A stretch of 64,000 nucleotides of DNA from Bacillota bacterium (GTDB lineage: Bacteria; Bacillota; Dehalobacteriia; UBA4068). How positions within the stretch are numbered: the stretch's first letter is position 1; each line of letters opens with the position of its first letter. Below, piece by piece: positions 1-64,000 of this stretch. The stretch spans positions 197,942 through 261,941 of the forward strand of contig JBMNFI010000002.1 in assembly GCA_050949225.1 (NCBI GenBank), read 5' to 3'. The notes beneath the pieces were generated by a model that did no database searches, was not told the origin of the DNA, and saw only the letters and a program-made list of their open reading frames with translations. The translations under genes were made by a program, and so were the position numbers.

Positions 1-1005
1 CAGGTGGCTCATACTTTTGATGCTGATGCGGAGGAAGTTTTTTTTACCAGTGGTGGTACGGAAGCCAATAATATGGCTATTATAGGCGCTGCTATGGCAA
101 GGGGAAAGGGAAGTCATATTATTACTTCCCAGGTAGAGCACCCTTCGGTTCTTTCAGTTTGTAAGTTTTTGGCCCAAAATGGCTTTGATGTAACTTTTTT
201 ACCGGTTGACGGCTATGCCATGGTTGACCCTGATGATCTAAAAAAAGCTTTAAGGCCGGATACTGTCCTGGTTTCCATTATGCACGCTAATAATGAGGTG
301 GGTACGATTAATCCCATCGGTGAACTGGGAGCTATTTGCCGTGAGGCAGGGGTGCTTTTCCATGTTGATGCTGTGCAAAGCTGGTGTAAGGTGCCCTTTA
401 CAGTGCAAAGTCTAAATGCTGACTTGATAAGTCTTTCCGCTCATAAAATTAATGGTCCTAAAGGTGTAGGTGCGCTTTACAAAAGAAAGACGGCTTGCCT
501 GGCACGTTTTATTCATGGAGGGGGGCAGGAAAAAAAGGTTCGTTCAGGAACTGAAAATATGCCCGGAATTGTTGGCATGGGTCTAGCGGCCGAAATGAAT
601 TTTATAGGTCTGGAGCAGAATGTTGATCGCTGGAAAAAGCTGCGTGATAGTTTGGTTGGACAAGTTTTGGATACTATTGAGTATAGCCAATTAAACGGTC
701 ATCCGGTTCAGCGTTTGCCGCATAATGCTAATCTGTCCTTTGATTATATTGAAGGAGAAGCGTTGCTTTTGCATTTAGATATTAATGGAATTGCCTGTTC
801 TACAGGCTCGGCATGTGCTTCTAATTCCGATGGTGCATCCCATGTGCTTCAAGCGATGAAAGTTGCTGAAGGAATGCTTAATAGTGCCTTGCGCTTGACT
901 ATTGGTTATGGCAATACGCAACAAGACATTGATTATACGGCAAAAATCTTGCGGGAAAAAGTAGATCATTTACGATCATTTTCCCCTCATTTTCACGGAA
1001 AATAA
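1..1005 (+). CDS. nifS: cysteine desulfurase (NifS/IscS family, class V aminotransferase); 5' end lies outside the window
   Basis: ORF 4..1005 is in frame from the window edge. PLP-lysine region SAHKINGPKG, HGGGQE..RSGTEN, and active-site Cys loop GIACSTGSACAS near the C-terminus. Confidence 0.85.
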   Translation, partial: QVAHTFDADAEEVFFTSGGTEANNMAIIGAAMARGKGSHIITSQVEHPSVLSVCKFLAQNGFDVTFLPVDGYAMVDPDDLKKALRPDTVLVSIMHANNEVGTINPIGELGAICREAGVLFHVDAVQSWCKVPFTVQSLNADLISLSAHKINGPKGVGALYKRKTACLARFIHGGGQEKKVRSGTENMPGIVGMGLAAEMNFIGLEQNVDRWKKLRDSLVGQVLDTIEYSQLNGHPVQRLPHNANLSFDYIEGEALLLHLDINGIACSTGSACASNSDGASHVLQAMKVAEGMLNSALRLTIGYGNTQQDIDYTAKILREKVDHLRSFSPHFHGK

Positions 1006-1107
1006 GACCATGCTTAACTTCATAAATAAAAAAGAAACTTCTGCCGCTGGTGGAAGTTTTTTTAGTTGATGCATATCATGTAAAAAAGAGGACTGTGGGG
1101 TGAGCGT

Positions 1108-1293
1108 ATGAGAAAAGCGGCATTAGTTTTAATGGCGATACTTTTGATTGTTTTATCCTTTAATTTAGGTATCTTTGCCGCACTTTTAATGTGTGCTGCC
1201 GGTTTTTTTCTCGTTATTATGATTGCTGTTTTTTTATATACGATACACTTTAAAAAACAGGCAGAAAATGAAATATGGGAAGATGAACCATGA
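1108..1293 (+). CDS. small hydrophobic membrane protein (hypothetical)
   Basis: 61-aa ORF with two predicted TM helices (LVLMAILLIVLSFNLGIFAALLMCAAGFFLVIMIAVFLY). GAGG upstream. No recognisable family. Confidence 0.35.
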   Translation: MRKAALVLMAILLIVLSFNLGIFAALLMCAAGFFLVIMIAVFLYTIHFKKQAENEIWEDEP

Positions 1294-1407
1294 AGCATTT
1301 TTGCTATTTTGTTGTAAATGTTGTTGGCAGGATTTTTTTATCATAAAGGAGAATAACATTTAGAGAGAATAAGAAGATTGTATGATAAAAAAGGATAACT
1401 GTGAAAA

Positions 1408-2886
1408 ATGAAAAAAAGAGTCAATGAAAGAAGAATTGCAAGGGAAAAGCACTCAGAAACAAAAAAGAAAAATTTTCCGGTAGAAACAGAGCCTAATGGA
1501 TTATGGCAGAGGTTGCGTGCGTGGCCTTTTCTGCTGATTATCATTGCCATTATTATTGTTGCGGTACTTGTTCTGGCAAATCAATGTTCATCCAAAGAGA
1601 GCCATAATACTTCTTTTGCGGCAAAAGCTGATTTTTGGCCGCAAGGACAAGATGCCGGTATTCCTTGCGATTATTTACTGGTTAATGCCACGATTGTTGA
1701 CGGTAGTGGGGGTGCCTCCTATAAGGGAAACATAGCCGTTAAGGATGATCTTATTGTTGGTGTTGGTGATTTTATTGCTTCTTTTGATGCTTACATTATT
1801 GATGCCAGTGATTTGATCGTTGCCCCCGGCTTTATTGATATACATACACATAGTGATGATTATTGGCCGAGCGGTGGCGATGGAAGTCCTATTCTTTCCC
1901 AGGGGATCACTACACATATCGTGGGCAACTGCGGCAATGCTCCGGCGGATATAGCCGCTTATCTCAAGCAGGTTGACTATGGTGCAATTAATGTGGGTAC
2001 CTTTGTTGGCTATAAGGTGTTATGTGAGAAAAGAGGCCCTACACCTGAGGGACAAGCTGTTTCCGCAGAAGCCCTGAAACTAATGCAGCAACAATTAAAA
2101 AAAGGTTTGACAGAAGGGGCTTTTGGAATTTCTTTAGGTCTTTCATATTACCCACAGAATCAAGGAACATTTGCGGAGTTTGTGGCCCTGGCTGAAACTT
2201 GTAAAGAAGCTGATGCCTTGATGGCCATCCATATTCGTGATGAGGGTGACCAGGTGGTAGAATCCTTGGAGGAAGCCTTAAAAGTAGCTGAAAAGACGGG
2301 TGTCTCTTTGCAATACAGCCATGTGAAGGCAGCAGGAAAAGCCAATTGGTCGAAGCAGGATCGGGTCTTAGAATTGTTTGATCAGGCGATTGCCTCAGGT
2401 TTAGATGTGGCCGGGGATGCTTATGTTTATACCTTTTCCAGCAATGACTTGGGAGGCTCCAACGAATCGATTTCCGCAGAAAACATCAAAAAAGTACTCA
2501 GTAATGATCATGTTATGTTAGCCAGCGATGGCGGTTTGAACGATCAAGGGAAGGCTATCCATCCTAGAGCCTATGCTAATAGCACAATGTTTTTAATTTC
2601 ATATGTTCGTGAGCAACAGCTTTTATCCTTGGAAGAGGCCGTGTATAAGATGACCTATCTACCGGCGCAAAGAGTGAAAATACCGAATCGAGGTTTATTG
2701 AAAGTAGGAAATAAGGCTGATTTAGTAGTTTTTAAGCTGGAGGATCTTAAAGTTAACGCCACCAGGGGAAACCCTTCTCAGCTTTCAGAGGGAATGTCAT
2801 ATGTTTTTGTTAATGGTAAAATGGTGATTGAAAAAGGGAATTTTGCTGGTGTCAAGGCGGGCAGAGCCTTAAAGTTTAGCTTATAA
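1408..2886 (+). CDS. amidohydrolase-family protein (N-acyl-D-amino-acid deacylase / D-aminoacylase-like) with N-terminal membrane anchor
   Basis: 492-aa ORF with an N-terminal TM segment. Metal-binding motif GFIDIHTHSDDYW and a later HIRDEGD motif are typical of the D-aminoacylase branch of amidohydrolases. Confidence 0.75.
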   Translation: MKKRVNERRIAREKHSETKKKNFPVETEPNGLWQRLRAWPFLLIIIAIIIVAVLVLANQCSSKESHNTSFAAKADFWPQGQDAGIPCDYLLVNATIVDGSGGASYKGNIAVKDDLIVGVGDFIASFDAYIIDASDLIVAPGFIDIHTHSDDYWPSGGDGSPILSQGITTHIVGNCGNAPADIAAYLKQVDYGAINVGTFVGYKVLCEKRGPTPEGQAVSAEALKLMQQQLKKGLTEGAFGISLGLSYYPQNQGTFAEFVALAETCKEADALMAIHIRDEGDQVVESLEEALKVAEKTGVSLQYSHVKAAGKANWSKQDRVLELFDQAIASGLDVAGDAYVYTFSSNDLGGSNESISAENIKKVLSNDHVMLASDGGLNDQGKAIHPRAYANSTMFLISYVREQQLLSLEEAVYKMTYLPAQRVKIPNRGLLKVGNKADLVVFKLEDLKVNATRGNPSQLSEGMSYVFVNGKMVIEKGNFAGVKAGRALKFSL

Positions 2887-2912
2887 TATGTGATAGAAAG
2901 AGGGAATGTTTT

Positions 2913-3395
2913 ATGCGTTTGGGTCAGTTTGAGATGTATGATGGACAAGAAATCTTGGAAATGTTACAAACAGCGCCATATTGCCATATTGCTATTGAGG
3001 ATGAAAACAGTCCTTATTTGGTGACCATGTTTTTTGGTTATTGGGAAGAGGAAAAAAGGATTTACCTTCATGGGGCGATGGAGGGACGTAAAGTAGATCT
3101 TTTTAATAGAGAATCCTCTAAGGTCTGTGTGCAGATTGTCGACAGTGTAGAGGTTGTACCTGATGATAATATCTGCGACTATTTTGGTGTTTACCGTAGT
3201 TTAATCATTGAGGGTTTGCTAAGACCCACTTGTTCGCCGGAAGAACAAAAGCGTGCTTTGGATTTAATCGTTAAGAAATATGCGGATAAGGATGCACCTA
3301 GCTACCCTGAAGAGGTTTTGTCGCAAACCTCTACCTGGTGTATTGAGGTATTATCTGTCAGCGGAAAAAAATTTCCTAAGGAATTTATAGGATAA
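2913..3395 (+). CDS. pyridoxamine 5'-phosphate oxidase-family FMN-binding protein
   Basis: 160 aa, PNPOx-like split-barrel signature (YLHGAMEGRKVDLF, CVQIVD). RBS GAGGGAA upstream. Confidence 0.65.
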   Translation: MRLGQFEMYDGQEILEMLQTAPYCHIAIEDENSPYLVTMFFGYWEEEKRIYLHGAMEGRKVDLFNRESSKVCVQIVDSVEVVPDDNICDYFGVYRSLIIEGLLRPTCSPEEQKRALDLIVKKYADKDAPSYPEEVLSQTSTWCIEVLSVSGKKFPKEFIG

Positions 3396-3471
3396 AAGAT
3401 CTATCATACAAGCACAAACCCCTTCCTTTGGCAATAATATGTTATAGCCGAAAGAAGGGGGGAGTTGGAGT

Positions 3472-3954
3472 ATGGTTTTTTATGGTGCTAATAAGGAGGT
3501 AGAAAATTTGCTGCGTGAGGCAATGTGGAATGAGCAGATCTCTATTCGCAGCTATCAGATATTGGCCCAAAAGGCCCCTAATGCCAAGGACGAGAGGCAG
3601 ATCAGAGCGATCAGACGACAGGAACGTCTGCATTATGTTCTGCTGGCGGATATGTATGAAGAAATAACAGGTGTTGATTTTGTGCCGGGATCACCTTCTG
3701 TGAGCTTGCCTAAAGATTTTTGCGGCATGATAAAAACTGCTATTTATGATGAGCTGGCATCAGTAAGATTTTATGAAAAGCTAGCAAAGGATCTTGACTG
3801 TGCCAGACAGCAAAAGCGTTTGCGAGAAATTATTAATGATGAAAAGCATCAAGCACGGATTCTGGCTGCAATTTATCATCAATGTTCACATCAGCAGCTC
3901 AGGCAAACTGATGAGTTGGGTTATGAAAATTATTTTCCTCAATATAATTATTAA
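3472..3954 (+). CDS. hypothetical protein, possibly ferritin-like
   Basis: 160-aa ORF with RBS GGGGGGAG upstream, helical and charged composition. No firm family assignment from sequence alone. Confidence 0.4.
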   Translation: MVFYGANKEVENLLREAMWNEQISIRSYQILAQKAPNAKDERQIRAIRRQERLHYVLLADMYEEITGVDFVPGSPSVSLPKDFCGMIKTAIYDELASVRFYEKLAKDLDCARQQKRLREIINDEKHQARILAAIYHQCSHQQLRQTDELGYENYFPQYNY

Positions 3955-3983
3955 GGATATGGCTTTAAGTTTTAGTTAATTAT

Positions 3984-4925
3984 TTAATCTGCTAAAATGA
4001 TATCCCCGGTAACGATTTTTCGTGTAGAGCCATCCGCAAGTTCCATGACTAAATAACCATTTTCATCCATATCAAGTGCTTTGCCGGTATACGAGCCATT
4101 AATAGTAGTGGCAGTAATTTTTTTACCAAGGCAGTTATTGTTTTGCAGCCACTGTCGGCGGATGGGAGAAAAGCCCTCGGTGCAGAGCAGCTGATAATAT
4201 TTTTCCAGCGAGCTTAAAATTTCAGCTGCTATCTGAGCTCGTGGCATGGTCAATTGCAGACCTGTTGCTGAGTTTTGTAATTTTGCCGGCAGATCAATTT
4301 GGCAGTTGATGCCTATGCCTATGATTATCCAGTGGATCGTGTCTATGTCGGCTTTCATTTCCGCCAGGATGCCGGCGATTTTTTTATTATTTAACAAAAG
4401 ATCATTCGGCCATTTAATAGTGCTATCATAGCCCAATTTGTGTAGGGCTTCATTGATTGCAACGGAGGCCATCAGTGTGAAAAACTGAGCCCATCTTGGT
4501 GGTAGTTGGGGCTGCCAAAGGACAGAAAACCAAAGACCTCCTTGTTGTGGGGAGTACCATTTTCTGCCTAAACGCCCCTTTCCGGCGGTTTGTGATTCAG
4601 CAAATAAAGCCGTAAAACCAGGAGTATTCTCTTCAGCCAGTTGGGCAAGCTTGTTATTGGTGGAGTCAACTTCTTCGTGCCAGTAAATTTGCCAGGGGGA
4701 ATTATCCGCCAGATAGTGCTTAACTTCTGCCGGCAGCAATTTATCAGGTGCGGAAACAAAGCGATATCCGATATTTGGGCTGGCCTCTATGATATAACCT
4801 GTTTGTCTCAAGATTTTAATATGCTTGGCGATAGCGGCTCGACTAATTTGCAGCTGTCGACTTAACAGTTCACCGGATATTTCCTGAGGACTATGGCGCA
4901 GGATTTTTAAGATTTTGTCACGCAT
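3984..4925 (-). CDS. birA: bifunctional biotin--[acetyl-CoA-carboxylase] ligase and biotin-operon repressor BirA
   Basis: N-terminal HTH (ISGELLSRQLQISRAAIAKHIKILRQTGY) and biotin-binding GRGRxGRxW-type motif (GKGRLGRKWYSPQQGGLWFS). ATG at 4925 follows AAGGAG at a 9-nt spacing. The track ORF begins at an upstream GTG. Confidence 0.9.
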   Translation of the reverse strand: MRDKILKILRHSPQEISGELLSRQLQISRAAIAKHIKILRQTGYIIEASPNIGYRFVSAPDKLLPAEVKHYLADNSPWQIYWHEEVDSTNNKLAQLAEENTPGFTALFAESQTAGKGRLGRKWYSPQQGGLWFSVLWQPQLPPRWAQFFTLMASVAINEALHKLGYDSTIKWPNDLLLNNKKIAGILAEMKADIDTIHWIIIGIGINCQIDLPAKLQNSATGLQLTMPRAQIAAEILSSLEKYYQLLCTEGFSPIRRQWLQNNNCLGKKITATTINGSYTGKALDMDENGYLVMELADGSTRKIVTGDIILAD

Positions 4926-4964
4926 TGTCAACACTCCTTGCTTAAAGGGTTTGCGATTTGTGTT

Positions 4965-4993
4965 ATTATAGCACGCACTATCATAATTAACAA
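4965..4993 (-). promoter_or_regulatory. putative sigma-A promoter of birA (-35 TTGTTA, 17 bp spacer, -10 TATAAT)
   Basis: On the minus strand the sequence reads TTGTTA-N17-TATAAT about 40 nt upstream of the birA ATG. Confidence 0.35.
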
Positions 4994-5364
4994 GCTAAGG
5001 GTAGGATATCATTAAAATGACTGTTGGCAGCAGTTGAGATTTATGATAATATTATACAGTATTGATTATGAAAAAGGTATCCAAGTGATTAAAATAGGAT
5101 ATCTTTAAGATTGAGATGATTTCTTGATGGGATTTTAAAAAGCTTCCTATGATGTGCAGGCGTTAGATTACTAATGCCATGGTGAATCGTGGTAAGAGGT
5201 TAGTTTATAAGGTGTATTCCTTGAAAAAAGGAATCGTCCGAAACTATAGTTGTTGAAAAAATTAGCATGCAAGAATTTGTGGAATAGAGTAGGTTATCTT
5301 TTATTGTTAGTTTTTAGAACCACTTTTTTAGTAATTTGAGGGGCTGAAAATTAAAGTAAGATAC

Positions 5365-5452
5365 GGAGGGTTGTCCGAGTGGCTGAAGGAGCTGGTCTCG
5401 AAAACCAGTGTACCGCAAGGTATCCAGGGTTCAAATCCCTGACCCTCCGCCA
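5365..5452 (+). tRNA. tRNA-Ser (anticodon CGA)
   Basis: GGAGGGT acceptor stem, long variable arm, anticodon loop CTCGAAA, T-loop GGTTCAAATCC, 3' CCA encoded. Confidence 0.9.
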
Positions 5453-5912
5453 AAAAAAAGGGTGGGAATTTGTTACGAAAACTGTCAGAGGAGCTATAAA
5501 ACCCCTAAGAATGCTACAGGCAACAGCGAGCACAATAGATTTATCGCTAAAAATTTGGGAAGATCGGGAAACTAATCACTATATCCACGAATCATTCTTA
5601 AAGACTGATAGTAAAAAATTAAGCGGATGACAAAAGATAATTATAAAAAAACAACTGTGACATTAAAAGCGAGGAGGCAAACACTCTTCGTTTTTATTTT
5701 TATGTACATATTTTTTAAACAAATAAGTTAAACTTGCAACAAAACAGAGCAGTATGGTTGATTCGATGCTTTTTATTATTATAAAAGCGGAACATTGTTT
5801 GACGGATTCATAAAGTTTAAATACTTATCATTAAAATCTATGCTATAATAGAAATAGTTTTCTATTTAATAAGCCATGGAAATATAAAAAAACTAAGTGA
5901 GGAGGTAATAAA

Positions 5913-6581
5913 ATGGCAAAATATATGTGTTCCGTTTGTGGCTATATTTATGATGAAGAAGAGGGTATTCCTGATGCGGATATTGCTCCTGGTACAACGT
6001 GGGAAAATCTGCCGTCGGATTGGTCATGTCCCCTTTGTGGTGCGAGCAAAGCGGATTTTGAAAAAGAGGGTGAGCCTGCTGTATCATTAGAAAAAAAATC
6101 ATCGGCTGCGATTGAGTTCCCTATGGATGTGAATGAACCATCCCCGTTGGCGATTTCTGCACTTTGCACAAATCTGGCACGTGGATGTGAAAAACAATAT
6201 AAGCCAGAAGAAGAAGCTCTTTTTAATCAACTGGCTGAATATTTCAAATCACTGTCAGCAGCTGCTAAAGAACCTGCTTTTGATCAGATAATCGCGATGA
6301 TTGAGAAAGATCTTGAGGAAGGTTTTCCAAGTGCCAGTTCTGTGTCATCCGATGCGAAGGATCGAGGAGCGCTTCGCGCTTTAGTTTGGAGTGAGAAGGT
6401 CACCCGTATTTTAAAGTCTCTTTTGGCCCGTTATCAAAAAGAGGGCGAAGCCATGCTTGAAAATACCGATGTCCATGTCTGTACAATTTGTGGTTTTGTG
6501 TATATAGGGGATGATTTACCGGGGATTTGCCCTGTTTGCAAAGTGCCGAATTGGAAGTTTGAAAAAGTTGAGGGGAGGTAA
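5913..6581 (+). CDS. rubredoxin-domain protein (N-terminal rubredoxin, central domain of unknown function, C-terminal rubredoxin-like CxxC..CxxC knuckle)
   Basis: N-terminus MAKYMCSVCGYIYDEEEG...WSCPLCGASKADFE is a canonical rubredoxin. C-terminus has CTICGFVY...CPVCKV. Strong RBS GGAGG upstream. Confidence 0.8.
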   Translation: MAKYMCSVCGYIYDEEEGIPDADIAPGTTWENLPSDWSCPLCGASKADFEKEGEPAVSLEKKSSAAIEFPMDVNEPSPLAISALCTNLARGCEKQYKPEEEALFNQLAEYFKSLSAAAKEPAFDQIIAMIEKDLEEGFPSASSVSSDAKDRGALRALVWSEKVTRILKSLLARYQKEGEAMLENTDVHVCTICGFVYIGDDLPGICPVCKVPNWKFEKVEGR

Positions 6582-7564
6582 TGAAAATGTCCAAAAAATA
6601 TGCGGTAAGAAATATACGTTTATGTACTAAGGACTGCTTGTGTCTTTATGTTTGTCCTACCGGCGCAACAGATACCGAAAACAGTATTATTGATGTGGCA
6701 AAATGCAAAGGCTGCGGCGATTGTGCAGATGCTTGTCCTTCCGGGGCAATTTCTATGGTCCCTGTAGAGTATCCGCCTCAACAGGTTAAAACAGAAGCGG
6801 TGATCAAAGCTCTTAAATCTCTTATGTATAGTAAGTCAGAACAAGAAAGAATTGCTGCCGGATTATCAGGAAAACTAGCTGTGGCGCTTGAAAAATCCAA
6901 CCATATTATGGCAGAAGATCTTATCCGTGAGGCCGGATATATGTTACCACAAAGTGACAATGCTCAGAAATTTTTGCAATCGCTTCTTGATCAGGAACAA
7001 GCAGCAGAATTTCCCAGAGATATTGTCGAAAAACTGCTGAATAAATTTAAAAACGGGGATGATAAATCGATGAGTGATAATAAAACACTTGCTAATTTAA
7101 TGACAGCATTTACCGGGGAGGCCGAGGCAAACAGAAAATATACGGCATATGCTAAAAAGGCTGAAAAAGATGGAAAAATGAATGCAGCAAAATTATTTAG
7201 AGCTGCCTCTGATGCCGAAACTATTCATGCTTTAAAACATTTCGAAGTGGCAGGAAAAATCGGCTCGACAGTAGACAATTTAAAGGATGGAATTGCGGGG
7301 GAAACCTATGAATATAAAGAGATGTATCCCGATTTTGTCAAAGAGGCCGAAGCGGAAGGAAACAAGGCCGCTCTGATGTCTTTTACTTTTGCAATGAAAG
7401 CTGAAGAGGTTCACGCCGGACTTTATCAGGATGCTTTGGATAATCTTGATCAAGAGGAAGAAGTTTTTTATTATCTTTGCCCCGTCTGCGGAAATATTGA
7501 AAAATCCCGACCTGAAAAATGCAGTATCTGTAATGTTTCCGGGGATAAATTTATTAAATACTAA
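6581..7564 (+). CDS. rbr: rubrerythrin fused to an N-terminal 2x[4Fe-4S] ferredoxin domain and a C-terminal rubredoxin-like domain
   Basis: Two CxxCxxCxxxCP ferredoxin motifs at the N-terminus. Ferritin-like diiron helices follow (EAEANRKYTAYAKKAEKDG..., ETIHALKHF, AMKAEEVHAGLYQ). C-terminal CPVCGN...CSICN. Confidence 0.85.
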   Translation: MKMSKKYAVRNIRLCTKDCLCLYVCPTGATDTENSIIDVAKCKGCGDCADACPSGAISMVPVEYPPQQVKTEAVIKALKSLMYSKSEQERIAAGLSGKLAVALEKSNHIMAEDLIREAGYMLPQSDNAQKFLQSLLDQEQAAEFPRDIVEKLLNKFKNGDDKSMSDNKTLANLMTAFTGEAEANRKYTAYAKKAEKDGKMNAAKLFRAASDAETIHALKHFEVAGKIGSTVDNLKDGIAGETYEYKEMYPDFVKEAEAEGNKAALMSFTFAMKAEEVHAGLYQDALDNLDQEEEVFYYLCPVCGNIEKSRPEKCSICNVSGDKFIKY

Positions 7565-7610
7565 TTTTGCAGATTTTCATAATAACAATTAATTTTAATT
7601 TATATCAATT

Positions 7611-7659
7611 AAACTGTCATTAAAGAGTTCCCATCTTTTATGGCAGTTTAAATTTTTTA
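7611..7659 (+). terminator. rho-independent terminator after rbr
   Basis: Hairpin AAACTGTCAT...ATGGCAGTTT followed by a T-run. Confidence 0.4.
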
Positions 7660-7772
7660 TGAAGTTAACGGAGGGATTTTATAAAGCGTGAAAAAAATAC
7701 AGGTCGGTTTATTTACTTGGGGGATTTGAGAAAAACCATCACTAATGATAGTTTTTTAATATACATATTAAT

Positions 7773-7801
7773 TGGTAATAATTGTCATAAAATGCTATAA
7801 T
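7773..7801 (+). promoter_or_regulatory. putative promoter of the cas operon (-35 TTGGTA, 17 bp, extended -10 TGcTATAAT)
   Basis: A good match to the sigma-A consensus lies immediately upstream of cas3. This argues the cas3 start is ATG 7832 rather than ATG 7805. Confidence 0.35.
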
Positions 7802-7831
7802 TAAATGAAATATATATTAGTGGGTGATCTG

Positions 7832-8554
7832 ATGAGATATCTTGCACATACAAAAGATGGAAAGATTTTTGTGCCAGAAGAGGAACATGAGTATCAGTCC
7901 CTTAAGGATCATCTTACCAGTGTCTCTCAATATGCGCAGGGTTTTGCAGAGGCTTTTGGGGCAGGAGAGGCCGGTGCTTTGATAGGCCGTTTGCATGATT
8001 TTGGTAAATACAGTGAGCTGTTTCAAAAGCGTATTCGAGGGGCCAAGATTAAATATCCCCATTCCTTAGAAGGAGCTAAAATACTCTCGGGGAAATCTGA
8101 TTGGATTGTAAATCTATATGGATTAGTGATTGCCAGTCATCATACGGGGCTTACTAATCTTGGTAATGTCGCCAGTGCAGGCGATGGATCGTACTATGAT
8201 AAGCTTTTAAATTATCAGAGTTTTCCCCATCCGGCAGAGGCAATTTTGCCTCAAGATGAGGGGGTTGCTCATAAAAAATTAAAACCTATTCTAGGGAATC
8301 TTCAGGCCTCTTTTTCGATAGCGGTTTATTTAAAGATGTTGTTTTCTGCTTTGGTTGATGCCGATTATACAGATACAGAGGAGTATATTTCCGGAAGAAA
8401 GAGAGAGCCAATTGCATATAATATCGCAGATCTGACAGGGATTCTGGAAAAAATCTGCCCGTTAATGATGGCCGGCCAATCAATAATATTAGAAGCGATA
8501 TTCTGCAAAGCTGCTTGCAGCATGCCCAAAAGCCACAAGGTCTGTTCTCCTTAA
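7832..8554 (+). CDS. cas3: Cas3 N-terminal fragment (HD nuclease domain); reading frame is broken near 8448-8453
   Basis: HD-domain motifs (LHDFGKYSELFQKRIRG, ASHHTGL, VDADYTDTEE). The frame ends at TAA 8552-8554, while the helicase domain continues in the -1 frame. Confidence 0.8.
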   Translation: MRYLAHTKDGKIFVPEEEHEYQSLKDHLTSVSQYAQGFAEAFGAGEAGALIGRLHDFGKYSELFQKRIRGAKIKYPHSLEGAKILSGKSDWIVNLYGLVIASHHTGLTNLGNVASAGDGSYYDKLLNYQSFPHPAEAILPQDEGVAHKKLKPILGNLQASFSIAVYLKMLFSALVDADYTDTEEYISGRKREPIAYNIADLTGILEKICPLMMAGQSIILEAIFCKAACSMPKSHKVCSP

Positions 8555-10065
8555 CCGTACCAACAGGCGGGGGGAAAACTATTTCATCCTTGGCTTTTGC
8601 TTTGCAGCATGCTAAAAAACATAATTTAGCCAGAGTCATTTATGTGATACCATATACCAGTATTATTGAACAAAATGCCGAAGTTATTGCCGGATTAATC
8701 GGCAGACAATTTGTGCTGGAACACCATAGCAATGTTTTGCTCGATCATGATGAAGAAGTTAATTTTAGAAGAAAATGGGCTACAGAAAACTGGGACATTC
8801 CGGTGGTCGTTACCACCAATGTGCAGTTTTTTGAGTCCTTTTTTTCTCATAAACCTGCAGCAAACAGAAAACTGCATAATATCGCCAACAGTGTGATTAT
8901 TTTTGATGAGGCGCAGATGTTACCAACTGAGTATCTTTCCCCCAGCTTATATGCTATTAGTGAGCTGGTTTATAATTACCGTGTGACGGCGGTTTTATGC
9001 ACTGCTACTCAGCCGCGGATTGAAAAATTTAAGTATCAGGGGCTGGAGGTAACTGAGATGGTCGAAGATCCTTATCAGTTATCTAAGCAGCTTAAAAGGG
9101 TTGAATATCAATTTCTCGGTCAAAAAACGGACGAAGAAATTTTACAAAAACTGTTAGAGGCTAAAAGCGGCTTGGTGGTTGTTAATTCACGCAAGCACTG
9201 TTATTGGTTGCATCAGCAGCTAAAAGATCGAGGTGCGGAAAACATCTTTTGTTTAAGTACTTTGATCAGTCCTCTGCAACGGAAAGAAAAAATTGCTAAA
9301 ATCAAAAAAATGTTGGAGGATCAACAAGCGGTTTATGTTATTTCCACACAATTGATAGAAGCCGGGGTGGATATTGATTTTCCTGTTGTTTTCAGGAGTT
9401 TGGCGGGTGTTGATTCGATTATTCAAGCCGGAGGCAGAGCCAATCGTGAAGGTAAACTGGTTGATAGCAGAGGTCAGCCAAAGATGGGGCAGGTCTTTGT
9501 TTTTGAACCTAAAAGTGATTGGGGGCGTATCCCACCTGCTTTGAGAAATTTTGCAGAGATTACGAAGGAAGTTATTGGTCTTTTGGGGGAAAAGGCTTTT
9601 AGCCTTGAGGGCATCGAGAAATACTTTGACTTACTTTATTATACGAATGCGGAAGATGGTTTGCTGGATGATAAAAAGATTCTCAATGAGTTTAACGCAG
9701 GCGCAGGCAAGTATAATTTTAGAAATGTTTCAGAGAAATTTAAAATTATCGAAGATAATAGTTTCAGCATCATTATTCCGTATAGTTTTTGTGCAGATGA
9801 AAAAGAGCGAATAAAAGAACAAGAGTATCTGGACGAGCTGATAAATCAATTAAGGAATAATATCTTCAACAAAGAAACCATACGAGAATTGGGCAGATAT
9901 TCGGTATCTGTGTATAAAAATGAGCGGCGGCTATTACAAGATCAGGGAGTGATTGAAACACAAGAGGATTGTCTGATCTTAAATAACAAAAATTATTATG
10001 ATCAGATGACCGGATTGGAGATTTTTACAGAAGAAAATAAGAACGCTGAAGCCTTCTATCTTTGA
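8515..10065 (+). CDS. cas3: Cas3 helicase fragment (SF2 helicase, type I); second piece of a frameshifted cas3
   Basis: Walker A [8 protein letters not shown], DEAQ-type box FDEAQ, helicase C-terminal motifs ([10 protein letters not shown]). This frame is open from 8422 and the track ORF starts at TTG 8515. Confidence 0.85.
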   Translation: [516 protein letters not shown]

Positions 10066-10134
10066 TGTTGTCGCAATCCGTTAAAATATTTTTTCGTTGT
10101 TATTTTTAAGCGTATAAAACAAGGAGGTGATTAT

Positions 10135-10815
10135 ATGGGCTATGGTATTAAGCTTAAGGTCTGGGGCGATTATGCTTGCTTTTCCCGGCCGGAATTGAAG
10201 GTTGAAAGGGTTAGCTATGATTTCATGACCCCTACAGCCGCCAGAGGGGTTTTGGATGCTATTTATTGGAAACCTGCAATCACTTGGGTGGTGGATAAGA
10301 TTCATGTTCTTCGCCCCATCAAATTTACTAATATCAGGCGTAACGAGATCGCAGATGTCGCAAAGTTAGGTGCTATTAAAAAAGCAATGGAGCAGTCTGC
10401 TTCCTATGATATTTCATCCAATGATAACCGTCATCAGCGGGCAGCTTTGTTGCTTAAAGAAGTGGAATACGTGATCGAGGCGCATTTTGAAATTAATAGG
10501 GGTAAGGCAGGAGAGAGTGATAGTCCTGAAAAGCACTATAATATTGCTTTAAGACGCATGAGGCGAGGACAGTTTTTTCATAAGCCATGTCTGGGCACCA
10601 GGGAGTTTGCCGCATCTTTTTTCTTAATCGAGGAGGGTGAGGCGATTCCCACCAGCAGTCTGGTGGGTGAGCAGGATTTTGGCTATATGCTTTATTCGTT
10701 AAATTATCAACTTGATGATAAGGGTGAAAAAACTACTGTTACGCCGACTTTTTTTAGAGCAAAAACTATCAATGGAGTTTGCGATTTAACCAAGATAGAA
10801 GAGGTGGTTTCATGA
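10135..10815 (+). CDS. cas5: CRISPR-associated protein Cas5c (Cas5d), type I-C
   Basis: N-terminus MGYGIKLKVWGDYACFSRPELKVERVSYDFMTPTAARGVLDAIYWKP is the characteristic I-C Cas5 start. RBS AAGGAGGTG upstream. Confidence 0.93.
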   Translation: MGYGIKLKVWGDYACFSRPELKVERVSYDFMTPTAARGVLDAIYWKPAITWVVDKIHVLRPIKFTNIRRNEIADVAKLGAIKKAMEQSASYDISSNDNRHQRAALLLKEVEYVIEAHFEINRGKAGESDSPEKHYNIALRRMRRGQFFHKPCLGTREFAASFFLIEEGEAIPTSSLVGEQDFGYMLYSLNYQLDDKGEKTTVTPTFFRAKTINGVCDLTKIEEVVS

Positions 10816-12602
10816 TTTTGCAGGAGCTTTTTGATTACTATGATGTGCTTGCGAGTGATGCAAATGCAAAGATTAGTCCCAGTGGCTTTGAAGAAAACTC
10901 AGCAGCCTATGAAGCAGTGTTGTCTGAAGAGGGGGATTTGCTTAGTATTCGTTCGTTGGTAAAGGACAAAAAACGCAAGACCTTGGTGATGCCCCAAAAC
11001 ATGAAAGGTCCGAGCATTTCTGCCTCACCGGTGTGTGATAATTTTGCCTACATTTTTGGTGTAAGCGGCAGTAAGGGAGAAAAACAGCTAGAAGAAAAGA
11101 AATGGCAAACGGCTAAAGATTTACACGAAGAATTGTTTGGGCAAGCCCAGTCTAAAGAGGCTCAAGCGATAGTTAAATTCTTTGATAAATGGGATATTAA
11201 CGAAGCTTGGGATAACGAGCAAATTTTAGACAACTATAGCGAAACGGGTAATGCTTTTGCCGGCAATGTTATTTTTCGGCTGAGGGGGACAGAGCACTAT
11301 TTCCATGAATGCAAAGAGATCGAAGATATTTGGTTGGCTGAAAACCAGAGGAAAGATATAGATGCCGGGCAAGAGATCAGGCAGTGTTCAATCACAGGTG
11401 AGTTTGCACCTATTGCCAGATTGCATGAAAAATTTAGCGGTGTTAAAGGGGCGATGTCCACAGGGGCCTCACTGGTTTGTTTTAAAAAGGATTCAGATCA
11501 TTCATACAATTTGACACAATTATATAATGCGCCCGTTTCACAAGAAGCGATGTTTAAGTATTCTACAGCGCTTAAACACCTGCTTTCCAGCACTGAGCAA
11601 AAAATGTATATTGGCGAAGATACAGTAGTTTTTTGGGCCAGCAGCAATGATAAAAGGTATACGGGCATATTTAGCAACCTTTTTGAAGGCGAAAGTACTG
11701 CAAATGCTTTATCAAAAGAAACAAAGGCCGACAGTAAAACAGAAGAAATAATTAAGTCTGTACTGCAAAGTGGTCAAGACGGTTTATTTAATGAAAAACT
11801 CAATTTAGAGGGGGATCTTGACCCCAATACGAGATTTTGTATCTTAGGGTTGGCTCCTAATGCAGGTAGAATTTCTGTGCGTTATTTTTACAAAGATACC
11901 TTCGGTGCTTTTTGTGAGAGAATCAAGGCTCATTACGATGATATTAAGATCGTTGGCAATAAGCCGCATATCAAAATTAGAAGTCTTTTATATGCCACAG
12001 TGAGCAGTAAAAGCAGGGATAAGAAGGTGAATCCCCTCTTAGGCGGAGCGGTTATGCGCTCGATCTTAACGGGGGCAGCCTATCCGCAACTTTTACTTAA
12101 TCAGACCATCATCAGAACAAAGACCGAAACGATGATAACGCATGCCAGAGCTGCTATTATTAAGGGTTTTCTCATGCGCAAAAACCGTATATTAAAAAAG
12201 GAGGAACAGTTAACTATGTATTTAAACCAAGAGTCAAAAAATGTTGCTTATGTTTTGGGCCGGACTTTTGCGATTTTGGAAATGATTCAAAAAAAAGCAC
12301 TTGACCAAAATATTAATACTACCATCAGGGATAAATATTTTTCTACTGCTTGTTCCAATCCGGCACTGGTTTTCCCTAATTTGATCAAGTTGTCTCAACA
12401 TCATTTAGCTAAAATTGAGGGGATCTACTTTGATAAACTGTTGGGGCAATGTATTTCTTTAATAGAAGGGGAAAGTTTCCCTAAGACCATGAACATGGAG
12501 GATCAGGGGCGCTTTATTTTGGGATATTATCAACAGAATCAGAAGCTTTATGAAAAAAAAGATACGGCAGCAGCACAAATCAGTGAGGAGGTAGATGAAT
12601 AA
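10812..12602 (+). CDS. cas8c: CRISPR-associated protein Cas8c (Csd1), type I-C large subunit
   Basis: About 600-aa protein starting MILQELFDYYDV in an ATGA overlap with the cas5 stop. It sits between cas5c and cas7c as in canonical I-C operons. Confidence 0.88.
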   Translation: MILQELFDYYDVLASDANAKISPSGFEENSAAYEAVLSEEGDLLSIRSLVKDKKRKTLVMPQNMKGPSISASPVCDNFAYIFGVSGSKGEKQLEEKKWQTAKDLHEELFGQAQSKEAQAIVKFFDKWDINEAWDNEQILDNYSETGNAFAGNVIFRLRGTEHYFHECKEIEDIWLAENQRKDIDAGQEIRQCSITGEFAPIARLHEKFSGVKGAMSTGASLVCFKKDSDHSYNLTQLYNAPVSQEAMFKYSTALKHLLSSTEQKMYIGEDTVVFWASSNDKRYTGIFSNLFEGESTANALSKETKADSKTEEIIKSVLQSGQDGLFNEKLNLEGDLDPNTRFCILGLAPNAGRISVRYFYKDTFGAFCERIKAHYDDIKIVGNKPHIKIRSLLYATVSSKSRDKKVNPLLGGAVMRSILTGAAYPQLLLNQTIIRTKTETMITHARAAIIKGFLMRKNRILKKEEQLTMYLNQESKNVAYVLGRTFAILEMIQKKALDQNINTTIRDKYFSTACSNPALVFPNLIKLSQHHLAKIEGIYFDKLLGQCISLIEGESFPKTMNMEDQGRFILGYYQQNQKLYEKKDTAAAQISEEVDE

Positions 12603-13459
12603 TGAGTGAAGCTATTAAAAATCGTTATGAATTTGTAATTTTGTTTGATGTGGAAAACGGTAACCCTAATGGTGATCCTGATGCAGGTAATATGCCAAGG
12701 GTTGATGCGGAGACAGGCTATGGTTTAGTGACTGATGTATGTATAAAGCGCAAAATCAGAAATTATGTCCAGCTGGTTAAAGATGATGCACCGCCGCACA
12801 AGATTTTTATTAAAGAGATTTTAAACGACAAACTGGAAGATGCCTATAGCGAATGCGGCATTCAAAAGAAAACTAAAAAGACCGAAGAGATAAAAAGGGC
12901 GCAAAAATTTATGTGTGATAACTATTATGATGTGCGTGCTTTTGGTGCGGTAATGAGTACAGGGGATTATCCTTGTGGAGTAGTTCGCGGCCCGATTCAG
13001 ATGAATTTTGCTAAAAGCATTGATCCGATTGCGGCACAGGAAATAACCATTACCAGAATGGCTATCACTAAACCTGAAGATGCTGATAAAAAGGAGACAG
13101 AAATGGGTAAAAAAAGTTTTGTCCCTTATGCCTTATATCGCATGGAGGGTTTCATTTCTGCTAAATTAGCTGAAGATGTGACCGGTTTTTCAGAAGAGGA
13201 TTTGGAGCTTTTCTGGGAGGCTGTTATTAACATGTTTGAGCATGACCATTCAGCAGCCAGGGGTAAAATGATTGTGCGAAAACTAGTGATTTTTAAACAT
13301 GCAAGCCCTTTAGGTAATGCTCCCTCACATACCCTTTTAGAGCGGGTTTGTGTGCAGCGTAAGGACCAAACCACACCTCCCAGGGAATATGGTGCTTATG
13401 AAATCGTCATTAATCAGGAAAACATGCCTGATGGAGTAATGGTTTATGAAAAAGTGTGA
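12602..13459 (+). CDS. cas7: CRISPR-associated protein Cas7c (Csd2), type I-C backbone subunit
   Basis: N-terminus MSEAIKNRYEFVILFDVENGNPNGDPDAGNMPR is the diagnostic Cas7 I-C signature. TAATG overlap with the cas8c stop. Confidence 0.93.
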   Translation: MSEAIKNRYEFVILFDVENGNPNGDPDAGNMPRVDAETGYGLVTDVCIKRKIRNYVQLVKDDAPPHKIFIKEILNDKLEDAYSECGIQKKTKKTEEIKRAQKFMCDNYYDVRAFGAVMSTGDYPCGVVRGPIQMNFAKSIDPIAAQEITITRMAITKPEDADKKETEMGKKSFVPYALYRMEGFISAKLAEDVTGFSEEDLELFWEAVINMFEHDHSAARGKMIVRKLVIFKHASPLGNAPSHTLLERVCVQRKDQTTPPREYGAYEIVINQENMPDGVMVYEKV

Positions 13460-14117
13460 TAATCTGGAGCGTTTGCCGATTTCTGCGATTAAGCAATATG
13501 CCTATTGCCGGCGTCGTTTTGGCCTAATGTTTATTGATAAAGAGTGGGCCGACAACTATAAAATTGTTGAGGGGGAGTTTTTACATGCCAAGGTTGACGA
13601 CCCCTTTTTCAGTGAAAAAAGAGGCGATATCTATGTCAGCAGAAGTGTTCCTGTTTATTCTGATAAAGATAATTTATACGGTATAGCTGATATTATCGAG
13701 TTTATTAAAGATGATGATGGTGTTGAAATCGGCACTAAAAAAGGGTTGTGGAGTATTAACCCCATAGAGTATAAAAATGGCAAGCCCGAAAAAAGTAATG
13801 CAGATGCTTTGCAATTGCTGGCTGTGGCCATTTGTTTGGAAAAGATGTTTAAGATTCATCTTGAACAAGGGGATATTTATTATGGTCGATTGCGGCGGCG
13901 CAAGCGAGTTGTTTTTGACGCTGAGCTGCGAGAAAGGCTGAAGGAAATATTAGCGGGGATTAAGCATATTTTGGACACGCAGCAAATACCGGAAAAAACG
14001 CCGGATCAAAATTGCAGCTTATGTTCTTTAGTCAATATTTGTTTGCCGGAAATTTTTCACAAAAAACAAATTACACGTGATCGAATCAACAATTTGTTGG
14101 TAAGAGGTGGGAGATGA
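13446..14117 (+). CDS. cas4: CRISPR-associated exonuclease Cas4 (RecB-like nuclease with C-terminal Fe-S cysteines)
   Basis: Motif YAYCRRRFGLMFIDKEWADN, a RecB nuclease core (DIIEF..., QLLAVAICLE) and a C-terminal CSLCSLVNIC cysteine cluster. Confidence 0.9.
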   Translation: MKKCDNLERLPISAIKQYAYCRRRFGLMFIDKEWADNYKIVEGEFLHAKVDDPFFSEKRGDIYVSRSVPVYSDKDNLYGIADIIEFIKDDDGVEIGTKKGLWSINPIEYKNGKPEKSNADALQLLAVAICLEKMFKIHLEQGDIYYGRLRRRKRVVFDAELRERLKEILAGIKHILDTQQIPEKTPDQNCSLCSLVNICLPEIFHKKQITRDRINNLLVRGGR

Positions 14118-15145
14118 AAAAACTTTTAAACACACTCTATGTGACAACTCCATTATCATATTTATCACTTGAAAATGAGAACATTGTAATTTTGCTGGAG
14201 GAAAAGGAAAAATTTCGTATACCTTTTGCTAATGTAGAAGGCATAGTTTGTTTTGGTTATATGGGTGCAAGTCCTGCACTGATGGGCAAATGTGCTGAAA
14301 ACAATATCTCTTTAAGTTTTTTGAGTCCCAGTGGGAAATTTTTAGCTCGAGTAACCGGTAAAACTAAAGGGAGTGTGCTTTTACGAAAAAAACAATATCA
14401 GTTTGCAGAGGACCGTCAAGCATCTTTGTTTTTGGCACAGAATATAGTCGCTGCCAAGCTTTTTAATTCCCGTAATACGATTGAACGCTCTATCAGGGAT
14501 AATGCAGATGCCGTGAAGATATCTAAGTTAATAGATGTTTCAAAATTATTAAAGGGTAATCTCCAAAAAGCTTACGATTTCCATGATTTAGATGAATTGC
14601 GTGGTTTTGAAGGTGCTTATGCCAAGGCTTATTTTAGTGTTTTTGATGAGATGATTCTGCAACAGAAAAAGCATTTTTATTTTACTGAACGCAATAAAAG
14701 ACCCCCATTGGATAATGTCAATTGTATGTTGTCATATCTTTATATAATCCTTGCCTTAGAGATCACAGCAGCTTTAGAGACTGTAGGATTAGACCCATAT
14801 GTGGGATTTATGCATCAGATTAGGCCGGGGCGTGCTTCTTTGGCACTGGATTTGTTGGAAGAATTACGTTCCTATTTAGTGGACAGGCATATTTTAACGT
14901 TGATTAATTTAAAGCAGATGACTAATAAGGATTTTCATAAAAAGGAAGGTGGTGGGATTTTGTTGACCGATGAGAGGCGGAGAAAATTATTAGATTCTTG
15001 GCAGAAGCAAAAGAAAGAAAAGATCCGTCATCCCATTATCAATGAAAAAATTGAAATTGGCTTAATTCCTTATGTGCAGGCGCAATTAATGGCTAGATTT
15101 TTGCGCGGGGATGTTGAGGAGTATCCGCCATTTTTGTGTAGGTGA
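14114..15145 (+). CDS. cas1: CRISPR-associated endonuclease Cas1
   Basis: 343 aa, ATGA overlap with cas4, Cas1-typical blocks (LYVTTP...LENENIVI, GFMHQIRPGRASLALDLLEELR). Confidence 0.93.
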   Translation: MKKLLNTLYVTTPLSYLSLENENIVILLEEKEKFRIPFANVEGIVCFGYMGASPALMGKCAENNISLSFLSPSGKFLARVTGKTKGSVLLRKKQYQFAEDRQASLFLAQNIVAAKLFNSRNTIERSIRDNADAVKISKLIDVSKLLKGNLQKAYDFHDLDELRGFEGAYAKAYFSVFDEMILQQKKHFYFTERNKRPPLDNVNCMLSYLYIILALEITAALETVGLDPYVGFMHQIRPGRASLALDLLEELRSYLVDRHILTLINLKQMTNKDFHKKEGGGILLTDERRRKLLDSWQKQKKEKIRHPIINEKIEIGLIPYVQAQLMARFLRGDVEEYPPFLCR

Positions 15146-15149
15146 GAAT

Positions 15150-15440
15150 ATGTTTGTAGTGATTGCTTATGATGTCAATACGGAAACGCGAGAGGGACGA
15201 AAAAGACTGCGGTTAGTGAGCAAAGCTTGCCAAAATTATGGTCAGCGTGTCCAAAATTCTTTATTTGAGTGTTTGATTGACTATGGGACTTTTTTAATTT
15301 TAAAAAAAGAGTTGGAAAGTATTGTTGATGAGGATTTAGACAGCCTGAGATATTATTATTTGGGCAACAAATGGCAAAAGAGAGTGGAGCATTTTGGTGC
15401 CAAAGGTGGCTATGATCCTGAGGGAACAATTATTATATAG
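15150..15440 (+). CDS. cas2: CRISPR-associated endoribonuclease Cas2
   Basis: Starts MFVVIAYDVNTETREGRKRLRLVSKACQNYGQRVQNSLFEC. The track ORF begins at an upstream alternative start, but the conserved Cas2 N-terminus starts at ATG 15150. Confidence 0.9.
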   Translation: MFVVIAYDVNTETREGRKRLRLVSKACQNYGQRVQNSLFECLIDYGTFLILKKELESIVDEDLDSLRYYYLGNKWQKRVEHFGAKGGYDPEGTIII

Positions 15441-15584
15441 GTTTGCGAACCATAAGTGACCATTTTTGGTTATTTTGTTGATACGGCTGTTTTTAGTGGC
15501 CTTTTGTTTTAAAGAGTTGTTATTGTTTTGTCCGCCCCATGCGGTAGATGTGATGAATAATGCCTGTCCAGGGCATTTTCTAGA

Positions 15585-16086
15585 GTCGCACCCCGCAGGG
15601 GGTGCGTGGATTGAAATACAAGTATTACCAGAGCTGGAAAGAAAGATTTTGTCGCACCCCGCAGGGGGTGCGTGGATTGAAATCGGAAACGGCAAAGCGT
15701 ATGACCCCGCCAAAAGTGTCGCACCCCGCAGGGGGTGCGTGGATTGAAATTCTTAACTGTCTGCACAACATTAAATAATCCAACCGTCGCACCCCGCAGG
15801 GGGTGCGTGGATTGAAATTTTCTGATTTTGTGAAACTTTTCGGGATTGGTCGGTCGCACCCCGCAGGGGGTGCGTGGATTGAAATCCGTTATACCATTTA
15901 TTACGTAAGTTTTAACAACGTCGCACCCCGCAGGGGGTGCGTGGATTGAAATCATCGATTAGCTCTGTGACGATAAAATTAAGCTGTCGCACCCCGCAGG
16001 GGGTGCGTGGATTGAAATAAAATTGTTGATAAGCTCTCCGTCATAGAGGGTTGGTCGCACCCCGCAGGGGGTGCGTGGATTGAAAT
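15585..16086 (+). CRISPR. CRISPR array, 8 direct repeats of 33 bp (GTCGCACCCCGCAGGGGGTGCGTGGATTGAAAT) with 7 spacers of 33-35 bp; leader about 144 bp on the cas2 side
   Basis: Repeats begin at 15585, 15651, 15718, 15786, 15853, 15920, 15986 and 16054, all identical. The repeat is a typical type I-C repeat. The last repeat is not degenerate. Confidence 0.97.
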
Positions 16087-16996
16087 TTAGTGCAACAGCA
16101 GCAATCATCTCTACCTCGCCTGTTTTGACTGCGCCGGCTGTACTGAAATCAGGGAGCCAAGTCTGAACAGGGGCAACGCCCGCCATGCTGACTGCATGGA
16201 ATCCATCAACCCCCATCCGTGCAAAATAGATAGAGCTTGTGCCGTCCACACCTGACGTACCGATGATATCATTGTTACTTCCGGGTTTTGCGCCAAGATC
16301 AATCAGGGGAATACCGTTATACATGGAAACGTTGTTGCCCCATTCATCACGTGTTTCCTGATATTTACCATGAACTTTGGCGAGATACTCAAGAGTGGAA
16401 ATCATGTCACCATTGCCCATAATTGCAGAAGGCTTCCCATCAAGCTTTCTTAAAGCTTTATTTAAGGCGAGAAGGAAAGCACCGCCATTTGTTTCAATGT
16501 TCGCCGCGGTGGAAAGGTCAATGATATTCCCGGCATTAAATTCGGTTGCAGATCCCAATAACGCGGAATCTAAGCCATCAAAGGCATTTGCATTGACTGC
16601 CGAATCACCATTGATCACAGTGTCGCAAAACAGAGCCGCTGCGGCTTTAATTTTTTGTTCCATTTGTAATGTTACTTCACTTATGATACCCCCCATGTCC
16701 GCGATAACGCGGTCAATCTGGAAAGAACCGCCGAAGACCTTTAAGTCGACAGTATAGCGCTGTTTACCAACTTCCTGCGGATTATACTCAGCGTTTACCG
16801 CACGAAAAGCCGCGGTGGGTTGTGTAACCAGGCGAGTATAACCATAAGTTAGCGTTGCGCCGCCACCGGTGGGGGAAACACAATCATCAAAAACCATGTT
16901 ATCAAGCAAAAAGGAGCTTTTGCGGAATTCGTCAATCACTCCCATTTGTAAATCATCCTGTACGTTTTTCTTAGCTTCTTGTAATGTTACTGGCAT
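15959..16996 (-). CDS. phage major capsid protein; only 16087..16996 is capsid-derived, and the 3' end of the ORF reads through CRISPR repeat 8 and spacers (gene truncated or fused by the array)
   Basis: About 300-aa Gly/Ala-rich capsid-like product directly downstream of a scaffold gene. The last 43 codons (..FNPRTPCGVRPT..ISIHAPPAGCD..) are translations of the CRISPR repeat. Confidence 0.6.
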   Translation of the reverse strand: MPVTLQEAKKNVQDDLQMGVIDEFRKSSFLLDNMVFDDCVSPTGGGATLTYGYTRLVTQPTAAFRAVNAEYNPQEVGKQRYTVDLKVFGGSFQIDRVIADMGGIISEVTLQMEQKIKAAAALFCDTVINGDSAVNANAFDGLDSALLGSATEFNAGNIIDLSTAANIETNGGAFLLALNKALRKLDGKPSAIMGNGDMISTLEYLAKVHGKYQETRDEWGNNVSMYNGIPLIDLGAKPGSNNDIIGTSGVDGTSSIYFARMGVDGFHAVSMAGVAPVQTWLPDFSTAGAVKTGEVEMIAAVALNFNPRTPCGVRPTLYDGELINNFISIHAPPAGCDSLILSSQS

Positions 16997-17022
16997 ATTA
17001 TTTCTTCCTTTCGTCTGTTAAA

Positions 17023-17631
17023 TTAATCAGAGCTATTACCGGGGAATAATTTCGCTTTTATTGATTCCTCCAGCCCCTCCGGCTTAGGCGGCTCTGTTCT
17101 TTGTGCCGGATCTTTTTCCTCTCCCGGCTTCATTCCTTTTGGGACTGCCGGCGTAGGATTATCGAATTTGAAACAAAAGTTCTTTTCCTCGTCTTTAGTT
17201 AACGCTGTGATTTGGTCGCCGAGACCGACAATCTCGCCTTCCTTAACTGTGGCAGTTTCTAAAAACTCTGCCAGATAGACCTTGACTACTTTAGGGTCTC
17301 GTGCACCGGCTTTCAGCAAAGCAGATTCTACAATGGCATTTTTTTGTACTGTTAGTAATTCAGCTGCCATGCGTTCAGCTTCAGCTTTGTTGTCTTCTTG
17401 CAGCTTCTTGATTTGCGCCTCCAGCTCTTTATTGTCCGTGTTGGACTTTTGGAGTTCTTTCAGCTGCTTATCACGCTCTGAGACAGTACCTTTGAGGGTG
17501 TCCCTCTCGGTAATCATCTCATCGAGTCGCGACTTCGGCACAAAGCCTTCCAGTGCTTTCTTGTGTTCTGCAACCACCTTGTCGGCTGTTGCATCGTCGA
17601 TGTTCAAACTGGTCAAAAACTCTTTTTTCAT
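17023..17631 (-). CDS. phage scaffolding protein
   Basis: 202 aa, acidic and coiled-coil rich (KELEAQIKKLQEDNKAEAERMAAELLTVQ). Position is between the head-morphogenesis and capsid genes. Confidence 0.65.
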   Translation of the reverse strand: MKKEFLTSLNIDDATADKVVAEHKKALEGFVPKSRLDEMITERDTLKGTVSERDKQLKELQKSNTDNKELEAQIKKLQEDNKAEAERMAAELLTVQKNAIVESALLKAGARDPKVVKVYLAEFLETATVKEGEIVGLGDQITALTKDEEKNFCFKFDNPTPAVPKGMKPGEEKDPAQRTEPPKPEGLEESIKAKLFPGNSSD

Positions 17632-17815
17632 CTCGATTCTTCCTTTCTTTCAAAACATTTTTTTCCCGGTTCAGTCCGGTATTATTGTCTTTTAGTTTTG
17701 CGCCTTAAAATACCAAAAAGGCGATTTTTTTTATAAAAAAAGAGCGCCTACGATAGTAGGTACTCTTAATGTTATATCTGGGTATGAAAAACCACCTCAA
17801 ACAATCAAGGTGGTT

Positions 17816-18043
17816 TTACGGCAACGCGTTAATTATGTCTTGATATTCAAAAGCCTTTTTTGTCATTTGTTGTTTTTCATCAAGGCAGCACCGCAACAAA
17901 TAATCAGATGCTTTTTCCTCTATATCAAGCAACTGTTTTTCGGAAAATTCATTATTAGCAGGACAATTAAAGCCTGCTTCTGCTAATAATTCTTGTTGTC
18001 TTTTACTAAAATCTACTTTCATTATCCTACTCTCCTTTTCCAT
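17816..18043 (-). CDS. small protein overlapping the 3' end of the MuF gene; candidate immunity protein for the MuF C-terminal domain
   Basis: 75-aa ORF overlapping the MuF stop by 17 nt. It is duplicated nearly identically at 25232..25459. Confidence 0.5.
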   Translation of the reverse strand: MEKESRIMKVDFSKRQQELLAEAGFNCPANNEFSEKQLLDIEEKASDYLLRCCLDEKQQMTKKAFEYQDIINALP

Positions 18044-19373
18044 ATTTTTTAATTCTACTTTTCCCGGTTTTCCATGTAGTAATCAGTGTTTTTGTTTCGG
18101 GGTTAACCGCTACTGTCGCCCTTTGCCCAATAAATTGAATAGAAGGCTTCCCTGAAGCATTAATACTAACCTCTGTTATGTGTAACGGGGTCTTTAAAGC
18201 CTCTATTGCGGCACTTACTTCAACAGCACGTTCCTCCCCTCGAGCTATCAAATGAGGGTTTATATGCTCTATAGTTAGTCCGTTCTGTGCTTCTACTCCT
18301 ATTATACCCTGCCAGTCGCTTTCTTTCAACACATAATTTTTATACCATTCTTGATAGGTCATATCGCCCTTAACATATTGTATCTCACCATCTGCACCTC
18401 TAGCTGCCCGCTCAAACTCTTTGCTGAACTCATCATCAAAGTGCGGACAAGTAGTGCCACGACAGCGTGTATGAAAGGGCGGCACAGTCACTCCGGGAGA
18501 ATAATCCGCCATCTTAACAACCTTGCCGTCCATCTCTTGACAAATGGTGCAAACGAGGTCGTCAAGCGTCTCGACAACCTCCACCGCCTCCACATCGAGC
18601 TCTTTATAAGCCTCCTTTTGGCCGGCAGCCACAAAGTACGTTGTTTCCGTATCTAAAAGGGCAGCGGCTCTGTGCTTTTTAACACCGAACTTTGCAGCAA
18701 AATCCTTAACACCAACATACGGCGTTTCACCAGTCATCAAGTTACGCATCAGCTGCGACTGCAAATCGCCAATAAGCGTCTGTTTATCGCGCCATATTCG
18801 ATCACTAAAATTCAGGCCATCAACCGCCCAAGGCGTTTTGATCAAGCGGTTAATCGCCGCCACATCAAGCGGCGAGATTGACCAGACTGCCCCAACACCT
18901 TTTTGAACATTAAAAGCCGTCCGATAGTATGTATCATCTAAAATCTTACGCAATACTTCATCTGTTAGGGCGTATTCCCTAGCATATAAAACCTCAACAG
19001 CCTGCTGCATCTCAATTTTGAGAGCCTCTAAGCGCGAGATATGAACACGAGCTGCAGCGTTTTCCAGCTGCTGAATCCATTTGCCATTGACTTCTGCCTC
19101 TTGTCCTCTGGCAATGTATTCTTCAAGCGTCCATTTAAATTCTTTTAATTCACCGGCAGAAAGTCTTTTATGCGCTTCAGCCAATGGAATTTTATTATTT
19201 TTAGCAAATTGCGTATACCAACGAGAGATTTTATCATCAACCATGTGCATCGCCCTTGTATACTCTTTATTTATCTCTTCCAGCGCAAGAGAAGCAGTTT
19301 GGTGGGCATCTCTGGCAACGTCCTCTGATCGTTTGGTCCAATAAGCCGCACTCCGCTTGAGTAACTCTGTCAT
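18027..19373 (-). CDS. phage head morphogenesis protein, SPP1 gp7 / Mu F family, with a C-terminal extension
   Basis: MuF-family motif ..CTICQEMDGKVV...PPFHTRCRGTTCP. Sits downstream of the portal gene. About 100 C-terminal residues extend beyond the MuF core. Confidence 0.8.
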   Translation of the reverse strand: MTELLKRSAAYWTKRSEDVARDAHQTASLALEEINKEYTRAMHMVDDKISRWYTQFAKNNKIPLAEAHKRLSAGELKEFKWTLEEYIARGQEAEVNGKWIQQLENAAARVHISRLEALKIEMQQAVEVLYAREYALTDEVLRKILDDTYYRTAFNVQKGVGAVWSISPLDVAAINRLIKTPWAVDGLNFSDRIWRDKQTLIGDLQSQLMRNLMTGETPYVGVKDFAAKFGVKKHRAAALLDTETTYFVAAGQKEAYKELDVEAVEVVETLDDLVCTICQEMDGKVVKMADYSPGVTVPPFHTRCRGTTCPHFDDEFSKEFERAARGADGEIQYVKGDMTYQEWYKNYVLKESDWQGIIGVEAQNGLTIEHINPHLIARGEERAVEVSAAIEALKTPLHITEVSINASGKPSIQFIGQRATVAVNPETKTLITTWKTGKSRIKKYGKGE

Positions 19374-19376
19374 CGG

Positions 19377-20885
19377 CTACTCACCTCTTTTGTCCGGCTC
19401 GTCTTCCTCTTTTGTGGAGCTCCAGTCAGTAGGGTAAGCGTCTTCCTCTCTAACTCTTTCAGCCTCAATGCGTTTCATCTCTTTTTCTACATCAGAAATC
19501 CACGGGTGATTACTGATTGCGGTTTCTTTCGATATTAAGGCAGTAGAATTGAGGCAGTTTGCGATAATTTCACTTTCATTGATCATAATGTCACGATTGA
19601 AAATGAAGTCGATCTTCTCGTTTTCAAAATCGCCCTTGCCTTTGGTAGCCAAATAGTTGTTAACAAACCACAATAGGCTCTCCATGGCTGCTTGGTATTC
19701 CGTTTCCATACCGTTTGCATCAAGATCAATGTCACTGTACATGCTCTGGATGTTCATCTGATTAGGGCTGCCGCCCATCATGCGATCATCTTTGGCATCA
19801 TAGCCCATGGCATTTTCGATAATAGCCTTTTTAAACATATCAACAATCGATTCATAGTTTTTAGCATTGACCTCGATGTGGATACTATCTAAACCACCTG
19901 ATTGACCATCAAAAGATTTAACCTTAACTGCACGATACTGCATCAAATTATGCCTAAACGTGCCCAGATCTTCGCCATCATAGTTCTTTAATACAAGAAT
20001 CGAGCTCTGGCCGTCTTCCTGCATAGCGTTTTGAAAATCCGACATCATCAAGTTTAACGAATCTTGTAAATTTTTAACTTTAACAATCAAAGGAATTTCT
20101 TTGGAGTTGTGCTTAAAAGGTATCAATGGCAAACGCTCCCAATGCACCCCTTGCTCTACCGTCCCCCTTCTGTCCTCAGCACTATTGTTAACGACTATAG
20201 AGGCATAGTGGCTAAAAGGGTTAAGGCTATCTGTGATAAGACGTTCTTCTTTATCGTCCCAATCATAATATTCAATACCTTTGAGCGTGTAAACTTCAAC
20301 TTTTTTCTTAATCTTTTCCTCAGTGCCCTCATACTCAATCACTTCATAAATACGAATGGCGTACTCAAGGTCTGTATGCTCTGCATCTTTCCAACTGGGG
20401 ATAATTTCCCAGGGCGAAAAACGCCTAAAAGCAAGCTCTGATTGTTCATCATAATAAACATACAACCAGGCTAAGCCGCAATTAAGCGAATCAGTGCCCA
20501 TACTCCGCAATAATTTGTGAAAACGCTTGTCAAACAGTTCAGATAAGGCCTCTTGATATTCCGCGCTTTCTGTATCAAGCGTTAAGACTTGGCCGACAAA
20601 ATAATTTGTTTTTTGATCAACCATTTTAGCATACTGGTTATGGACAGTACGATTATTGGGCAAGTTTTCTACCGGCTCCAACCTGCCACTTTTGCCAATG
20701 ACCGTACGTTTACGTTGTAAAATATCGTGCTCCCCACGATAATACTTTTCGCCGGTAAGCATAGTTTTGCGTGCTTTAGAGCTTAACCAATTCTTGATTT
20801 GCTGTTCAAGAATCTCTTTTTTGGTCAAGGCGGTTTTGGCATGCGCCTCTATTTTTCTATTAATAAGTTGCGTATCAGTTATCAT
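19377..20885 (-). CDS. phage portal protein (SPP1 gp6-like)
   Basis: 502 aa between TerL and the MuF protein, with typical portal size and composition. Acidic C-terminus. Confidence 0.8.
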   Translation of the reverse strand: MITDTQLINRKIEAHAKTALTKKEILEQQIKNWLSSKARKTMLTGEKYYRGEHDILQRKRTVIGKSGRLEPVENLPNNRTVHNQYAKMVDQKTNYFVGQVLTLDTESAEYQEALSELFDKRFHKLLRSMGTDSLNCGLAWLYVYYDEQSELAFRRFSPWEIIPSWKDAEHTDLEYAIRIYEVIEYEGTEEKIKKKVEVYTLKGIEYYDWDDKEERLITDSLNPFSHYASIVVNNSAEDRRGTVEQGVHWERLPLIPFKHNSKEIPLIVKVKNLQDSLNLMMSDFQNAMQEDGQSSILVLKNYDGEDLGTFRHNLMQYRAVKVKSFDGQSGGLDSIHIEVNAKNYESIVDMFKKAIIENAMGYDAKDDRMMGGSPNQMNIQSMYSDIDLDANGMETEYQAAMESLLWFVNNYLATKGKGDFENEKIDFIFNRDIMINESEIIANCLNSTALISKETAISNHPWISDVEKEMKRIEAERVREEDAYPTDWSSTKEEDEPDKRGE

Positions 20886-20900
20886 CTGATCACCTTTCTT

Positions 20901-22166
20901 TTAATCAAAGCTAAACAGTGACCCTTTGGCCAATTCTTCGAGGGCATATCTCATGGCGTCCATCAAATGGTTAAAATCATCTATTGGTCTGTTAAGGACA
21001 ACGCCCTCGCGGTTTGTATCCCAAATATAATTTGACAGCTCCATCACCGTGTTAGTGCAAGAGGGGTGCACGATAATTTTATAGCCCTGTACGTGTTGGA
21101 TGCCGTGCCTAATACTGTCAGGCCCTTTTCTTGCCGCCCTGATATGCGGAATGTCAGCATCCCTTAGCTCTTGTATTGACTTTGGCTCTGCGCTATCCGC
21201 GATAATTGTTTCTTTACGATAACCTTTGTTGATGATGTGCTCAGCAATCATTTGGTTTGTCAGTTGTTTTTTATAAAATTCATCGAAAACATAGATCTCT
21301 TTGGCTTTTTGATCAACCGCCATTGCAATAAATGCTGATGGGTCGTTGGTATAACCAAAGTCTAAGCCAAAAGTCGTCTTGAGGTACGGTCGCTTTTTGA
21401 GTAATTCTGCTATTTTAAAGTCGTGCTCTTCCCAATTGTCATAAATCAGACCTTCGGCAATGCCCCAATTCCCCAACCCCTCAACCTGATAGCGGCGCGG
21501 TTGGTTGATGCGCATTTCCTCAAAAACCTGTTTATCCGCCTCATCTAAAAATTCATTACACATAAAATTTGTTGTATCGGCAAAAATTAAGTCACTTTCT
21601 GTATCAAAAAACCGTTTTTTAATCCAATGCTTGTCCGACCATGGATTAAACGTCAGTGTCAGCTGTTTAAAATAGCCTTCCGGCACAATGCCGCGCAGCG
21701 AAGTGTCCAGTTTGTTAAAATCAGCCTCATTCATAATCTGGAAGGCCTCTTCAATCCAAAACCAACACAATACGCCTTTATCAACGGTGATTGAGGTGAT
21801 GCTCTGCGGGTCATCCATGCCGCGAAACAGAATCTTTTGACCTGTTGGCTTGTATCTAATTTCCATAGGGTTTTTACTAAACCCCCAAGCATCCGCCGCC
21901 CCTAAACGATTAATCGCCCAAATTAACTGGGCGAAGGTTGAGTCTTTATGGGTGTTGAAATACCGTCGGACAACCAGCAGATTTGCTTCTGGGTATTTCA
22001 TCAGGTTATATATACACCAAAGGGCAGTCGTACAGCTTTTCTTACTGCCACGACCACCTTTTAGTACTCTATATCGTACTTTTGAGTGCCAAAACGAGGA
22101 ATACCCTCTGCCGATAACGCTCGGTAAGTGAATCCTAGGACGCTCAATCCTCGAGTTCATTTTCAC
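20901..22166 (-). CDS. terL: phage terminase large subunit (PBSX/terminase_6-like)
   Basis: N-terminal Walker A (KGGRGSKKS), ATPase followed by a nuclease domain with conserved acidic residues. 23-nt overlap with terS. Confidence 0.88.
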   Translation of the reverse strand: MKMNSRIERPRIHLPSVIGRGYSSFWHSKVRYRVLKGGRGSKKSCTTALWCIYNLMKYPEANLLVVRRYFNTHKDSTFAQLIWAINRLGAADAWGFSKNPMEIRYKPTGQKILFRGMDDPQSITSITVDKGVLCWFWIEEAFQIMNEADFNKLDTSLRGIVPEGYFKQLTLTFNPWSDKHWIKKRFFDTESDLIFADTTNFMCNEFLDEADKQVFEEMRINQPRRYQVEGLGNWGIAEGLIYDNWEEHDFKIAELLKKRPYLKTTFGLDFGYTNDPSAFIAMAVDQKAKEIYVFDEFYKKQLTNQMIAEHIINKGYRKETIIADSAEPKSIQELRDADIPHIRAARKGPDSIRHGIQHVQGYKIIVHPSCTNTVMELSNYIWDTNREGVVLNRPIDDFNHLMDAMRYALEELAKGSLFSFD

Positions 22167-22638
22167 CTTCGAAAACAGGCATTGTAATATTTATATTAGA
22201 CGTTGTAGCCCACATATCGTGGTATTTGCCGATCAATTCAAGCGCTTTATTGGCATCGGCAGTCTTGTTTGGCACTTCAACAACTTCGGCAGTCTGCCTT
22301 TCAGTAGTAATCTTTCGTCCTTTGCTGTTATAATCGCTGTCTTTGTGGGTCAATGTAACAACGACACTCTCCATATCTTTACGACGGCCTATGTTCGTCA
22401 GGCGCATCAAAATCTCTGATACGCCGGCAACACATTCGTCCTCTACTTTGGACATTAATTCATTTTTATAATCAATGATATGCGGCATTTGCAACAAATT
22501 GCAAGTCGTGACAGCAAGAGATCGAGGCTTACCTTTATAACCTGCATCTCTTGCGGCTTTTTCCCTATCCAAACCGTTAGCCACATAGTTTTGAACAAAC
22601 AGCTTTTGTTGATCAGTTATTTGTTTCTTTTTAATCAC
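22144..22638 (-). CDS. terS: phage terminase small subunit (HTH DNA-binding)
   Basis: 164 aa. N-terminal HTH region (QQKLFVQNYVANGLDREKAARDAGYKG) is typical of TerS. Immediately upstream of terL. Confidence 0.7.
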   Translation of the reverse strand: MIKKKQITDQQKLFVQNYVANGLDREKAARDAGYKGKPRSLAVTTCNLLQMPHIIDYKNELMSKVEDECVAGVSEILMRLTNIGRRKDMESVVVTLTHKDSDYNSKGRKITTERQTAEVVEVPNKTADANKALELIGKYHDMWATTSNINITMPVFEGENELED

Positions 22639-22655
22639 TTAAAATCACTTCCTTT

Positions 22656-23225
22656 TTACGCCGTTCTGCGCCACATGTAACATGTGATATATGGCGGTAA
22701 ATTGCCGCTGTTTCCTGAACCGGAGTAGCCCGTGTTGCCTGTTACTGGGTGGTCGTGTTTGGCATCAATTGCTATTCTGTCGGCATTACGTGCTGCTGTT
22801 TTTATTTCCACATTGGAATTCAAACTGATTCCGCCCTGCACATCATACGACAGTATCCCCGACGAATGGACAGGAAAACCTTGTGATCCACCTGTTAAGG
22901 TCCTGATATCGATCGTACCTGATAAGGCTTTTTCTGATGTTGTCAATGTTCCGTTATCATGTCTGTGGCTGTCTAGATACTTACTACCGCCTGTCTTTTG
23001 TGGGGTATTAAACTCTGCTTGTGTCGTATCCACCCCCACAGGCACTCTACCCGTTCCCCATGCGACCCATGTTCCACCCAATAGACTGCCTGGATTGGTT
23101 GCATTTACAGACATATATATTGCTCCTACGGGGTATGCTTTGTCTATATTAAAAGACTTACCATCGACATAGGCTTTGATTTTTTGCCAAAGATACAGTA
23201 ATCCATTATTGTCTAAAATTTTCAT
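22656..23225 (-). CDS. phage tail-fibre / receptor-binding-like protein (paralogue of 23239..23817)
   Basis: Start ATG 23225 preceded by AGGCGGTGG. Its N-terminus MKILDNNGLLYLWQKIKAYVD is shared with the upstream paralogue while the C-terminus is divergent and Gly/Thr/Ser-rich. Confidence 0.5.
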   Translation of the reverse strand: MKILDNNGLLYLWQKIKAYVDGKSFNIDKAYPVGAIYMSVNATNPGSLLGGTWVAWGTGRVPVGVDTTQAEFNTPQKTGGSKYLDSHRHDNGTLTTSEKALSGTIDIRTLTGGSQGFPVHSSGILSYDVQGGISLNSNVEIKTAARNADRIAIDAKHDHPVTGNTGYSGSGNSGNLPPYITCYMWRRTA

Positions 23226-23238
23226 TTTATGCCACCGC

Positions 23239-23817
23239 CTAACTGGCCATGATGGTATCGATTTCAGCATTTGTAATTGCCGCCAAATCATTAAACGTGA
23301 CATAGTCTGTCAAATCAACATCCGTTGAACCGATTTTCTCGTACGCTGATAAATCTGTCAGCCAAATATATTCATCGTAGCTGCCTCCGGAATTAGCCAC
23401 CAGATAAATTATGCCTTTCACTCCTTGTGTGGGCAAGGTCGCAACAATCTGAAAATCAATGCTTGTGATCCCCGACAAGGCGCTATTAATCGCTGTCTGC
23501 ACTTGGCTAGAGGTTTGATATCCCGCCCCATTTGTCAGCTGGTTGTTATTTGTTGGGATTTGATTAGCTGCCGCAATCCCAAGACCCGCTTTTGTTAAAG
23601 TGCCAGTGATTGTTGTGCCGTCAAGAGTTGGCTTGTTGACAATGGTTGTATAATCCGGCGCATTGATTAATCCAAGCAGTGCGTCGGTTAAGTCATTAGT
23701 TGACAGCCCCATATTTTCTACTTTATCAACTTTACTGTTAATTAAACTTTTGAGTTTTTGATTGTAGTATAATAGCCCGTTTTCATCCAAATATTTTTTA
23801 GGTGTCATGTTTTTCAC
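23239..23817 (-). CDS. phage tail-fibre / receptor-binding-like protein
   Basis: Conserved N-terminal KKYLDENGLLYYNQKLKSL followed by a Thr/Gly/Asn-rich variable region, as in siphovirus fibre proteins. Confidence 0.5.
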   Translation of the reverse strand: MKNMTPKKYLDENGLLYYNQKLKSLINSKVDKVENMGLSTNDLTDALLGLINAPDYTTIVNKPTLDGTTITGTLTKAGLGIAAANQIPTNNNQLTNGAGYQTSSQVQTAINSALSGITSIDFQIVATLPTQGVKGIIYLVANSGGSYDEYIWLTDLSAYEKIGSTDVDLTDYVTFNDLAAITNAEIDTIMAS

Positions 23818-23820
23818 TCC

Positions 23821-24075
23821 TTAAAATTGATTATTAATAATTTCTTCAATCTCCATATTTGTCAAACTGTCTTCCGCTAAATTCCGATTACCCTTCAAGG
23901 CAACCGCATTAATTGACGGTAGGTTTTCCAGCTCGTTATAGTCACTTGTCATAATGTATTCTGTGACTATATCGCTGTCCAAAACCAGCGAACTCTCACT
24001 CTGCCCGGACAGATCAATGACAAAATCCTCTTCTTCTGCTAATTTTATTTTTTCATCCATAACGCACCACCTCAT
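23821..24075 (-). CDS. hypothetical small acidic protein (phage-associated)
   Basis: 84-aa ORF, first gene pair of the leftward operon, 4-nt overlap with the upstream ORF. Confidence 0.4.
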   Translation of the reverse strand: MRWCVMDEKIKLAEEEDFVIDLSGQSESSLVLDSDIVTEYIMTSDYNELENLPSINAVALKGNRNLAEDSLTNMEIEEIINNQF

Positions 24076-24281
24076 TCATTCTCTGCAAACGTGATCTCCG
24101 GCAGAATTTCTAACTCCCCCAAAACCGTCTGCTTATAGGTTGGGTTAGCCCTATATAACTGGATATCAAAATAATATTTGCCAAAATGAAGGCTGTCCGT
24201 CTCTTCCGGCAAAATAACAAAGTGGTAACGACCTTCTTCGTCCTTTGTTATCTCATTTCGGCTGAGGCGTTTTTGAAACAA
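24072..24281 (-). CDS. hypothetical small protein (phage-associated)
   Basis: 69-aa ORF, translationally coupled with 23821..24075. Confidence 0.4.
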   Translation of the reverse strand: MFQKRLSRNEITKDEEGRYHFVILPEETDSLHFGKYYFDIQLYRANPTYKQTVLGELEILPEITFAENE

Positions 24282-24287
24282 AAAATC

Positions 24288-24316
24288 TTGACTACACGTG
24301 TTACACGTGTTATTCT
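24288..24316 (+). promoter_or_regulatory. putative hicAB promoter with a tandem ACACGTGTT operator-like direct repeat in the spacer
   Basis: TTGACT (-35), then ACACGTGTTACACGTGT in a 17-bp spacer, then TATTCT (-10), about 25 nt upstream of the hicA ATG. Confidence 0.35.
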
Positions 24317-24341
24317 ATGTATAGAGCGAAGGTGCTAACAA

Positions 24342-24506
24342 ATGAAATTCCGGGAACTCGAAAAGATCATAAAAGCGGATGGCTGGGAGCATATTAAGAC
24401 AGTAGGATCATATCACCAGTACAAGCACCCAGCAAAACCCGGAAAGGTTACGATACCGTACTCAAACAAAGATTTAAAATTAAACACCATAAATAGAAAG
24501 GACTGA
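24342..24506 (+). CDS. hicA: type II toxin HicA (mRNA interferase), 54 aa; not in the ORF track because it is under 60 aa
   Basis: Translation MKFRELEKIIKADGWEHIKTVGSYHQYKHPAKPGKVTIPYSNKDLKLNTINRKD matches the HicA consensus (ELxKLLxxDGW..xGSHHxxKHPxxPG.VTVP). Sits immediately upstream of hicB. Confidence 0.75.
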   Translation: MKFRELEKIIKADGWEHIKTVGSYHQYKHPAKPGKVTIPYSNKDLKLNTINRKD

Positions 24507-24511
24507 ACAAT

Positions 24512-24913
24512 ATGAAACTTATATATCCTGCCTGCCTTTATCCTTGTGAAGAGGGTGGTTACACTGTGGTCTTTCCTGATCTGCCCGGTTGTGTAACTGA
24601 AGGGGATACTTTAGAAGATGCCCTTGATATGGCCGCTGATGCTGCCTGTGGTTGGATACTAGGAGAGACTGAGGATGACAATCCTTTCCCCTCTGCCTCA
24701 GATATCAAAGGTATAATAGCAGATGAATACAAAGAAGGATTTACTTCCCTTATCCCTCTGGACATGGAGAAATACGCTAAAAACCATAGCAATAAGTCTG
24801 TTAATAAAACTTTAACTATACCGGCTTGGTTAAATACTGCTGCAGAAAAAGAGAATGTCAACTTCTCTCAGGTACTGCAAGAGGCACTAGCCAAAAAGCT
24901 TGACGCTATGTAA
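24512..24913 (+). CDS. hicB: type II antitoxin HicB
   Basis: N-terminus LIYPACLYPCEEGGYTVVFPDLPGCVTEGDTLEDALDMA is the HicB/UPF0150 RNase-H-like fold signature. C-terminal RHH-like DNA-binding tail. Confidence 0.85.
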   Translation: MKLIYPACLYPCEEGGYTVVFPDLPGCVTEGDTLEDALDMAADAACGWILGETEDDNPFPSASDIKGIIADEYKEGFTSLIPLDMEKYAKNHSNKSVNKTLTIPAWLNTAAEKENVNFSQVLQEALAKKLDAM

Positions 24914-24922
24914 AACAATATA

Positions 24923-25022
24923 GTCGCACCCCGCAGGGGGTGCGTGGATTGAAATAATTTGATCGCTTGGGTTCGTCGGCGATTGAGCTGTCGCACCCTG
25001 CAGGGGGTGCGTGGATTGAAAT
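24923..25022 (+). CRISPR. CRISPR mini-array: 2 repeats and 1 spacer (34 bp). The second repeat is degenerate (C to T at position 10), as expected for a trailer-end repeat
   Basis: Repeat at 24923..24955 is identical to the main-array repeat. The repeat at 24990..25022 has one mismatch. Same orientation as the main array 8.8 kb upstream. Confidence 0.9.
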
Positions 25023-25510
25023 TTTACAGTGGTGTTTTTTTCTACCGTTAGTAATTCAGCTGCCATGCGTTCAGCTTCTTGATTTGTGCCTCCGGCTCTA
25101 TTGTCTTTTGGTTTAACGTCTCAAAATACCAAAACGGCGATTTTTTATATAAAAAAGGAGCGCCTACGATTATAGGTACTCTTAATGTTATATCTGGGTA
25201 TGAAAAACCACCTCAAATAATCAAGGTGGTTTTACGGCAGCGCGTTAATTATGTATTTATATTCAAAAGCCTTTTTTGTCATTTGTTGTTTTTCATCAAG
25301 ACAGCACCGCAGCAAATAATCAGATGCTTTTTCCTCTATATCAAGCAACTGCTTTTCGGAAAACTCATTATTAGCAGGACAATTAAAGCCCGCTTCTGCT
25401 AATAATTCTTGCTGTCTTTTACTAAAATCTACTTTCATTATCCTACTCTCCTTTTCCATATTTTTTAATTCTACTTTTTCCGGTTTTCCATGTAGTAATT
25501 AGTGTTTTTA
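25023..25510. repeat. partial direct duplicate (with internal deletions) of 17345..18110: internal scaffold fragment, junction and small ORF
   Basis: Long near-identical stretches shared with 17352-17382, 17408-17428 and 17690-18110, for example CTCTTAATGTTATATCTGGGTATGAAAAACCACCTCAAA..AATCAAGGTGGTTTTACGGCA. Confidence 0.8.
25232..25459 (-). CDS. second copy of the 75-aa small protein (candidate immunity protein), now orphaned
   Basis: 73 of 75 residues identical to 17816..18043. The upstream MuF gene is absent except for its last few dozen nucleotides. Confidence 0.5.
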   Translation of the reverse strand: MEKESRIMKVDFSKRQQELLAEAGFNCPANNEFSEKQLLDIEEKASDYLLRCCLDEKQQMTKKAFEYKYIINALP

Positions 25511-25562
25511 TTATGAAAATCTATGAAAAAAACCACCCTGTTGTGGGGTGGCTTAATCGCTA

Positions 25563-25808
25563 TTAGTTTTCAAAATAGGGGTTTATATCTACTTGAGATC
25601 TAATTTCTACGCCATAATGCGCGGCATTTAAGACATTAACTTCTTTGCCATTAAGCAAATAGGATTGGATCTGAGAGCCGTCAACATCTTCCAAGTAATC
25701 ATTTTTTATTAACGCAGGTATATTTCTTTCGAGAGCAGCGCACTGCCTCTTGAAAATATCTTCGTCAAAAACATTACAAATCACATATTCATAATTGTAT
25801 TTATACAT
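25563..25808 (-). CDS. small paralogous protein A (about 80 aa), candidate orphan immunity protein
   Basis: Paralogue of 26348..26587 and 27399..27641 (shared ..C.VFD.DIF..QC.ALE.NIP.L...DY..DVD.SQIQ.Y.LN.K.V.VLN....GVE..S.VD..PYFEN). Followed by a hairpin and T-run terminator at about 25527-25553. Confidence 0.5.
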   Translation of the reverse strand: MYKYNYEYVICNVFDEDIFKRQCAALERNIPALIKNDYLEDVDGSQIQSYLLNGKEVNVLNAAHYGVEIRSQVDINPYFEN

Positions 25809-25882
25809 TTGCTAGCCCTCCTGTTTATACTTTCGATAATTTTCGTGGATGATCTATAAAGTGGTTTTAGCTAATATTCGTT

Positions 25883-26279
25883 TTAAATGGCTAAATAATT
25901 CAATGCAAAATGATATCTATCTAGACGTTTCAAATCTTTTTTTAGTCACTTCTGATAATCTAGAAAGATCAGAATTATGTCTAAGGTCTGCAATTTTCAC
26001 TTTTTTTGCTAAAGGATTATTCTTTACTCTCTTCAGGTATTCAGTATAACCTTCTCTTTTGCACTTTGTAATAATTGTTACAGCTTCTATAATTTCTTGA
26101 CAAAAGCCAGCTTCAATAAGTTGTTCTTTTGTGTAATCGCTGTCTTATAAAACATCATGCGAAAGGGCAACGATCTTTTCTTTTTCTGTGTAGACCATTG
26201 CAGCGACTGTTAAAGGGTGGTTGATATACTCGTTTCCTCCCTTGTCTTTTTGACCTTTATGTGCTTTTTGAGCAATCAT
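25883..26279 (-). pseudogene. decayed small HD-domain protein resembling a RelA/SpoT-type (p)ppGpp hydrolase (small alarmone hydrolase-like); in-frame TAA plus a +1 frameshift
   Basis: Minus-strand translation MIAQKAHKGQKDKGGNEYINHPLTVAAMVYTEKEKIVALSHDVL*DSDYTKEQLIEAGFCQEIIEAVTIITKCKREGYTEYLKRVKNNPLAKKVKIADLRHN.. matches the RSH hydrolase N-terminus (H..GQ.R.sGEPYi.HPl.VA..l....D...i.AALLHDvvEDT....eei...FG..Va.lV.gvTK...). The TAA at 26145-26147 replaces the conserved Glu, and the frame shifts at the A7 run 25937-25943. Confidence 0.5.
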
Positions 26280-26347
26280 CAAAGCCTTCGCCAACAAGTT
26301 TACGCGCCTCGCTTTCGGTATTAATCCATAAAATGGTTTAATCGCTA

Positions 26348-26587
26348 TTAGTTTTCAAAATATGGTAACAGATCTACTTCGGAATTTACTTCTACACCAA
26401 ATATGGGCGTATTTAAAACTCTGACCTTTTTATCATTGAGCCAGTATATTTGAATTTGAGAGCTATCTACATCAACAGCATAGTCGCCCTTTTTTAATTC
26501 TGGTATATTCTTTTCAAGAGCAGTACACTGTTCCTGAAAAATATCAGAATCAAATACCTGACAAATAAAATATTCATGTTTGAACAT
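26348..26587 (-). CDS. small paralogous protein B (79 aa), candidate immunity protein for the upstream 154-aa domain
   Basis: Paralogue of 25563..25808 and 27399..27641. Starts 3 nt after the stop of 26590..27054. Confidence 0.5.
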   Translation of the reverse strand: MFKHEYFICQVFDSDIFQEQCTALEKNIPELKKGDYAVDVDSSQIQIYWLNDKKVRVLNTPIFGVEVNSEVDLLPYFEN

Positions 26588-26589
26588 TG

Positions 26590-27054
26590 TTAGCCCTCCA
26601 ATCCAAGTAATTTATTGATTTCTTTGTTTGACCGTGTAGAACTGTCGATTAAAGCCCTATAAAGATCATCGTCTGATTTATACAGGCTCCTGTATTTATC
26701 AACGTAAAAACTAAATTCCCGCAGAGGTGCATCTCTCACCAATCTTTCCAGTTCTTTCATGTCAATCATCATGTCCCTTGCTTGCTGCTTAAAGGTGTTT
26801 CTCAGTTCATGCGCCTGCATAGCCTGATCTTTTAGAGATAGTGTGCCGTCTAACATTGACGGAATTTTCTTATTGTGGGCTATGTACCAAGATCTTACTT
26901 CATAATTACCCAACATTCGATCAAATTTCAGCGAATAGTCCAAAGTATCAAGTCTATTTTGCTTACCGGCTTTTAACGCTTTCCATTTGTCAATTTCATT
27001 ATACTTTAAATATTGAAAATCCACAAGATTATTTGTATGCTTAATCCTAATCAA
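26590..27054 (-). CDS. orphan copy of the C-terminal domain found on the MuF-domain protein 27638..28732 (candidate orphan toxin-CT module)
   Basis: 154 aa, homologous over its length to the last ~150 residues of 27638..28732 (for example QAMQAHELRNTFKQQARDMMIDMKE vs QARQAYSLRNQYKEEARNLMADMAE, and SSTRSNKEINKLLG vs TATKSNEKVNKEVG). Confidence 0.5.
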   Translation of the reverse strand: MIRIKHTNNLVDFQYLKYNEIDKWKALKAGKQNRLDTLDYSLKFDRMLGNYEVRSWYIAHNKKIPSMLDGTLSLKDQAMQAHELRNTFKQQARDMMIDMKELERLVRDAPLREFSFYVDKYRSLYKSDDDLYRALIDSSTRSNKEINKLLGLEG

Positions 27055-27129
27055 AAAGACGATGAATATTTGTTAATCTATGTATTATAGTTCACTATAA
27101 TGCACTTTTTGTGCCTGCTTTTTTGACTG

Positions 27130-27240
27130 TTATCCAGTATCAGCCTTCAAAACTTCAATGCCCTTACCATATTCCGCCATAATTTTGTCAATGATATCCT
27201 TGTCATCAATGCCCAAACTTTCTAAAAATTCACGTTTCAT
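27130..27240 (-). pseudogene. fragment of a phage scaffold gene (first ~36 codons only)
   Basis: Minus-strand ORF MKREFLESLGIDDKDIIDKIMAEYGKGIEVLKADTG* parallels the scaffold N-terminus MKKEFLTSLNIDDATADKVVAEHKKALEGF of 17023..17631. Same position relative to a MuF plus small-ORF pair. Confidence 0.4.
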
Positions 27241-27398
27241 TTGATGTTTCCTTTCCTTCCGCTACGCTTTTTATCGGGGTTGCGCCCCGTGCGGCTGCAT
27301 CTTTTACGCTGTGCCCAGCAATATTTTTATATAAAAAAGACACTATGAACAATGTCAAAGTGTCTTAATTCATATTTAGTTGTTGCTATCAGTTGGCT

Positions 27399-27641
27399 TT
27401 AGTGCTTAATAAGCAGGTCGTCAAGTGGGTACGTGGATTTTACATACACCGCATCTACCAATGTGTCCATATAGATATCGATTTTTTCATTGTTTGCCGT
27501 AATATAAACAGCAATCAAAGAGCCATCCACATCTTCAAGCAGATCTTTCTTGACAGTAAAAGCCTTCTCAATTACTTTACATTGTGCATCAAAAACAGTT
27601 TTATCCACTTCTTTTGCGATAGTATAATCGTATTTCATCAT
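27399..27641 (-). CDS. small paralogous protein C (80 aa), candidate immunity protein for the C-terminal domain of 27638..28732
   Basis: ATGA overlap with the upstream MuF-domain gene. Paralogue of 25563..25808 and 26348..26587. Confidence 0.5.
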   Translation of the reverse strand: MMKYDYTIAKEVDKTVFDAQCKVIEKAFTVKKDLLEDVDGSLIAVYITANNEKIDIYMDTLVDAVYVKSTYPLDDLLIKH

Positions 27642-28732
27642 TTGTAACCCACCTCCTTGTTCACTTTTTCGTTAGACTTTGTCGCGGTCTTAATAATGTC
27701 TTTTAAGGCTTCTTCTCGTGTTAGCCCCTTACGCTCAATCTTATCATTAAGCAAATAATCAAAATCTGGAGCGGGGCTCTTGGCATCAAGCTTCGCCCTT
27801 TCTGCCATATCGGCCATCAGGTTGCGAGCCTCTTCTTTGTATTGGTTGCGCAAGGAATATGCTTGCCTTGCCTGTTTTTCTAGGCTCTGGGCGGTATCTA
27901 CTTGAGACGGAATAGACTTAATATGCTCATCATACCACTGTCTAACAGCTAGATTGCTTGCCTTGATATTGTTCGCCGCAAGTTCCTGATACTCCATTTT
28001 GGCGAATATATCACGGCCTGCCTTATCTAAAGCTATTATACCACTTTTAGCAGACAATTCCAAGTTCTGGACCCCGGCTCTTTCGCGGAAATAGTCACGA
28101 CTTAAGCCGGTTTGACTGATAAAATCTCTTTGCCTTGCTTGCCATTCTCGCACCTTGCCTTTAGCAAAGCTGTTGTCTAGTCCTGCTGCGTCATAAGCGC
28201 TGCCCTCACGCTTCCAGCGTCTTATTTGGCGCTCAATATAGCGTTGATGTTGAGTAGCATCATAAAGGCTCATCTTTTCGCCGTTGAAAGTGACTTCTCG
28301 ATTGTTGAGATCTCGCAAGCGGTCAGCATCATAGGCCTTTTCGTCTAGGCCTTCGACAAAGGGAAACCAGTCATGGCGACAATTTGCGCCTTTAAATCCT
28401 GTTACATCACCATAACCTATATCATCTAAAGATAGATAGCCATCTCTGCCTGATATACTCACCAGCTGCCCTTGCCATACTGCATGGCTTGGTCGAGCTG
28501 AATGATGAGCCGTCAATTCCATTAAGTCCGTATCCATCTCTTTGGCTCTGGCCAGCTGCAAATCTCCCGCTGTCTGGTTCACACCAGTCATAATTGCTCT
28601 TCTTGCAGCCACATCCAAGTAATCAGTATGTCCACCGGGATATGTGATAGATGCCAGCCCCTTAACAGTTAGGTCTCTAATCGCTCCTTTAACTGCCGTC
28701 CGGTAATCAAAAGCACCAGAGATGATTTGCAT
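27638..28732 (-). CDS. MuF (SPP1 gp7)-domain protein with a ~150-aa C-terminal extension; candidate MuF polymorphic toxin, detached from any portal or terminase genes
   Basis: MuF core motifs HHSARPSHAVWQGQLVSISG and KGANCRHDWFPF parallel the motifs in 18027..19373. The C-terminal ~150 aa are paralogous to 26590..27054. Confidence 0.55.
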   Translation of the reverse strand: MQIISGAFDYRTAVKGAIRDLTVKGLASITYPGGHTDYLDVAARRAIMTGVNQTAGDLQLARAKEMDTDLMELTAHHSARPSHAVWQGQLVSISGRDGYLSLDDIGYGDVTGFKGANCRHDWFPFVEGLDEKAYDADRLRDLNNREVTFNGEKMSLYDATQHQRYIERQIRRWKREGSAYDAAGLDNSFAKGKVREWQARQRDFISQTGLSRDYFRERAGVQNLELSAKSGIIALDKAGRDIFAKMEYQELAANNIKASNLAVRQWYDEHIKSIPSQVDTAQSLEKQARQAYSLRNQYKEEARNLMADMAERAKLDAKSPAPDFDYLLNDKIERKGLTREEALKDIIKTATKSNEKVNKEVGYK

Positions 28733-28910
28733 AATTTATGAATTCGAGATGTGTACTAAATACCTTTGATGTGATAGTATCCTGCAGTTCTGTATTTTGT
28801 ACTTTGCATGGATTATACAGATCAAACGAGAAAACCGTGGACAATTAACAGACTGAGGGATTTTTATGGTATCAGTGTCTCCAAAAACTATCCTTTAGTC
28901 TTCGTTAAAG

Positions 28911-28952
28911 GCTAGCGGACTTCTCCTTAAGGAGAAGTCCGCTAGCTTTTTT
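28911..28952. terminator. strong hairpin terminator (GCTAGCGGACTTCTCC-TTAA-GGAGAAGTCCGCTAGC followed by a T-run) between the phage-remnant block and hcp
   Basis: 16-bp perfect stem, 4-nt loop, T6 downstream on the plus strand and A-run on the other side. Possibly bidirectional. Confidence 0.45.
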
Positions 28953-28996
28953 CTGTATTTATTTGATGTTTTTAAAGCATCCTTATAATATCGGAT

Positions 28997-30571
28997 TTAG
29001 CTTAATATTTTCTCCAGATCACTTTCAGGATCGGAAATAGGAGTCAGTTCGAAATTTTTCACTAAATAATCAAGAATATTGGGTGAGACAAAAGCAGGCA
29101 AAGAGGGACCGAGATAGATATTTTTGATACCCAAATGTAAAAGGGTTAACAAAATTGCCACTGCTTTTTGTTCATACCAGGATAAAACCAAAGTTAAAGG
29201 CAGTTCATTAACGCTGCAATCAAAGGCCTCTGACAGGGCTAAAGCTACTTTAATAGCGCCATAGGCATCGTTGCATTGTCCCATATCCATGATCCGTGGC
29301 AGTCCGCCAATTTCACCAATATCCAAATCGTTAAAGCGATATTTGCCGCAAGCCAAGGTTAGAATCACGGTATCCGCCGGGGTTTTTTTCACAAAGTCAG
29401 TATAGTAGTTGCGGCCCGTTCTGGCTCCGTCACAACCGCCCACGAGGAAGAAGTGTTTGATGGCCCCTGCTTTAACTGCATCAATTACTGTGTCGGCAAC
29501 TGATAAAATGGTGCCATGGGCAAAACCGGTTGTAACAGTATTGCCACCATTAATGCCGGATCCAGGATGTTTTGTGGGGTAACCGCCAAGTTCCAGAGCT
29601 TTTTCAATTACAGGGGTAAAATCTTTTTTATCATCAATATGCGCTATTTCCGGATAGCCCACCATCGCCGTGGTGAAAACGCGATCTTTGTAGCTATCTT
29701 TAGGTGGCATAATACAGTTTGTGGTGAATAAAATAGGTGCGGGGATATTGTCAAACTCTTTTTTCTGGTTTTGCCAAGCGGTACCAAAATTGCCTTTAAA
29801 ATGAGAATATTGTTTCAGTTTTGGATAACCGTGTGCAGGCAGCATTTCACCATGAGTATAAATATTAATGCCTTTGCCTTTAGTTTGTTCCAGAAGTTTG
29901 TGTAAATCAAGCAGGTCGTGACCGGTGATAACAATAAAGGGACCGGGCTCAACATCTAATGATACAGTCGTTGGTTCAGGAGTGCCATAGGTTTCAGTAT
30001 TGGCCTTATCTAACAGTTCCATGCAGGCTAAGTTGGCGGCGCCTGTTTCCATTACTGCAGGCAAAAGGGATTCGAGAGTATTTTCTGATTCAATAATGTA
30101 AAGTCCCTTATAGAAGAAATCGGTGACTGTTTTATCGGTATAACCGAGCTCCAAAGCGTGATAGGCATAGGCTGCCATGCCACGTAGACCTAACAAAATA
30201 AGGGTTTTTAACGAACGGATATCTTCATTATCCTGCCAAACCGTATTCATGTCAAAACCACAATCGACAGGGGCACCCAGCAATTTCTCCTGAGCTTGTT
30301 TAACCTCAGCAATAGTTTGTTGAAGATCATCATTGCTAAAGTTAACATTAGTTACCGTAGTAAAAAGACCTTTCATAATTAGTCGGTCGGTTTCGGCATC
30401 GGGCTTATTTTGTGCGGGATTTTTAAACTTGATTTTAGCAAGCATAATCAAGTTGCCGGTCAGCTCATCCTGCAGACGAGCGGTATCAGCCTGTTTCCCG
30501 CAGACGCCTTGGCTTTTTGTACAGCCTGTACCACCTGCAGTTTGTTCACATTGAAAACAAAACATAGTCAT
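28997..30571 (-). CDS. hcp: hybrid-cluster protein (hydroxylamine reductase / prismane protein)
   Basis: N-terminus MTMFCFQCEQTAGGTGCTKSQGVCGK is the Hcp Cys motif. 524 aa. RBS AGGAGG 8 nt upstream. Confidence 0.93.
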   Translation of the reverse strand: MTMFCFQCEQTAGGTGCTKSQGVCGKQADTARLQDELTGNLIMLAKIKFKNPAQNKPDAETDRLIMKGLFTTVTNVNFSNDDLQQTIAEVKQAQEKLLGAPVDCGFDMNTVWQDNEDIRSLKTLILLGLRGMAAYAYHALELGYTDKTVTDFFYKGLYIIESENTLESLLPAVMETGAANLACMELLDKANTETYGTPEPTTVSLDVEPGPFIVITGHDLLDLHKLLEQTKGKGINIYTHGEMLPAHGYPKLKQYSHFKGNFGTAWQNQKKEFDNIPAPILFTTNCIMPPKDSYKDRVFTTAMVGYPEIAHIDDKKDFTPVIEKALELGGYPTKHPGSGINGGNTVTTGFAHGTILSVADTVIDAVKAGAIKHFFLVGGCDGARTGRNYYTDFVKKTPADTVILTLACGKYRFNDLDIGEIGGLPRIMDMGQCNDAYGAIKVALALSEAFDCSVNELPLTLVLSWYEQKAVAILLTLLHLGIKNIYLGPSLPAFVSPNILDYLVKNFELTPISDPESDLEKILS

Positions 30572-30592
30572 TTAAAAAAACCTCCTTAATAA

Positions 30593-31297
30593 TTATACAT
30601 TTTCTACAATTTTACCATCTATGGAAACAGTGACTACTTTTAGAGGTAAATCGCTGTTTGCCGCATCAAGGGCTTTTTGTACTTCCTTCACCAAGCTTTT
30701 ACAGCAGGGGACTTCCATTCGCGCTACAGTGATACTTTTAATGTCGTTTTGGGCGATAATATGGCTGAGCTTTTCGCTATATTCAGTGTTATCCAGCTTA
30801 GGACAGCCGATAAGTGTAATTTTATCTCTCATGAATTCATCATGGAAATTTGCATGAGCATAAGCGCAACAGTCAGCAGCAATTAAAAGATCAGCTTCTT
30901 TGAGATAAGGTGCATTAATATTTACCAGTTTAATTTGCGTTGGCCATTGCTTAAGAGCAGAGTTTTTATTGCCTGACAGGCACTGACTAGTGTCTGAGGG
31001 ACAGCCGCACGGTAATGTGTCCTCATCAGATTCCTTTTGGATAGACTCTTTTTGGGCGGCCTTTTTTTTATCGGCCAGCATGGCTTGATGATCGTAAGCT
31101 TCCGCTTCTCTTTCTTCAAAGGAAATCGCACTGGTAGGACAGACAGGCAGGCAATCACCCAGCCCATCACAATAATCCTCTCTTAATAACTTAGCTTTGC
31201 CATTAACCATGCCGATAGCCCCTTCGTGACAAGCGGAAACGCAAAGACCACAACCGTTACATTTTTCTTCATCTATAGTAATAATTTTACGTATCAT
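30593..31297 (-). CDS. 4Fe-4S ferredoxin-domain protein encoded upstream of hcp in the same operon
   Basis: Two ferredoxin Cys motifs (CNGCGLCVSACHEGA, CDGLGDCLPVCPTSA) plus C-terminal Cys pairs. 21-nt gap to hcp. Confidence 0.7.
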   Translation of the reverse strand: MIRKIITIDEEKCNGCGLCVSACHEGAIGMVNGKAKLLREDYCDGLGDCLPVCPTSAISFEEREAEAYDHQAMLADKKKAAQKESIQKESDEDTLPCGCPSDTSQCLSGNKNSALKQWPTQIKLVNINAPYLKEADLLIAADCCAYAHANFHDEFMRDKITLIGCPKLDNTEYSEKLSHIIAQNDIKSITVARMEVPCCKSLVKEVQKALDAANSDLPLKVVTVSIDGKIVENV

Positions 31298-31397
31298 AAT
31301 ATAACACTCCTTTTTTATGATTAATTTGCATTTGCATTTTCATTATAGTACAATATAACAATAAAATCCGTTGCATTTGCAACAAGGGGATAGCTTT

Positions 31398-32087
31398 ATG
31401 CAAAAATATTTTTCCGAATTGAAGAACATAGCCCTTTTTGCGGGTATACATGATGCCGATATACCCGAGATTTTGCAGTGCTTAGGTGGCTACGAAAAAA
31501 AATATACTAAAGGTGAATTTATTTTTGATGTAGGGGACAGAATTGATGAAGTGGGAATACTTTTAGCGGGAAAACTGCAGATCATTAAAGATGATGTTTC
31601 CGGTAATAGAAATATTCTGCAGGAATATTTTCAGATAGGTACTTTTGCTGAATCACTTTCTTTTTCTGCTCTGCCTCATAGCCCTTTTTCAGTAATTGCC
31701 AGCCAGGATTGTGAAATTCTTTTCATCCCACTTAATAGAGTACTCAATGTTTGTTCTGCTGCTTGCAGTTTCCATACCCGCATGTTAGAAAACAGTCTCA
31801 GAATGATTGCTAATGAAAACATTCTTTTTAATGAAAAAATTGATATAATTTCACAAAGATCAATTCGAGATAAAATTATGCGTTATTTATTATTGCAATC
31901 GGAGAAAAAAAGCAGTGACTCTTTTACGATTCCTTTTTCCAGAAATGAGCTGGCGGACTATATTTGTGTGGATAGAAGTGCCTTAAGCAGGGAACTGTCA
32001 AAAATGAGTAAAGAAGGAATTATTGAGTTTACCAAAAGTGATTTTACTATTAGAGAAAGCAGCAAAAAAATGCAGTGTGTAGAATAA
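31398..32087 (+). CDS. Crp/Fnr-family transcriptional regulator (HcpR-like), divergent from the ferredoxin-hcp operon
   Basis: cNMP-binding beta-barrel followed by a C-terminal HTH (RNELADYICVDRSALSRELSKMSKEGII). ATG 31398 with RBS AAGGGGA. The track ORF begins at TTG 31371. Confidence 0.8.
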   Translation: MQKYFSELKNIALFAGIHDADIPEILQCLGGYEKKYTKGEFIFDVGDRIDEVGILLAGKLQIIKDDVSGNRNILQEYFQIGTFAESLSFSALPHSPFSVIASQDCEILFIPLNRVLNVCSAACSFHTRMLENSLRMIANENILFNEKIDIISQRSIRDKIMRYLLLQSEKKSSDSFTIPFSRNELADYICVDRSALSRELSKMSKEGIIEFTKSDFTIRESSKKMQCVE

Positions 32088-32253
32088 GAAAACGACCGGT
32101 GAAGTTAATAAAAACTTTTTCTCAGGAGCAGACATTTTTAAAAATAGACTTGAATATATTAGTAAAAAATGCTACACTATAGTCTGTAAGGGTAATTTTG
32201 GCGATTTGTCAATATTGCTTAATTACCAACATTATTTATTAGGAGGAATTGAC

Positions 32254-32463
32254 ATGAAAAAAATATTTGCTATTGTAGCCGTTGTTGCGTTGGCATTCTC
32301 TTTGGTGGCTTGTGGAAACACTGAAACAGCTGATCCTGATGCAACAACTACTGAAGTTACCGAAGAAACAACTACAACTGAAGTAACTGAAGAAGAAACA
32401 GCTACACCTGACACCGGTGCAGAAACAGAGACAACCGAAACAACCGAAGAAGCAGCTGAATAA
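32254..32463 (+). CDS. small secreted lipoprotein with Thr/Glu-rich low-complexity repeats
   Basis: Lipobox LVACG after a signal peptide (MKKIFAIVAVVALAFS). TTEVTEETTTTEVTEEET repeats. RBS AGGAGG 7 nt upstream of ATG 32254. Confidence 0.5.
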   Translation: MKKIFAIVAVVALAFSLVACGNTETADPDATTTEVTEETTTTEVTEEETATPDTGAETETTETTEEAAE

Positions 32464-32688
32464 ATCAATAGCAGTATAATCGACCTTATTTACTTACCGG
32501 ATACCGCGCAGGATATTGCGCGGTATTTTTTATTCTTTTTTTAGAGGGATTAACTATATATAAGCCTAATAATTATTAAAGGTAAGGTATAAATCCAAGT
32601 GAATACTGTAAGATATTATGATCTTTTTTTAGAAGACTTATTCACAGGGGGTTTTTGTGTTAAAATAATAAAAAGGAGTTGATGTTTA

Positions 32689-33135
32689 ATGTCTTTAATA
32701 ATGAAAGAATTAGCTAAAGAGGATCGAGATGTTTTTATAGAGATGTCGGATGATTTTTTTAACAGTGTAGAAGGGGAGGAAATTAAGCCACCTGAGCATT
32801 TTCAAAAAAACTTTACTTATCTATTATCACCCCAACACAATGCTAAATGTTTTTTGATTTGCGAACAGCAAAAACGGCCACTGGGTTTTTTGGTAATTTG
32901 TTTTTCTTATTCTACTGAAGGGGCTAGGGAAGTTATTTGGGTTGAGGACCTTTACATCAAGTCGCAACAACGTGGGAAGCAATGGGGCAGTAAGGTTTTA
33001 AAATGGCTCGAGGAGCAATATCCGCAGGTGCGCTTGCGTTTGGAAACTTGGCCTAGCAATACGGGTGCAAGGCGGCTTTACGAGAGGATGGGTTATCAGA
33101 AAGAAAAATTAATTCCCTATACTAAGAATTTGTAA
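32689..33135 (+). CDS. GNAT-family N-acetyltransferase
   Basis: Acetyl-CoA-binding motif QQRGKQWGSKVLKWLEE and ARRLYERMGYQ. RBS AAGGAG. Confidence 0.75.
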   Translation: MSLIMKELAKEDRDVFIEMSDDFFNSVEGEEIKPPEHFQKNFTYLLSPQHNAKCFLICEQQKRPLGFLVICFSYSTEGAREVIWVEDLYIKSQQRGKQWGSKVLKWLEEQYPQVRLRLETWPSNTGARRLYERMGYQKEKLIPYTKNL

Positions 33136-33184
33136 GGGGAGGTGTTTATCTATCAAAAGAGGAAATATTTTTGCTTTTAATAAA

Positions 33185-33475
33185 TTGCCTGAAGGAGAAT
33201 TAGTGGAGGTGTTGTGTCGAGGGCGGCACGGGCACATCGAAAGGATTGTTTCCCAAGGGGAGGTTTCGCCGCCGGGCTTTTGGTATGATCAGGAGCAGGC
33301 AGAATGGGTTTTATTGCTTCAAGGCTCAGCTGAGCTTGCTTTTGAGGATGGTTCCAAGATCGGGTTGCAGACGGGTGAGTATTTGCTATTACCTGCTCAT
33401 CAAAAACATCGTATTGATTATACCAGTAAAAACCCTTCGTGCATTTGGCTATGTGTGTTTGCTGATGAAAAATAA
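33185..33475 (+). CDS. cupin-domain protein
   Basis: 96 aa, small beta-barrel pattern (WVLLLQGSAELAFEDGSKIGLQTGEYLLLPAHQKHRI). Confidence 0.55.
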   Translation: MPEGELVEVLCRGRHGHIERIVSQGEVSPPGFWYDQEQAEWVLLLQGSAELAFEDGSKIGLQTGEYLLLPAHQKHRIDYTSKNPSCIWLCVFADEK

Positions 33476-33550
33476 CCCTCTCACTCAAAAAGAGTGCGAG
33501 GGTTATTTTAGTGTTAGGCAAATAATTTTTTGGGGTTGAACAGCTTTATA

Positions 33551-34189
33551 TTATAAAAGGGGGTTGCTGTTATCCCGGTGGTCGGCGGGGATTTCCAGAG
33601 CCGTAATCAGGCTGCCAAAATGTCCTGCCGCTCCTGTTGTTGTAATTGTTTTTCCGGGGGCTAAAAAGTTGTTGAGGCCGGCTATATATGCTGCATGGGC
33701 TTCCGACCAGTTGCCGGAAATTTGACCATCCTCTGATTGCTCGACACAAAACCGGATATCAGCAGCGGGAGTCAAGGCAGGATAGCCCTCCTTCATGATC
33801 ATCATTTCCAGTTGTGAGCCAAATCTTTTGAGTAGTTTTTGCTCCCCTAAGTCTTTATCATTAGAAGAGAGGTCCAGCGCCTCTTTTATTTTTGTAGTGT
33901 AAGGAAAAAAGTAAGAAACTACCGACATGGCATGTGGAAGCCATTGATCAGGCATCATAAAATAAATTCCCAGAAGATTTTCTTCACGGATCTTGTAAAA
34001 CAGATCGTCCTGAGGATTGGCAATTCCAAAGACGGGCTCGTCAAATATTTTTGTCCCTATCAGATCAGGATGCGGAGCGTTTTCCTCCGTCAGTTGGTTA
34101 TTAAGGTTTGTAAAAATGGCTAGAGCCTTTTCGACAAACTCCTCTTTAGGCATTACGGGTTTTTTGTAATAGTCATCAACAATTTGCAT
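33551..34189 (-). CDS. hypothetical protein
   Basis: 212-aa ORF with a plausible RBS. No family recognised. Confidence 0.45.
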   Translation of the reverse strand: MQIVDDYYKKPVMPKEEFVEKALAIFTNLNNQLTEENAPHPDLIGTKIFDEPVFGIANPQDDLFYKIREENLLGIYFMMPDQWLPHAMSVVSYFFPYTTKIKEALDLSSNDKDLGEQKLLKRFGSQLEMMIMKEGYPALTPAADIRFCVEQSEDGQISGNWSEAHAAYIAGLNNFLAPGKTITTTGAAGHFGSLITALEIPADHRDNSNPLL

Positions 34190-34212
34190 GGTTAATCCTC
34201 CAATTATAAGAT

Positions 34213-34740
34213 TTATTCAGTGATTTTCAATAAGGTAAAGCCACTTAATTCATCAGGTATGCGATAGGCTTTTTCGGTGATAATCTCCTGTAAGATCACT
34301 TCTCCTACCAGCCAGGTGTCAATACCCGGGCGCAGGCAGCCGGTGACAGTTTGTCCCAGACGACCGAGGCTGCCGTGGATGTGTAAGATAGGATCACCCT
34401 CCCCATTGCTGGAGATTATGCCAAAGGCTAATGATTCGTGAGCCTCATGAACGGGGATTTTGACCGGTTGGGGTAGATTAGGCCGCGTGCTATGAGGGCC
34501 GACTACCACATGTCCCTTGTAAAGTCCGCCCATGAAATGGACAAAACCATTTTTTATCTGATGTTTGCGGGCAAAGTCTTCTATGCAGGTCGGTAGAGGG
34601 TCACCTTCCTCTAAACGCAGGAGAAAAATTCTGCCATATTGTACTTCAGCAGCTTGCATTTTGACACTTCCTTTTGCTAATTTATGATTATCTGATTTCT
34701 GGCTATAGAATTCTCTAAGATAGTCAATTAATCCTGCCAC
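34213..34740 (-). CDS. PPC (DUF296)-domain protein (start codon uncertain)
   Basis: Core FLLRLEEGDPLPTCIEDFARKHQIKNGFVHFMGGLYKGHVV..GEGDPILHIHGSLG resembles the PD1/PPC fold. Confidence 0.45.
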   Translation of the reverse strand: MAGLIDYLREFYSQKSDNHKLAKGSVKMQAAEVQYGRIFLLRLEEGDPLPTCIEDFARKHQIKNGFVHFMGGLYKGHVVVGPHSTRPNLPQPVKIPVHEAHESLAFGIISSNGEGDPILHIHGSLGRLGQTVTGCLRPGIDTWLVGEVILQEIITEKAYRIPDELSGFTLLKITE

Positions 34741-35086
34741 AAGGGGTATTTATTAAAGAAATATTGAGATAGTGTCTTTAGGGAATCATGAAAAGTGACT
34801 AAAAGTATCTTAACCAAAAAGAAAATTTTCATAAGATATAGTATAAAGAAAGTATTTTTTGTTAAAAAATGCATAGAAAGTGCATGATGATAATCTGATG
34901 CAGACTCAAAGATGTATCTAAAGGCTGGTAAGTTGATGTAAAAGTTATGATGGATGCTGGTTTTATCAAGGGTAAAAATATTGATAAAAAAGTTAGCAAA
35001 TAATAAACCTCTGCCAAGCGGTCTAAAATAAACCCCTCGCAAGGTCTTATCTTGGAGGGGCAAGGTGTTTGCTCCTGTGAAACAGT

Positions 35087-35115
35087 ATAAAAAGAAAGCA
35101 TCAAGGGTCTGATGC
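35087..35115. terminator. hairpin terminator downstream of the SLH-protein gene (functional for the minus strand; T-runs on both sides)
   Basis: GCATCAAGGGTCTGATGC flanked by A- and T-runs. Confidence 0.45.
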
Positions 35116-35139
35116 TCTCTTTTTTAGTATAGGATTATG

Positions 35140-35826
35140 CTATTTTTCAAGGAACCAATCAAGAATAGCTGCCCCTTCAGCTCTGGTTACCATATTATGA
35201 GGCTGCAAGGTTTTATTTGGATAGCCTTGTATCATACCGTGAGCAACCGCCCAACCAAAGGCCCTTGGGGACTCTTGATTGCTGGAAAGCTCATCAGCAT
35301 CGGTAAATAGTTTTCTTAATTCATCCAGGGTAACAATATCAGAATTTTCGTCTGAGTACATGCGGTGGAGGATCAACACCATTTGCTCGCGTGTCAGCGT
35401 AACAGCAGGGGCAAAAATCAGCTCATTGGCATTGATTCCCAAGGCCAGCTCCTCCTCATATGCCCACTGTACAGCGTCATAATAATAGGAGTTTTTATTT
35501 GTCACATCACTAAAAAATGGCGGTTCTTTCGTGACCTCCGGAGAACCATTAAGGCGATATAACGCGGTAACAAACATTGCTCTGCTAATAGAATCATTAG
35601 GGGCAAAATAGTTTTTTGCGACTCCAATCATAATTCCTGCGTCTGCCAGGTCATTAATCTCTGCATAAGCCCAATGATCACCGGAAACATCATAAAACCT
35701 GGCAGGAAATTGTTCAGCCTTGCTGGGAGGCGAAACTGCCAGCAGTAATGCCAAAACGATGGCTATTGCAAGGGTCGGTATTAACGACAGCTTTATTTTC
35801 AAATGCATAAAAAGTCCCCCTTTCAA
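35140..35826 (-). CDS. S-layer-homology (SLH) domain protein with signal peptide
   Basis: Signal peptide, then SLH-like repeats (FYDVSGDHWAYAEINDLADAGIMIG..., FSDVTNKNSYYYDAVQWAYEE..., MVTRAEGAAILDWFL). Confidence 0.7.
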   Translation of the reverse strand: MKGGLFMHLKIKLSLIPTLAIAIVLALLLAVSPPSKAEQFPARFYDVSGDHWAYAEINDLADAGIMIGVAKNYFAPNDSISRAMFVTALYRLNGSPEVTKEPPFFSDVTNKNSYYYDAVQWAYEEELALGINANELIFAPAVTLTREQMVLILHRMYSDENSDIVTLDELRKLFTDADELSSNQESPRAFGWAVAHGMIQGYPNKTLQPHNMVTRAEGAAILDWFLEK

Positions 35827-35837
35827 ATACAGAGCAG

Positions 35838-36644
35838 CTATTCTATGATAGTTGCATATTTATCAAGATTCTTGATGATCTCCTCATAGCCTGCTTGTGA
35901 TAAAAAGCCATTTTTAAGATTTTCTTTTAGATTGCTAAGATACTCTTTTTTGTGCTGACTGGGGTCAACAGGACTTTCTTGATTTATTTTCTCAATCTGT
36001 TGCACATAGGAAGCATAATTGAGTTTCGTATCATTTTCTGTAGTGTTATCTCTTTGATCATCTGTAGTTGCTATGTTAAGCTCTGTAAGCACTCTTACAT
36101 ATGAATCAGCATCATTAGCTGCTTTTTGATAGGCCCCGGTACCGCAGTTTTGTACGGAATAATAATCACCTTCGGTGTTATAGTCGCCGCCTAGATCGTA
36201 TTGGGTTAAAATCAGTAAATATTCCTCGCCCACTTCTAAGGTCAATAAATCACTTGAGGAAGTTGCAGTAACATTTATTTCATCAAAAACATAATTACCT
36301 GTTATACGGACAGTAAGAGGATTATTATTTGCTGTGCCGCGTAAAGTTTCTACTGGTTCTACATAATAATCAGTAGCTTCCACTATGGGCAAATCCCCTA
36401 CAGGATCAATTTTGAAGTCTTTTTTATCAACAACCCTACCCACTATAACAAGCTCTGATTTGGCGGTCATTTCTTCTAAAGACATATAAGGAATCAGCCC
36501 TGATGTCTCGGCAACAATACCAGGTTCATTTGCAGACGTTTTATGAGCAGCAGTTTCATTATTTGCACAGGCAGAGACCATAAAGGCCAATATTGCAATA
36601 GTAGCTAAAAGTACAACGCGCTGTATTTTTATTGATTTCTTCAT
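35838..36644 (-). CDS. lipoprotein of unknown function (co-transcribed with the SLH protein)
   Basis: Signal peptide with lipobox MVSACAN. 268 aa. 11-nt gap to the downstream gene. Confidence 0.55.
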   Translation of the reverse strand: MKKSIKIQRVVLLATIAILAFMVSACANNETAAHKTSANEPGIVAETSGLIPYMSLEEMTAKSELVIVGRVVDKKDFKIDPVGDLPIVEATDYYVEPVETLRGTANNNPLTVRITGNYVFDEINVTATSSSDLLTLEVGEEYLLILTQYDLGGDYNTEGDYYSVQNCGTGAYQKAANDADSYVRVLTELNIATTDDQRDNTTENDTKLNYASYVQQIEKINQESPVDPSQHKKEYLSNLKENLKNGFLSQAGYEEIIKNLDKYATIIE

Positions 36645-36827
36645 TTAAAATCGTCCTCCTTCTTACAGAAATAAAACTTATGCTCAACAAAAATGTCTGA
36701 AGTAAATCAGAAATAAATCATATTTACACCACCACCAATCCTTAGATAATTGGTATATATTTTTAACATAACATAGTGTATACAATAATGCAAGGATTAT
36801 AAAACCAGCAAGAGGCTGATAAATAGG

Positions 36828-36862
36828 CGAGAAAAATCAGAGGGGCTAAATGCCCCTCTGAT
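36828..36862 (-). terminator. rho-independent terminator downstream of the tRNA cluster
   Basis: ATCAGAGGGGC-TAAA-TGCCCCTCTGAT hairpin followed, on the minus strand, by a TTTTTCTC run. Confidence 0.45.
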
Positions 36863-37028
36863 TGTTGTCTGTTCACATTAGCCTATCCCAAAAAGTATCA
36901 CATTTTATCCCATTATCCCACATTGTTTAACCAAAATTAGTCAAATTTGAGCAAGCAAGGTCTCTTTTCAGCACTTAAAAATACCTTACTATGTATGCGT
37001 TTCCGCAGTTACAGTAAGGTATTTTACT

Positions 37029-37105
37029 TGGCACGCTGGAAGGGATTCGAACCCCCGACCTCTTGATTCGTAGTCAAACGCTCTATCCAGCTGAGCTACC
37101 AGCGC
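37029..37105 (-). tRNA. tRNA-Arg (anticodon ACG)
   Basis: Reverse complement folds as a cloverleaf: GCGCTGG acceptor, D-loop AGCTGGATAGAGC, anticodon loop CTACGAA, T-loop GGTTCGAATCC, CCA encoded. Confidence 0.9.
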
Positions 37106-37122
37106 ATATAAACCTGGACACT

Positions 37123-37217
37123 TGGCGGAGAGCGAGGGATTCGAACCCTCGATACAGGTTTTTGCCCATATACTCGCTTAGCAGGCGAGCGCCTTCGACC
37201 GACTCGGCCAGCTCTCC
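37123..37217 (-). tRNA. tRNA-Ser (anticodon GCT)
   Basis: Reverse complement GGAGAGCTGGCCGAGTCGG..., anticodon loop CTGCTAA, long variable arm, T-loop GGTTCGAATCC, CCA encoded. Confidence 0.85.
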
Positions 37218-37232
37218 ATAAATTTATTTTTT

Positions 37233-37322
37233 TGGCGGAGAAGGTGGGATTCGAACCCACGGAACCCTCTCAGGCTCAACGGTTTTCAAGACCGCCTCCT
37301 TCAACCGCTCGGACACCTCTCC
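37233..37322 (-). tRNA. tRNA-Ser (anticodon TGA)
   Basis: Reverse complement GGAGAGGTGTCCGAGCGGTTGAAGGAG..., anticodon loop CTTGAAA, long variable arm, CCA encoded. Confidence 0.85.
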
Positions 37323-37628
37323 ATGTTATTAGTATATTTTAAGACCTGTCAAATACTATATCAAAAGAAATATCGGCTGTCAAGAATAAAATTAGTGGTT
37401 TTATCTCATCACTTCTTCTGCAAACAGTATGCTCTAATGGTAAATTTTTATACAAAATTTTTTATTTAAAAGGCTCTTACAACTGGTTTTTTGTACTTCA
37501 AAATTTAGAGAAATTGACCGCTTAATATATTAAGTAGTTGTTTTTTGATGAAAAGGACTGGAATAGCTAATAATAGTGTATTATAATTACATATAGTGGT
37601 TTAGAGATATGTAATCAGGAGGTATGTA

Positions 37629-38906
37629 ATGTTAGATATTAAATTTGTCAGGGCTAATCGCCAGCTTGTGGAAGAAGCTTTGCAAAAAAGAGGGGATAAA
37701 ATTTCTTTGTCCAATTTTTTGGGCATGGAAGAGCAGCGTAGGCAGCTACTGGCACAAGTAGAGGAGATGAAAGCTCGCCGCAATTCAGAGTCAAAAAAAA
37801 TTGGACAGATGAAGCAGTCCGGAGCCAGCGATGAGGATGTTGCTGCGCTGAAAAAAAGGACACGCCTTTTGGGTGACCAAATTGGCGTTATCGATGATCA
37901 ACTGCGGGAGATGGATGTCAAACTGCAGGAGTCTTTGCTTAATATCCCCAATATTCCGCATGAAAGCGTACCCGTAGGGGTTGACGAGAGCTCTAATCGA
38001 TTAATACGCAAATGGGGTGAACAACCTCAAGCTGATTTTAAGCCTAAACCTCATTGGGAGATTGGAGAAAATTTAGATATTCTTGACTTTGAACGCGGAG
38101 CAAAAATTTCCGGGGCGCGTTTTACGGTTTATAAAGGGTTAGGTGCCCGGTTGGAAAGATCCGTGACTAATTTCTTTTTAGATATGCATACTTTACAGCA
38201 TGGATATACAGAAATGTTTACCCCTTTTATGGTTAATAGTGCTAGTATGCAGGGGACGGGACAATTGCCTAAATTTAAAGAGGACATGTTTCGAGTTGCG
38301 GAAACGGATTATTATTTAATTCCTACGGCTGAAGTACCCTTAACAAATCTTTACAGCGGAGAAATTTTGGATAGCGATAGCCTGCCGATTTGGCACGTAG
38401 CATATTCAGCTTGTTTTCGGGCAGAGGCGGGTGCCGCAGGTCGTGATACCAGGGGTTTGATCAGGCAGCATCAGTTTAATAAAGTAGAGTTGGTAAAGTT
38501 TGTGAAGCCGGAAAAAAGTTATGAGGAACTGGAAAAATTGACCCTGGATGCCGAAGACGTTTTGCAAAAATTGGCCCTGCCATATCAGGTAGTTTGCCTT
38601 TCTAGCGGTGATATGGGTTTTTCAGCTGCTAAAACTTATGATATTGAGGTTTGGTTACCTAGTTTTTCTTGTTATAGGGAGATTTCCTCATGCTCTAATT
38701 TTGAGGATTTTCAGGCCAGAAGGGCCAACATTCGTTTTCGACAGGATAATAAGTCAAAACCTCAATTTTTACACACATTAAACGGTTCCGGTTTAGCCGT
38801 GGGGCGCACAGTAGCAGCGATTTTAGAAAATTATCAGCAGGTCGATGGATCTGTAAAAATTCCGGAGGCTTTAATTCCTTATATGGGTTGCGAAGTGATC
38901 AAATAG
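37629..38906 (+). CDS. serS: seryl-tRNA synthetase
   Basis: N-terminal coiled-coil arm ([23 protein letters not shown]...), class II motifs ([40 protein letters not shown]). RBS GGAGG. Confidence 0.95.
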
Positions 38907-38918
38907 TTTATTTTAACA

Positions 38919-38946
38919 AAACCCCGCCAAGAGGTGGGGTTTTTTA
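38919..38946 (+). terminator. rho-independent terminator after serS
   Basis: AAACCCCGCC-AAGA-GGTGGGGTTTTTT. Confidence 0.5.
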
Positions 38947-39132
38947 TGATGGTCGGGACGGATTTTTTAAGCTAAGCTGCCTTTTGTTGGCGGGAAAGTA
39001 TAAAAAGCTTCTGATTTTTGGTGTTATTTAGCGACTTTTTTTACTGAAGACGGCTTATTAGATGATATTAATAGCAGGTAAAAAGGCCTTTGGAGTCGAA
39101 TTATGTGATAGATAATAAGGGGAGGATTTTTC

Positions 39133-40401
39133 ATGGATTTATTGTTAATCATTTTAATAGGTATTGCAATTGTGCTTGGTTTACTTAATCTTTTTTCGCA
39201 TCGTAATAATAAGCAGTTGACGGATTCTGAAAGTAGACTTAAAGAAGAACTGCATTTTTTACGGCAAGACATTCGGAATACGCAAAATGAAAATTCGGAA
39301 GCTGTTTTAAAGCAAATTATGCAGCTGGGGGCCAATAATGAACAGAGAATGGAAAACTTGCGCTTTAGTGTTGACGGGCGTTTGCAAAATCTTGCGGAAG
39401 TAAATAATCAGCGCATGGAAGAAATTCGTCAAACGGTTGATCATAAATTATCGCAGATGCAGAATAACAATGATCGTAAGTTAGAAGAAATGCGGTTGAC
39501 TGTCGACGAAAAACTTCACCAAAGCTTGGAAAAAAGATTGGGCGAGTCTTTTAAGCTGGTTAGTGATCGTTTAGAATTAGTTCATCGTGGTTTAGGGGAA
39601 ATGCAAAGTTTGGCGGTGGGCGTGGGAGATTTGAAAAAGGTCCTCTCAAACATCAAGACCCGTGGTACCTGGGGAGAGGTGCAACTTGGCAATCTTTTGG
39701 AGCAAATTATGTCACCGGATCAATATGAATATAATGTAGCCGTTAATCCGGCAGCGCCGGCCAGTCGAGTGGAGTATGCCGTAAAATTACCCGGTAAATC
39801 GGAAGGCAATCCGGTATGGCTGCCGATTGATGCTAAGTTTCCTCTGGAGGATTATCAGGCACTTTTGCAGGCACAGGATGAGGGTGATGTGGAGCTGATT
39901 CAAAGCTTAGGTAAAAGTTTGGAAACGCGAGTTAAGGGCTTTGCTCAAGATGTCTGCAAAAAGTATGTTAATCCGCCTCATACGACAGATTTTGCGATTA
40001 TTTTCTTGCCTTTAGAGGGGTTATATTCGGAACTGTTGAGGCGTCCCGGATTGTGTGATTTATTGCAACAGAAGTATCGTATTTTGCTGGCAGGTCCGGT
40101 AACGATTGCGGCACTTTTAAACAGTTTACAGATGGGTTTTCGTACTTTGGCCATTGAAGAGAGGGCTGGTGAAGTGTGGCAGCTTCTGGGGACTGTTAAA
40201 AGTGGTTTTTCTACCTTCGGACAGTTATTAGATAAAACACAGAAAAAACTGCAAGAGGCTGGTAATACCATTGAAAATGCGGCTCGTAGCACCAGAACCA
40301 TTGAAAGAAAATTGCGACAGGTGAGCGAATTACCTCAACAGGAACAGGATCAAGAGCTATTGCAAGAAATTTATGGTGAGGAAGAAAAAAATGAGTCTTA
40401 A
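39133..40401 (+). CDS. rmuC: DNA recombination protein RmuC
   Basis: N-terminal TM, long coiled coil, C-terminal RmuC nuclease-like domain (LAGPVTIAALLNSLQMGFRTLAIEERAGEVW). Confidence 0.85.
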   Translation: MDLLLIILIGIAIVLGLLNLFSHRNNKQLTDSESRLKEELHFLRQDIRNTQNENSEAVLKQIMQLGANNEQRMENLRFSVDGRLQNLAEVNNQRMEEIRQTVDHKLSQMQNNNDRKLEEMRLTVDEKLHQSLEKRLGESFKLVSDRLELVHRGLGEMQSLAVGVGDLKKVLSNIKTRGTWGEVQLGNLLEQIMSPDQYEYNVAVNPAAPASRVEYAVKLPGKSEGNPVWLPIDAKFPLEDYQALLQAQDEGDVELIQSLGKSLETRVKGFAQDVCKKYVNPPHTTDFAIIFLPLEGLYSELLRRPGLCDLLQQKYRILLAGPVTIAALLNSLQMGFRTLAIEERAGEVWQLLGTVKSGFSTFGQLLDKTQKKLQEAGNTIENAARSTRTIERKLRQVSELPQQEQDQELLQEIYGEEEKNES

Positions 40402-41152
40402 AATTATTTCCTGGAATGTAAACGGGCTACGTTCAGCAGAGAAAAAGGGGTTTTGGGGTAAAATAAAAGAGCTGGATCCTGATATTGTTTGCCTGCAAGA
40501 AATCAAGGCTAAACCGGAGCAGCTATCTTTAGCCATGCGAAAACCTGAGGGCTGGTATGCTTATTTTTTTCCTGCTCAAAGACCGGGCTACAGTGGTGTT
40601 GCTGTTTACAGCAAAAAGCAACCGCTTAAAGTACACTACGGTCTGGGGGATGATCGTTTTGATGCAGAGGGACGAGTTTTAGTACTTGTTTTTGCTGAAT
40701 TTGTGCTGGTAAATGCTTATTTCCCTAATGGCGGACGGGATGATGAACGGCTTAAATTCAAGCTGGACTTTTGTGAGGTTATACAGGAATTTCTGCTGGG
40801 TTTTTCTCAACCGGTTTTTCTTGGCGGTGATATTAATACCGCTCATCAGGAACGAGACTTGGCGCGACCCCGTGAAAATGTTAAAAACTCCGGTTTTTTG
40901 CCTGTCGAGCGGGCTTGGCTGGATCGTTTCATTGCTGCCGGATTTGTGGACAGTTTTCGAGTTTTCCATACTGAAGGGGAAAATTACAGTTGGTGGGATA
41001 TGAAGACTAGAGCACGAGAACGCAATGTCGGCTGGCGGATAGACTATTTTTTTGTTTCGGCCGGTTGTGAGAAATATTTACAGGATGCCTTTATTCTTCC
41101 TGAAGTAATGGGTTCCGATCATTGTCCCGTGGGCATAGAGGTAGTTTTTTAG
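40391..41152 (+). CDS. xth: exodeoxyribonuclease III (AP endonuclease, Xth family)
   Basis: Starts MSLKIISWNVNGLRS. Motifs CLQEIK, GDINTAHQERD, WWDMKTRARERNVGWRIDYFF, SDHCPV. The track ORF begins earlier at an alternative start. Confidence 0.9.
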   Translation: MSLKIISWNVNGLRSAEKKGFWGKIKELDPDIVCLQEIKAKPEQLSLAMRKPEGWYAYFFPAQRPGYSGVAVYSKKQPLKVHYGLGDDRFDAEGRVLVLVFAEFVLVNAYFPNGGRDDERLKFKLDFCEVIQEFLLGFSQPVFLGGDINTAHQERDLARPRENVKNSGFLPVERAWLDRFIAAGFVDSFRVFHTEGENYSWWDMKTRARERNVGWRIDYFFVSAGCEKYLQDAFILPEVMGSDHCPVGIEVVF

Positions 41153-42324
41153 GTGTGTTCATTAATCCATGTGCTGCAAGGAGGAAAGAGGGCAGCAAGA
41201 AAGCTTAAGGGCTGCTGATAGCCGGTGATGGTTTGTACCTGTTCAACAAGCTGTTCTACCGATAGATATCCCCAGATTAGAGAGGTTAAAGCGGAAATCT
41301 CCAAGGTTATGTGAGGCAGGGTTCCCGGGGGACATTTATCTATGTTCATTTTTCCATCATGCGTTTTGATTAAGAGAATGAGGTTGTTTTCCGTTATTTG
41401 CTGATCAACAATCTTAATAATGGCAGAGCCTCTGACTTGTTCGGGATAGCTAATAGACTGTAGTGCTGCCACAGGATCAAGGACTCGGCTCATCACAAAA
41501 GGTCTGACAAAGATGCCTTCTTGGGAGGATAATTCCAGATAACTGCAGTCGGAAGCGGGAGCAGCCCAGAAGAAATTTTCAGCCTCATTTTGATGTGTTA
41601 AGATAAAATGGAAGGCCGACTTTTGGGCTTTTCTGTTTATATATCCCATTTCACGCACCTCAAATAATTGGTCTTTGAATTGATAGAGCAAATAACCTGC
41701 CGGATTTTTTGTCTCATCTGTTAAAAGAGCAATCCTGCCGCCTTCACCGACATGCTCTTCCAGGAAGTTTTGCCAGTTTTTATGATTGCGAATGATATAA
41801 CCATTTTGGGAGGCCGTCATTTTACGGTAAACTTGTTCCATAAAAGAAATAGTTTGCTCATTTATATTGGACGCATGCCAATGACCGGAACTTTTTGCTA
41901 TGGGTCGTAGATCGCGTAATTTAATTTTGTATCGGTGTTCTTTATAAGTATAGGTAAAAGAAGTTTTGCGATAAAAATCCGGGGCGACCGGCAGTAAAGC
42001 ACTATAAGCAAAACCCTTATTACGCAAGTGAGTATAGGCATATTGCATTAACTTAGCGGCCACTCCCCGGTTGCGATAAGGAGCAGCACTAATTACTCCT
42101 ACCATATAGCATAGATCCAGCTCTTTTCCTCTTAACATCATTTTGTAGGGGGCCAACTGCAAAGATGCCGCTAAAACCTCATCGTCATAGCAGCAAAGAG
42201 TTAGGTCCGGCTGATAGACAGTATCGAAATACCAGCTATAATAAGGTTCATAACTTTCAAAGGAATAGGACCATAATTCCTTGATTTTTTCAGTATCCGA
42301 CTTTTGTGCGATTCTAAAGTCCAT
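41149..42324 (-). CDS. GNAT-family acetyltransferase with a large C-terminal domain (Eis-like architecture)
   Basis: Start ATG 42324 (MDFRIAQKSD) with RBS AGGAGG 6 nt upstream. GNAT motif VGVISAAPYRNRGVAAKLMQYAYTHLRNKGF. Confidence 0.6.
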   Translation of the reverse strand: MDFRIAQKSDTEKIKELWSYSFESYEPYYSWYFDTVYQPDLTLCCYDDEVLAASLQLAPYKMMLRGKELDLCYMVGVISAAPYRNRGVAAKLMQYAYTHLRNKGFAYSALLPVAPDFYRKTSFTYTYKEHRYKIKLRDLRPIAKSSGHWHASNINEQTISFMEQVYRKMTASQNGYIIRNHKNWQNFLEEHVGEGGRIALLTDETKNPAGYLLYQFKDQLFEVREMGYINRKAQKSAFHFILTHQNEAENFFWAAPASDCSYLELSSQEGIFVRPFVMSRVLDPVAALQSISYPEQVRGSAIIKIVDQQITENNLILLIKTHDGKMNIDKCPPGTLPHITLEISALTSLIWGYLSVEQLVEQVQTITGYQQPLSFLAALFPPCSTWINEHT

Positions 42325-42334
42325 TTTAGACCTC

Positions 42335-43240
42335 CTAATCATTTCTTAAAGAGAGATGATATTTTTTAATCATTTTGCAGGGGTGGTAGCTTTTTTTTGC
42401 TTTACGAAGATTTGCTTGATCCATGTCTTCCATTCTGTTGATATAAGTATAATCTTCACAGTGTTTGACCACAAATTGTTGATTTAAAAAGGGGTAAATC
42501 CCCCTAATATCAGTATTTCCTTTTTCTATATGAACCATAAAAGTATCTTCATTAAGTTCTTCACCGCAGGTTATTGCTTCAATTTTATCATTTATCAAAA
42601 GACAAATACCTATACAGTCCAGCTGCGTAAAGACCTCCAGTCCTTGCATGAGACCAAAGCGCTCCCACACCAGATCATCAGAGAGCAGGTGGTGCTTATA
42701 CCAGCCCGTCAGATATTTTTTGACCTCCGGCAGACTATCTTGATTAAGAGGGATAAATTCATAATTATCGTTATCACGCAGGAAGGCCGAAATATGATTA
42801 CGTTTATTGCGGAATTTCTTGCCATGCAGGACGGCCAGTTCTTGCTGATAATAAACATAATTAAAGCCGCCGGGAAATTCTGTAGCTATAAAACGGTCTG
42901 GCCAGGCCTTTTCGTATAAATCGACCATTTCCTGAGAAACCCCTGTTAGCAAAAAGGGAACACCACGCTTTTTATACCAGTCTATCAAATGTTCAGTGGC
43001 AGCCAGCACAATTTGATCATCAGGGGAAATCGGTACCAAGACAGCATCCCAGCCGAAAAAGTCGCTTTTTACACAAAGAGCGCCGTCAAGCTCTAGATAG
43101 CTATATGGATCCCAGTCTTTCCAGAGAAAAAAAGAAGTAAAGTTATAAGTTGCTAAATCATAGCGACGACCGGCCAAATAGCTGTTAAAAAGAGCTTTAT
43201 CTTCAATTTTCAAAGATTTAAATTGTAACATATGACACAT
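42335..43240 (-). CDS. DUF2156 (lysyl-phosphatidylglycerol synthase C-terminal-like) domain protein
   Basis: Motifs FFLWKDWDPYSYLELDGALCV and LHGKKFRNKRNHISAFLRDNDNYEFIPL match the conserved blocks of the aminoacyl-tRNA-dependent transferase domain of MprF. Start codon uncertain (43240 or 43231). Confidence 0.5.
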   Translation of the reverse strand: MCHMLQFKSLKIEDKALFNSYLAGRRYDLATYNFTSFFLWKDWDPYSYLELDGALCVKSDFFGWDAVLVPISPDDQIVLAATEHLIDWYKKRGVPFLLTGVSQEMVDLYEKAWPDRFIATEFPGGFNYVYYQQELAVLHGKKFRNKRNHISAFLRDNDNYEFIPLNQDSLPEVKKYLTGWYKHHLLSDDLVWERFGLMQGLEVFTQLDCIGICLLINDKIEAITCGEELNEDTFMVHIEKGNTDIRGIYPFLNQQFVVKHCEDYTYINRMEDMDQANLRKAKKSYHPCKMIKKYHLSLRND

Positions 43241-43366
43241 TCTTTCATTAGTAATAGTGATGCTAATTACTAATTATAACACAATTTAATAATATTAATA
43301 AAGTCCTTTTATTAATATTATATAGATGGTATAATTAAAATATTGTTTTATAGAAGGAGATAGTTA

Positions 43367-44182
43367 ATGACAGATCCGGGAATTGCATTTGAAATAGGCA
43401 GCTTGACCGTGCGCTGGTATGGATTGCTAATTTGTGCGGGGATGGCTTTGGCCGGCCTTATTGGTTATTTTGAGGCAAAAAGACAGCATATTAATGTTGA
43501 TGAGGCAATTAACCTTGTCTTAATTGGTTTACCTTCCGTAATTATTGGTGCCCGACTCTACTATGTTTTTATGAGTTGGGACTATTATTCATTGCATCTG
43601 AATGAAATTTTGCATATTTGGGAAGGCGGCTTGGCTATCCACGGGGCGATTATTGCCGCAATTATTCTGGCGATTATTTACTGCAAGGTGCGCAAACAGG
43701 ATTTGTGGCAGTGGGGTGATTTTGCGGTACCGCTAGCAGCCTTAGGGCAGGGGATTGGACGTTGGGGTAATTTTTTCAATCAAGAAGCCTATGGTTATCC
43801 CACTGATTTACCATGGGCTATGTATATTGACGGCGCTTATCGGCATCCTACTTTTTTATATGAATCGATTATCGATATCATCCTGTTTTTTGTCCTGTTT
43901 CGTATCCTGCGACGTCCCCATAAAAAGGGTACGGTTTTATGCCTGTATTTGATTTTCTATTCGGCGGCACGCTTTTTCATAGAGAGTTTACGGACGGACA
44001 GTTTAATGGTTGGCTCTCTTCGTGCGGCCATGCTGGTTTCTCTTATCGCAATTGCTGCCGGAATTATCATTTTGATCATCAGGCGCAAAGAGCCGATTAT
44101 TGATTATGATAAGCTGCCTGAGGGTGTCATGACTATTGATGCGCCACCAAAAAAGGCTAAAAAAGTTAAAAAAAATAAATAA
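43367..44182 (+). CDS. lgt: prolipoprotein diacylglyceryl transferase
   Basis: Seven-TM profile with Lgt signature blocks (GIAFEIGSLTVRWYGLLICAGMALA, HPTFLYESI, C-terminal basic tail). RBS GGAGA. Confidence 0.9.
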   Translation: MTDPGIAFEIGSLTVRWYGLLICAGMALAGLIGYFEAKRQHINVDEAINLVLIGLPSVIIGARLYYVFMSWDYYSLHLNEILHIWEGGLAIHGAIIAAIILAIIYCKVRKQDLWQWGDFAVPLAALGQGIGRWGNFFNQEAYGYPTDLPWAMYIDGAYRHPTFLYESIIDIILFFVLFRILRRPHKKGTVLCLYLIFYSAARFFIESLRTDSLMVGSLRAAMLVSLIAIAAGIIILIIRRKEPIIDYDKLPEGVMTIDAPPKKAKKVKKNK

Positions 44183-44454
44183 TATTTTTCTAATGACTGC
44201 AGCCTGTGCGGCTGCTTGGCGAGGATAGATGCCTGGATAGCGGAATCCTTGGGAATAACTAAGAGGCGGATGAGATGGCTGCTGCAAAAAAAACTGTTGA
44301 GTATGCCTGTTTCAGGGAATATTCTGCTACTGTTCATCTCATCTCAGTTCATGTGAGACCCTGATGGAAGAGGTAAAGGTGGCTCGGAGTTACCGTATCA
44401 AGTATTTAAAATAAGAAATCAAGATAATCTAACAGGAGTGAGGAGTGAGAAGAA

Positions 44455-44907
44455 ATGAAGGCTAAAGATATTATGAACAAAGAGGTTATCACTGTTGATG
44501 GTAGTGCGACAATTAAGGAAATTGCACAAATTTTTGTAGATAACCGTATTTCAGGGGTACCGGTGGTTGATGGTGATAAATTGATTGGTATTGTAACGGA
44601 GGGTGACTTGATGCATAAAAAGACATCACCCAGGGCTCCTAGTGTGCTGTCAATTTTAGGTGCAGTATTTTATGTGGAGGGTGTTCATCGCTATCGGGAG
44701 GATTTTGCCAAACTTTTGGCCATGAATGCAGAGGATATTATGAGTAAGGATGTGGTGACCATTCCGGAGCATATGCCTGTCAATGAGATTGCTACTATTT
44801 TTGTTAAAAAAGATATTAACAGAGCACCGGTTTTACGAAATGATAAAATAATTGGTATTGTCAGCCGTGAGGATATTGTTAAATCACTTTTACTGGAAGA
44901 CCTGTAG
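44455..44907 (+). CDS. CBS-pair domain protein
   Basis: Two CBS repeats (ISGVPVVDGDKLIGIVTEGDL and INRAPVLRNDKIIGIVSREDI). Confidence 0.8.
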   Translation: MKAKDIMNKEVITVDGSATIKEIAQIFVDNRISGVPVVDGDKLIGIVTEGDLMHKKTSPRAPSVLSILGAVFYVEGVHRYREDFAKLLAMNAEDIMSKDVVTIPEHMPVNEIATIFVKKDINRAPVLRNDKIIGIVSREDIVKSLLLEDL

Positions 44908-44928
44908 GTATTTATTAAACAATAAAAT

Positions 44929-44976
44929 ACTGTGGCAAGCTTCTTAAAATGACAGCTTGCCACAGTATTTTTTTCT
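44929..44976. terminator. bidirectional terminator between the convergent CBS gene and glnS
   Basis: ACTGTGGCAAGCT...AGCTTGCCACAGT stem with T-run downstream and A-run upstream. Confidence 0.5.
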
Positions 44977-44977
44977 T

Positions 44978-46660
44978 TTATTTTTTTGGTTTTTTCCAGC
45001 CATCTTTTAAAGCTACGATCAGATTAAAGATGGGATTGTGTTCGCTGGTTTCCGGATCAGCAGTGAAGTAACCTTGTCGCAGAAATTGATAAAAGGTTCC
45101 CGCCGGAGCATTATAGGCGGAGAATTCCACTAAAGCATCTTTTTTGATGGTTAGAGAATTGGGATTGATAAAGTCGGTGAAATGTTCTCCCTCTTTTAGA
45201 TCGTCCGGGTTTTCCTTGGTAAACAAATGGTCATAAAGACGGATTTCCGCCGGTACGGCAGTATTTGCTTCTACCCAATGAATAGTGCCTTTTACTTTTT
45301 TGCCGGAGTTAGCGGAGCCGCTTTTAGTTTCAGGATCATAAGTGCAGTGTAGTTCAACTACTTTTCCTGCTTTATCCTTGATGATTTTTTCACACTTAAT
45401 GATGTAGGCATGTTTCAGCCTAACCTCTCCACCGGGTTTTAAACGTCTGAATCCTTTGACCGGCTCTTCCATAAAGTCGGCGGCTTCGATGAAAAGCTCA
45501 CTGCTGAAGGGAATTCTTCTTTGACCAAGTTCCGGTTTCTCGGGATTTATTTCCGCCGGCAGCATTTCAGTTTTTTCGGCCGGATAATTAGTTAAAACTA
45601 CTTTTATCGGGTCAAGAACAGCCATCATCCGATTGGCTCTAATGTTGAGATCCTCGCGGATACAATGCTCAAGCATCTGAATTTCCACCATGCTGTTGGC
45701 TTTGGCCACACCGATATTTTCACAGAATTGACGGATAGATTTTGGTGTATAGCCGCGGCGGCGCAGACCTGCCAAGGTGGGCATACGAGGATCATCCCAG
45801 CCGTTGACATAGTTTTCTTCTACCAGTTGGCGTAATTTGCGTTTTGACATTACCGTATAGGTAATGTTTAAACGGGCAAATTCAATTTGTTGGCTGCGGC
45901 AGGGGACGGTCAAGTTATCCAAAACCCAGTCATAGAGCGGACGGTTATTTTCAAATTCCAAAGTGCAAATGGAGTGGGTTATTCCCTCCAAGGCATCTGA
46001 GAGTGGGTGGGCAAAATCGTACATGGGGTAGATGCACCAGGTGTTACCGGTACGTTGATGATATGAACGCTGAATGCGATAAAGCACCGGATCGCGCATG
46101 TTGAAATTAGGGGAGGCCATATCGATGCGAGCACGTAAAACTTTGGCACCGTCGGCATATTTACCTTCACGCATTTCAGCAAAAAGTTGCAGGTTTTCTT
46201 CGATACTGCGCGAGGCATAAGGACTGATGGTACCGGCCTTTGTGGGTGTGCCTCTTGTTTCCCGTATTTCTTCTTGGGAAAGGTCACATACATAGGCTTT
46301 ACCTGCTTTGATCAGATCACAGGCATACTTATAAAGTTCTTCAAAATAATCGGAAGCAAAGTATAAGCGGTCTTGCCAATCAAAACCTAGCCAGTGGACA
46401 TCTTCTTGAATCGATTTGATAAATTCTTCTTCCTCTTTGGCCGGATTGGTGTCATCAAAGCGCAGATTGCATAAGCCTTCATACTCTTCAGCTAACCCGA
46501 AATTAAGACATATCGATTTAGCATGTCCAATATGCAAATAGCCATTGGGTTCGGGGGGGAAACGTGTATGTACACGATTTTTGTATTTGCCCGTCTTCAG
46601 ATCATCATTGATAATTGTATGAATAAAATGACCTGTGGGCAGATTATTATGATCTTTCAT
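44978..46660 (-). CDS. glnS: glutaminyl-tRNA synthetase
   Basis: Class I HIGH motif ([14 protein letters not shown]) and KMSKS variant (VMSKRK). Start ATG 46660 preceded by GGAGG at 7 nt. The track ORF extends 17 codons further upstream. Confidence 0.9.
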
Positions 46661-46905
46661 AGATGAACCTCCATCTGTAATTGTTTTATTTGCAACAATG
46701 TCATCTTTCATTGTATCGCTTTTACTAGTGTTTCGTCAAGAGAGGAACGTTATTAGTCACTAAATATCTCCAGACTTTAAGATAGTTGTCGATAGGGTAT
46801 TTTTATGTGGATAATTTGACAGATTTTTAACGGTACGATATAATATATATTTGTTAACAAGCTGCTTTTCCCGGTGATTAGAGTATTGTAAATGGAGGAT
46901 AATTA

Positions 46906-48231
46906 ATGTATACGAAGGAACAAATTTTAGAATTAGCTGAAAAAAGCAAGGTTCGTTTTGTCCGCCTGCAATTTACTGATATCTTTGGGGTTTTAAAGAA
47001 TGTTGCCATCACCTGCAACCAATTGGAAAAGGCCTTGGATGGGGAGATGATGTTTGATGGCTCCTCAATTGACGGTTTTGTGCGGGTTGAGGAAAGCGAT
47101 ATGTATTTAAAACCGGATTATTCCACTTGGTGTATTTTGCCTTGGGTGAAGGAAGGGCAGGTTACCGCACGTCTAATTTGTGATGTTTACAATTGTAAAA
47201 ACCAACCATTTGAGGGGGATCCCCGCTATATTTTGCGCAAGGTTTTGGCGGAAGCGGCCGCTATGGGTTATTCTATGAATGTCGGACCGGAGGCTGAGTT
47301 TTTTCTTTTTCAAACAGATGCGGAGGGAGCGCCTACTTTAAAAACCCATGACAAGGCCGGTTATTTTGACTTAACGCCGGTTGACTTAGGTGAGAATGCT
47401 CGTCGTGATATGGTGATCACTTTGGAAAATATGGGCTATGAAATTGAGGCCTCACACCATGAATGCGCACCCGGGCAACATGAAATTGATTTTAAATATG
47501 CGGAGGCTTTGACTGCCGCCGATAATGTGCAGACTTTTAAATATGTGGTACGTGTGGTCTCTCAAGAGCACAACTTGCATGCCTCTTTTATGCCTAAACC
47601 TCTCTTTGGAGAGGCCGGTTCCGGAATGCATGTTAATCAATCCTTATTTAAAGGGGATAAAAATGCCTTTTTTGATCCTGCAGGAAAAAAACAGCTTTCA
47701 GAGGATGCCTACTTTTATTTAGGTGGTTTATTGCAGCATGCGGCGGCCTATACTGCTATTGTTAATCCTACTGTCAACTCATATAAACGTCTGGTTTCCG
47801 GTTATGAGGCACCTGTTTACATCGCGTGGGCCTCACAAAACCGTTCACCCTTAATTCGGGTTCCGGCCAAAAAAGGTCTTTCCACACGTGTAGAGCTGCG
47901 TTCACCAGATCCTTCGTGTAATCCTTATCTGGCTGTGGCGGTGATGCTTAAGGCGGGATTAGACGGCATTAAAAATAAGATTATGCCACCGGATCCTTTG
48001 GAGTTTAATGTTTATAACCTTAACGAAATGCAACGTGAGGAATACCGGGTTAATTTGCTCCCAGGTACACTTAAGGAAGCTCTTGAACAGTTGCAGGAAA
48101 GCGTATTGATGCGCGAGGTTTTAGGAGATCACGTTTTTAATCGCTTTATGGCTGCTAAAGAAATGGAGTGGAACGATTATCGGACTTGTGTTACGCAATG
48201 GGAAATAGATCATTATTTAACTAAATATTAA
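46906..48231 (+). CDS. glnA: glutamine synthetase, type I
   Basis: 441 aa. GS beta-grasp and catalytic signatures (FDGSSIDGF, KPLFGEAGSGMHVNQSLF). Confidence 0.95.
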   Translation: MYTKEQILELAEKSKVRFVRLQFTDIFGVLKNVAITCNQLEKALDGEMMFDGSSIDGFVRVEESDMYLKPDYSTWCILPWVKEGQVTARLICDVYNCKNQPFEGDPRYILRKVLAEAAAMGYSMNVGPEAEFFLFQTDAEGAPTLKTHDKAGYFDLTPVDLGENARRDMVITLENMGYEIEASHHECAPGQHEIDFKYAEALTAADNVQTFKYVVRVVSQEHNLHASFMPKPLFGEAGSGMHVNQSLFKGDKNAFFDPAGKKQLSEDAYFYLGGLLQHAAAYTAIVNPTVNSYKRLVSGYEAPVYIAWASQNRSPLIRVPAKKGLSTRVELRSPDPSCNPYLAVAVMLKAGLDGIKNKIMPPDPLEFNVYNLNEMQREEYRVNLLPGTLKEALEQLQESVLMREVLGDHVFNRFMAAKEMEWNDYRTCVTQWEIDHYLTKY

Positions 48232-48349
48232 AAGGATGCTCTTCGTTTTTGATAGACGGAGGGCTTTTTGCTTTATCGTACTTGCTGAAAGATGTGTTTT
48301 TATGATATTATAAGAGGTAATTAAGAAACACCTGAAAAGAGGTGCCAAG

Positions 48350-49189
48350 ATGCGCTTTGTTAAGATGCATGGTTTGGGGAATGATTTTATTGTTGTCAAT
48401 GGCTTTACAGAATCATTGCCCGCGGAGTTATCACTTTTAGCTAAAAATATTTGTCATCGTCAATTAGGAGTTGGCGGTGATGGCTTACTGGTAGTGGGCC
48501 CCACAGAAGCCGCCGGGGCGGATGCCTGTTTTGATATTTATAATTCGGACGGTAGTCGCGCCGAAATGTGTGGAAATGGTATTCGCTGTGCGACTATTTT
48601 TGCGCAAAAGGAAGGTATTTGTAAGCAAGAAATGATCAGTTTTGCTACTTTAGCCGGCTTAGTAAAGGCACAAATTGTTGATGGGCAAAACAATTTAGTC
48701 AAAGTTAAGATGGGTACGCCTTATCTCAATCCTCGGGAAATACCGGCAAATTTTGCCGGAGAGATGATGGTGAGTGCACCTGTTATTGTGGGCCATCATA
48801 CTTATAACATGACTTTAGTTTCTATGGGAAACCCTCACAGTGTGATTTTTGTGGAGGATGTGGAGAATTATCCTGTGCAAGAGGAGGGTCCTAAAATTGA
48901 AAAACATGATCTGTTTCCTGCTAAGACCAATGTAGAGTTTATCCAGCCTGTTACGGAAAAAAAATTGCGGATGCGGGTTTGGGAGAGGGGTTGCGGTGAA
49001 ACATTGGCCTGTGGAACGGGGGCTTGTGCCGCAGTAGTGGCGGCGGTTTTGAATAATATTTGTCAGAAGGATACTGATATAGAGGTTGTTTTGCGGCATG
49101 GTTCGCTGATTATTAACTGGGGTCGGGATAATCAAGTGACAATGACCGGACCGGCCGTTTACGTTTTTAGTGGACAATATGATGTTTAG
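48350..49189 (+). CDS. dapF: diaminopimelate epimerase
   Basis: MRFVKMHGLGNDFIVV start, catalytic Cys motifs (NSDGSRAEMCGNG, GETLACGTGACA). Confidence 0.9.
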   Translation: MRFVKMHGLGNDFIVVNGFTESLPAELSLLAKNICHRQLGVGGDGLLVVGPTEAAGADACFDIYNSDGSRAEMCGNGIRCATIFAQKEGICKQEMISFATLAGLVKAQIVDGQNNLVKVKMGTPYLNPREIPANFAGEMMVSAPVIVGHHTYNMTLVSMGNPHSVIFVEDVENYPVQEEGPKIEKHDLFPAKTNVEFIQPVTEKKLRMRVWERGCGETLACGTGACAAVVAAVLNNICQKDTDIEVVLRHGSLIINWGRDNQVTMTGPAVYVFSGQYDV

Positions 49190-49224
49190 GATAAAATAAA
49201 TTAGTTAATCGGAGGAGGTTTTTT

Positions 49225-50400
49225 ATGAAATTAGAAGCAAAGAGAATGAAAACAATTCCCCCTTATTTATTTGCGCGTATCGAGCAAAAAATTGCTGAGG
49301 CCAAAGAGGCAGGTGTCGATATTATCAGCTTGGGGATTGGTGATCCTGATAGTGCTACTCCCCAATTTATTATTGATGAAATGATTCAACAGCTGGCTAA
49401 TAGCGAAAATCATCAATACCCTTCATCCGTTGGCATGACCATTTACCGGCAGGCTGTGGCTGATTGGTATAAAAAAAGGTTTGCTGTAGAATTAGATGCC
49501 AAAACGGAAATTTGCTCTTTAATTGGCTCTAAAGAAGGAATTGCCAATATTCATTATTGTTATGTTGATCCCGGTGATGTGGTTTTGATTCCAGACCCCT
49601 CTTATCCTGTTTATTCTACTGCTACCATGTTGGCCGGTGGTGAGCCATATTATTTGCCGCTTCAGGCTGAGCGGGGGTTTATTCCTGATCTTACGGTTAT
49701 TCCCTCTGAAATAGTGAAAAGAGCAAAAATTCTTTGGCTTAATTATCCTAATAATCCGACTGGGGCTATTGCGGATATAGGCTTTTTACAGGAAGCGGTG
49801 GCTTTTGCCAAGAAACATAATATCCTGCTTTGTTACGATAATGCTTATAGTGAAATGACCTATGATGGTTATGAGGCTCCCAGTATTTTGCAAATTGATG
49901 GAGCAAAAGATGTTGTTTTGGAATTCAATTCTTGTTCTAAGCATTTTAATATGACAGGTTGGCGTATTGGCTGGGCTGCCGGTAATACGGAGGCGGTTAA
50001 TACCTTGGCTTGCTATAAATCCAATGTTGACTCTGGTGCTTTTCAGGCTATACAGTATGCCGCGATTGCCGGACTAAAGGATCCGGATTCGACATTAGAA
50101 GGTTTGCGCAACATGTATGCTTCCCGCCGTGATATTTTAGTGGGTGGTTTGAATCAATTGGGTTGGAATTTGGCCATGCCTAAGGCTACTTTCTATGTTT
50201 GGGCACCGGTTCCCAAAGGGTACAGCTCGGCCAGTTTTGCCGAATACCTGTTGGATGAGGCAGGTGTAATTATCACACCCGGTAATGGTTACGGTGAAAG
50301 TGGAGAAGGCTATTTTAGGGCTACTTTGACTGTTACAAAAGAGCGGTTAGAGGAAGCTATGGAGAGGATTAAAAAGGCTTTGGGTCAGGTTACTTTTTAA
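49225..50400 (+). CDS. dapL: LL-diaminopimelate aminotransferase (DapL-type class I aminotransferase)
   Basis: N-terminus [34 protein letters not shown] matches the DapL family. PLP-lysine [15 protein letters not shown]. Sits next to dapF. Confidence 0.75.
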
Positions 50401-50497
50401 TCAAAAGAAAACTTTAGGGTATAATATTAATAAACAACTAAATGCCTACCTTAAGGTAGGCATTTAGTTAAGCAACTATTTTTATGAGGTTAAGAAA

Positions 50498-51316
50498 ATG
50501 TTGGAAAGAAAGCTTGATCAAAGAGGACGGATTGCACCACTGGTGGGAATTGCTTTTGGCGGTGGCGGAATCAAGGCTGCTGCTCATGGTGGCGTAATGA
50601 AGGTTTTCGAAGAATATAATATCCCCGTTGATTTGGTAGCCGGCACTTCGGCCGGAGCTGCTTATGCCTCGTTATATGCCTATGGATATCGCTCTCAACA
50701 TATCAGCGAATTGTTTCAAGGTGTTTCTCCGGACTATTTAATGAAAGTCCGACTGAGGCGTAACGGTTTGATTGATGGAAGAAGGTATGAAAAGCTAATT
50801 CGTGTTTGCACTGATAACGGCGACATTGAGGATTTATCTATGCCACTGGCGATTGTAGCAGTTGATCTGATTTCGGCGCAAAAGGTTGTTTTTACGGAGG
50901 GTAATATTTCCCGAGCGGTGCGTGCTTCCTCCGGTGTGCCGGGGGTTATTGCCCCTATTAAGTATCAAGAAATGCTTTTGGCTGATGGGTTTCTCTTGGA
51001 TAATTGCCCGGATGGTGTTCTTTATGATATGGGGGCTGACCTTGTGATTGCAATTGATCTATCTTTTGAAGTAGAGGTAGAGCCCCAAGGGTTTCATGAA
51101 GTGATTGCACGGTCTATGGAAATTATGGCACAAAATTGTCAACAAAGTTCAGCGGATTATGTTTTAAAGCCCATGACACAGCATGTGACTTTTTTGGATA
51201 AAAAAATGTTTAACCAATGTCGCGAGTGGGGCGAAGAATGTGCCAGAAAGCATATTGAGGAGATAATTCGTTTGATAGAAGCTAAAACCGTTGATCTTAA
51301 CAAGAGGAGTGAGTAA
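50498..51316 (+). CDS. patatin-like phospholipase
   Basis: GGGxK oxyanion motif (FGGGGIKAAAHGG) and GTSAG serine nucleophile (GTSAGAAYASL), Asp dyad (LADGFLLDN). Confidence 0.8.
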   Translation: MLERKLDQRGRIAPLVGIAFGGGGIKAAAHGGVMKVFEEYNIPVDLVAGTSAGAAYASLYAYGYRSQHISELFQGVSPDYLMKVRLRRNGLIDGRRYEKLIRVCTDNGDIEDLSMPLAIVAVDLISAQKVVFTEGNISRAVRASSGVPGVIAPIKYQEMLLADGFLLDNCPDGVLYDMGADLVIAIDLSFEVEVEPQGFHEVIARSMEIMAQNCQQSSADYVLKPMTQHVTFLDKKMFNQCREWGEECARKHIEEIIRLIEAKTVDLNKRSE

Positions 51317-51318
51317 AG

Positions 51319-53028
51319 ATGAAGATTGCAGTAGGGCAGATGCCTGTTATTGCCGCTGAACCGGAAAAAAATTACCAAACTGCAGGTCAATGTATCGCAG
51401 ATGCCAAAGCACAGGGGGTGGAGCTTTTATTGCTGCCCCAATTGGCTATTTCAGGGGCTTGTGTCGGTGATAATTGGCGAGACCGGGGATTTATTGATGA
51501 TTGTCTTTACTTTGGAGAAAAGCTTGCTGAGCTTACACAGGGTATAAAAGTGATTTTCGGTAATATTTTATACCAAGATCAAAAGTTGTCAGAGGCCGCT
51601 TATTTGGCGCAGGATGGGTTTTTAAAAAGACTTGATGCTTTTATTGCTCCAAGTGTTTTTTCTCATGAGGAAATATTTTCCCCCTCTTTGAAAGCTGCCG
51701 GGGTCAATGAATTAAAGATTAATCAGCGTACTGTGCAAACTGCAGTTGTTTTGGGTAAATGGCAGGGTGAACTGCCACAGGCTGAATTGATTATCAACTT
51801 AGCACAGTTGCCCTTAGTTTTAGAGGAGAAGCAAAGTTATAGTCAAATAATGCAAAAACAAGCTCACCAGGCCTGTTTTGCCTTTGTTAACAGTTGCAGC
51901 TTGCTTAATAATGGTAAAACCTTTTGGTCTTCTGCCGGTGGCAGCGAAATTTACGATAAATCAGGTCGGCTGATTGTGGCAGCACCGCTTTTTACCGCCG
52001 GAGTTTATTGTGATCTGCAAGCTAAGAATTTTGAGGATGAGGAAAAAGTTTTTCAAGCTTTGGTTGACGGAGTCCGAAAGTTTTTGGGAATGATTGGTGT
52101 CAAAAGGGTTGTCTTAGGTCTTTCAGGAGGGATTGATTCAGCTTTGGCGGCGGTAATTTACACTGCCGCTGTAGGTGGAGATAATGTTTTAATGGTTAAT
52201 ATGCCCAGCTGCTATAGCAGCAATCTTACTCAGAGTCTTTCGACGCGACTGGCTGCTGCTTTAAAAACGCATTATGCAATTATGCCTATTCAAAAAGCCC
52301 TGGAAATGACGGTAGATCAGTTTGAAAAAACACCTATTACTTCTCCCGAGGGACAGAAATGGCATTTAAAAATGAGTTCTTTTGTGCAGGAAAACATCCA
52401 GGCTCGTGATAGATCGGCAAGGATTTTGGCAGCTGCGGCAGCCGCCTGGGGGGCTATTTATACCTGTAACAGCAACAAGGCTGAGATGACGGTAGGTTAT
52501 GCTACTTTTTGCGGCGATCTATCAGGTGCTTTTGCGGCATTTGCTGATTTGTGGAAATATCAGGTGTATCAGGCTTGTCGGTGGGCACAAGGGGTCTTTC
52601 CTGAGGCCGCTGAAGTTTTGCAGGAAATTGCTGATATTAGGCCTTCAGCAGAGTTATCTATGGAACAGTCTGTTGATGAGGGGAAGGGGGATCCCTTGTT
52701 TTATCCTTATCATGATTATTTATTACGTGCCTGGACAAAAGGACAGGCTACTCCGGCAGATATTTTATCATGGTATCAATCCGGTGTTTTATCAGAAAAA
52801 ATCGGTTGTGAAAAAGGAATCGTGAAAAGGCACTTTAAGACTTTTGAAGATTTTACCGCTGATTTAGAATATTGGTGGGGGATGTATCGCGGCATGGGTG
52901 TAGCAAAACGCATGCAGAGTCCACCTTTGTTGGCCTTATCTGAATCACCTTTTGGCGTTTTCGGGCATCAGGTACAGGCACGTCCTTATTTTAGTCGAGA
53001 ATACAAGAAATTAAAGCAAATATTATGA
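51319..53028 (+). CDS. nadE: glutamine-dependent NAD+ synthetase (CN-hydrolase domain plus NAD synthase domain)
   Basis: N-terminal nitrilase-like domain. C-terminal PP-loop SGGIDSALAA and NAD synthase blocks. Confidence 0.9.
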   Translation: MKIAVGQMPVIAAEPEKNYQTAGQCIADAKAQGVELLLLPQLAISGACVGDNWRDRGFIDDCLYFGEKLAELTQGIKVIFGNILYQDQKLSEAAYLAQDGFLKRLDAFIAPSVFSHEEIFSPSLKAAGVNELKINQRTVQTAVVLGKWQGELPQAELIINLAQLPLVLEEKQSYSQIMQKQAHQACFAFVNSCSLLNNGKTFWSSAGGSEIYDKSGRLIVAAPLFTAGVYCDLQAKNFEDEEKVFQALVDGVRKFLGMIGVKRVVLGLSGGIDSALAAVIYTAAVGGDNVLMVNMPSCYSSNLTQSLSTRLAAALKTHYAIMPIQKALEMTVDQFEKTPITSPEGQKWHLKMSSFVQENIQARDRSARILAAAAAAWGAIYTCNSNKAEMTVGYATFCGDLSGAFAAFADLWKYQVYQACRWAQGVFPEAAEVLQEIADIRPSAELSMEQSVDEGKGDPLFYPYHDYLLRAWTKGQATPADILSWYQSGVLSEKIGCEKGIVKRHFKTFEDFTADLEYWWGMYRGMGVAKRMQSPPLLALSESPFGVFGHQVQARPYFSREYKKLKQIL

Positions 53029-53048
53029 TGACAGAGGGGGAGGGTAGC

Positions 53049-53888
53049 ATGATTATCGATGCGCCCGCAAAAATTAATTGGTTTTTAGATGTGGTGGGAA
53101 AAAGGCCTCAAGATGGCTATCATCTTTTACAGATGGTGATGCAACAAATTTCATTGATGGATAAAGTTAGTTTGCAAAAGTCAGAAAAGGATATTTTAAC
53201 CTCTTCTGTCGAAGATTTGCCAACGAATGAGAGCAATCTCGCATTAAAAGCTTGGCTGCTCCTTAAAAAGAGATTTAATTTACAGGAATGTTTAGCGATT
53301 CATATTGAAAAAAATATTCCTTTATCCTCTGGTCTGGGTGGTGGTTCAACGGATGCGGCGGCGGTTTTAAAGGGAGCCAATCAAATGCTTGATTTGGGTT
53401 TAGAGCACAAGGAATTGGCTGAATTAGCCTTGCAACTGGGTTCAGATGTTCCTTTTTTCTTGTTGGAAGGAGCCGCCTTAGCGGAAGGTATTGGTGAAAT
53501 ATTGACTCCTTTGCCGGCTTTGGAAAAACAATACTTGTTGCTGGTTAATCCGGGTTTCCCGGTTTCTACTGCCGAGGTTTATGAGGATTTTTCTTTGGAA
53601 CATATAAGCAGGAAACCTCAGACACCGGAGATTATAGAGGCTTTGATGCTAGGGCAGCCGACACAGATTGGGCCTTTATTGGTAAATGTTTTAGAGACAG
53701 TTACCGCTAACAAATATCCAGAGATCAATAAAATTAAATTTGAGATGGCTGCTTGTGGCTTATATCCGTTAATGGCAGGAAGTGGGGCTTCTGTTTTTGG
53801 TTTGGCGGTTGATCAAGAAAGTGCTCAGGCGGCACAGGAAAAGTTTACTCAAAGATGGCCATTTGTGGAAGTATTTCATACCTTATAA
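53049..53888 (+). CDS. ispE: 4-(cytidine 5'-diphospho)-2-C-methyl-D-erythritol kinase
   Basis: Starts MIIDAPAKINWFLDV. GHMP kinase motif PLSSGLGGGSTDAAA. ATG 53049 with RBS GAGGGGGAGGG. The track ORF begins at an earlier ATG overlapping the nadE stop. Confidence 0.85.
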   Translation: MIIDAPAKINWFLDVVGKRPQDGYHLLQMVMQQISLMDKVSLQKSEKDILTSSVEDLPTNESNLALKAWLLLKKRFNLQECLAIHIEKNIPLSSGLGGGSTDAAAVLKGANQMLDLGLEHKELAELALQLGSDVPFFLLEGAALAEGIGEILTPLPALEKQYLLLVNPGFPVSTAEVYEDFSLEHISRKPQTPEIIEALMLGQPTQIGPLLVNVLETVTANKYPEINKIKFEMAACGLYPLMAGSGASVFGLAVDQESAQAAQEKFTQRWPFVEVFHTL

Positions 53889-53912
53889 AATAAAGCAAGA
53901 AAAGAAAATAAT

Positions 53913-53944
53913 AAAAAAGGAAAGCCTTAAGGCTTTCCTTTTTT
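53913..53944. terminator. bidirectional terminator between the convergent ispE and corA
   Basis: AAAAAAGGAAAGCC-TTAA-GGCTTTCCTTTTTT. Confidence 0.55.
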
Positions 53945-53959
53945 ATGCTTAAAAAACAA

Positions 53960-54892
53960 TCATAATATCTTTTTTCTTATCAAAAGTCTGGTAAAGGCCA
54001 AACATAAAATCACAGAAACAATAATGATAATGATAAAGCCCCAAGGATTTGCGGTCAGAGGGACAGGTACGTTCATGCCCCAGAAGCTGGCTATCATAGT
54101 GGGGATGGATAAAACAATCGTAATAGCGGTTAAAAAACGCATCACAATATTCAAGTTATTAGAGACTAAAGAGGCAAAGGCATCCATATGAGCAGCGGCA
54201 ATATTGCTGTAGATATCGGCCATTTCTACGGCTTGTCGATTTTCAATAATAACATCTTCCAGGATGTCCTCATCTTCCTCATACATTTTTAAAGCTTTGC
54301 TTCGTAAAAGACGTTCCATAACTTTGGCATTACTTCTTAGGCCGGTACTAAAGTAAACCAAGCTTTTTTGCATATTGAATAAATGAATCAAGTGCTTGTT
54401 GGTCATGGATTTATGCAAGGCTATTTCGGTTTCGTTATTATGCTTGTGAATATCACGCAGATATTTAAGAAACAGTGTTGTCTTTTTGTGCAATAATTGA
54501 AAAATAAAACGAGTCTTTTTAAAAGTAGCTACATCCTTGGTACGGCTGGAAGTGATCTCCTGCATTAAGTTAGCATCCTTCAGGCAGACAGTCACAATAT
54601 AGTTATCGTTGAGAATGATTCCCAGCGGGATAGTATCATAGATAATATCGCTATCCTCAATGGTGGGGATGTTAAAAATAATCATAATCTGCTCATCTTC
54701 CACCTCAACACGAGGGATTTCTTCATCATCTAAAGGATATTTTAAAAAGTCATAGTCAAGCCCGGTTTCCCGCACGACTTGCTGGATTTCTGGTTCTGTC
54801 GGGTTAATTAAATTTATCCAACAACCTTTACAAATATCTGTGCAGCAGATTAGTTTATCATCAATGGTATTATAGGTGAAAATCATTGGCAC
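53960..54892 (-). CDS. corA: magnesium/cobalt transporter CorA
   Basis: C-terminal two TM helices with the GMN signature (FWGMNVPVPL). 310 aa. Confidence 0.9.
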   Translation of the reverse strand: MPMIFTYNTIDDKLICCTDICKGCWINLINPTEPEIQQVVRETGLDYDFLKYPLDDEEIPRVEVEDEQIMIIFNIPTIEDSDIIYDTIPLGIILNDNYIVTVCLKDANLMQEITSSRTKDVATFKKTRFIFQLLHKKTTLFLKYLRDIHKHNNETEIALHKSMTNKHLIHLFNMQKSLVYFSTGLRSNAKVMERLLRSKALKMYEEDEDILEDVIIENRQAVEMADIYSNIAAAHMDAFASLVSNNLNIVMRFLTAITIVLSIPTMIASFWGMNVPVPLTANPWGFIIIIIVSVILCLAFTRLLIRKKIL

Positions 54893-55045
54893 TCCTCCTC
54901 ATTCAGGGGGTTATGCCGGTACTATGGTCAAGGCGATGCCCCCGAAGCTAGTATTATTAATTTGCTTATACTTACTAGGGTCGCCGTCCATAGTCTCACC
55001 TCCTTGAAAAGTGTTTTCTTAAAAAAGCGGTCGGTCATAACTTAT
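54893..55045 (-). ncRNA. corA 5' leader, candidate Mg2+-sensing (M-box-like) riboswitch; weak call
   Basis: About 150-nt leader. The minus strand contains AGGUGAGACUAUGGA (compare the M-box core AGGUGAGGCUCCUAUAUGGA) and a G5/C5 hairpin just upstream of the RBS GAGGAGG. Confidence 0.25.
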
Positions 55046-55048
55046 AAT

Positions 55049-55082
55049 TTGTTAAGTACTATCTTAAGATAGTACTTAACAA
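55049..55082. promoter_or_regulatory. perfect 34-bp palindrome (15-bp arms, 4-bp spacer) in the corA promoter region; candidate operator
   Basis: TTGTTAAGTACTATC-TTAA-GATAGTACTTAACAA. No adjacent T-run, so it is unlikely to be an intrinsic terminator. Confidence 0.3.
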
Positions 55083-55456
55083 AAGCTCTACAATTCTATA
55101 TTATATACTTATTTTACTGTTTTGCCAACCATTAATCATAAAATGCCTAAAAACCTGCTGTATTTTTGTGGGTAGAATATCAAATATGCGGAAAATAGTG
55201 TTTTTTATACGAATATGTTTACGTTATAATGATGTTTTTATAAATAGTTAGAAACATTGCCAATGACTGTTTTTTAAATAACGATGAGGCACATATTCTG
55301 CCGAGTAAACTTTTTTACACAGCGATGACATAAGAAGAAATGCGTTTTTTTGTTTTTTCGGTTAGCGTTTCTTAAAATGGCGGCCAGTAAAACTTTACTC
55401 ATCACCATTTTTTGTTGTATAATATAAGTAATTGTTTTTAAAGAAGGAGTGATTAA

Positions 55457-56848
55457 ATGTCCCCAATTTCGGCCATTATTTTAGCCGCAGGTAAAGGCAC
55501 CAGGATGAAATCCACTCTGCCCAAAGTTTTACATCAAGCAAATGGAAAAGCCATGATTTCTTATATTACTGAAGCCGCTATACAAAGTGGTGTTCAGGAA
55601 ATTGTGTTGGTGGTAGGACATGAAGCGGAGAAAGTTCGCGGTGTTTTGGGTGAGGAGTTTTCTTATGCCATGCAGACACCTCAGCTTGGCACAGGGCATG
55701 CTTTGCAATGCGCCTTACCGGCCATTAGTTCTGATTGTCAGGCGGTTTTGGTTCTTTGTGGTGACACACCTTTATTGAAAGAAACGACTATAATCGAATT
55801 ATTGGCCGCCTTTTCGGGCTGTGACAGTGCTTGTACTATCCTTTCTACTGTAAGAAAAGATCCGGCGGGATATGGGCGTATTATACGTGACCATGAAGGG
55901 CAAGTAGTGAAGATCGTAGAGGAAAGAGATGCCAGTGAACAAGAAAAAGCTATTCAAGAGGTTAACACTGCTATCTACTGTTTTTCTTACCCTCTGTTAC
56001 TTTCCGTGATCAATGAGCTGAAAAATGATAATAAACAACAGGAATATTACTTGACAGATGTCATTGGGCTTTTAACCCAAAAGGGCCACACGGTAGACAC
56101 TTTTGTATTGGAGGACCAAGATGAAGTGATGGGAGTAAATGACCGTGTGCAACTTTCTTATGCGACAGATGTTTTGCGCCGGCGCAAGAATCAGCAGCTG
56201 ATGCTGGATGGTGTTAGCTTAGTTGATGCAGATCATACTTATATTGAACCAGATGTTCAGATTGGGTCTGATACAATTATTGAACCAAATACTTTTATTC
56301 GCGGTAAAACAGTGATTGGTTCCGGATGTCGGATTGGTCCTAATTGCGATATTAGTGATTCTCAAATCGGTGATGATTGTCAGATTATACAATCCATGAT
56401 GATAGGTTGCTGTGTGGCCGATAAATGTATCATTGGTCCTTTTAGCTATATGCGCCCCGGCACTACCTTAGCTGAGGGGGTAAAAATTGGTGGTTTTGTG
56501 GAAACTAAGAAGGCTCAAATAGGTAAGGGCAGTAAAGTTCCTCATCTAAGTTATATGGGTGATGCAGAAATTGGTGAGGGCGTTAATATTGGTTGTGGCA
56601 CGATTACCTGTAATTATGATGGTTATGGTAAATATAAAACCATTATTGAGGATGGTGCCTTTATTGGTAGCAATACTAATTTAATTGCACCCATTACTAT
56701 TGGACGTAATGCCACCGTCGCAGCCGGTTCATCCATTGGCACAGATGTTCCTGAGGAGGCTTTGGCAATTGAAAGGGCCAGTCAAGCCAACATTGAAGGC
56801 TGGGTCATCAGGAAAAGGGAAAAGATGAGTAATGAACGAACCGACTAA
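55457..56848 (+). CDS. glmU: bifunctional UDP-N-acetylglucosamine pyrophosphorylase / glucosamine-1-phosphate N-acetyltransferase
   Basis: N-terminal LAAGKGTRMKS nucleotidyltransferase motif. C-terminal left-handed beta-helix hexapeptide repeats. Confidence 0.95.
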   Translation: MSPISAIILAAGKGTRMKSTLPKVLHQANGKAMISYITEAAIQSGVQEIVLVVGHEAEKVRGVLGEEFSYAMQTPQLGTGHALQCALPAISSDCQAVLVLCGDTPLLKETTIIELLAAFSGCDSACTILSTVRKDPAGYGRIIRDHEGQVVKIVEERDASEQEKAIQEVNTAIYCFSYPLLLSVINELKNDNKQQEYYLTDVIGLLTQKGHTVDTFVLEDQDEVMGVNDRVQLSYATDVLRRRKNQQLMLDGVSLVDADHTYIEPDVQIGSDTIIEPNTFIRGKTVIGSGCRIGPNCDISDSQIGDDCQIIQSMMIGCCVADKCIIGPFSYMRPGTTLAEGVKIGGFVETKKAQIGKGSKVPHLSYMGDAEIGEGVNIGCGTITCNYDGYGKYKTIIEDGAFIGSNTNLIAPITIGRNATVAAGSSIGTDVPEEALAIERASQANIEGWVIRKREKMSNERTD

Positions 56849-56927
56849 GGTTTTTTAGAGGATAATCAGCGAAAAAGTCGAATAATCCAAGGATAGTTTA
56901 ATTAGATGATATTAGGAGATGAATTGA

Positions 56928-57881
56928 ATGAATAATAACAAGTTGAAGCTTTTTTCCGCTAATGCTAATATGCCTTTATCTAAAGAGATAGCATCATATT
57001 TAGGAATTTCTCTGGGCAAGTCCCAAATGACTACTTTTGCTGATGGAGAGCTGTTTTTAGAAATAGGGGAAAGCGTTCGTGGAGCTGATATTTTCATTGT
57101 GCAACCAACTTGTTATCCGGCTAATGATCATATGATGGAGCTTTTAGTGATGATTGATGCTATGCGACGGGCCTCGGCACAAAGAATTACCGCTGTTATG
57201 CCTTATTATGGCTATGCCAGACAGGAGCGCAAGACAAAAGCCCGTGACCCTATTACCGCTAAATTAGTGGCAAATCTTTTAGCAGCCGCGGGAGCAGATC
57301 GTGTCATGTCTATAGATTTTCATGCCGGTGCGATTGAGGGTTTTTTTGATATTCCCGTGGATCATCTGCCGGGTGTGCCTCTTTTAGCTGAATACTATAA
57401 GACTTTACCGACAGAAAATTTGGTGGTGGTTTCCCCTGATGTCGGTGGGGCTAACAGGGCTCGAAAAATGGCTAACTGTCTGGCGCTGGATGTTGATATC
57501 GCTATTATTGATAAACGCCGTCCCGCTGCTAATCAAACTAAAATCATGCATGTTGTGGGTGATATTGCCGGCAAAGATGTTGTGATGGTTGATGATATTG
57601 TAGATACTGCCGGTACTTTGACGCAAGGTGCTGCTGTTTTAAAAGAGATGGGAGCAAAAAATATTTATGCTTGTTGTACGCATGCTGTCTTTACTCCACC
57701 TGCGCTGGAAAGGATTGAAGAATCCGCTATTTCCCAGATGGTAACCACTAATACTATTCCCATTAACTTTGAAAGACAGGGTAAATGCTCAAAAATTAAA
57801 GTGCTTTCTGTAGCACCTTTAATTGGTGAAGCGATTATCCGTATTCATGAAAATCTTTCTATTAGCCGTTTATTTGATTGA
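56928..57881 (+). CDS. prs: ribose-phosphate pyrophosphokinase
   Basis: KLFSANANMPLSKEIASYLGI start, PRPP-binding loop VDDIVDTAGT, 317 aa. Confidence 0.95.
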   Translation: MNNNKLKLFSANANMPLSKEIASYLGISLGKSQMTTFADGELFLEIGESVRGADIFIVQPTCYPANDHMMELLVMIDAMRRASAQRITAVMPYYGYARQERKTKARDPITAKLVANLLAAAGADRVMSIDFHAGAIEGFFDIPVDHLPGVPLLAEYYKTLPTENLVVVSPDVGGANRARKMANCLALDVDIAIIDKRRPAANQTKIMHVVGDIAGKDVVMVDDIVDTAGTLTQGAAVLKEMGAKNIYACCTHAVFTPPALERIEESAISQMVTTNTIPINFERQGKCSKIKVLSVAPLIGEAIIRIHENLSISRLFD

Positions 57882-57895
57882 GCCGACTAAAATTA

Positions 57896-57921
57896 AAAAG
57901 AGCGCCTGAGGCGCTCTTTTT
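57896..57921 (+). terminator. rho-independent terminator after prs
   Basis: AAAAAGAGCGCC-TGAG-GCGCTCTTTTT. Confidence 0.5.
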
Positions 57922-58017
57922 AAGTAAATTGTGTTGTAGCTTGAAAGAGGTTGGACATGAACCTTGGGAAAAGGGCTTTGCTTTTGAGGTGCTTGGGGAT
58001 AAAAAGGAAGAATCCTT

Positions 58018-58761
58018 TTATTTATCGACGGAAGGAGTCTCACTTTTTAGCGGAGTTTCTTTTGTAGATACCGTTTCAGAAACTTTTTCAGCAGCCGCGG
58101 TTGTTTTTTTACAGTTGATGCTGTCCTCTTTTTTTTGCAGACTTCGTGAGATTTTTTTGGAGGCTTTGATAGTGCCGGTAATCACAGATCCAGCCTTTTC
58201 ACGAGCGTTATTTACCGCTGTACCTACTGCCTTGCCCATGGCTTGGCGTGGATTTATTTCCGGATATTCTAAATAGTTTATGACTTCTTCATCAACCATA
58301 ATAGTAGAGGGTGCGATAGTGATTATGTATTGTCCTTCCAGGGAGATATGACCTTTGAAAAGATTATCTAGGCCGCCGCTGATCTCAAGGGCAGTAATCT
58401 TACCTGTTTTATCATCAAAAAGATATTCCTCTACACGCCCCAGGGTGTTGCCGTTAGTGGTAAATACTTTAGAGCCGATGATATGAATGGGGTTACGCAG
58501 ATAGCGCGTTAAAGGCGGGAGATTGTTTTTTCTTTCTGCATTGATGGCACGATCAATAATAATGGCACTGTCGCCGATGCTTTTGATATTGATAAAGGGA
58601 ATCAGGCGCTCCTCTTTACCCATGCGTCTTTTTTCCAGTAGGAGGGCGACGACCTTTTTTTCTTTGGCATCAATGATAATATTTTTGACCAGACCCATGT
58701 TTTGACCTTCTTGAATGCTATATACAGGCATGGCAAGTATTTTTTTGCTGTGTTTTTCCAT
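58018..58761 (-). CDS. PRC-barrel domain protein (two PRC-barrel-like modules, Lys/Thr-rich C-terminal tail)
   Basis: 247 aa. Repeated modules of the form ..V.D....G.V...I.D..... as in PRC barrels. It replaces the usual ctc/rplY position between prs and pth. Confidence 0.5.
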   Translation of the reverse strand: MEKHSKKILAMPVYSIQEGQNMGLVKNIIIDAKEKKVVALLLEKRRMGKEERLIPFINIKSIGDSAIIIDRAINAERKNNLPPLTRYLRNPIHIIGSKVFTTNGNTLGRVEEYLFDDKTGKITALEISGGLDNLFKGHISLEGQYIITIAPSTIMVDEEVINYLEYPEINPRQAMGKAVGTAVNNAREKAGSVITGTIKASKKISRSLQKKEDSINCKKTTAAAEKVSETVSTKETPLKSETPSVDK

Positions 58762-58865
58762 GGTATGGTTACTCCTTTGTTTTTTATCAGTCTATTTTTT
58801 TGCTTAAGCTTTTATGACTGAAATATTTGTGGTATGATTAATAAAGAAAGTTAGGGAGGTTGGAT

Positions 58866-59447
58866 ATGAAGATAATTGTCGGCTTAGGCAATCCCGGTCT
58901 AAAGTATGCAGTGACAAGACATAATGCGGGATTTTTAACTGTTGATATTTTAGCGGATGCCTTAAATGCTGATTTTAAAGAAAGGGATAAATCATTAGAG
59001 GCACACAGCCTATATAAGGGAGAAAAAGTTATTGTTTTAAAACCGCAAACTTTCATGAATTTAAGTGGTCAAGCCGTAGTTTCAGCGATGAGTTTTTATA
59101 AAGTAGAACCGGAAGATGTTCTGATTGTTTTTGATGATATGGCTTTGGAGCAAGGCAGAATTCGCTTTCGACGTTCTGGTTCGGCCGGTGGACATAATGG
59201 CATGCAATCTATTATTGAGCAGTTAGAGAGTGATCAAATTAACCGTTTGAAAGTGGGAATAGGATCTTCGGTTTTCCCTGATAGCGCTGATTATGTATTA
59301 GGTCGTTTTACCGATGAGGAGCTTCATCTGATGGCGCATATTTTTCGGGATGCCGCAGAGGCAGCGCTCTGCTGGATCAATGAAGGTATAAGTGAGGCTA
59401 TGAATCAATATAATAAAAATAAAGACAGGAAAAATACAGAAGAGTAA
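58866..59447 (+). CDS. pth: peptidyl-tRNA hydrolase
   Basis: MKIIVGLGNPGLKYAVTRHNAGF start (ATG 58866, RBS GGGAGG 6 nt upstream). Catalytic His/Asp context conserved. Confidence 0.9.
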   Translation: MKIIVGLGNPGLKYAVTRHNAGFLTVDILADALNADFKERDKSLEAHSLYKGEKVIVLKPQTFMNLSGQAVVSAMSFYKVEPEDVLIVFDDMALEQGRIRFRRSGSAGGHNGMQSIIEQLESDQINRLKVGIGSSVFPDSADYVLGRFTDEELHLMAHIFRDAAEAALCWINEGISEAMNQYNKNKDRKNTEE

Positions 59448-59532
59448 AAATAAATTTTGCTGTAAAGTTGTTATGGCAAAAGAGCTCGCTTAAAAATCGA
59501 GCTTGCTTTGTGATGTTTTGGGGGATGTTTCG

Positions 59533-62500
59533 ATGAAGAAAATCAAAGTCGCAGGGGATTTACTGAAAATCTGGAACGACTGTGATGAATATTGGCATAT
59601 TGCCCGCTCTTTATGTTTGCATAAGGCACAGGAAATTTGTGGTTTGCCGCCGGTTTTACAGGCTGCCGCTGCGGCATCTTTATGGCAGGAACAACAAAAG
59701 CCTGCTATTTTGGTGACCCCTGATGAGGATTCGGCACAGCTTTTAGCAGAAAATTTAGCTCCTTTAGTGGGTGAACAGGTGCAGCTTTTCCCTTCTTTGG
59801 ATTTATTGCCGTTTGAGGTTTATGCACAGAATATCGAAGTTATCGCACAAAGGATTAAGGTGCTGGCGGCTTTATCAGAGGGGCAAAATTTGTTGGTGGT
59901 AACAGATATTGTTTCTCTGAGTCGTAAGGTGATACCGGCAGCCGAATTTCGGGCGCATTGTTTAGAAATTGTCAAAGGGGAGACTTTGGCTATTGATGAT
60001 TTACCATATATTTTAAATGACATGGGGTATGAGCGGGAGAAATTGGTTGAAATACCGGGTACTTTTAGTATGCGTGGCAGCTTATTGGATATTTTCCCCA
60101 TGGAATCTGAAAGACCGATACGTCTGGAGTTTTTTGACGATGAGGTTGAGTCTTTAAGATTTTTTGATCCCGATAACCAGCGTTCCTTGGCGACTTTAGA
60201 TACTTTTAAATTACTGCCGGCGCGGGAGTTGGTATTGACTAAAGAAGTAAGACAACTTTGTCTGGAGGGTGTGCGTCTGGATATTGAAAAAGCGTCTAAG
60301 ACATTAAAGGGTACGTCTCAAAAATCTTTATTAGAGCGTTTGACCTCTTTTGAGGAATTGCTTGTCAATCAAGTTTGGGATCCGTCTTTAGAGCAGCTAT
60401 TGCCTTATTGTTACCCCCAAGCGGGCAGTTTATTGGATTATTTGGACGATGCTTTGGTGTTTTTTAGCGAGCCTGATCACAGTAAAAGTAATTTATGTAC
60501 GGTAGAGGCAGAACGCTTGTCTTGTTACAGTGATCTCTTGTCAGAGGGACAGTTATGGCAGGGGTTTTACGATAATTTTAAAGGCTTTAATCAATTAGCA
60601 AATGATGCCTTACAGCAGCGAGTGGTACTTTTTTCCCAGCTGACTGTTGACACTTCCATTCCCAGTTGGCAACAGGTGCAAATTTTAGCTAGGGCGATCC
60701 CTGTTTATCATCATAATTGGCAAACATTGAAAGAGGATTTTGCTTATTTTAAGAAGCAAGAATATCAGGTGGTGATCAGTGCCAGCTCGGGGTTGAGGCT
60801 GAAAAGGATTAAGGAAATTTTGCAGGATCTAGGGGTACCGGGCGTGAATTTAATTCAGAGCCAATTGTCGGTAGGATTTGAATCTCCTCATCTTAAAATG
60901 GCTCTAATCACGGAAAAGGAGCTTTTAGAGCAAGAGGGTAAAAAGAAATATCGCCATTTCCCCAAAGAGGGTAAAAAAATCGAAAATTTTTTAGATCTGC
61001 AAAAGGGTGATTATGTAGTACACATTAGTCAGGGGATTGGCATTTATCAGGGGGTGGAGCGACTCAAGTTTAAGGATTCGGAACGTGATTACCTGCATAT
61101 TCAGTATGCAGGTGATGATAAGCTTTATTTGCCTGTAGATCAGCTTGATTTTATTCAAAAATATGTTGGTGATGACAGTAAGGCACCTAAGCTTTATCGT
61201 TTGGGTGGCGGCGATTGGCAGCGTTTAAAAAATAAGGTACGGTATGCCGTAAAAGAGATGGCCGATGAACTGCTGAAAATCTATGCAGCACGAGAGCAGG
61301 CCCAGGGGTTCGCCTTTTCTGCCGACACCTTATGGCAAATGGAGTTTGAGGATGCTTTTCCTTATCAAGAAACAACAGATCAGCTACGAGCTTTAGAGGA
61401 GATCAAGCAGGATATGGAAGGCATTCGCCCTATGGATCGTTTGCTCTGCGGCGATGTTGGTTATGGTAAAACAGAATTGGCTTTACGGGCGGCTTTTAAG
61501 GCTGTCTCCGATGGTAAACAGGTTGCTATGTTAGTACCTACTACTGTGTTGGCGCAGCAGCATTGTCACACCTTTGAGCAGCGATTTACGGATTTTCCCA
61601 TTAAGGTTGCTTGTTTAAGCCGTTTTCAAACTGCCCGAGAGGCCAAAGAAATTTTACGGCAATTGGCGGCAGGGGATTTGGATATTGTGGTCGGCACTCA
61701 TCGCCTGTTGTCATCTGATGTGGTATATAAAGATTTAGGGCTGCTGATAGTTGATGAAGAGCAGCGGTTTGGAGTTACTCATAAAGAAAAGATCAAGTCC
61801 CTAAAGGTCAACGTGGATGTTTTAACTTTATCGGCAACGCCCATTCCGCGGACTTTGCACATGTCCTTGGTGGGGATGCGTGATATGAGTATTATTGCCA
61901 CACCGCCACCGGATCGGCATCCTGTACAGACTTATGTGCTGGAGTATCATGATCGCTTGATCAAGGATGTAATTGCCCGTGAGATCTCACGGGCGGGGCA
62001 GGTGTATTTTGTGCATAACCATGTGCAGGATATTTATGATGTAGCAGGGCGTCTTGAAACGATGCTGCCTGAAGCTAAGATTTTGGTGGGACATGGTCAA
62101 ATGCGTGAGAGGGAGCTGGAGCAGGTCATGATGTCTTTTGTTAATGGTGAGGCTGATATTTTAGTTTCTACCACTATCATTGAATCAGGGTTGGATATTC
62201 CCAATGTCAATACTTTAATCGTAGATGAAGCCGATTGTTTTGGTTTATCGCAGCTCTACCAGTTAAGAGGGAGGGTGGGACGTTCTTCCCGGCAGGCCTT
62301 TGCTTATTTTACCTATCGCAAAGATCGTCAAATGACAGAAATTGCCAAAAAGCGCTTGATTGCTATTAGAGACTTTACGGAATTAGGCTCTGGATTTAAA
62401 ATTGCTATGCGTGATATGGAGATTCGAGGGGCCGGCAATATTTTGGGACCACAGCAGCATGGTCATATTGCGGCTGTTGGTTTTGACATGTATTGCAGAT

Positions 62501-63027
62501 TGCTGCAAAAAGAGATTGCCGCTGCCGGTGGTAAGGCAGTAGAGCATGAAGAGATTAATCCTCTACTGGAATTACCTGTTAAGGCTTATATACCTGATCA
62601 ATATCTTGAGGATGCGAGCCTGAAGGTAGAAATTTATAAGAAGATTGCCTCAGCACAAAGCTTAACTGATATTGATGATCTGGCGGAGGAATTGCTTGAT
62701 CGTTACGGAAAAAAACCACCGCAATTGGATAACTTATTGCGTTTAGGGAAATTGAGAGTGATGGCGCGTGTTCTTTGTATTACCTCTATAATACAGAAAC
62801 TTAGATATGATAATGGTTATTATATAGAGATAAAATTTGCCGATTTTCATCCTTTACTGGGTGAAGACTTTCTAAAGGTCGCCGCAAAATGGCAGGAAAT
62901 AATTTCTTTTGTGAATAAAAAGGAGTTTTTAATCAAACTTGATACTCGAGGTTTAGAAAATGAGGATGTGCAGGAATTAGTAGAATGTTTTGTTGCAGAG
63001 CTATTCGATATTTATCAAACAAAATGA
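59533..63027 (+). CDS. mfd: transcription-repair coupling factor
   Basis: UvrB-homology N-terminus, RNAP-interaction domain, SF2 translocase with Walker A (GDVGYGKTE) and DEEQ box (IVDEEQRFG), TRG motif. About 1165 aa from ATG 59533. Confidence 0.95.
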   Translation: MKKIKVAGDLLKIWNDCDEYWHIARSLCLHKAQEICGLPPVLQAAAAASLWQEQQKPAILVTPDEDSAQLLAENLAPLVGEQVQLFPSLDLLPFEVYAQNIEVIAQRIKVLAALSEGQNLLVVTDIVSLSRKVIPAAEFRAHCLEIVKGETLAIDDLPYILNDMGYEREKLVEIPGTFSMRGSLLDIFPMESERPIRLEFFDDEVESLRFFDPDNQRSLATLDTFKLLPARELVLTKEVRQLCLEGVRLDIEKASKTLKGTSQKSLLERLTSFEELLVNQVWDPSLEQLLPYCYPQAGSLLDYLDDALVFFSEPDHSKSNLCTVEAERLSCYSDLLSEGQLWQGFYDNFKGFNQLANDALQQRVVLFSQLTVDTSIPSWQQVQILARAIPVYHHNWQTLKEDFAYFKKQEYQVVISASSGLRLKRIKEILQDLGVPGVNLIQSQLSVGFESPHLKMALITEKELLEQEGKKKYRHFPKEGKKIENFLDLQKGDYVVHISQGIGIYQGVERLKFKDSERDYLHIQYAGDDKLYLPVDQLDFIQKYVGDDSKAPKLYRLGGGDWQRLKNKVRYAVKEMADELLKIYAAREQAQGFAFSADTLWQMEFEDAFPYQETTDQLRALEEIKQDMEGIRPMDRLLCGDVGYGKTELALRAAFKAVSDGKQVAMLVPTTVLAQQHCHTFEQRFTDFPIKVACLSRFQTAREAKEILRQLAAGDLDIVVGTHRLLSSDVVYKDLGLLIVDEEQRFGVTHKEKIKSLKVNVDVLTLSATPIPRTLHMSLVGMRDMSIIATPPPDRHPVQTYVLEYHDRLIKDVIAREISRAGQVYFVHNHVQDIYDVAGRLETMLPEAKILVGHGQMRERELEQVMMSFVNGEADILVSTTIIESGLDIPNVNTLIVDEADCFGLSQLYQLRGRVGRSSRQAFAYFTYRKDRQMTEIAKKRLIAIRDFTELGSGFKIAMRDMEIRGAGNILGPQQHGHIAAVGFDMYCRLLQKEIAAAGGKAVEHEEINPLLELPVKAYIPDQYLEDASLKVEIYKKIASAQSLTDIDDLAEELLDRYGKKPPQLDNLLRLGKLRVMARVLCITSIIQKLRYDNGYYIEIKFADFHPLLGEDFLKVAAKWQEIISFVNKKEFLIKLDTRGLENEDVQELVECFVAELFDIYQTK

Positions 63028-63210
63028 GTGCTTAGTTTTGCTGCCGTTGTTCACTATTTATTCACATAAATGACATTATTTCATAAAGAGATAAGCTTAT
63101 GATTAAAAGAGCTAATATTTGTGCGATTATGGTAAATTTTTAGTAGTATTTGTAGTATTTTGTGGTATAATTAGCTTGATGATATTGTTGCTGTAGAAAG
63201 GATGAGTTGA

Positions 63211-64000
63211 TTGAAAAAGGTATTTGTTGCACTTTCTTGTTTTATAATTGCTGCTTTACTAATGGTTGGGTGTTCTGCTAAAGGCGGTTCTATAGGTACT
63301 GTTAATGGTCAAGATATTTCCAAGGATGTTTATGAATCTATTTATGAACAAAATAAAGCCTATATGGAGGCCTTTGGCATAACTTTTGATGATGAGCAAG
63401 GGCAGGCCATGCTTTCACAGATTGAACAAAGTGCTTGGCAGAATGCAGTAATGCAGGTTTTGATAATGCAAGAGGCTGAAGAAGCGGGGATTACAGTTTC
63501 TGATGCCGATGTTAAAGCTGATCTAGATGAGGTTATTGCAAACAACTTTGCTAATGATGAAGAATATCAAAAATATTTAAAGGAAAGTGAAATAACTGAA
63601 GCCGAATTATTAGAAAGCTTTCGTCAACAGGCGTATCAAACAAAATTATATGAATATATAACTAAAGATGTTTCTATTTCAGAAAAGGATGCCAAGAAAA
63701 ATTATGAAGAGGATACCAAAAACTATGATAATTTTGAAACATCGCATATCCTAATTGCAGTGGATTCTTCCACAGCAACTGATGAAGATTGGGCTGCTGC
63801 TAAAAAACAAGCTGCGGATTTGATCAAAGAATTAAATAATGGTGCGGATTTTGCTACCGTGGCTAAAGAGCATTCTGATGATGGCTCTGCTTCCGATGGT
63901 GGTGTGATACCTTCTCCGGTGTCCCGTGAAAATTCCGGTCTTTATGATGAATACGTCGAAGAAGTATTTAAATTGGGTGAAGCCGGTAAATATTCTTCAC
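63211..64000 (+). CDS. PrsA/SurA-like peptidyl-prolyl isomerase foldase lipoprotein; 3' end lies outside the window
   Basis: TTG start 63211, signal peptide with lipobox LMVGCSA, SurA-like N-terminal chaperone region, and HILI... at the start of the parvulin domain. The ORF is still open at the window end. Confidence 0.55.
   Translation, partial: MKKVFVALSCFIIAALLMVGCSAKGGSIGTVNGQDISKDVYESIYEQNKAYMEAFGITFDDEQGQAMLSQIEQSAWQNAVMQVLIMQEAEEAGITVSDADVKADLDEVIANNFANDEEYQKYLKESEITEAELLESFRQQAYQTKLYEYITKDVSISEKDAKKNYEEDTKNYDNFETSHILIAVDSSTATDEDWAAAKKQAADLIKELNNGADFATVAKEHSDDGSASDGGVIPSPVSRENSGLYDEYVEEVFKLGEAGKYSS

Follow-up and report, generated by a model that had tools for sequence, protein, structure and literature searches.

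A truncated phage head-module fragment in a spacer position of a type I-C CRISPR array

Results

An 8,836-bp piece of a phage genome, here called P2, lies between two complete repeats of a type I-C CRISPR array, where a spacer should be. P2 is a cut-off, non-autonomous phage fragment that is not self-mobile, and the structure is real and chromosomal. A second, older fragment, P1, directly follows the last repeat of the same array. The window analysed was the whole 64-kb stretch of DNA; the features discussed below (repeats R1 to R10 and spacers S1 to S9 numbered from the leader) are given in window coordinates.

7805-15440, plus strand: type I-C cas operon (cas3, cas5c, cas8c, cas7, cas4, cas1, cas2)
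15441-15584, plus strand: leader of the array, between the cas2 stop codon and R1
15585-16086, plus strand: R1-R8 and S1-S7; all eight repeats perfect, spacers 33-35 nt
15959-16996, minus strand: chimeric capsid ORF; capsid residues 1-303 (16996 down to 16088), then R8, S7, and R7 read through
16087-24922, minus strand: P2, a piece of a temperate myovirus-type phage genome in the R8/R9 slot
17023-17631, minus strand: scaffolding protein (Phage_scaffold, PF06810, E=6e-36)
17683-18093, no strand assigned: segment A, made up of an intergenic region and a 68/75-aa ORF; 94% identity to A' (25099-25509)
18027-19373, minus strand: MuF-like minor head protein (Phage_Mu_F, PF04233)
19377-20885, minus strand: SPP1 Gp6-like portal protein (SPP1_portal, PF05133, E=3e-88)
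20901-22166, minus strand: TerL (PF04466 and PF17288, Terminase_3/3C)
22144-22638, minus strand: TerS (PF03592, Terminase_2)
22656-24281, minus strand: Gp10_C tail/baseplate-like protein, a 189-192-aa protein, and two small ORFs (79-84 aa and 69 aa)
24342-24913, plus strand: hicA-hicB toxin-antitoxin pair
24923-25022, plus strand: R9 (24923-24955, perfect), S9 (34 nt), and R10 (24990-25022)
25023-28732, minus strand: P1, the decayed remnant of a related phage's head module, older than P2 and starting inside a scaffold gene directly after R10

The I-C repeat (GTCGCACCCCGCAGGGGGTGCGTGGATTGAAAT) occurs ten times in the 64-kb window, always within 15585-25022, where no chance copies would be expected. 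The ten repeats share one orientation and lie downstream of the cas3-5-8c-7-4-1-2 operon, which gave above-cut-off NCBIfam matches to Cas5c, Cas8c/Csd1, Cas7/Csd2, Cas4, Cas1c, and Cas2; cas4, cas1, and cas2 are intact. Nine repeats are unmutated and the terminal repeat, R10, carries a single C to T change at position 10. Upstream of R9, no sequence similar to the leader (15441-15584) was found. With identical co-oriented repeats, an adjoining cas operon, 33-35-nt spacers, one leader, and degeneracy confined to the distal repeat, R1-R10 constitute a single type I-C array.

P2 begins immediately after R8 (end 16086) and stops immediately before R9 (start 24923). This geometry had been described in the earlier note and is borne out, both repeats being full and identical with nothing between them and the insert; domain searches of the ORFs likewise agreed with the gene list given there. 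The hicAB pair has its own promoter-like site and a palindrome at 24288-24316, and the hicB stop codon is 9 nt before R9 with no terminator between. Domain searches detected no integrase/recombinase or replication gene in any ORF of 16087-28732. When the ends of P2 were compared, no inverted repeats, direct repeats, or similarity to the I-C repeat were found, and the first and last 34 nt are unrelated; hence no spacer was duplicated.

At its R8 end, P2 is cut within the capsid gene, after residue 303. The capsid lacks the conserved C-terminal 15 residues (KATKAAGVFRxLKIx), a tail that continues in every capsid homologue aligned over that end, and the exact P2 capsid was found in the protein collection only as repeat-fused versions. 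The read-through of this ORF past the R8 junction to 15959 had been missed in the earlier note.

The nearest relatives of P2 are ordinary contractile-tailed (myovirus-type) phages with 88-91% capsid identity and a complete capsid gene. They are full-length phages that have the same gene order, followed by connector, sheath, tube, and tape-measure genes. The search of phage genomes for copies of the repeat, which had been proposed as a check, came back empty: the I-C repeat was absent from the 2.9 million viral contigs of IMG/VR and from all fetched phage relatives with up to six mismatches allowed. Because the capsid gene is cut, integrase and replication genes are missing, and the nearest relatives are ordinary phages without the repeat, P2 is not a complete element.

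Within P1 are A', repeated MuF-C-terminal/80-aa cassettes, and a Phage_min_cap2 gene that is truncated at its N-terminal end. The segment directly after R10 (25021-25512) matches 17325-17436 plus 17675-18096 at 90-94% identity, a duplication that went unremarked in the earlier note. A and A' are direct repeats 7,416 bp apart and share a 66-nt identical stretch. No I-C repeat is present at the right end of P1, and the host hcp gene begins at 28997.

Three exact repeat/phage borders are thus present: R8 with the capsid gene, the ninth nucleotide after hicB with R9, and R10 with the scaffold gene. No homology was found at any of the three repeat/phage junctions. Nor was a TTC PAM found there, the sequences being GCT at the left end (from relatives), CAC/ACT/CTA at the right end (for a 33-35-nt unit), and GAT in the P2 copy of the P1 junction; note that the parental breakpoint sequence was deduced, in place of the parent phage, from relatives only 88-91% identical. 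As P1 joins R10 at a different phage position (scaffold gene) than that at which P2 joins R8, there is no conserved phage-side attachment site. Judged from these sequences, the joins are illegitimate, made without homology, attachment site, or PAM, yet exactly on repeat borders.

The same order and the same eight spacers recur at 99.94-100% identity in metagenome assemblies, at least five in number (five JGI assemblies are named, and six contigs of 7.9-308 kb were reported), all of which derive from one clonal population and one project. An NCBI MAG contig of 646 kb carries an identical HicB. Among the matching contigs none joining S7-R-S9 (an empty array) was returned, and no empty-site or intermediate allele was seen in this one clonal population.

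Discussion

We favour a reading in which P2 and P1 are phage DNA fragments captured at repeat borders, with P2 a dead-end temperate-phage piece lodged as a giant 'spacer' and the long DNA joined at Cas1-Cas2 staggered cuts. We hold it tentatively, as plausible rather than probable. The flanking repeats R8 and R9 look like a target-site duplication, and the capture was possibly made by Cas1-Cas2, or at breaks that Cas1-Cas2 made, the joining mechanism being one that we infer. On the most economical account, long phage DNA present during infection would have been joined at two staggered Cas1-Cas2 cuts at the repeat borders, either by direct integration or by repair of such an intermediate, and gap filling would then have duplicated the repeat. 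P1, the older fragment from a related phage, would have been joined likewise to what is now the terminal repeat; because no repeat is found at its right end, a later deletion there must be assumed. The array order of P1, S9, P2, and then S7 to S1 fits leader-proximal insertion, since the most decayed fragment, P1, is the oldest and the intact P2 is the younger. P2 would afterwards have persisted as a fossil. Its loss by R8/R9 recombination may be penalised by the hicAB addiction module, and hicAB transcription may read into R9-S9-R10.

Casposases produce kilobase inserts with target-site duplication, and casposon integration is an evolutionary relative of Cas1-Cas2 spacer integration. P2 resembles the product of the latter in being bounded by a whole-repeat duplication, as after staggered cuts at both repeat borders. 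A stronger version of our reading, that the I-C Cas1-Cas2(-Cas4) proteins themselves integrated kilobase phage DNA twice at repeat borders and duplicated the repeat each time in a casposase-like manner, is nevertheless distinctly unlikely. Size and PAM tell against both versions: the length normally measured off by Cas1-Cas2 is about 33-35 bp, and a TTC PAM would be expected from Cas4, whereas P2 is 8,836 bp long, against 33-35 nt for the spacers of this array, and has no PAM. We are aware of no earlier case in which a CRISPR Cas1-Cas2 carried out full-site integration of DNA of kilobase length. P2 is not itself a casposon: terminal inverted repeats at its ends and a cas1 gene inside it were looked for and neither was found.

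The first alternative, which had been offered in the earlier note and which we consider unlikely, is Campbell-type recombination between a chromosomal repeat and a circle of phage-derived DNA with one I-C repeat already in it, leaving an insert that could excise again. The two perfect direct repeats that flank P2 fit this model, as do several contigs and lengths. One contig, L009, contains the junction expected of the circle, from the hicB end through a single repeat into the capsid gene, at 100% identity to the window; the circle-form (hicB-repeat-capsid) ORF would come close, at 319 aa, to the native capsid length of 317-320 aa; and a 7,415-nt closed-loop contig, L007, was obtained in one assembly. 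However, L009 belongs to what we take to be a 31-mer assembly (Logan pipeline), and since k=31 is shorter than the 33-nt repeat, every k-mer of its path is also in the integrated form and the contig is not diagnostic of a circle. The 319-aa form is in no JGI contig, and L007 closes via the 66-nt identical A/A' stretch, not via CRISPR repeats. Moreover, the circle would hold a repeat-fused truncated capsid gene and no replication or integration functions and so cannot be a natural phage or plasmid, and neither the phage relatives nor IMG/VR contain the repeat. A Campbell event only shifts the origin problem one step back, because the repeat-fused truncated capsid and missing functions of the donor circle would themselves be unexplained. 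What stands of the model is that R8 and R9 could in principle recombine and excise P2; a circular repeat-carrying element as the origin finds no support, given the lack of an integrase or replication gene, the truncated capsid, the repeat-free relatives, and the joining of P1 elsewhere. The model is therefore best read as describing a possible re-excision and not the origin of P2, and a repeat-bearing circle of the kind represented by L009 is a possible proximate donor.

More improbable again is recombination between spacers and protospacers, in which former spacers identical to phage sequence at 16087-16120 and 24889-24922 (and, for P1, from 25023 onwards) recombined with an infecting phage. 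Such recombination was reported for staphylococcal phages, where it gave hybrid molecules of phage and CRISPR sequence (work of Varble et al. 2019, cited by 10.1101/2020.10.09.333658). By that account the mechanism automatically yields exact repeat/phage borders inside phage genes (10.1101/2020.10.09.333658), which is how the phage sequence of P2 and P1 begins, and the involvement of pac-type phages is a further point in common. The exact left border of P1 and its ragged right end in a truncated gene would also fit a single crossover followed by deletion. Hybrids of this kind, however, need a phage-identical spacer and hence a PAM-flanked protospacer, whereas TTC is at none of the three inferred protospacers and the unrelated ends of P2 leave no spacer duplication. 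The model would require one phage to have supplied two PAM-less spacers in the same orientation and the correct order, and none of the present spacers has a match in the window or in the phage loci fetched.

Phage-borne mini-arrays are known, and two arrays with the same repeat trivially 'flank' whatever is between them. R1-R8 could thus be the host array and R9-S9-R10 an independent (e.g., phage-borne) mini-array, with the 8.8 kb as prophage debris between, and phage debris does lie on either side of R9-S9-R10. We regard this as quite improbable: R8 is perfect and not degenerate, whereas R10 has a terminal-type mutation; what precedes R9 is not leader-like, the hicB stop codon being 9 nt upstream; the cut in the capsid gene falls precisely on the R8 border; and the repeat is in no relative.

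Integrase-mediated prophage integration into CRISPR repeats has been documented in the type II-A arrays of S. pyogenes (10.1101/2020.10.09.333658). PhiAP1.1 is a complete, inducible phage that encodes an integrase and an anti-CRISPR and has an 8-bp attP core that recombines inside the repeat (10.1101/2020.10.09.333658). It resembles P2 in that phage DNA is inside the array with repeat sequence on both sides, the array is split with its distal spacers probably uncoupled from the leader promoter, and repeat-to-repeat events can delete or move spacers. In contrast, P2 is an 8.8-kb fragment of phages that lack the repeat, is cut in the capsid gene, and is bounded by two complete repeats of a I-C array; an integrase, a complete inducible genome, and an attP matching the repeat in a free phage were each sought and not found. 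That P2 arose by such an integration followed by two deletions (of the tail/lysis and the lysogeny/replication modules) is very improbable: no integrase remains, both deletions would need ends exactly at repeat borders, both flanking repeats are full and not parts of one repeat divided at a short core, the junction on the phage side is inside the capsid gene, and no such prophage was found in I-C loci in that survey (10.1101/2020.10.09.333658).

A phage satellite is also a poor description of P2. The small gene set of terminase, portal, scaffold, and capsid without tail genes is like that of cf-PICIs, but P2 has no integrase, no regulatory, replication, or head-tail connector genes, and no att sites of its own as sought for PICI and cf-PICI elements, its capsid is truncated, and its nearest relatives are full-length phages. 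Finally, an assembly chimera, in which a free phage-like circle with a repeat was wrongly assembled into an uninterrupted array, was the competing explanation in the earlier note and is very improbable: the repeats are the sole link, L009 shows an alternative path, and one project is behind all the assemblies, but the contigs of the five JGI assemblies and the 646-kb MAG contig agree, no S7-R-S9 contig was returned, and if k>33 was used for these assemblies, as is usual at JGI, reads must span S7-R8-capsid.

Phage DNA in CRISPR arrays was previously known only as complete phage using the repeat as attachment site. The present case is a non-autonomous gene module bounded by a full-repeat duplication, with a second such fragment elsewhere in this array. 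Were the joins the work of the adaptation integrase, they would connect spacer acquisition with casposon-type transposition in vivo and would let arrays take up and carry functional genes, in this case the packaging module and the toxin-antitoxin pair; it could also mean that CRISPR integrases now and then act in vivo like their transposase ancestors and write 'giant spacers' with whole gene modules into arrays. If recombination made the joins, arrays would be recurrent sinks for phage DNA, and insertions of this kind can silence the spacers distal to them and give rise to repeat-bounded cassettes able to excise.

A further observation concerns the cas operon, in which cas3 appears frameshifted. 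Frame analysis placed the HD part (7805-8554) and the helicase part (8515-10065) in different frames, with cas3_HD and cas3_core matching two overlapping ORFs, a feature that had previously been overlooked.

A phage segment in one spacer position of the array

The 33-nt repeat GTCGCACCCCGCAGGGGGTGCGTGGATTGAAAT is present in ten copies in the window, all on the plus strand and with no other site (0 expected from shuffles), and the array spacers are 33-35 nt long. Between the end of the eighth repeat (R8, 16086) and the start of the ninth (R9, 24923), 8,836 bp fill a single spacer position. The coordinates thus bear out the one-slot geometry described in the earlier note, and domain and ORF content agreed with its gene list for this insert, called P2 here.

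Features of the array, its surroundings and P2
Upstream of the array: complete type I-C operon, cas3, cas5c, cas8c, cas7, cas4, cas1, cas2
Upstream of the array, beside the operon: leader, 144 nt
15585-16086, plus strand: R1-R8, copies of GTCGCACCCCGCAGGGGGTGCGTGGATTGAAAT
16087-24922 (P2), minus strand: capsid, scaffold (PF06810), small ORF, MuF (PF04233), portal (PF05133), TerL (PF04466/PF17288), TerS (PF03592), Gp10_C tail/baseplate-like protein, 189-192-aa protein, two small ORFs
Within P2, plus strand: hicA and hicB
24923-24955, plus strand: R9, copy of GTCGCACCCCGCAGGGGGTGCGTGGATTGAAAT
24990-25022, plus strand: R10, copy of GTCGCACCCCGCAGGGGGTGCGTGGATTGAAAT with a single C>T

The capsid ORF, which starts at 16996 on the minus strand, passes through R8 and the seventh spacer (S7) into R7, to 15959. 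All homologues aligned over this end, those of Streptomyces, Gordonia and other phages, of IMG/VR contigs and the closest database proteins (83-91% identity, 317-320 aa), share a C-terminus in which '...EMIAAVAL' is followed by a conserved 15-residue tail, KATKAAGVFRxLKIx. The window protein diverges from them exactly at residue 303, the repeat border, which places the left junction inside the capsid gene, 45 nt short of the natural stop. In a search of about 15 billion proteins the exact capsid was found in only two versions, both fused to the repeat, indicating that the intact parent phage is unsampled; 50,697 phage records held no near-identical insert DNA.

The nearest relatives belong to ordinary genomes of the myovirus type, in which TerS is followed by TerL, portal, MuF, small ORF, scaffold, capsid, connectors, sheath, tube and tape measure. 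No integrase, recombinase or replication domain was found in any ORF of 16087-28732, and the P2 ends have neither inverted nor direct repeats nor any resemblance to the CRISPR repeat. We conclude that P2 is a piece of a phage genome and not a self-contained element. HicB relatives were uninformative as a route to the phage's native right end, the best non-self match being 72% identical. Directly upstream of terS and in the same orientation lie the Gp10_C domain protein and a phrog_24103 protein (tail/baseplate-like, 22656-23817), an arrangement absent in those closest relatives whose contigs extend upstream of terS.

A second, older fragment after the last repeat

Immediately after R10, 25021-25512 matches 17325-17436 plus 17675-18096 at 90-94%. 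The match takes in the central part of the scaffold gene, from which 238 bp are deleted, then the intergenic region and the small ORF. Beyond this stretch the second fragment (P1, 25023-28732) is unrelated to P2 as DNA and still phage-like. It ends ahead of the host hcp gene, and no degenerate repeat was found at its right end with up to 13 mismatches allowed.

Features of P1, minus strand where a strand is given
25563-25808, 26348-26587 and 27399-27641, minus strand: three ORFs of about 80 aa, paralogous to one another, two of them 62% identical
27638-28732 (full) and 26590-27054 (orphan), minus strand: MuF-type C-terminal modules, 38% identity
26145-26297, minus strand: metal-dependent (HD) phosphohydrolase, truncated 50-aa fragment (phrog_990, E=7e-16)
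Within P1: Phage_min_cap2 gene without the first ~150 profile positions

Each of the ~80-aa paralogues lies downstream of a MuF-type C-terminal module, and by analogy this arrangement is reminiscent of polymorphic MuF toxin/immunity cassettes that include orphan modules. P1 is an older, decayed fragment of a related but distinct phage, joined at a repeat border through a different phage position than the younger, intact P2. One array has therefore undergone two events, with three exact repeat borders and no conserved phage-side site.

The structure recurs across assemblies

By exact-protein look-up the repeat-fused capsid ORF, Cas2, HicB and a downstream ORF were found on six contigs, those shown coming from five JGI metagenomes (3300060679, -680, -803, -823 and 3300061563; up to 308 kb), and on several Logan contigs; sequencing runs in which this population occurs include SRR31065934, SRR31066037, SRR31066034 and SRR31061296. 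The JGI contigs aligned to the window at 99.94-100% identity with the same eight spacers and the common order cas, R1-R8, insert, R9-S9-R10, second phage fragment, hcp; all assemblies represent one clonal population, so that this agreement is one of reproducibility and not a strain comparison. An identical HicB is on a 646-kb NCBI MAG contig, 'Bacillota bacterium'.

The earlier note had offered an assembly chimera nucleated on the repeats as the competing explanation. A random chimera is unlikely, given that contigs from five metagenomes agree. A systematic one is conceivable only if the assemblers worked at k of 33 or less, which is unusual for JGI and presumably did not apply to these samples. 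A degenerate pattern for all four joints, two for the integrated form (left and right) and one each for the empty site and the circle, had no match in the metagenome set, which evidently lacks these samples.

Two contigs contain alternative joints. The first, L009 (Logan SRR31066037_311580, 4,843 nt), consists of window 21409-24955 followed by 16054-17382, and its succession of hicB end, single repeat and capsid is exactly the joint predicted for a circle or tandem. The capsid ORF in this form would have 319 aa, almost exactly the native length, and its TAG stop overlaps the hicB 3' end (24906-24908); this form was absent from the JGI contigs. As Logan contigs are, we assume, assembled from 31-mers and the repeat has 33 nt, every k-mer of the L009 path is also in the integrated form, and the joint is non-diagnostic as proof of a circle. 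The contig terminates at another shared 32-mer (17351-17382).

The second, L007 (JGI 3300061563, Ga0591957_0019742, 7,415 nt), joins window 21744-25509 to 18094-21742. Apart from base 21743, which is missing, it is the whole 7,416-bp unit between the direct-repeat copies A (in P2) and A' (in P1), closed into a loop through a 66-nt stretch identical in A and A'. On it are the mini-array R9-S9-R10, hicAB and the part of P2 that runs from MuF to the small ORFs beside hicAB. L007 may be an assembly-graph loop, or else a true circle or tandem produced by A/A' recombination; its hybrid joint, within that 66-nt stretch, is in one assembly only, otherwise fragmented, and we keep it as a hint. Rare recombination products could account for both contigs, and assembly graphs explain them equally well.

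How the repeat/phage joins may have formed

The breakpoints share 1 nt (P2 left end) and 2 nt (P1), so homology does not explain the joins. If one repeat is cut in staggered fashion at its two borders and the gaps are then filled, foreign DNA with arbitrary ends comes to lie between two full repeat copies. P2 has this footprint, and such cutting and filling is Cas1-Cas2 chemistry. Leader-proximal insertion would give the order P1 (decayed), S9, P2 (intact), S7 to S1, which fits the order of age. Our tentative preference, possible rather than probable, is that long phage DNA was captured either by the adaptation integrase itself or at breaks that this enzyme had made. To our knowledge, such capture has no precedent.

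The Campbell event of the earlier note, in which a phage-like circle already bearing a repeat recombined with a chromosomal repeat, fares less well. It needs a circle in which the repeat is fused to a truncated capsid gene, which would be no viable phage or plasmid, and the origin of that circle would itself need explaining. Nor is the idea of phages as carriers of the repeat supported: no copy was found in the nearest phage relatives fetched, with up to 6 mismatches allowed, and IMG/VR had none either. A spacer-mediated crossover would yield exact repeat borders; however, it predicts a phage TTC PAM beside each junction, and none was found. The PAM position at the P2 left end is GCT in relatives. 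At the right end, the three bases before a unit of 33-35 nt that stops at 24922 would be CAC, ACT or CTA, and where P2 has its copy of the P1 junction, GAT comes before it. Moreover, P2 does not carry the same sequence at both of its ends. Site-specific integration of the type of PhiAP1.1, an S. pyogenes prophage, depends on an integrase, on an entire phage and on crossing over within the repeat, none of which applies here.

Comparison with known systems

Among known cases the nearest is the integration of prophages into the type II-A repeats of S. pyogenes; the study describing it found no such prophage in I-C loci, and its phage is complete and integrase-driven (10.1101/2020.10.09.333658). 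The location is the same, but P2 has no integrase, no complete genome and no attP in free relatives. Unlike a canonical spacer it fails in length and PAM, unlike a casposon it lacks inverted repeats and a casposase, and unlike a phage satellite it lacks integrase and replication functions. A literature search on long or 'giant' spacers and interrupted arrays returned nothing beyond the S. pyogenes study (10.1101/2020.10.09.333658). Phage DNA within CRISPR arrays is already known, and P2 departs from the S. pyogenes case in every defining feature tested. The P1/P2 geometry is real and recurs within one array; the mechanism is only inferred and the evidence comes from one population.

Among GTDB representative genomes and the metagenome contig set, the repeat was found in only three arrays, unrelated and ordinary, and a search for relatives of Cas1 among the GTDB representatives found none. 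S7 and S9 had no match in IMG/VR, and the eight spacers gave self matches only against the window and 45 fetched loci.

Possible consequences for expression and interference

Spacers S1-S7 should still be read from the leader, and a 'guide' starting after R8 would have no downstream repeat within reach. S9 lies 8.8 kb from the leader. The hicAB pair is directed toward R9, and hicB ends 9 nt before it with no terminator between (24913-24923). Given this orientation, the absent terminator and a promoter-like site of its own, S9 is possibly still transcribed, and judging from the sequence the distal mini-array may form a 3' extension of the hicAB mRNA. Within the promoter-like site upstream of hicAB (24288-24316), positions 24294-24310 form a perfect palindrome (ACACGTGT TA ACACGTGT...) that probably serves as operator for HicB. 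The pair could penalise loss of the insert through R8/R9 recombination.

The cas3 gene is in two ORFs, HD (7805-8554) and helicase (8515-10065), in different frames with a 40-nt overlap. The frame switch lies upstream of helicase motif I (LTVPTGGGKT), before which the helicase frame is open and Cas3-like; an A6 run is at about 8446-8451. From its reading frames cas3 looks frameshifted and possibly inactive, and interference may be disabled through this split whereas cas4-cas1-cas2 are intact. The cas3 gene calls (249 + 516 aa) are identical across all assemblies.

Follow-up and report, generated by a model that had tools for sequence, protein, structure and literature searches.

Gene-sized phage DNA at the repeat borders of a type I-C CRISPR array and the probable displacement of the array's trailer end

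The window analysed here, a single stretch of 64,000 nucleotides, contains a type I-C CRISPR-Cas locus whose cas operon (7805..15440, + strand) was delineated from its open reading frames and from the Pfam matches of identical genes on the metagenomic contig L001 (Cas3-like_C_2/DEAD, Cas_Cas5d, Cas_Csd1, Cas_Cas7, Cas_Cas4, Cas_Cas1 and CRISPR_Cas2). The genes make up an I-C set adjoining the main array and run in the order split cas3, cas5c, cas8c/csd1, cas7/csd2, cas4, cas1 and cas2, with cas3 present in two parts (a 249-aa open reading frame and a 516-aa helicase). Between cas2 and the first repeat lies a presumed leader of 144 nt (15441..15584, + strand), placed by its position alone, in which a terminator-like hairpin is found 3' of cas2 (15485..15501) and no promoter was identified. 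The main array follows (15585..16086, + strand) and comprises eight identical, mismatch-free copies of the 33-nt repeat unit GTCGCACCCCGCAGGGGGTGCGTGGATTGAAAT together with seven spacers of 33–35 nt, the repeats being spaced 66–68 nt apart. Each repeat is predicted to fold into an 8-bp stem with a 4-nt loop and an 11-nt 3' tail, UGGAUUGAAAU; in type I-C systems the 11-nt 3' tail becomes the 5' handle of the crRNA. Searches against Rfam returned no CRISPR-DR family above threshold.

Two additional copies of this repeat, enclosing a single spacer, lie co-linear with the main array on its trailer side, away from the cas2/leader end, with 8,836 bp separating repeat 8 from repeat 9. Both retain the main-array strand and sequence: repeat 9 (24923..24955, + strand) is a perfect copy (33/33), while repeat 10 (24990..25022, + strand), the terminal one, agrees at 32 of 33 positions and carries a single C>T at 24999. 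The spacer between them, AATTTGATCGCTTGGGTTCGTCGGCGATTGAGCT (24956..24989, + strand), is 34 nt long, inside the 33–35 nt range of the other seven. An earlier note on this DNA had described a degenerate two-repeat mini-array 8.8 kb from a main array that ends in a perfect repeat, and its coordinates, its spacer and the C>T change all hold. The recurrence of the repeat is not due to chance, since its core 10-mer has 12 matches with at most one mismatch, compared with 1.5 expected from shuffling; no further copies, degenerate ones included, occur elsewhere in the 64,000-nt window. The only variant is the last repeat, at the leader-distal end. In its predicted fold the C>U change converts the loop-closing C-G pair into U.G and the hairpin is retained, with an energy of -15.0 kcal/mol for the variant and -17.5 kcal/mol for the perfect repeat. 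The same repeat recurs in a related array of a Lachnospiraceae MAG (L019), the only genome found with the exact sequence, and the last two repeats of that array are degenerate. Synteny of that array with the present locus was considered and rejected, as its flank is unrelated.

The 8,836 bp between repeats 8 and 9 (16087..24922; insert A) carry phage genes, recognised by Pfam and PHROG matches and encoded on the − strand with the exception of a hicAB pair on the + strand, and their GC skew is reversed, with negative values. By its gene content and its skew, this intervening DNA is foreign. From the main array outwards, it contains a major capsid gene cut after codon 303, as judged by comparison with homologues (16088..16996), an intact 202-aa scaffolding protein gene (17023..17631; PF06810, E=5.8e-36), a 75-aa gene downstream of MuF that encodes a candidate immunity protein (17816..18043), and intact genes for a MuF-like minor head protein (18027..19373; PF04233), an SPP1-type portal (19377..20885; PF05133), TerL (20901..22166; PF04466/PF17288) and TerS (22144..22638; PF03592), all on the − strand. 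Four accessory or tail-fibre-like genes follow on the same strand (22656..24281), all of them with PHROG matches and one with a Gp10_C domain (PF21939). The toxin-antitoxin pair hicA (24342..24506) and hicB (24512..24913), supported by PF07927/PF15919 matches, is transcribed towards the mini-array and its last stop codon lies 9 nt before repeat 9. All genes of the fragment are open, and its list of reading frames includes no integrase, replication, connector, tail-tube or lysis genes. In metagenomic contigs with 88% identical capsids (P0002), connector, sheath, tube and tape-measure genes follow the capsid gene; the contig with a 91% identical capsid (P0001) covers the head genes alone. Insert A is an integrase-less piece of a myovirus-like phage genome and an incomplete mobile element. 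No native copy of phage A was recovered. A native phage context for hicAB was sought and none was obtained, the closest homologues being only ~70% identical and set in chromosomal-looking surroundings. The MuF/75-aa pair and hicAB, as presumed addiction-type modules, may help to retain the insert.

Close comparison of the capsid gene defines the left edge of the insert at the level of single codons. The capsid reading frame enters repeat 8 after residue 303 (…AAVAL), and the called 345-aa open reading frame (15959..16996) extends through repeat 8, spacer 7 and repeat 7. Capsid homologues are 318–325 aa long, and every one inspected (those of Streptomyces phage Raleigh, Gordonia phage TinyDot, 19 IMG/VR relatives and six metagenomic relatives with 82–91% identity) continues with K-A/K/N-T-K/R… for 15 further residues past the truncation point (VAL-KAT(K/R)AAGVFRxLKI(A/V)), K304 being invariant throughout. 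At the nucleotide level, 16086 is the last position of repeat 8 and 16087 the start of capsid codon 304; at the opposite end the phage DNA stops at 24922 and repeat 9 begins at 24923. Insert A is thus bounded exactly by two complete repeats and occupies the slot of a spacer.

Directly past repeat 10 lies further phage DNA, not a host trailer. This second element, remnant B (25023..28732, − strand), was recognised by its identity to insert A; it starts exactly at the end of repeat 10, and its right limit falls within 28733..28905. It contains a scaffold fragment with two internal deletions, a near-identical paralogue of the 75-aa gene (25232..25459), small paralogues of 81, 79 and 80 aa, a 154-aa orphan module and a Phage_min_cap2 protein without about 150 N-terminal residues, the PF06152 match covering profile positions 152–365 only. 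Positions 25021..25078 are 90% identical to 17325..17382 in the middle of the scaffold gene of A, and 25099..25509 are 94.6% identical to 17683..18093 in the region of its 75-aa gene; two deletions relative to A separate these matches. A and B come from two related yet distinct phages, as their minor head proteins are of different kinds (MuF in A, min_cap2 in B), and B is far more decayed. At its joint with the mini-array, repeat 10 ends at 25022 and the scaffold homology starts at 25021–25023. No repeat trace was detectable at the right end of B, where a candidate relic (CCTGCAG...GCATGGATT, about 28775..28820) was rejected because its score of 16 falls below the shuffle maxima of 23–29.5. 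The first host gene past the phage remnants is hcp, encoding the hybrid-cluster protein (28997..30571, − strand; PF03063), with a palindromic terminator at about 28906..28945.

All of these data are metagenome assemblies, and two contigs are obvious graph cycles through direct repeats, one (L009) closing through the 411-bp A/B repeat and the other (L011) joining hicB to the capsid gene via one repeat copy. One might therefore suspect a chimera in which the contig passes from the array into phage genomes via shared k-mers. Against this, the same path (cas, eight repeats, A, repeat-spacer-repeat, B, hcp) is present in five or more JGI contigs drawn from several samples (L001/L020, of 308 kb, L005, L007, L008 and L022), no stretch shared across the phage/repeat joints is of sufficient length to merge paths, and an independent Logan contig (L013) crosses hicB, repeat 9, the spacer, repeat 10 and B, while other Logan contigs cover parts of the locus. 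An assembly chimera is in our judgement extremely improbable. The recovered contigs are 99.9–100% identical and represent, at that level of identity, one population; every one of them carries the insert, and none has an uninterrupted array. Searches of the JGI metagenome-contig collection with the exact spacer and with Cas1 did not recover the source population there, and confirmed no Cas1 relatives in these contigs. An identical HicB protein is recorded in an NCBI MAG named 'Bacillota bacterium'. Two apparent variants of the layout were examined. The first, a circular form of A suggested by L011, is no more than a lead because a 33-nt direct repeat makes the same cycle in a k=31 graph, and the L009 and L011 cycles are weak hints of real circles or tandems. 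The sample behind L011 looks thinly covered. The second, a strain polymorphism at the B/hcp border, was suggested by three Logan contigs that stop at 28917; this position lies within the perfect palindrome of the hcp terminator, which marks the stops as a k-mer graph artefact.

The identity of repeat, strand and spacer length ties the displaced unit to the main array, and we consider it probable, with some reserve, that 24923..25022 represents the former trailer end of the chromosomal I-C array of an uncultured Bacillota bacterium, displaced by 8,836 bp of phage DNA. The earlier note had offered two readings. In the first, an insertion split a once contiguous array; this proposal holds in essence, the unit being the displaced trailer end, but the insert itself turns out to be a recombinase-less, truncated fragment seated in a spacer slot. 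The ten-repeat ancestor that went with it needs a corresponding adjustment: since A ends at repeat borders and in a spacer slot, the array probably had either nine repeats, one of which was duplicated, or ten, with a spacer replaced or extended.

In the second reading, the element brought its own mini-array, a superinfection-exclusion or anti-CRISPR device of the phage that recombined with the host array. The unit does have phage DNA on both sides and lies directly downstream of, and co-oriented with, a hicAB moron operon able to transcribe it, and one spacer followed by a degenerate second repeat is the typical viral shape (PMC8616872). However, its two flanks derive from two different phages (MuF versus min_cap2, with 94.6% identity in the shared part), and a single crossover would work only if the phage capsid gene had already been truncated at a repeat. 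Viral mini-array spacers usually match related viruses; here, the search of phage databases that the earlier note had recommended yielded no target. The mini-array spacer has no exact match in IMG/VR or in JGI metagenome contigs, none of the eight spacers matched INPHARED by blastn, and none matched the window or the fetched loci, including the capsid-related phage loci. The viral contigs searched likewise lack the repeat itself, its exact sequence occurring in 0 IMG/VR contigs and its 3' motif in 0 of 100 contigs of phages whose capsid or TerL is related to that of A. We regard a phage-borne origin of the mini-array as very unlikely. A role as a crRNA-like regulator (CreTA/crlRNA) was also considered and rejected, the best matches of the spacer in the window being two chance 10-mers at 61950 and 26927, and the vicinity of the cas genes containing no noteworthy partial match.

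If the mini-array is the displaced end of the host array, the question becomes how phage DNA reached the borders of its repeats. All three phage/repeat joints lie at repeat borders, to within the 1–2 nt that the two sides have in common. Were breakpoints to fall randomly within a repeat-spacer unit of 67 bp, we estimate that three such joints would arise with a probability of about 1 in 10^4, and this improbability implies a border-specific process. No homology was available to guide recombination: in native relatives, the 33 nt before the A breakpoint agree with the repeat at only 4–6 of 33 positions. An apparent 7/11 resemblance between the 3' end of the capsid gene and the repeat was discarded, as it is one base off register and the in-register agreement of 4–6/33 is at chance level. 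Insertion by an integrase or a transposase, in the manner of PhiAP1.1 or of Tn7-like elements, was likewise rejected, because the corresponding genes are absent and the joints lie at the repeat borders and not inside the repeats.

Recombination between spacers and their phage targets has reportedly been documented in staphylococci, by Varble et al. in 2019. Applied to this locus, the former spacers after repeats 8 and 10 would have matched the capsid and scaffold genes, respectively, and recombination or single-strand annealing, possibly after Cas3 attack on an adjacent prophage, would have joined the array to phage sequence lying downstream of the respective protospacer. Such a scheme explains why phage DNA starts exactly after the repeat at both left joints and why the PAM-distal side was kept with the same polarity at both. 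It fails, however, when the breakpoints are examined for the type I-C PAM, TTC. The three nucleotides before the A breakpoint are CTT in native relatives with 88–91% identical capsids, and CTT or CCT in a wider set of homologues (the motif being that of relatives, not of phage A itself); at the B breakpoint the paralogous sequence reads GAT, and a TTC lies one base off register. Nor does the scheme account for the right joint of A, there being no TTC 33–36 nt upstream of 24922 (the nearest is at 24863..24865). Judged by these motifs, spacer-protospacer recombination is disfavoured, and we rate it as improbable.

A second possibility is homologous recombination between repeats, in which phage A, carrying a solitary repeat or mini-array next to hicAB, would have entered the host array whole, through recombination with a host repeat, and most of the integrated prophage would later have been deleted. 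IMG/VR contigs often carry solitary I-C-type repeats and mini-arrays (among the matches listed, the first 120, 82 are single, 17 double and 21 larger), some viral repeats flank small gene cassettes (L145 and L197), and the route accounts for the joint between hicB and repeat 9 as well as for the perfect flanking repeats. Phage-borne repeats have been put forward as a means of integration (Faure et al. 2019, as summarised in PMC8616872). On the other hand, the secondary deletion would need an endpoint precisely on the 3' edge of repeat 8, inside the capsid gene and without homology, the same coincidence would be needed again for remnant B, and neither the exact repeat (0 IMG/VR contigs) nor its motif (0/100 relatives) was found in viruses. 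For these reasons we consider repeat-by-repeat recombination unlikely, though a more serious contender than a fusion through protospacers.

To our knowledge, no activity other than the Cas1-Cas2 integrase cuts and joins DNA at the two edges of a CRISPR repeat. We therefore tentatively propose, as a candidate that falls somewhat short of an even chance, that the activity acting so precisely at the repeat borders was aberrant integration by Cas4-Cas1-Cas2. The complex would have acted on the ends of long phage DNA instead of a 34-bp prespacer, and two half-site reactions would have joined the phage ends to the repeat borders, each insertion using whichever repeat was leader-proximal at the time. 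Remnant B would have come first, followed by the 34-nt spacer, fragment A and, last of all, the seven normal spacers; the greater decay of B fits its being older and nearer the trailer. Aberrant joining of this kind would yield an extra repeat copy and arbitrary truncations, and would need no homology. A later deletion that removed the right-hand repeat of B must be assumed, as B has no repeat at its right end. The CTT, in place of TTC, before the A breakpoint also speaks against the Cas1-Cas2 route, for the integration would have had to bypass PAM selection by Cas4, and no report of kilobase insertion by Cas1-Cas2 in vivo was found in the literature searched. Whether by the I-C adaptation machinery or by another border-specific activity, it is conceivable, if rather doubtful, that gene-sized phage DNA was taken up in this way twice, as 'giant spacers'.

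The insertion may also bear on the expression of the old spacer. Some 8.8 kb of phage genes in antisense orientation lie between the leader and the mini-array, whose spacer has presumably been cut off from the leader promoter. A promoter-like site is predicted for hicAB at 24288..24316, overlapping an operator-like palindrome, and the + strand has no terminator before 24923. From these elements, a mini-array crRNA may still be made by read-through from the hicAB promoter, and its processing is possible given that both flanking hairpins are intact.

The significance of the locus depends on how its joints arose. If Cas1-Cas2 made them, kilobase insertion would be occasionally possible in vivo, linking adaptation to its casposon-like ancestry and offering a route of gene capture at arrays; if recombination between repeats made them, they would provide a natural example of phage-borne repeats entering host arrays. 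Should the 'giant spacer' interpretation be true, arrays would be entry points for kilobases of foreign DNA beyond 34-bp memories, and an intact, repeat-flanked cassette of head, packaging and hicAB genes could be lost, duplicated or moved, the hicB-repeat-capsid joint of L011 then being a product of repeat-by-repeat recombination. There are also practical consequences for annotation: CRISPR finders will call an array and, apart from it, an orphan mini-array, and gene-calling programs will annotate a 345-aa 'capsid' that is partly CRISPR repeat.

Several known systems share individual features with this locus. The PhiAP1.1 prophages of S. pyogenes also split a CRISPR array with phage DNA and sever the downstream spacers from the leader, and their cycles of integration and excision can move spacer-repeat units (Varble et al., bioRxiv 10.1101/2020.10.09.333658). 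PhiAP1.1, however, is a complete temperate phage in a type II-A array, and its integrase recognises an 8-bp core inside the repeat, which is interrupted as a result; here the fragment is integrase-less and truncated, the system is type I-C, both repeats are complete and the joints lie at their borders. Neither an integrase gene nor attL/attR inside a repeat is present at this locus, as judged from open reading frames, Pfam and PHROG, and no prophage was found in the I-C loci of S. pyogenes (10.1101/2020.10.09.333658). Virus-borne mini-arrays (Faure et al. 2019; Medvedeva et al. 2019, PMC6858448; and, for RNA anti-CRISPRs, PMC10651486) resemble the unit described here in having one spacer and host-like repeats, the second of them imperfect, and in lying among phage genes, and their recombination with host arrays has been proposed (PMC8616872). 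In contrast, no viral target was found for the present spacer and no IMG/VR contig contains its exact repeat; the unit also runs co-linear with the host array, between remnants of two different phages. The Tn7-like transposons that target CRISPR repeats (PMC11837452) are also inserts inside CRISPR arrays, yet this insert has no tnsA/B/C-type genes or transposon ends and consists of phage head, fibre and hicAB genes. Products of spacer-protospacer recombination have similar repeat-spacer/phage joints that start exactly after a repeat, but such an event requires a spacer matching the phage, neither breakpoint is flanked by the I-C PAM, and the right joint does not follow from it.

Two further parallels involve Cas1. 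Casposons use a Cas1-family integrase to insert elements of about 10 kb with a target-site duplication, and carry their own casposase, polymerase and terminal inverted repeats. These three components are all absent here, and the two ends of A are mutually unrelated. Canonical I-C acquisition by Cas4-Cas1-Cas2 likewise leaves its insert between two perfect repeats with exact borders, and the position of insert A within the array fits an old leader-proximal event of this type; A differs from a canonical spacer in measuring 8,836 bp instead of 33–35 bp, in the CTT deduced from its relatives in place of TTC, and in carrying intact genes. We know of phage DNA inside CRISPR arrays only as complete prophages with their own integrase, to which transposons may be added as a further class of insert, and the integrase site of such prophages lies inside the repeat. 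Set against these precedents, a fragment in a spacer slot is unusual and not explained by the known insertion routes; what is new at this locus is a recombinase-less gene fragment placed exactly in the slot of a spacer, together with a second fragment that abuts the terminal repeat.

Two of the contigs retrieved are cycles that take in DNA of the 8,836-bp integrase-less phage fragment lying between repeats 8 and 9 of the type I-C array (fragment A, 16087..24922). The Logan contig SRR31066037_311580 consists of the window segment 21409..24955 fused to 16054..17382, with one repeat copy linking hicB to the capsid gene, which is the joint that excision of fragment A as a circle, or its tandem duplication, would be expected to give; the contig's capsid ORF, with repeat-encoded residues at its end, is 319 aa long, near the native 318-320 aa. 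The same joint could equally be explained as a k=31 graph cycle. The second contig, JGI Ga0591957_0019742 (7,415 bp, circular-looking), closes through a 411-bp, 94.6% identical repeat common to fragment A and to the decayed DNA of a second, related phage that starts at the end of repeat 10 (remnant B, 25023..28732). Its size differs by at most 1 bp from the spacing of the two copies of that repeat (17683..18093 and 25099..25509; 7,416 bp), and it is probably an assembly cycle.

Both phage segments encode a minor head protein with a variable C-terminal extension, a 448-aa MuF in fragment A (region 17816..19373, including a 75-aa gene) and a 364-aa min_cap2 in remnant B (region 25232..28732, including small genes). 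The minor head gene is followed by small genes, of 75 aa in both segments, and remnant B additionally carries small paralogues of 81, 79 and 80 aa, together with a 154-aa ORF whose C-terminus is similar to that of the min_cap2 protein. Searches of the small proteins of both segments against PHROG returned no matches. This arrangement looks like a MuF-type polymorphic toxin/immunity cassette with orphan modules. Between the 80-aa and 154-aa ORFs of remnant B lies a GP20-b RNA motif (27263..27320, minus strand; 43.9 bits against an Rfam gathering threshold of 36.2).

At the right end of fragment A, a promoter-like site upstream of hicA (24288..24316) overlaps the perfect inverted repeat ACACGTGT-T-ACACGTGT, which is probably a HicB operator. 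Beyond remnant B, the terminator of the host gene hcp (28906..28945) is made by a perfect 36-nt palindrome, GCTAGCGGACTTCTCCTTAAGGAGAAGTCCGCTAGC, and three Logan contigs, each originating in a different sample, break inside it at 28917. Two minus-strand gene calls are annotation artefacts: the final 42 residues of the 345-aa "capsid" (15959..16996) are translated CRISPR repeats and spacer, and a 148-aa ORF (15509..15955) falls wholly within the array. Upstream, cas3 (7805..10065) is apparently split into a 249-aa ORF, for which there was no Pfam match, and an overlapping 516-aa helicase ORF.

Within the GTDB-representative set, the exact 33-nt repeat occurs in a single genome, a Lachnospiraceae MAG from goat ileum (JAFRGQ010000062.1), whose array terminates in two degenerate repeats beside a 1,172-aa gene that is unrelated. 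The repeat is thus shared with another Bacillota lineage, possibly through horizontal transfer of the I-C locus. In two IMG/VR phage contigs, segments with complete small genes lie between two identical I-C-type repeats (565 bp in L145, 358..986; 546 bp in L197, 1026..1635), and L197 additionally carries a spacer and a repeat that is truncated. Phage genomes can thus contain gene cassettes flanked by repeats.

Follow-up and report, generated by a model that had tools for sequence, protein, structure and literature searches.

The 64-kb stretch of Bacillota DNA analyzed here (the window) raises the question of why one particular piece of a phage head module, the 3′ end of a MuF gene with a small gene and the start of a scaffold gene, recurs in decayed form between a type I-C CRISPR array and hcp. 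A preliminary description of the locus had counted at least three breaks of this module, two of them exactly at a CRISPR repeat, and had taken the trailer end of the array for a recurrent recombination target. The count can be extended: the interval from the array to hcp holds four decayed cassettes and, in an 8.8-kb phage block, a complete one, all in one orientation, and two of the five had been missed. The two flush junctions with repeats are likewise real and are joined by a third, which lies 9 nt past the hicB stop codon, at R9. Judged from its sequence, the cassette site has the known architecture of MuF polymorphic toxins and their immunity genes.

The array lies downstream of cas3-cas5-cas8c-cas7-cas4-cas1-cas2, as assigned from the Pfam families of the called genes; this content (cas3, cas5c, cas8c [Csd1], cas7, cas4, cas1, and cas2, followed by a leader) is that of a type I-C locus, as are the repeats of ~32 to 33 nt ending in ATTGAAAY. 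Repeat and regular-expression searches placed eight 33-nt repeats with seven spacers (R1 to R8) at 15585 to 16086 and R9, one 34-nt spacer, and R10 at 24923 to 25022, all on the forward strand. Between R8 and R9, in exact spacer register, sits an 8,836-bp phage head and packaging block (16087 to 24922, reverse strand), delimited by its Pfam content and junction sequences. It encodes the major capsid protein (MCP), scaffold, a 68-aa ORF, a MuF protein (MuF1), portal, TerL, TerS, two Gp10_C-like proteins, and small ORFs, with HicA/HicB on the forward strand. The block is flanked on both sides by perfect, identical, and complete repeats. At one end the MCP gene is cut at codon 303 of 318, all MCP homologs being 318 aa long, and at the other the hicB end runs into R9. 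Pfam and further protein searches found no integrase among the proteins of the block, which also contains no terminal inverted repeats, and megablast of the block against GenBank phages gave no match. R10 (24990 to 25022) carries a single C>T mismatch (C10T) and is complete to its 3′ end; the degenerate last repeat and the trailer with which I-C arrays ordinarily finish, as in L092 and L122, are therefore missing here. No further degenerate repeats above shuffled expectation were found after the duplicated segment that follows R10 or elsewhere.

That segment, at 25021 to 25512, is a diverged second copy (copy 2) of 17325 to 18096 in the block (copy 1), as determined by blastn and a repeat search across the window. 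The longest of three matches pairs 25091 to 25512 with 17675 to 18096 (422 bp, ungapped, 93.8% identity, longest exact stretch 66 nt), and the others pair 25021 to 25078 with 17325 to 17382 (90% identity) and 25072 to 25105 with 17401 to 17436. Two stretches are deleted from copy 2, which is 6% diverged from copy 1, and both deletions are flanked by 7-nt direct repeats: 17383 to 17400 (18 bp) has CAGCTTC on either side, and ~17437 to 17674 (~240 bp) is missing at a junction that falls within a common TATTGTC. These matches and deletions bear out the earlier account of ~490 bp nearly identical to the inserted element but with internal deletions, and translation and alignment also confirmed the content that it had listed. 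Starting at the base right after R10 (with an ambiguity of 2 nt), copy 2 holds, all on the reverse strand, two internal scaffold gene fragments that are flush with the repeat (25023 to 25105), the intergenic region with its terminator hairpin, an intact second copy of the small ORF (75 aa, 25232 to 25459), and the 3′-terminal 23 codons of a MuF1-type gene, which form the tail of a DUF4258-like domain (25443 to 25512). Homology to copy 1 stops at 25512. The true start of the small ORF is probably the ATG at 25438, which is preceded by a Shine-Dalgarno (SD) sequence and yields a protein of 68 aa. Seven synonymous and two nonsynonymous codon changes separate it from copy 1 (over the 68 aa, dN 0.012, dS 0.218, and dN/dS ~0.05), a low ratio that mostly reflects evolution in phages before capture and not necessarily selection in this host. 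Since the matches to copy 1 are its sole non-CRISPR repeats in the window, the segment is not a dispersed repeat, and repeat and homolog searches thus gave no sign of the generic dispersed element against which the preliminary description had cautioned. A search of IMG/VR with 40 conserved nt of this segment gave no match, and a genomic-context search with a 189-aa protein added nothing.

Three further remnants follow toward hcp, all on the reverse strand, and they contain three paralogs of an ~80-aa ORF family (s80), recognized by alignment. The first is an orphan 81-aa ORF with an SD sequence (25563 to 25808), followed by a terminator at 25530 to 25554. Beyond it lies a pseudogene for an alarmone-hydrolase-like protein (~25850 to 26300; Pfam HD_4, E value 2.5e-6), which on translation proved to be disrupted by an internal stop codon and a frameshift. 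An intact 79-aa ORF (26348 to 26587) has its SD sequence inside the end of the adjoining reading frame, CT154 (26590 to 27054). CT154 is, by protein comparison, a complete copy of an ~140-aa C-terminal module that we call CT-X; it is cut just upstream of the module start, has a TTG start codon, and lacks an SD sequence. It is 42.6% identical over 148 aa to residues 366 to 513 of a 514-aa PF04233 MuF protein (L116) and 38% identical to residues 260 to 362 of the MuF protein of the last remnant (MuF3); a word-index homolog search retrieved only CT154 itself and one 196-aa protein. The last remnant begins with the first 36 codons of a GP20-family scaffold gene, followed by a stop codon (27130 to 27240; identified by comparison with the scaffold of L094 and 55% identical over 29 aa to the scaffold of the block), upstream of which lies a GP20-b RNA motif (RF03003, 27263 to 27320; 43.9 bits against an Rfam gathering score of 36.2). 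It continues with an 80-aa ORF with a strong SD sequence (27399 to 27641) that overlaps the stop codon of MuF3 (27638 to 28732). The preliminary description had correctly listed a MuF gene, an 80-aa ORF, and a scaffold start for this third remnant (27130 to 27641) but had taken it for the same module: MuF3 belongs to PF06152 (Phage_min_cap2, E value 1e-70), a family different from the PF04233 MuF of the block, lacks ~150 N-terminal residues and an SD sequence, and resembles copy 1 at the protein level only. Its CT-X extension is ~135 aa long (residues ~230 to 364; 159 aa follow the Pfam domain), and in the closest phage MuF protein (L094) the sequence stops at the position corresponding to residue ~228, with no small ORF behind it.

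The cassettes are thus of two types, a DUF4258-like C-terminal domain with the 68-aa acidic ORF and CT-X with an ORF of the s80 family, and with copy 2 6% diverged and the others of another MuF family, their sources are at least two or three separate phages. In the complete cassette, MuF1 (18027 to 19373; PF04233, E value 4e-12) directly follows the portal gene (19377 to 20885) and has a C-terminal extension of 141 aa after the Pfam domain, or 100 aa after the family-conserved residue 348. Its C-terminal domain (residues 342 to 448; 18030 to 18350, reverse strand) has homologs in 571 representative clusters, always at the C terminus and on PF04233 proteins, PF06152 proteins, and small proteins. 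Matches of these homologs to DUF4258 stay below threshold (best score, 22.5 bits against a cutoff of 25). An AF2 model of the domain (pLDDT 89; a single-sequence model with a pLDDT of 47 was set aside) best matched the colicin E5 RNase, RelE, HigB, and CdiA-CT (Foldseek against PDB, E values of 0.1 to 1, each individually weak), with further matches to a phage DUF4258 protein (7e-3) and Gp35. His33 and Arg41 are invariant in an alignment of the DUF4258-like domain. Together, the clusters, model, and fold matches suggest a RelE/colicin-E5-like fold and a putative RNase toxin domain. The 68-aa acidic ORF of copy 1 (17816 to 18022, reverse strand), its putative cognate immunity gene, has the SD sequence GGAGAG 7 nt upstream; a word-index search found homologs only in its own MAG, and in a contig of a distant phage (L019) a colinear homolog follows a C-terminal domain of the same type. 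For CT-X, searches of Pfam, PHROGs, and PDB sequences gave no match to known toxin families; the small ORFs and C-terminal domains as a whole gave nothing above noise in Pfam and PHROGs and no match in PDB sequence searches. CT-X could alternatively be a structural or partner-binding extension.

Related phages carry variable versions of such cassettes. Among 63 complete MuF proteins of the phage family of the block, which are 344 to 732 aa long, there are 12 types of C-terminal domain; the C-terminal type and the type of the downstream small ORF covary, and the same C-terminal domains are found on different N-terminal MuF families. CT-X itself occurs, at 60% identity, on both PF06152 and PF04233 proteins, each time with an s80-family ORF within 3 nt after it; this partner family comprises 74 clusters in Clostridia, and one member (P0043), which occurs as a lone gene outside a phage context, is listed for 88 blocks in the index of the collection. 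The locus therefore resembles the MuF polymorphic toxins of temperate phages whose definition calls for a C-terminal extension of 100 aa or more (PMC5576092, Jamet et al. 2017) and exemplified by MuF-Apk2/Tis1/Aph1 (PMC10083569, Ahmad et al. 2023): a PF04233 or PF06152 MuF gene downstream of portal, an extension of that length which differs among close relatives, a covarying ORF of <150 aa directly downstream, one C-terminal domain shared by different MuF families, and an HD-type hydrolase gene beside one cassette. Unlike in those systems, all but one of the five cassettes here have lost the MuF body and lie as orphans within eroded prophage DNA, and CT-X matches none of the listed toxin families. 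The portal side is gone from MuF3, CT154, and copy 2, where homologs have a portal gene. The main text of PMC5576092 describes no tandem series of MuF orphan immunity genes and does not use the word "orphan".

In light of this, we consider it fairly probable that the decayed cassettes are orphan putative immunity genes that were kept during prophage erosion. All four orphan small ORFs are intact and have SD sequences, CT154 and the N-truncated MuF3 have none, and the MuF, scaffold, and HD hydrolase genes in the decayed copies are cut or broken. That none of ~10 lesions falls in the small ORFs, which make up 26% of the sequence, corresponds to a P of only ~0.05. A promoter scan of the orphan small ORFs gave nothing above shuffled expectation. 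The proposed mechanism rests on a swappable two-gene cassette in which the variable C-terminal domain of MuF would be a polymorphic toxin tip and the small gene its cognate immunity gene. MuF would be packaged in the capsid and ejected along with the DNA, so that cells would be exposed to incoming toxin tips. If the small genes neutralize these tips, they would be kept by selection while microhomology deletions pared down the prophage head modules, and the recurrence of the same junction would then reflect survivorship of a selectable gene and not a property of the breakpoint. With only the small putative antidote genes left intact, the locus looks like a bacterium hoarding immunity genes against phage toxins.

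The idea of the preliminary description, in which the trailer end is a recurrent recombination target and the remnants are neutral debris, each insertion eroded by the next, seems to us rather doubtful. It is in keeping with the position of three phage-repeat junctions exactly on repeat boundaries (16086|16087, 24922|24923, and 25022|25023), with the loss of the normal degenerate repeat and trailer, with the common orientation of all remnants, and with the small microhomology deletions by which they visibly eroded. However, contact with the array is confined to copy 2; the three remaining decayed cassettes abut each other or DNA on the hcp side, and neutral decay leaves unexplained both why every remnant has an intact, SD-bearing small ORF while all larger genes are cut and why the piece retained is always the toxin tip/immunity cassette. 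It is very improbable that the orphan cassettes form a recombination reservoir from which incoming or resident phages swap MuF toxin tips, as the tandem, same-orientation series of C-terminal fragments with small genes, the cut of CT154 nearly exactly at the module boundary, and the 66-nt exact stretch in the 422-bp repeat pair might suggest, given that no intact MuF gene stands upstream of the series (MuF3 itself having lost its N terminus and portal), that the scaffold fragments between the cassettes point to separate prophage remnants and not to displaced modules, and that two orphans retain only ~10 to 23 codons of the C-terminal domain, too few to donate a toxin.

Orphan immunity genes are familiar from other settings. 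Orphan CT/immunity modules of CDI and Rhs loci (Poole et al. 2011, as cited in PMC5576092) share with the present series the truncated C termini on one strand, the intact small gene after each of them, and the existence of lone immunity-type genes in toxin-free genomes (P0043). They differ in that no full-length toxin gene heads the series here, in that scaffold fragments lie between the modules, and in that the source is a phage head module and not a secretion system locus.

A separate question is how phage DNA came to lie flush with CRISPR repeats. We regard it as a real feature of this chromosome that repeats run into the block and into copy 2 in exact spacer register; the layout recurs in five JGI metagenome assemblies, all drawn from one population and one set of metagenomes. 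The source samples are JGI 3300060680, 3300061563, 3300060803, 3300060679, and 3300060823 and SRR31061295/6, SRR31065934, and SRR3106603x. Two assembly signals were rejected as variants: in a 7,415-bp "circular" contig (L103) the sequence changes from one copy to the other within the 66-nt exact stretch, as expected of an unresolved assembly loop, and the Logan contigs that break off 80 bp beyond hcp do so at a perfect palindromic terminator and do not mark a strain breakpoint. Type I-C systems require a TTC PAM. The sequences abutting the repeats are not canonical spacers, as the insert measures 8,836 bp instead of 33 to 36 nt and TTC is missing: the PAM position is CTA, ACT, or CAC upstream of a 33- to 35-nt "spacer" ending at 24922 (read directly), GAT for 25023 (deduced from copy 1), and GCY for 16087 (deduced from MCP homologs).

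Capture of long DNA by Cas1-Cas2 is the most interesting candidate for the flush junctions, even if we regard it as rather unlikely. In this reading, the type I-C adaptation integrase (Cas1-Cas2, either alone or with Cas4) would have treated linear phage DNA of kilobase length as a spacer, joining it to a repeat that was copied in the process. The 8.8-kb block would stem from one such event, and copy 2 from a phage that had integrated before it, at a full or a half site. Such an event would account for a block in exact register between perfect repeats, for its arbitrary ends in the MCP gene and behind hicB, and for the lack of an integrase and of terminal inverted repeats. The order toward the leader (copy 2, one normal spacer, the block, seven normal spacers) fits successive leader-proximal insertions, and independence from a PAM would be expected if Cas4 trimming were bypassed. 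We know of no precedent for integration of kilobase-long DNA by CRISPR Cas1-Cas2 in vivo, and a literature search gave only casposase and short-substrate work. Furthermore, no repeat follows copy 2, and this is a single locus at which recombination with a repeat-bearing donor would look alike. Casposon/Cas1 integration offers a parallel in the several-kilobase insert and in a flanking direct duplication of the length of the integrase target (here, the 33-nt repeat), but the insert here has neither terminal inverted repeats nor a casposase, and the enzyme would be the CRISPR Cas1-Cas2. We are equally tentative, or slightly more so, about the broader proposal that the I-C integrase placed phage DNA of kilobase scale at the borders of repeats on two or more occasions, as "giant spacers", and that the array captured modules including the toxin-immunity genes that were later kept; in that case, the array would have served to capture entire modules of phage genes.

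It is improbable that a temperate phage that uses a CRISPR repeat as its attachment site, or a donor with a solitary repeat, integrated here and then decayed. There is a precedent in PhiAP1.1, a prophage that resides in the repeats of type II-A arrays of Streptococcus pyogenes, with loss and transfer of spacers, the work finding no such case in the I-C loci of that species (bioRxiv 10.1101/2020.10.09.333658, Varble et al.); as in that system, phage DNA bounded by repeats lies inside a CRISPR array that has been remodeled. In contrast to PhiAP1.1, the array here is of type I-C, the phage DNA amounts to no more than an 8.8-kb head module that lacks an integrase, and complete repeats, not split attL/attR sites, flank it in spacer register, with phage-side ends inside genes, the left one inside the capsid gene. 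The breakpoints are also not site specific on the phage side, since the break in copy 2 falls in another gene, that for the scaffold. One Logan contig (L105) reads from the hicB end through one repeat into MCP, as a circle junction would, but an 8.87-kb circle would be without tail, lysis, and replication genes, and the contig may be a graph artifact; it was assembled in a k=31 graph, in which no k-mer can bridge a junction made by a 33-nt repeat, and we rejected it as a variant junction. Finally, no I-C repeat was found in 87 related phage loci, and scans for the exact repeat gave no match in IMG/VR, only two unrelated arrays in JGI metagenomes, and only one unrelated Lachnospiraceae array in GTDB genomes; a genome scan with Cas1 peptide patterns, which were poor, retrieved no relatives. 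Most improbable is that each junction is a former spacer recombined with its phage protospacer (as Varble reportedly described for staphylococci in 2019), or an assembler's walk from the array into the phage through such a spacer: recombination of this kind would place phage sequence scarlessly at a repeat boundary and metagenomic arrays are heterogeneous, but none of the PAM positions reads TTC, no array spacer matched phage DNA in a regular-expression search, the junctions are present in five assemblies, and the mismatch unique to R10 leaves no ambiguity at its junction, even at k=31 (L107).

The role of MuF-fused toxins for phages has been described as an open question (PMC10083569). Four intact, putatively cognate small genes of two types, left behind in a genome from which the phages have been lost, are the signature that would be expected if MuF tips enter nonlysogenic cells, and they make the idea of an injected toxin testable with defined pairs, one of which comes with a natural two-residue variant (the 68-aa proteins of copies 1 and 2). 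Additionally, the locus supplies CT-X, a previously unnamed C-terminal module of MuF proteins, together with its ~80-aa partner family. Three phage-repeat junctions in exact register and without PAMs are hard to obtain by chance; if Cas1-Cas2 made them, the known range of the adaptation machinery would widen, and if the reading as giant spacers were true, the array would be a present-day intermediate linking casposon-style transposition with spacer acquisition.

In the window, a type I-C cas operon (by Pfam family, cas3, cas5, cas8c/Csd1, cas7, cas4, cas1, and cas2) is followed downstream by a leader and ten 33-nt repeats (R1 to R10). R1 to R8 (15585-16086) enclose seven ordinary spacers of 33 to 35 nt each, and R9, one spacer, and R10, which has a single C>T change, occupy 24923-25022. 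Between R8 and R9 lies a phage head and packaging block of 8,836 bp (16087-24922), with minus-strand genes for the major capsid protein (MCP), scaffold, a small ORF, MuF, portal, TerL, TerS, two Gp10_C-like proteins, and small ORFs. A HicA/HicB toxin-antitoxin pair at its right end (24342-24913, plus strand) is encoded opposite to all phage head genes and ends 9 nt before R9. Phage-derived remnants extend from R10 to about 28740, and the host hybrid-cluster-protein gene, hcp, follows at 28997-30571. The window is identical or nearly so to JGI metagenome contig Ga0591962_0000024, and the layout is matched in contigs from four more JGI samples. Two adjacent genes of about 189 aa upstream of terS (22656-23817, minus strand) have an N-terminal motif in common, and a Gp10_C baseplate/tail-fibre head domain is present in one of them. 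Genes of the tail-fibre type are unusual at this site, and no counterpart beside terS was found among 80 related phage loci. It was also noted that the capsid ORF (15959-16996, minus strand) continues into the reverse complement of the array, across both repeats and spacers, so that gene callers annotate a chimeric protein of 345 aa, of which the genuine capsid part ends at codon 303 of 318.

The preliminary description placed a decayed second copy of the scaffold/small-ORF junction at about 25023-25510, and a blastn search of the window against itself showed this copy to be real, with three matches to 17325-18096 of the block (copy 1): 25091-25512 to 17675-18096 (422 bp, ungapped, 93.8% identity), 25021-25078 to 17325-17382 (90%), and 25072-25105 to 17401-17436. 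The only other internal repeats in the 64-kb window were the CRISPR repeats and one 70%-identical small-ORF pair; since the duplicated segment has no further copies within the window, it is not a dispersed element. Copy 2 starts at the first base after R10 and has the composition originally described, namely, two internal pieces of the scaffold gene, an intergenic region that includes a terminator hairpin, a small ORF that is intact, and the final 23 codons of a MuF gene. Compared with copy 1, it lacks 18 bp between two CAGCTTC repeats and about 240 bp at a shared TATTGTC, and both losses are typical microhomology deletions.

Because R10 has a unique mismatch, its junction with copy 2 can be read without ambiguity even from k=31 contigs (L107), and the R8/capsid and hicB/R9 junctions were found again in five assemblies. 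Two contigs have junctions expected from recombination: L105 (Logan SRR31066037_311580) reads hicB-repeat-capsid, the circle or tandem junction expected from R8 and R9 (unit, 8,869 bp), and L103 (JGI Ga0591957_0019742) is a 7,415-bp circular contig with the junction expected from the 422-bp copies (unit, 7,416 bp). These could be real excision or amplification products. However, L105 comes from a k=31 graph, which is unable to span a 33-nt repeat, and L103 changes copy within the longest identical stretch (66 nt) of copies 1 and 2, so that both can be explained as the outcome of unresolved repeats in assembly graphs and are not reliable evidence.

Three junctions fall exactly at repeat borders: R8 with capsid codon 303, the position 9 nt past the hicB stop with R9, and R10 with a scaffold fragment. 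Each of the nine MCP homologs that were checked has 318 aa, which places the left breakpoint of the block at codon 303 of 318, and as R8 and R9 are both perfect repeats, the block sits precisely in the position of a spacer. In normal I-C arrays, the 3' end of the last repeat is degenerate; here, such a repeat and the trailer are missing, and no additional degenerate repeats were found anywhere downstream of R10. Insertion of long linear phage DNA at the repeats by Cas1-Cas2 would account for the spacer register, the perfect duplication of the repeat, the arbitrary points at which the insert ends, and the succession of events read along the array, but a literature search found no precedent for it, and we regard it as unlikely. 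A reading of the inserts as former spacers failed the PAM test, with CTA, ACT, and CAC (direct) and GAT and GCY (inferred) in place of the expected TTC, and no spacer of the array matched phage DNA. Site-specific insertion as in PhiAP1.1 lacks support: the block has no integrase, neither flanking repeat is split, the phage DNA is broken within genes, and it is broken at different points in the two events; the repeat of this array occurred in no related phage locus and in no IMG/VR contig. These flush, PAM-less junctions in spacer register are the unusual leftover and are worth follow-up.

Farther downstream, an N-terminally truncated MuF gene (MuF3, 27638-28732), an overlapping 80-aa ORF, and 36 scaffold codons are present as previously described. 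Over 29 aa, the start of this scaffold shows 55% identity to that of the block. However, the MuF belongs to PF06152 and not to PF04233, and the remnant resembles copy 1 at the protein level only, so that it stems from another phage lineage. Absent from the preliminary description were a further MuF C-terminal fragment (CT154, 26590-27054) with its own 79-aa ORF (26348-26587) and a third paralogous ORF of 81 aa (25563-25808). Between these two orphan small ORFs lies a broken HD_4 (small alarmone hydrolase-like) gene (about 25850-26300, minus strand) with an in-frame stop and a frameshift. A GP20-b RNA motif (Rfam RF03003; 27263-27320, minus strand; 43.9 bits against a gathering score of 36.2) lies just upstream of the truncated GP20-family scaffold gene, and Rfam gave none in the equivalent intergenic regions of copies 1 and 2. 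A perfect palindromic terminator with a 20-bp stem lies downstream of hcp (28907-28950), and three k=31 Logan contigs stop exactly within it; the apparent strain breakpoint is an assembly effect at this palindrome.

To place these units, 80 IMG/VR loci related to the block via the portal protein were surveyed, and 63 complete MuF genes of its family, the window's own included, were compared. Likeness to the block's MuF (MuF1) ends at about residue 348, total lengths range from 344 to 732 aa, and the regions past residue 348 cluster into 12 C-terminal types. A small ORF directly follows 50 of 51 long MuF genes versus 5 of 12 short ones, and C-terminal and small-ORF types co-occur in 11/13, 6/6, and 3/3 cases in the three cleanest types. 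This is the defining architecture of MuF polymorphic toxins (PMC5576092), in which a MuF domain is extended at its C terminus by 100 aa or more and is accompanied by a small ORF, the putative immunity gene. Four relatives (L036, L026, L077, and L039) have other C-terminal types, one bearing an HExxH metallopeptidase motif, each with a distinct downstream small-ORF family, and provide a ready set of candidate toxin/immunity pairs.

The window contains two such cassette types. In the first, the C-terminal 107 residues of MuF1 gave 571 representative clusters in an exhaustive HMMER search, in which the domain is always C-terminal (median, 1 residue from the protein end) and is carried by PF04233 and PF06152 MuFs, a portal-MuF fusion, and many proteins of 94 to 250 aa; several homologs have below-threshold DUF4258 matches. 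Its AlphaFold model (pLDDT 89, 25-sequence alignment) matched, among solved structures, the colicin E5 C-terminal ribonuclease, RelE, HigB, and two CdiA-CT toxins, each weakly (E, 0.1 to 1), although these predicted similarities share a theme. In a viral structure library, it matched phage Gp35-type proteins (2e-10) and a phage DUF4258 protein (7e-3). The accompanying 68-aa ORF has almost no detectable relatives; in phage contig L019, a MuF of the same C-terminal type is followed by a colinear 69-aa acidic ORF with 24% identity to it (E, 4e-4).

In the second, the last ~135 aa of MuF3 have no counterpart in the nearest phage relative; there, MuF is directly followed by the scaffold gene. CT154 aligns with residues 366-513 of a 514-aa PF04233 MuF (42.6% over 148 residues) and with residues 260-362 of MuF3 (38%); it is thus a complete C-terminal module, and the cut lies immediately ahead of it. 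This module of ~140 aa (CT-X) recurs at 60% identity on a PF06152 MuF of an Anaerotignum prophage and on PF04233 MuFs of phage contigs, in every case followed within 3 nt by an ORF of the s80 family (76 to 85 aa; 74 clusters, mostly Clostridia; no Pfam domain), which includes the ORFs of 80, 79, and 81 aa in the window. CT-X matched no known family and is a putative toxin by virtue of this architecture. An 84-aa s80 member, P0043, is a lone gene in a nonphage context and is listed in 88 blocks of the collection's index; it is flanked in many metagenome contigs (L118-L121) by DUF362/ferredoxin and Cu_amine_oxidN1 genes with a tRNA-like sequence downstream; no C-terminal remnant and no MuF or other phage gene was found nearby.

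Each of the four decayed cassettes retains an undamaged small ORF with a good Shine-Dalgarno sequence ahead of it (GGAGAG, AGGAGGG, GGAGGG, and AGGAGGTGGG); no such sequence precedes CT154 or truncated MuF3. The other genes are all damaged: MuF3 lacks about 150 residues, its scaffold breaks off after 36 codons, the body of MuF is missing from CT154, the HD_4 gene is broken, and copy 2 retains 23 MuF and about 28 scaffold codons. The two 68-aa ORFs differ by 7 synonymous and 2 nonsynonymous codon changes (dN, 0.012; dS, 0.218), with 14 differences over 141 positions in the neighboring intergenic DNA. Small ORFs make up 26% of the 3.7 kb, and none of about ten lesions falls inside them (P about 0.05), which is suggestive only. 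We favor the reading that the small genes would be the selectable cargo of the decayed cassettes. An HD-domain hydrolase serves as a second immunity gene for a MuF-fused (p)ppApp synthetase (PMC10083569), a precedent with which the broken HD_4 gene is in keeping.

Taken together, these data bear out and extend the description of a recurrent phage junction at the trailer end of the array, twice flush with repeats, and partly support the interpretation given with it, in which the trailer end is a recurrent recombination target and later insertions erode older ones. The recurring unit is probably a MuF toxin-tip/immunity cassette; systems of this kind are known, and the toxin and immunity roles are putative here. 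What is new is the form that it takes at this locus, a row of orphan putative immunity genes left over from eroded head modules and lodged between the array and the host gene hcp. MuF proteins would be packaged into the capsid and leave it along with the DNA, as is the established view for SPP1 gp7 (summarized in PMC10083569), so that immunity to incoming toxin tips would be useful even after prophage decay.

Follow-up and report, generated by a model that had tools for sequence, protein, structure and literature searches.

The stretch of DNA that was analysed as a whole, hereafter the window (64,000 nucleotides), carries on its minus strand a short series of phage genes in which an inactivated hydrolase gene is embedded. 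The order on this strand runs from a min_cap2 minor capsid gene, through the aph1 pseudogene, to a fragment of a scaffold gene, which places the pseudogene in the head-morphogenesis slot of the phage. The features are as follows.

27638..28732, minus strand: min_cap2 (MuF-like) minor capsid gene of 364 aa, truncated (Pfam positions 152-366 only)
27399..27641, minus strand: imm80, putative immunity gene of 80 aa, with a 4-nt overlap with the stop of the 364-aa gene
26590..27054, minus strand: orphan, N-terminally truncated C-terminal-domain fragment (CT2) of 154 aa
26348..26587, minus strand: imm79, putative immunity gene of 79 aa, paralogue of the 80- and 81-aa genes
25883..26297, minus strand: aph1 pseudogene, Aph1-type (p)ppApp pyrophosphohydrolase, 137 codons after repair; probable start TTG 26297 (GAGG 9 nt upstream), original stop TAA 25885-25883
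26147-26145, minus strand: premature TAA, codon 51, at Glu51 of the HDxxED metal-binding motif
25943-25937, minus strand: A7 run with a +1 A insertion, codon 119/120; an A6 run restores the frame
25563..25808, minus strand: imm81, orphan putative immunity gene of 81 aa, 61.5% identical to imm79
25232..25459, minus strand: imm75, candidate orphan immunity gene of 75 aa, a duplicated gene
25023-25078, minus strand: scaffold fragment, a 58-nt match to the scaffold gene
24923..25022, plus strand: two CRISPR repeats (R9, R10) and one spacer, which bound the phage fragment bearing the pseudogene

The first-pass annotation had placed a decayed HD-domain hydrolase gene at 25883-26279, and these limits were right except for 18 nt missing at the 5′ end. 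Read on the minus strand from the TTG at 26297, the frame gives LLAKALMIAQKAHKGQKDKGGNEYINHPLTVAAMVYTEKEKIVALSHDVL, a stop, and then DSDYTKEQ...KIADLRHNSDLSRLSEVTKK; the reading in the same frame beyond the premature TAA is DSDYTKEQLIEAGFCQEIIEAVTIITKCKREGYTEYLKRVKNNPLAKKVKIADLRHNSDLSRLSEVTKK. Both lesions that had been proposed were recovered. The TAA, one G-to-T step from GAA, replaces a glutamate that is invariant across the 25 homologues of our alignment. Past the A7 run the homologous reading shifts by one base to DLKRLDRYHFALNYLAI, which is closed by the original stop, and the uncorrected frame ends at the TAG 25919-25917. The family-invariant residues D121, R124, Y128 and L135 appear only in the frame-corrected reading. 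From this gene, the program-made list of open reading frames contained only a 50-codon N-terminal piece (26145..26297).

The repaired protein of 137 amino acids matched the Pfam family HD_4 above its gathering score (E 5.9e-7), phrog_990, a 'metal-dependent phosphohydrolase' (E 1.4e-51), and the N-terminal hydrolase region of NCBIfam spoT_relA (E 8e-16). The best match in the PDB was 7SMG, the '(p)ppApp hydrolase' Aph1 of Bacteroides caccae (E 1e-34, around 45% identity), with a gap-free alignment of query residues 1-135 to chain residues 7-141; the PDB matches that follow are 25 orders of magnitude weaker. Aph1, or adenosine 3′-pyrophosphohydrolase 1, was described from a B. caccae prophage (Ahmad et al. 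2023, PMC10083569). Aph1-like enzymes are distinguished from (p)ppGpp hydrolases by the signature D24, R96, D116, R119, K133 and Y134, of which D24 and R119 set the adenine specificity (PMC10083569). The repaired protein carries D18, R90, D110, R113, R127 and Y128 at these positions, five of the six being identical and the K133 to R127 replacement being conservative; R127 and Y128 are seen only once the frame is corrected. The earlier label of (p)ppGpp/(p)ppApp hydrolase was therefore right as to the family but too generic as to specificity, because D18 and R113 are both kept: judged on its residues, the repaired gene is of the Aph1 type and encodes a predicted (p)ppApp-specific hydrolase.

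This similarity does not depend on the repair, since the raw DNA from 26297 to 25932 aligned by tblastn with the homologue of a Holdemania prophage over 122 aa (56.6% identity, E 4.6e-42), and the alignment runs right through the stop. All 26 invariant columns are retained with the exception of E51, which is the stop, and for this reason the gene looks recently inactivated rather than long decayed. One further oddity is L46S, just before the HD residues, at a position where Leu is 90%-conserved. With the TAA at E51 and the +1 frameshift, the gene keeps neither an intact H..HD..ED..D metal site nor an unbroken frame. The pseudogene is thus a member of the Aph1 family through descent and not a working enzyme; what it can still encode is 50 residues at most, with neither E51/D52 nor any of the C-terminal substrate-binding half, and is inert.

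Homopolymer runs are prone both to sequencing error and to programmed slippage, and the gene might on these grounds be alive, with the stop and the frameshift as assembly errors or as programmed recoding at the A7 run. We regard this as extremely improbable. A segment of 561 nt containing the TAA and the A7 run is identical in a contig of a JGI metagenome (3300060803) and in the Logan assembly SRR31065934. The same lesions in three assemblies from different data sets are not the error of a single assembly; they are real and fixed in the population, which bears out the claim of a true pseudogene, and a sequencing artefact was rejected as their source. Moreover, the TAA lies in the catalytic motif, where slippage cannot bypass it. 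In the public annotation of the metagenome-assembled genome, the locus tags jump over ACOX05_05765 from the 81-aa to the 79-aa gene, with the protein accessions being consecutive; this suggests that the NCBI pipeline, too, has no protein at the aph1 site, a further point against a living gene.

The pseudogene had been said to lie inside an array of orphan immunity genes, and this description holds. The 364-aa min_cap2 protein lacks its first ~150 codons and has gained a C-terminal domain of ~110 aa, which is directly followed by imm80. The last 105 residues of the CT2 fragment are 38% identical to this domain, and imm79, directly downstream, is the putative cognate of the fragment. The start of aph1 follows 50 nt after imm79. 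The imm79 and imm81 cassettes share DNA homology from the ribosome binding site to 17 nt beyond the stop, with aph1 as a discrete block between them, and a terminator-like hairpin with a T-run is found 3′ of imm81. The 75-aa gene is 97% identical to the gene that follows a MuF-toxin candidate at 18027-19373. The array thus comprises CT1-imm80, the CT2 fragment with imm79, imm81 and imm75.

In an exhaustive profile search, 1383 cluster representatives had the resident C-terminal domain, without exception at the very end of the protein, and its carriers include Phage_Mu_F and Phage_min_cap2 proteins as well as others. On two unrelated contigs, homologues of the domain directly precede the same family of small proteins, which share the motif DVDGS. 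From this conserved pairing we infer that the genes of 79 to 81 aa are putative immunity genes. A conserved pair, a truncated second copy and a lone paralogue together give the array, judged by sequence, the build of a polymorphic-toxin locus that includes orphan modules. A confident model of the resident domain was all-alpha (pLDDT 89.5), and its comparison with the PDB gave no fold match and no annotated fold or family. The possibility that the resident C-terminal domains are themselves alarmone synthetases was rejected, given the lack of similarity to Apk2tox or RSH proteins, the all-alpha fold and the lack of a PDB match. The min_cap2 gene has relatives in IMG/VR, at 59% identity or less, and these carry neither aph1 nor the resident C-terminal domain.

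As a prophage the phage DNA is unusual, and its adjacency to a CRISPR locus is odder than the pseudogene itself. Eight perfect repeats of 33 nt (15585-16086) come after a complete type I-C cas operon (7805-15440). The eighth repeat adjoins a 3′-truncated major capsid gene, the beginning of 8.8 kb of phage head-module DNA. The repeats R9 and R10 with their one spacer come next; R10 adjoins the truncated scaffold gene, and the 3.7-kb fragment bearing the pseudogene follows, and then the chromosomal hcp gene. The junction of capsid gene, array and cas genes is the same in contigs of two JGI metagenomes (3300060803 and 3300061563), and the contig of the former also covers the two downstream repeats, there beside HicB. 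The phage fragments occupy positions expected for spacers. Recombination, either spacer-protospacer or repeat-repeat, may have brought them there, or else an aberrant integration; a phage-borne mini-array was looked for by a scan of IMG/VR with the repeat, which gave no match. Whatever the route, it accounts for the lack of selection on the phage genes here and for their decay.

[quoted passage not shown] The modules studied are those of B. caccae (PMC10083569) and of S. pneumoniae, Mannheimia and Pasteurella prophages (Paulet et al. 2025, PMC12226406); Bartoli et al. (2023, J Mol Biol), as cited in PMC12226406, concerns the same prophage modules. RelA-like domains were already among the MuF toxins listed by Jamet et al. 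2017. The association with toxins that the first-pass annotation had expected is thus a published one.

We searched the window for the missing partners. With three Apk2tox and four IapK sequences in tblastn, and with iterated profiles, no remnant of Apk2tox or IapK was found in the window; the Apk2tox profiles were sensitive enough to detect long RelA/SpoT proteins as well. Pfam misses the toxin domain of the streptococcal Apk2 proteins, and the profiles were for this reason built from these proteins. The IapK profile, run against every translated segment of 12 aa or more, gave near aph1 a best match at chance level (E 14). A tblastn match of 22 aa to the Holdemania IapK (26328-26266, E 1.7) looked suggestive through its position; it was rejected, as it is not colinear with the start of aph1 and the profile gave E 14. 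No (p)ppApp synthetase lies on or after the MuF/min_cap2 gene, and no IapK-like gene precedes aph1. In the absence of any such remnant in the window, the pseudogene is a true orphan. A search with PADLOC for components of defence systems gave no meaningful match.

Intact copies next to a MuF toxin with a synthetase domain, which the first-pass annotation had proposed to look for, exist in streptococcal and Holdemania prophages and in many IMG/VR phages, in which aph1 comes after MuF/min_cap2, Apk2tox and IapK. The best matches in the phage collection were streptococcal prophages (55-57% identity), all linked to Apk2, with the order terminase, portal, MuF (523-527 aa), a 68/69-aa gene, hydrolase and scaffold. 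The Holdemania massiliensis prophage (56% identity) encodes min_cap2, a 239-aa Apk2tox ORF, an IapK-like ORF that was left uncalled in the annotation, Aph1 and scaffold; its Apk2tox ORF is separate from min_cap2 and 39-40% identical to the streptococcal toxin domains. These streptococcal and Holdemania prophages have the same gene order as the window. In a Clostridiales metagenome-assembled genome (57% identity), intact iapK and aph1 genes stand beside two short decayed Apk2tox fragments; iapK-aph1 next to decayed Apk2tox fragments is the arrangement of the loci L006 and L007.

Among the IMG/VR loci retrieved with an Aph1 alignment, an Apk2tox match lies directly upstream in 54/80 and a MuF gene in 52/80. 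When sequences were collapsed into clusters at 80% identity, 20 clusters reached 50% identity or more to the window protein, of which 13 were linked to Apk2 and seven were without it; overall, linkage was found in 20/66 clusters. The single nearest cluster (L003/L004, 59.5% identity) lies outside a MuF context, flanked by a weak SIR2-like gene and an uncharacterised gene. In species-representative genomes only 2 of the 36 best loci are linked to Apk2, in agreement with the finding of Ahmad et al. (PMC10083569) that most Aph1 homologues are located away from MuF genes. The nearest relatives thus show a strong association, though not a universal one. No homologue above 62% identity to the repaired protein was found among 5.8 billion proteins, and scans of genome contigs and viral contigs for a closer intact aph1 orthologue did not recover the source lineage.

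Among phages, 463 records contain Aph1 homologues, and many of these are lytic phages of Pseudomonas, Aeromonas and Vibrio; homologues are likewise present in many chromosomal contexts, as is also documented in PMC10083569. This breadth would suit an ordinary accessory or housekeeping small alarmone hydrolase of a phage, unrelated to MuF toxins, which might tune host (p)ppGpp or counter toxSAS-type defence and whose position in the array would be a coincidence. We consider such an origin improbable, because these phage and chromosomal homologues are below 50% identity whereas every one of the best matches among phages is a streptococcal prophage with linkage to Apk2. Furthermore, the residues for (p)ppApp specificity (D24 and R119 of Aph1) are conserved, which argues against a (p)ppGpp role, aph1 occupies the slot of the Apk2 module between minor capsid and scaffold, and PADLOC matches to defence systems are absent.

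Direct evidence on how an aph1 gene can lose its toxin came from two sister phages. The IMG/VR phage L124, a Bacteroides phage, has MuF-Apk2tox together with a Tis1-like gene, and its Aph1 hardly differs from 7SMG across the part that aligns. The second Bacteroides phage, L125, shares 99.0% identity with L124 upstream and 99.5% downstream; the sole difference is a block of 0.9-1.0 kb, in which L125 encodes another C-terminal domain and another small gene. The downstream breakpoint is the start of aph1, with the consequence that in L125 an identical intact aph1 stays behind a non-Apk2 toxin. In three other loci (L141, L147, L158), a MuF ADP-ribosyltransferase (Bxa-like) and an ADP-ribosylglycohydrolase are followed by an intact aph1. 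Cassette swaps that leave aph1 behind thus occur in other phages, and the history that we propose for the window uses a process that demonstrably happens.

These data make it probable that the pseudogene is a dead enzymatic immunity gene of the Aph1 type, which was orphaned when an Apk2 cassette was replaced, and which then decayed. The suggestion of an earlier MuF toxin with an alarmone-synthetase domain at this locus is taken up in this reading. The intact 137-aa HD enzyme would have used a metal bound by His and Asp to remove the 3′-pyrophosphate from (p)ppApp, yielding ATP or ADP, and would have protected the lysogen from any (p)ppApp-synthesising toxin irrespective of its sequence, be it a phage MuF-Apk2 or the T6SS toxins Apk1/Tas1. 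Its usual place in phages is the third in the series MuF(or min_cap2)-Apk2tox, iapK and aph1, between portal/minor capsid and scaffold, and the pseudogene of the window lies in this place. In an ancestral phage with an Apk2 module, recombination would have exchanged the toxin domain and iapK for another cassette of C-terminal domain and immunity gene, leaving aph1 orphaned downstream; such a replacement is the usual behaviour of polymorphic-toxin loci. After the prophage had been cut to the 3.7-kb fragment and was unselected, aph1 would have gained GAA>TAA at Glu51 and the +1 A. Because neither Apk2 nor IapK left a trace in the window, both the former presence of Apk2 in this lineage and the order of events are what we infer.

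The same lack of remnants, and the discrete segment that the pseudogene forms between two homologous imm cassettes, would also be expected if aph1 had been acquired alone, as a stand-alone orphan immunity cassette, at a locus that never had Apk2, and had decayed later. A lone copy would be useful, as Aph1 counters non-cognate Apk toxins and is interchangeable across species (PMC10083569, PMC12226406), and would offer the lysogen broad protection against (p)ppApp toxins from other phages or from T6SS. Extra immunity genes in MuF clusters have in addition been suggested in the discussion of the Bxa paper (JBC 2024, PMC11699363). We nevertheless consider an acquisition of aph1 alone rather unlikely, since the near-identical sister phages show an orphan aph1 arising by replacement of the adjacent Apk2tox-iapK cassette, and linkage to Apk2 is the majority state among the closest relatives. 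Under cassette replacement as under separate acquisition, aph1 is an orphan immunity gene.

The pseudogene is inert; it adds a dead member to a known family, its context will not surprise specialists, and its value is that of a marker of past toxin content. It indicates that an uncultured Bacillota lineage was reached by Apk2-type (p)ppApp toxin modules or by the defence against them. A further suggestion is that toxin domains are exchanged at MuF/min_cap2 loci while older immunity genes persist, which is also the behaviour of CDI, Rhs and T6SS loci. In the literature we found no description of an Aph1 pseudogene, and none of orphan immunity arrays at MuF loci; the word 'orphan' is absent from Jamet 2017, and such arrays had previously only been suggested, in the discussion of PMC11699363. 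It is conceivable, though we put it forward tentatively, that MuF/minor-capsid loci build orphan immunity arrays by cassette displacement, that Aph1 is preferentially retained because it is active against any (p)ppApp synthetase, and that prophages stockpile such 'universal' immunity. If so, this immunity would be aimed at the toxins injected by competing phages, the pseudogene would be a record of a past toxin repertoire, and the living form would be the intact orphan aph1 behind non-Apk2 MuF toxins in Bacteroides phages. The pair L124 and L125 provides a clean natural example, and could guide work on whether an orphan Aph1 cross-protects lysogens from superinfecting Apk2 phages.

Small alarmone hydrolases of toxSAS systems, in work attributed to Jimmy et al. 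2020 and cited in PMC10083569, reportedly act as type IV-like antitoxins (ATfaRel of FaRel). They share with Aph1 that the nucleotide product is degraded and the toxin itself is not bound. ToxSAS systems are, however, two-gene toxin-antitoxin modules and not polymorphic toxins of a phage head module, and the window contains no toxSAS gene. With the B. caccae Aph1 (7SMG), the window copy shares the single-domain HD fold family, full-length colinearity and the HD and ED metal motifs, and each of the two genes follows a gene for a MuF-type protein in a phage head module. The window copy differs in being inactivated (stop at E51, +1 frameshift, L46S) and in that no Apk2 toxin or Tis1/IapK gene adjoins it.

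The Apk2-IapK-Aph1 modules of S. pneumoniae SPNA45 (SPNA45_00317-00319), Mannheimia and Pasteurella occupy the same slot from minor capsid/MuF to scaffold, and such modules, that of SPNA45 included, contain the closest phage homologues of the window protein (55-58% identity). In these modules the hydrolase is the universal, interchangeable immunity component (PMC12226406), and in the window the hydrolase alone remains; the MuF-type protein of the window is, in contrast to theirs, a min_cap2 protein with an unrelated all-alpha C-terminal domain and its own small partner. Orphan arrays comparable to that of the window are known from CDI (cdiA-CT/cdiI), Rhs and T6SS polyimmunity islands (Zhang et al. 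2012, PMC3482391; Poole et al. 2011). In these systems as in the window, a full pair is followed by a truncated orphan pair and then by lone immunity genes of several kinds, an order that cassette displacement explains. The window array differs from them in that a phage minor capsid protein serves as the trafficking domain and that one of its members is an enzyme and not a binding inhibitor.

Phage DNA from two head-module fragments directly abuts the repeats of a type I-C CRISPR array in the window. The features concerned are the following.

7805-15440: complete type I-C cas operon (cas3 HD, cas3 helicase, cas5c, cas8c, cas7c, cas4, cas1, cas2)
15585-16086 and 24923-25022: type I-C CRISPR array, 33-nt repeat GTCGCACCCCGCAGGGGGTGCGTGGATTGAAAT
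16087-24922: 8.8-kb phage fragment with capsid, scaffold, imm75 (the 75-aa gene, an immunity candidate), MuF, portal, TerL, TerS, fibre-like genes and HicAB
24342-24506 and 24512-24913, plus strand: HicA/HicB toxin-antitoxin pair, at one end of this 8.8-kb fragment
27638-28732 (C-terminal ~110 aa) and 26590-27054: all-alpha C-terminal domain, with small putative immunity genes at 27399-27641, 26348-26587 and 25563-25808

The 8.8 kb of phage head-module DNA fills the expected spacer slot ahead of repeats 9-10. A truncated phage capsid gene directly adjoins repeat 8, and a truncated scaffold gene, belonging to the second phage fragment, directly adjoins repeat 10; the gap between the HicA/HicB pair and repeat 9 is 9 nt. 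The capsid-array-cas junction was found again in contigs of two JGI metagenomes (3300060803 and 3300061563), the first of which likewise contains the repeat 9-10 region in a contig. None of the eight array spacers matched the window, and a search of IMG/VR with the repeat gave no match. Spacer-protospacer recombination, repeat-repeat recombination or aberrant integration are possible origins of this arrangement. Several predicted ORFs in the region, at 15509-15955, 15959-16996 (its 3′ end) and 24887-25066, with the peptides FNPRTPCGVRP, FQSTHPLRGAT and ISIHAPPAGCD, are translated CRISPR repeat, and the ORF annotated as a 345-aa capsid consists of genuine capsid sequence followed by read-through into the array. 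In the cas operon, cas3 is represented by two overlapping ORFs (7805-8554 and 8515-10065), which may reflect a natural split or a frameshift.

The two phage fragments share the 75-aa gene (25232-25459 versus 17816-18043) and the 5′ region of the scaffold gene (25021-25078 versus 17325-17382) at 90-97% identity and differ in the type of minor-capsid protein, MuF versus min_cap2. In one fragment the 75-aa gene comes after the MuF candidate toxin (18027-19373); a second copy therefore stands as an orphan where the other array ends. A min_cap2 protein in IMG/VR (L173) carries the C-terminal domain of the same MuF protein.

The uncharacterised all-alpha domain, with the conserved residues RN..R..AR.LM.D ... 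KTATKTN..VNKELG, was found in 1383 cluster representatives, C-terminal in every case, on MuF, min_cap2 and other proteins. Its structure was predicted with a pLDDT of 89.5, and no fold match to the model was found in the PDB. A protein of ~80 aa with a DVDGS motif consistently comes after the domain, and the two together are a candidate for a new MuF toxin/immunity family.

In three related loci, the Apk2 toxin domain (Apk2tox, from the MuF toxin making (p)ppApp) was found decayed or as a separate ORF. Two Clostridiales MAGs (L006, 936-1935; L007, 697-1696) carry two short fragments matching the Apk2tox profile, followed by intact iapK, encoding the small immunity protein, and aph1, the enzymatic immunity; here the toxin has decayed and both immunity genes are retained, in a non-phage neighbourhood. 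In a Holdemania massiliensis prophage (L005, 3938-6423), the min_cap2 gene is full-length, and Apk2tox, instead of being fused to it, forms its own 239-aa ORF that overlaps its end; an IapK-like ORF there (about 5800-6010) is missing from the annotation.

Two Bacteroides phages from IMG/VR (L124 and L125) are 99.0-99.5% identical outside a block of ~1 kb (about 4995-5978), in which Apk2tox and a Tis1-like gene are exchanged for an unrelated C-terminal domain and a small gene. An identical, intact aph1 stays downstream of the swapped block, orphaned. This pair illustrates cleanly how a cassette at a MuF toxin locus is replaced in nature; L132 (IMG/VR) was cited alongside it. Finally, three IMG/VR loci (L141, L147 and L158, about 2550-6411) encode a MuF ADP-ribosyltransferase (Bxa-like), then an ADP-ribosylglycohydrolase of ~280-300 aa, then an intact Aph1 homologue; a (p)ppApp hydrolase is therefore retained behind a toxin of different chemistry.
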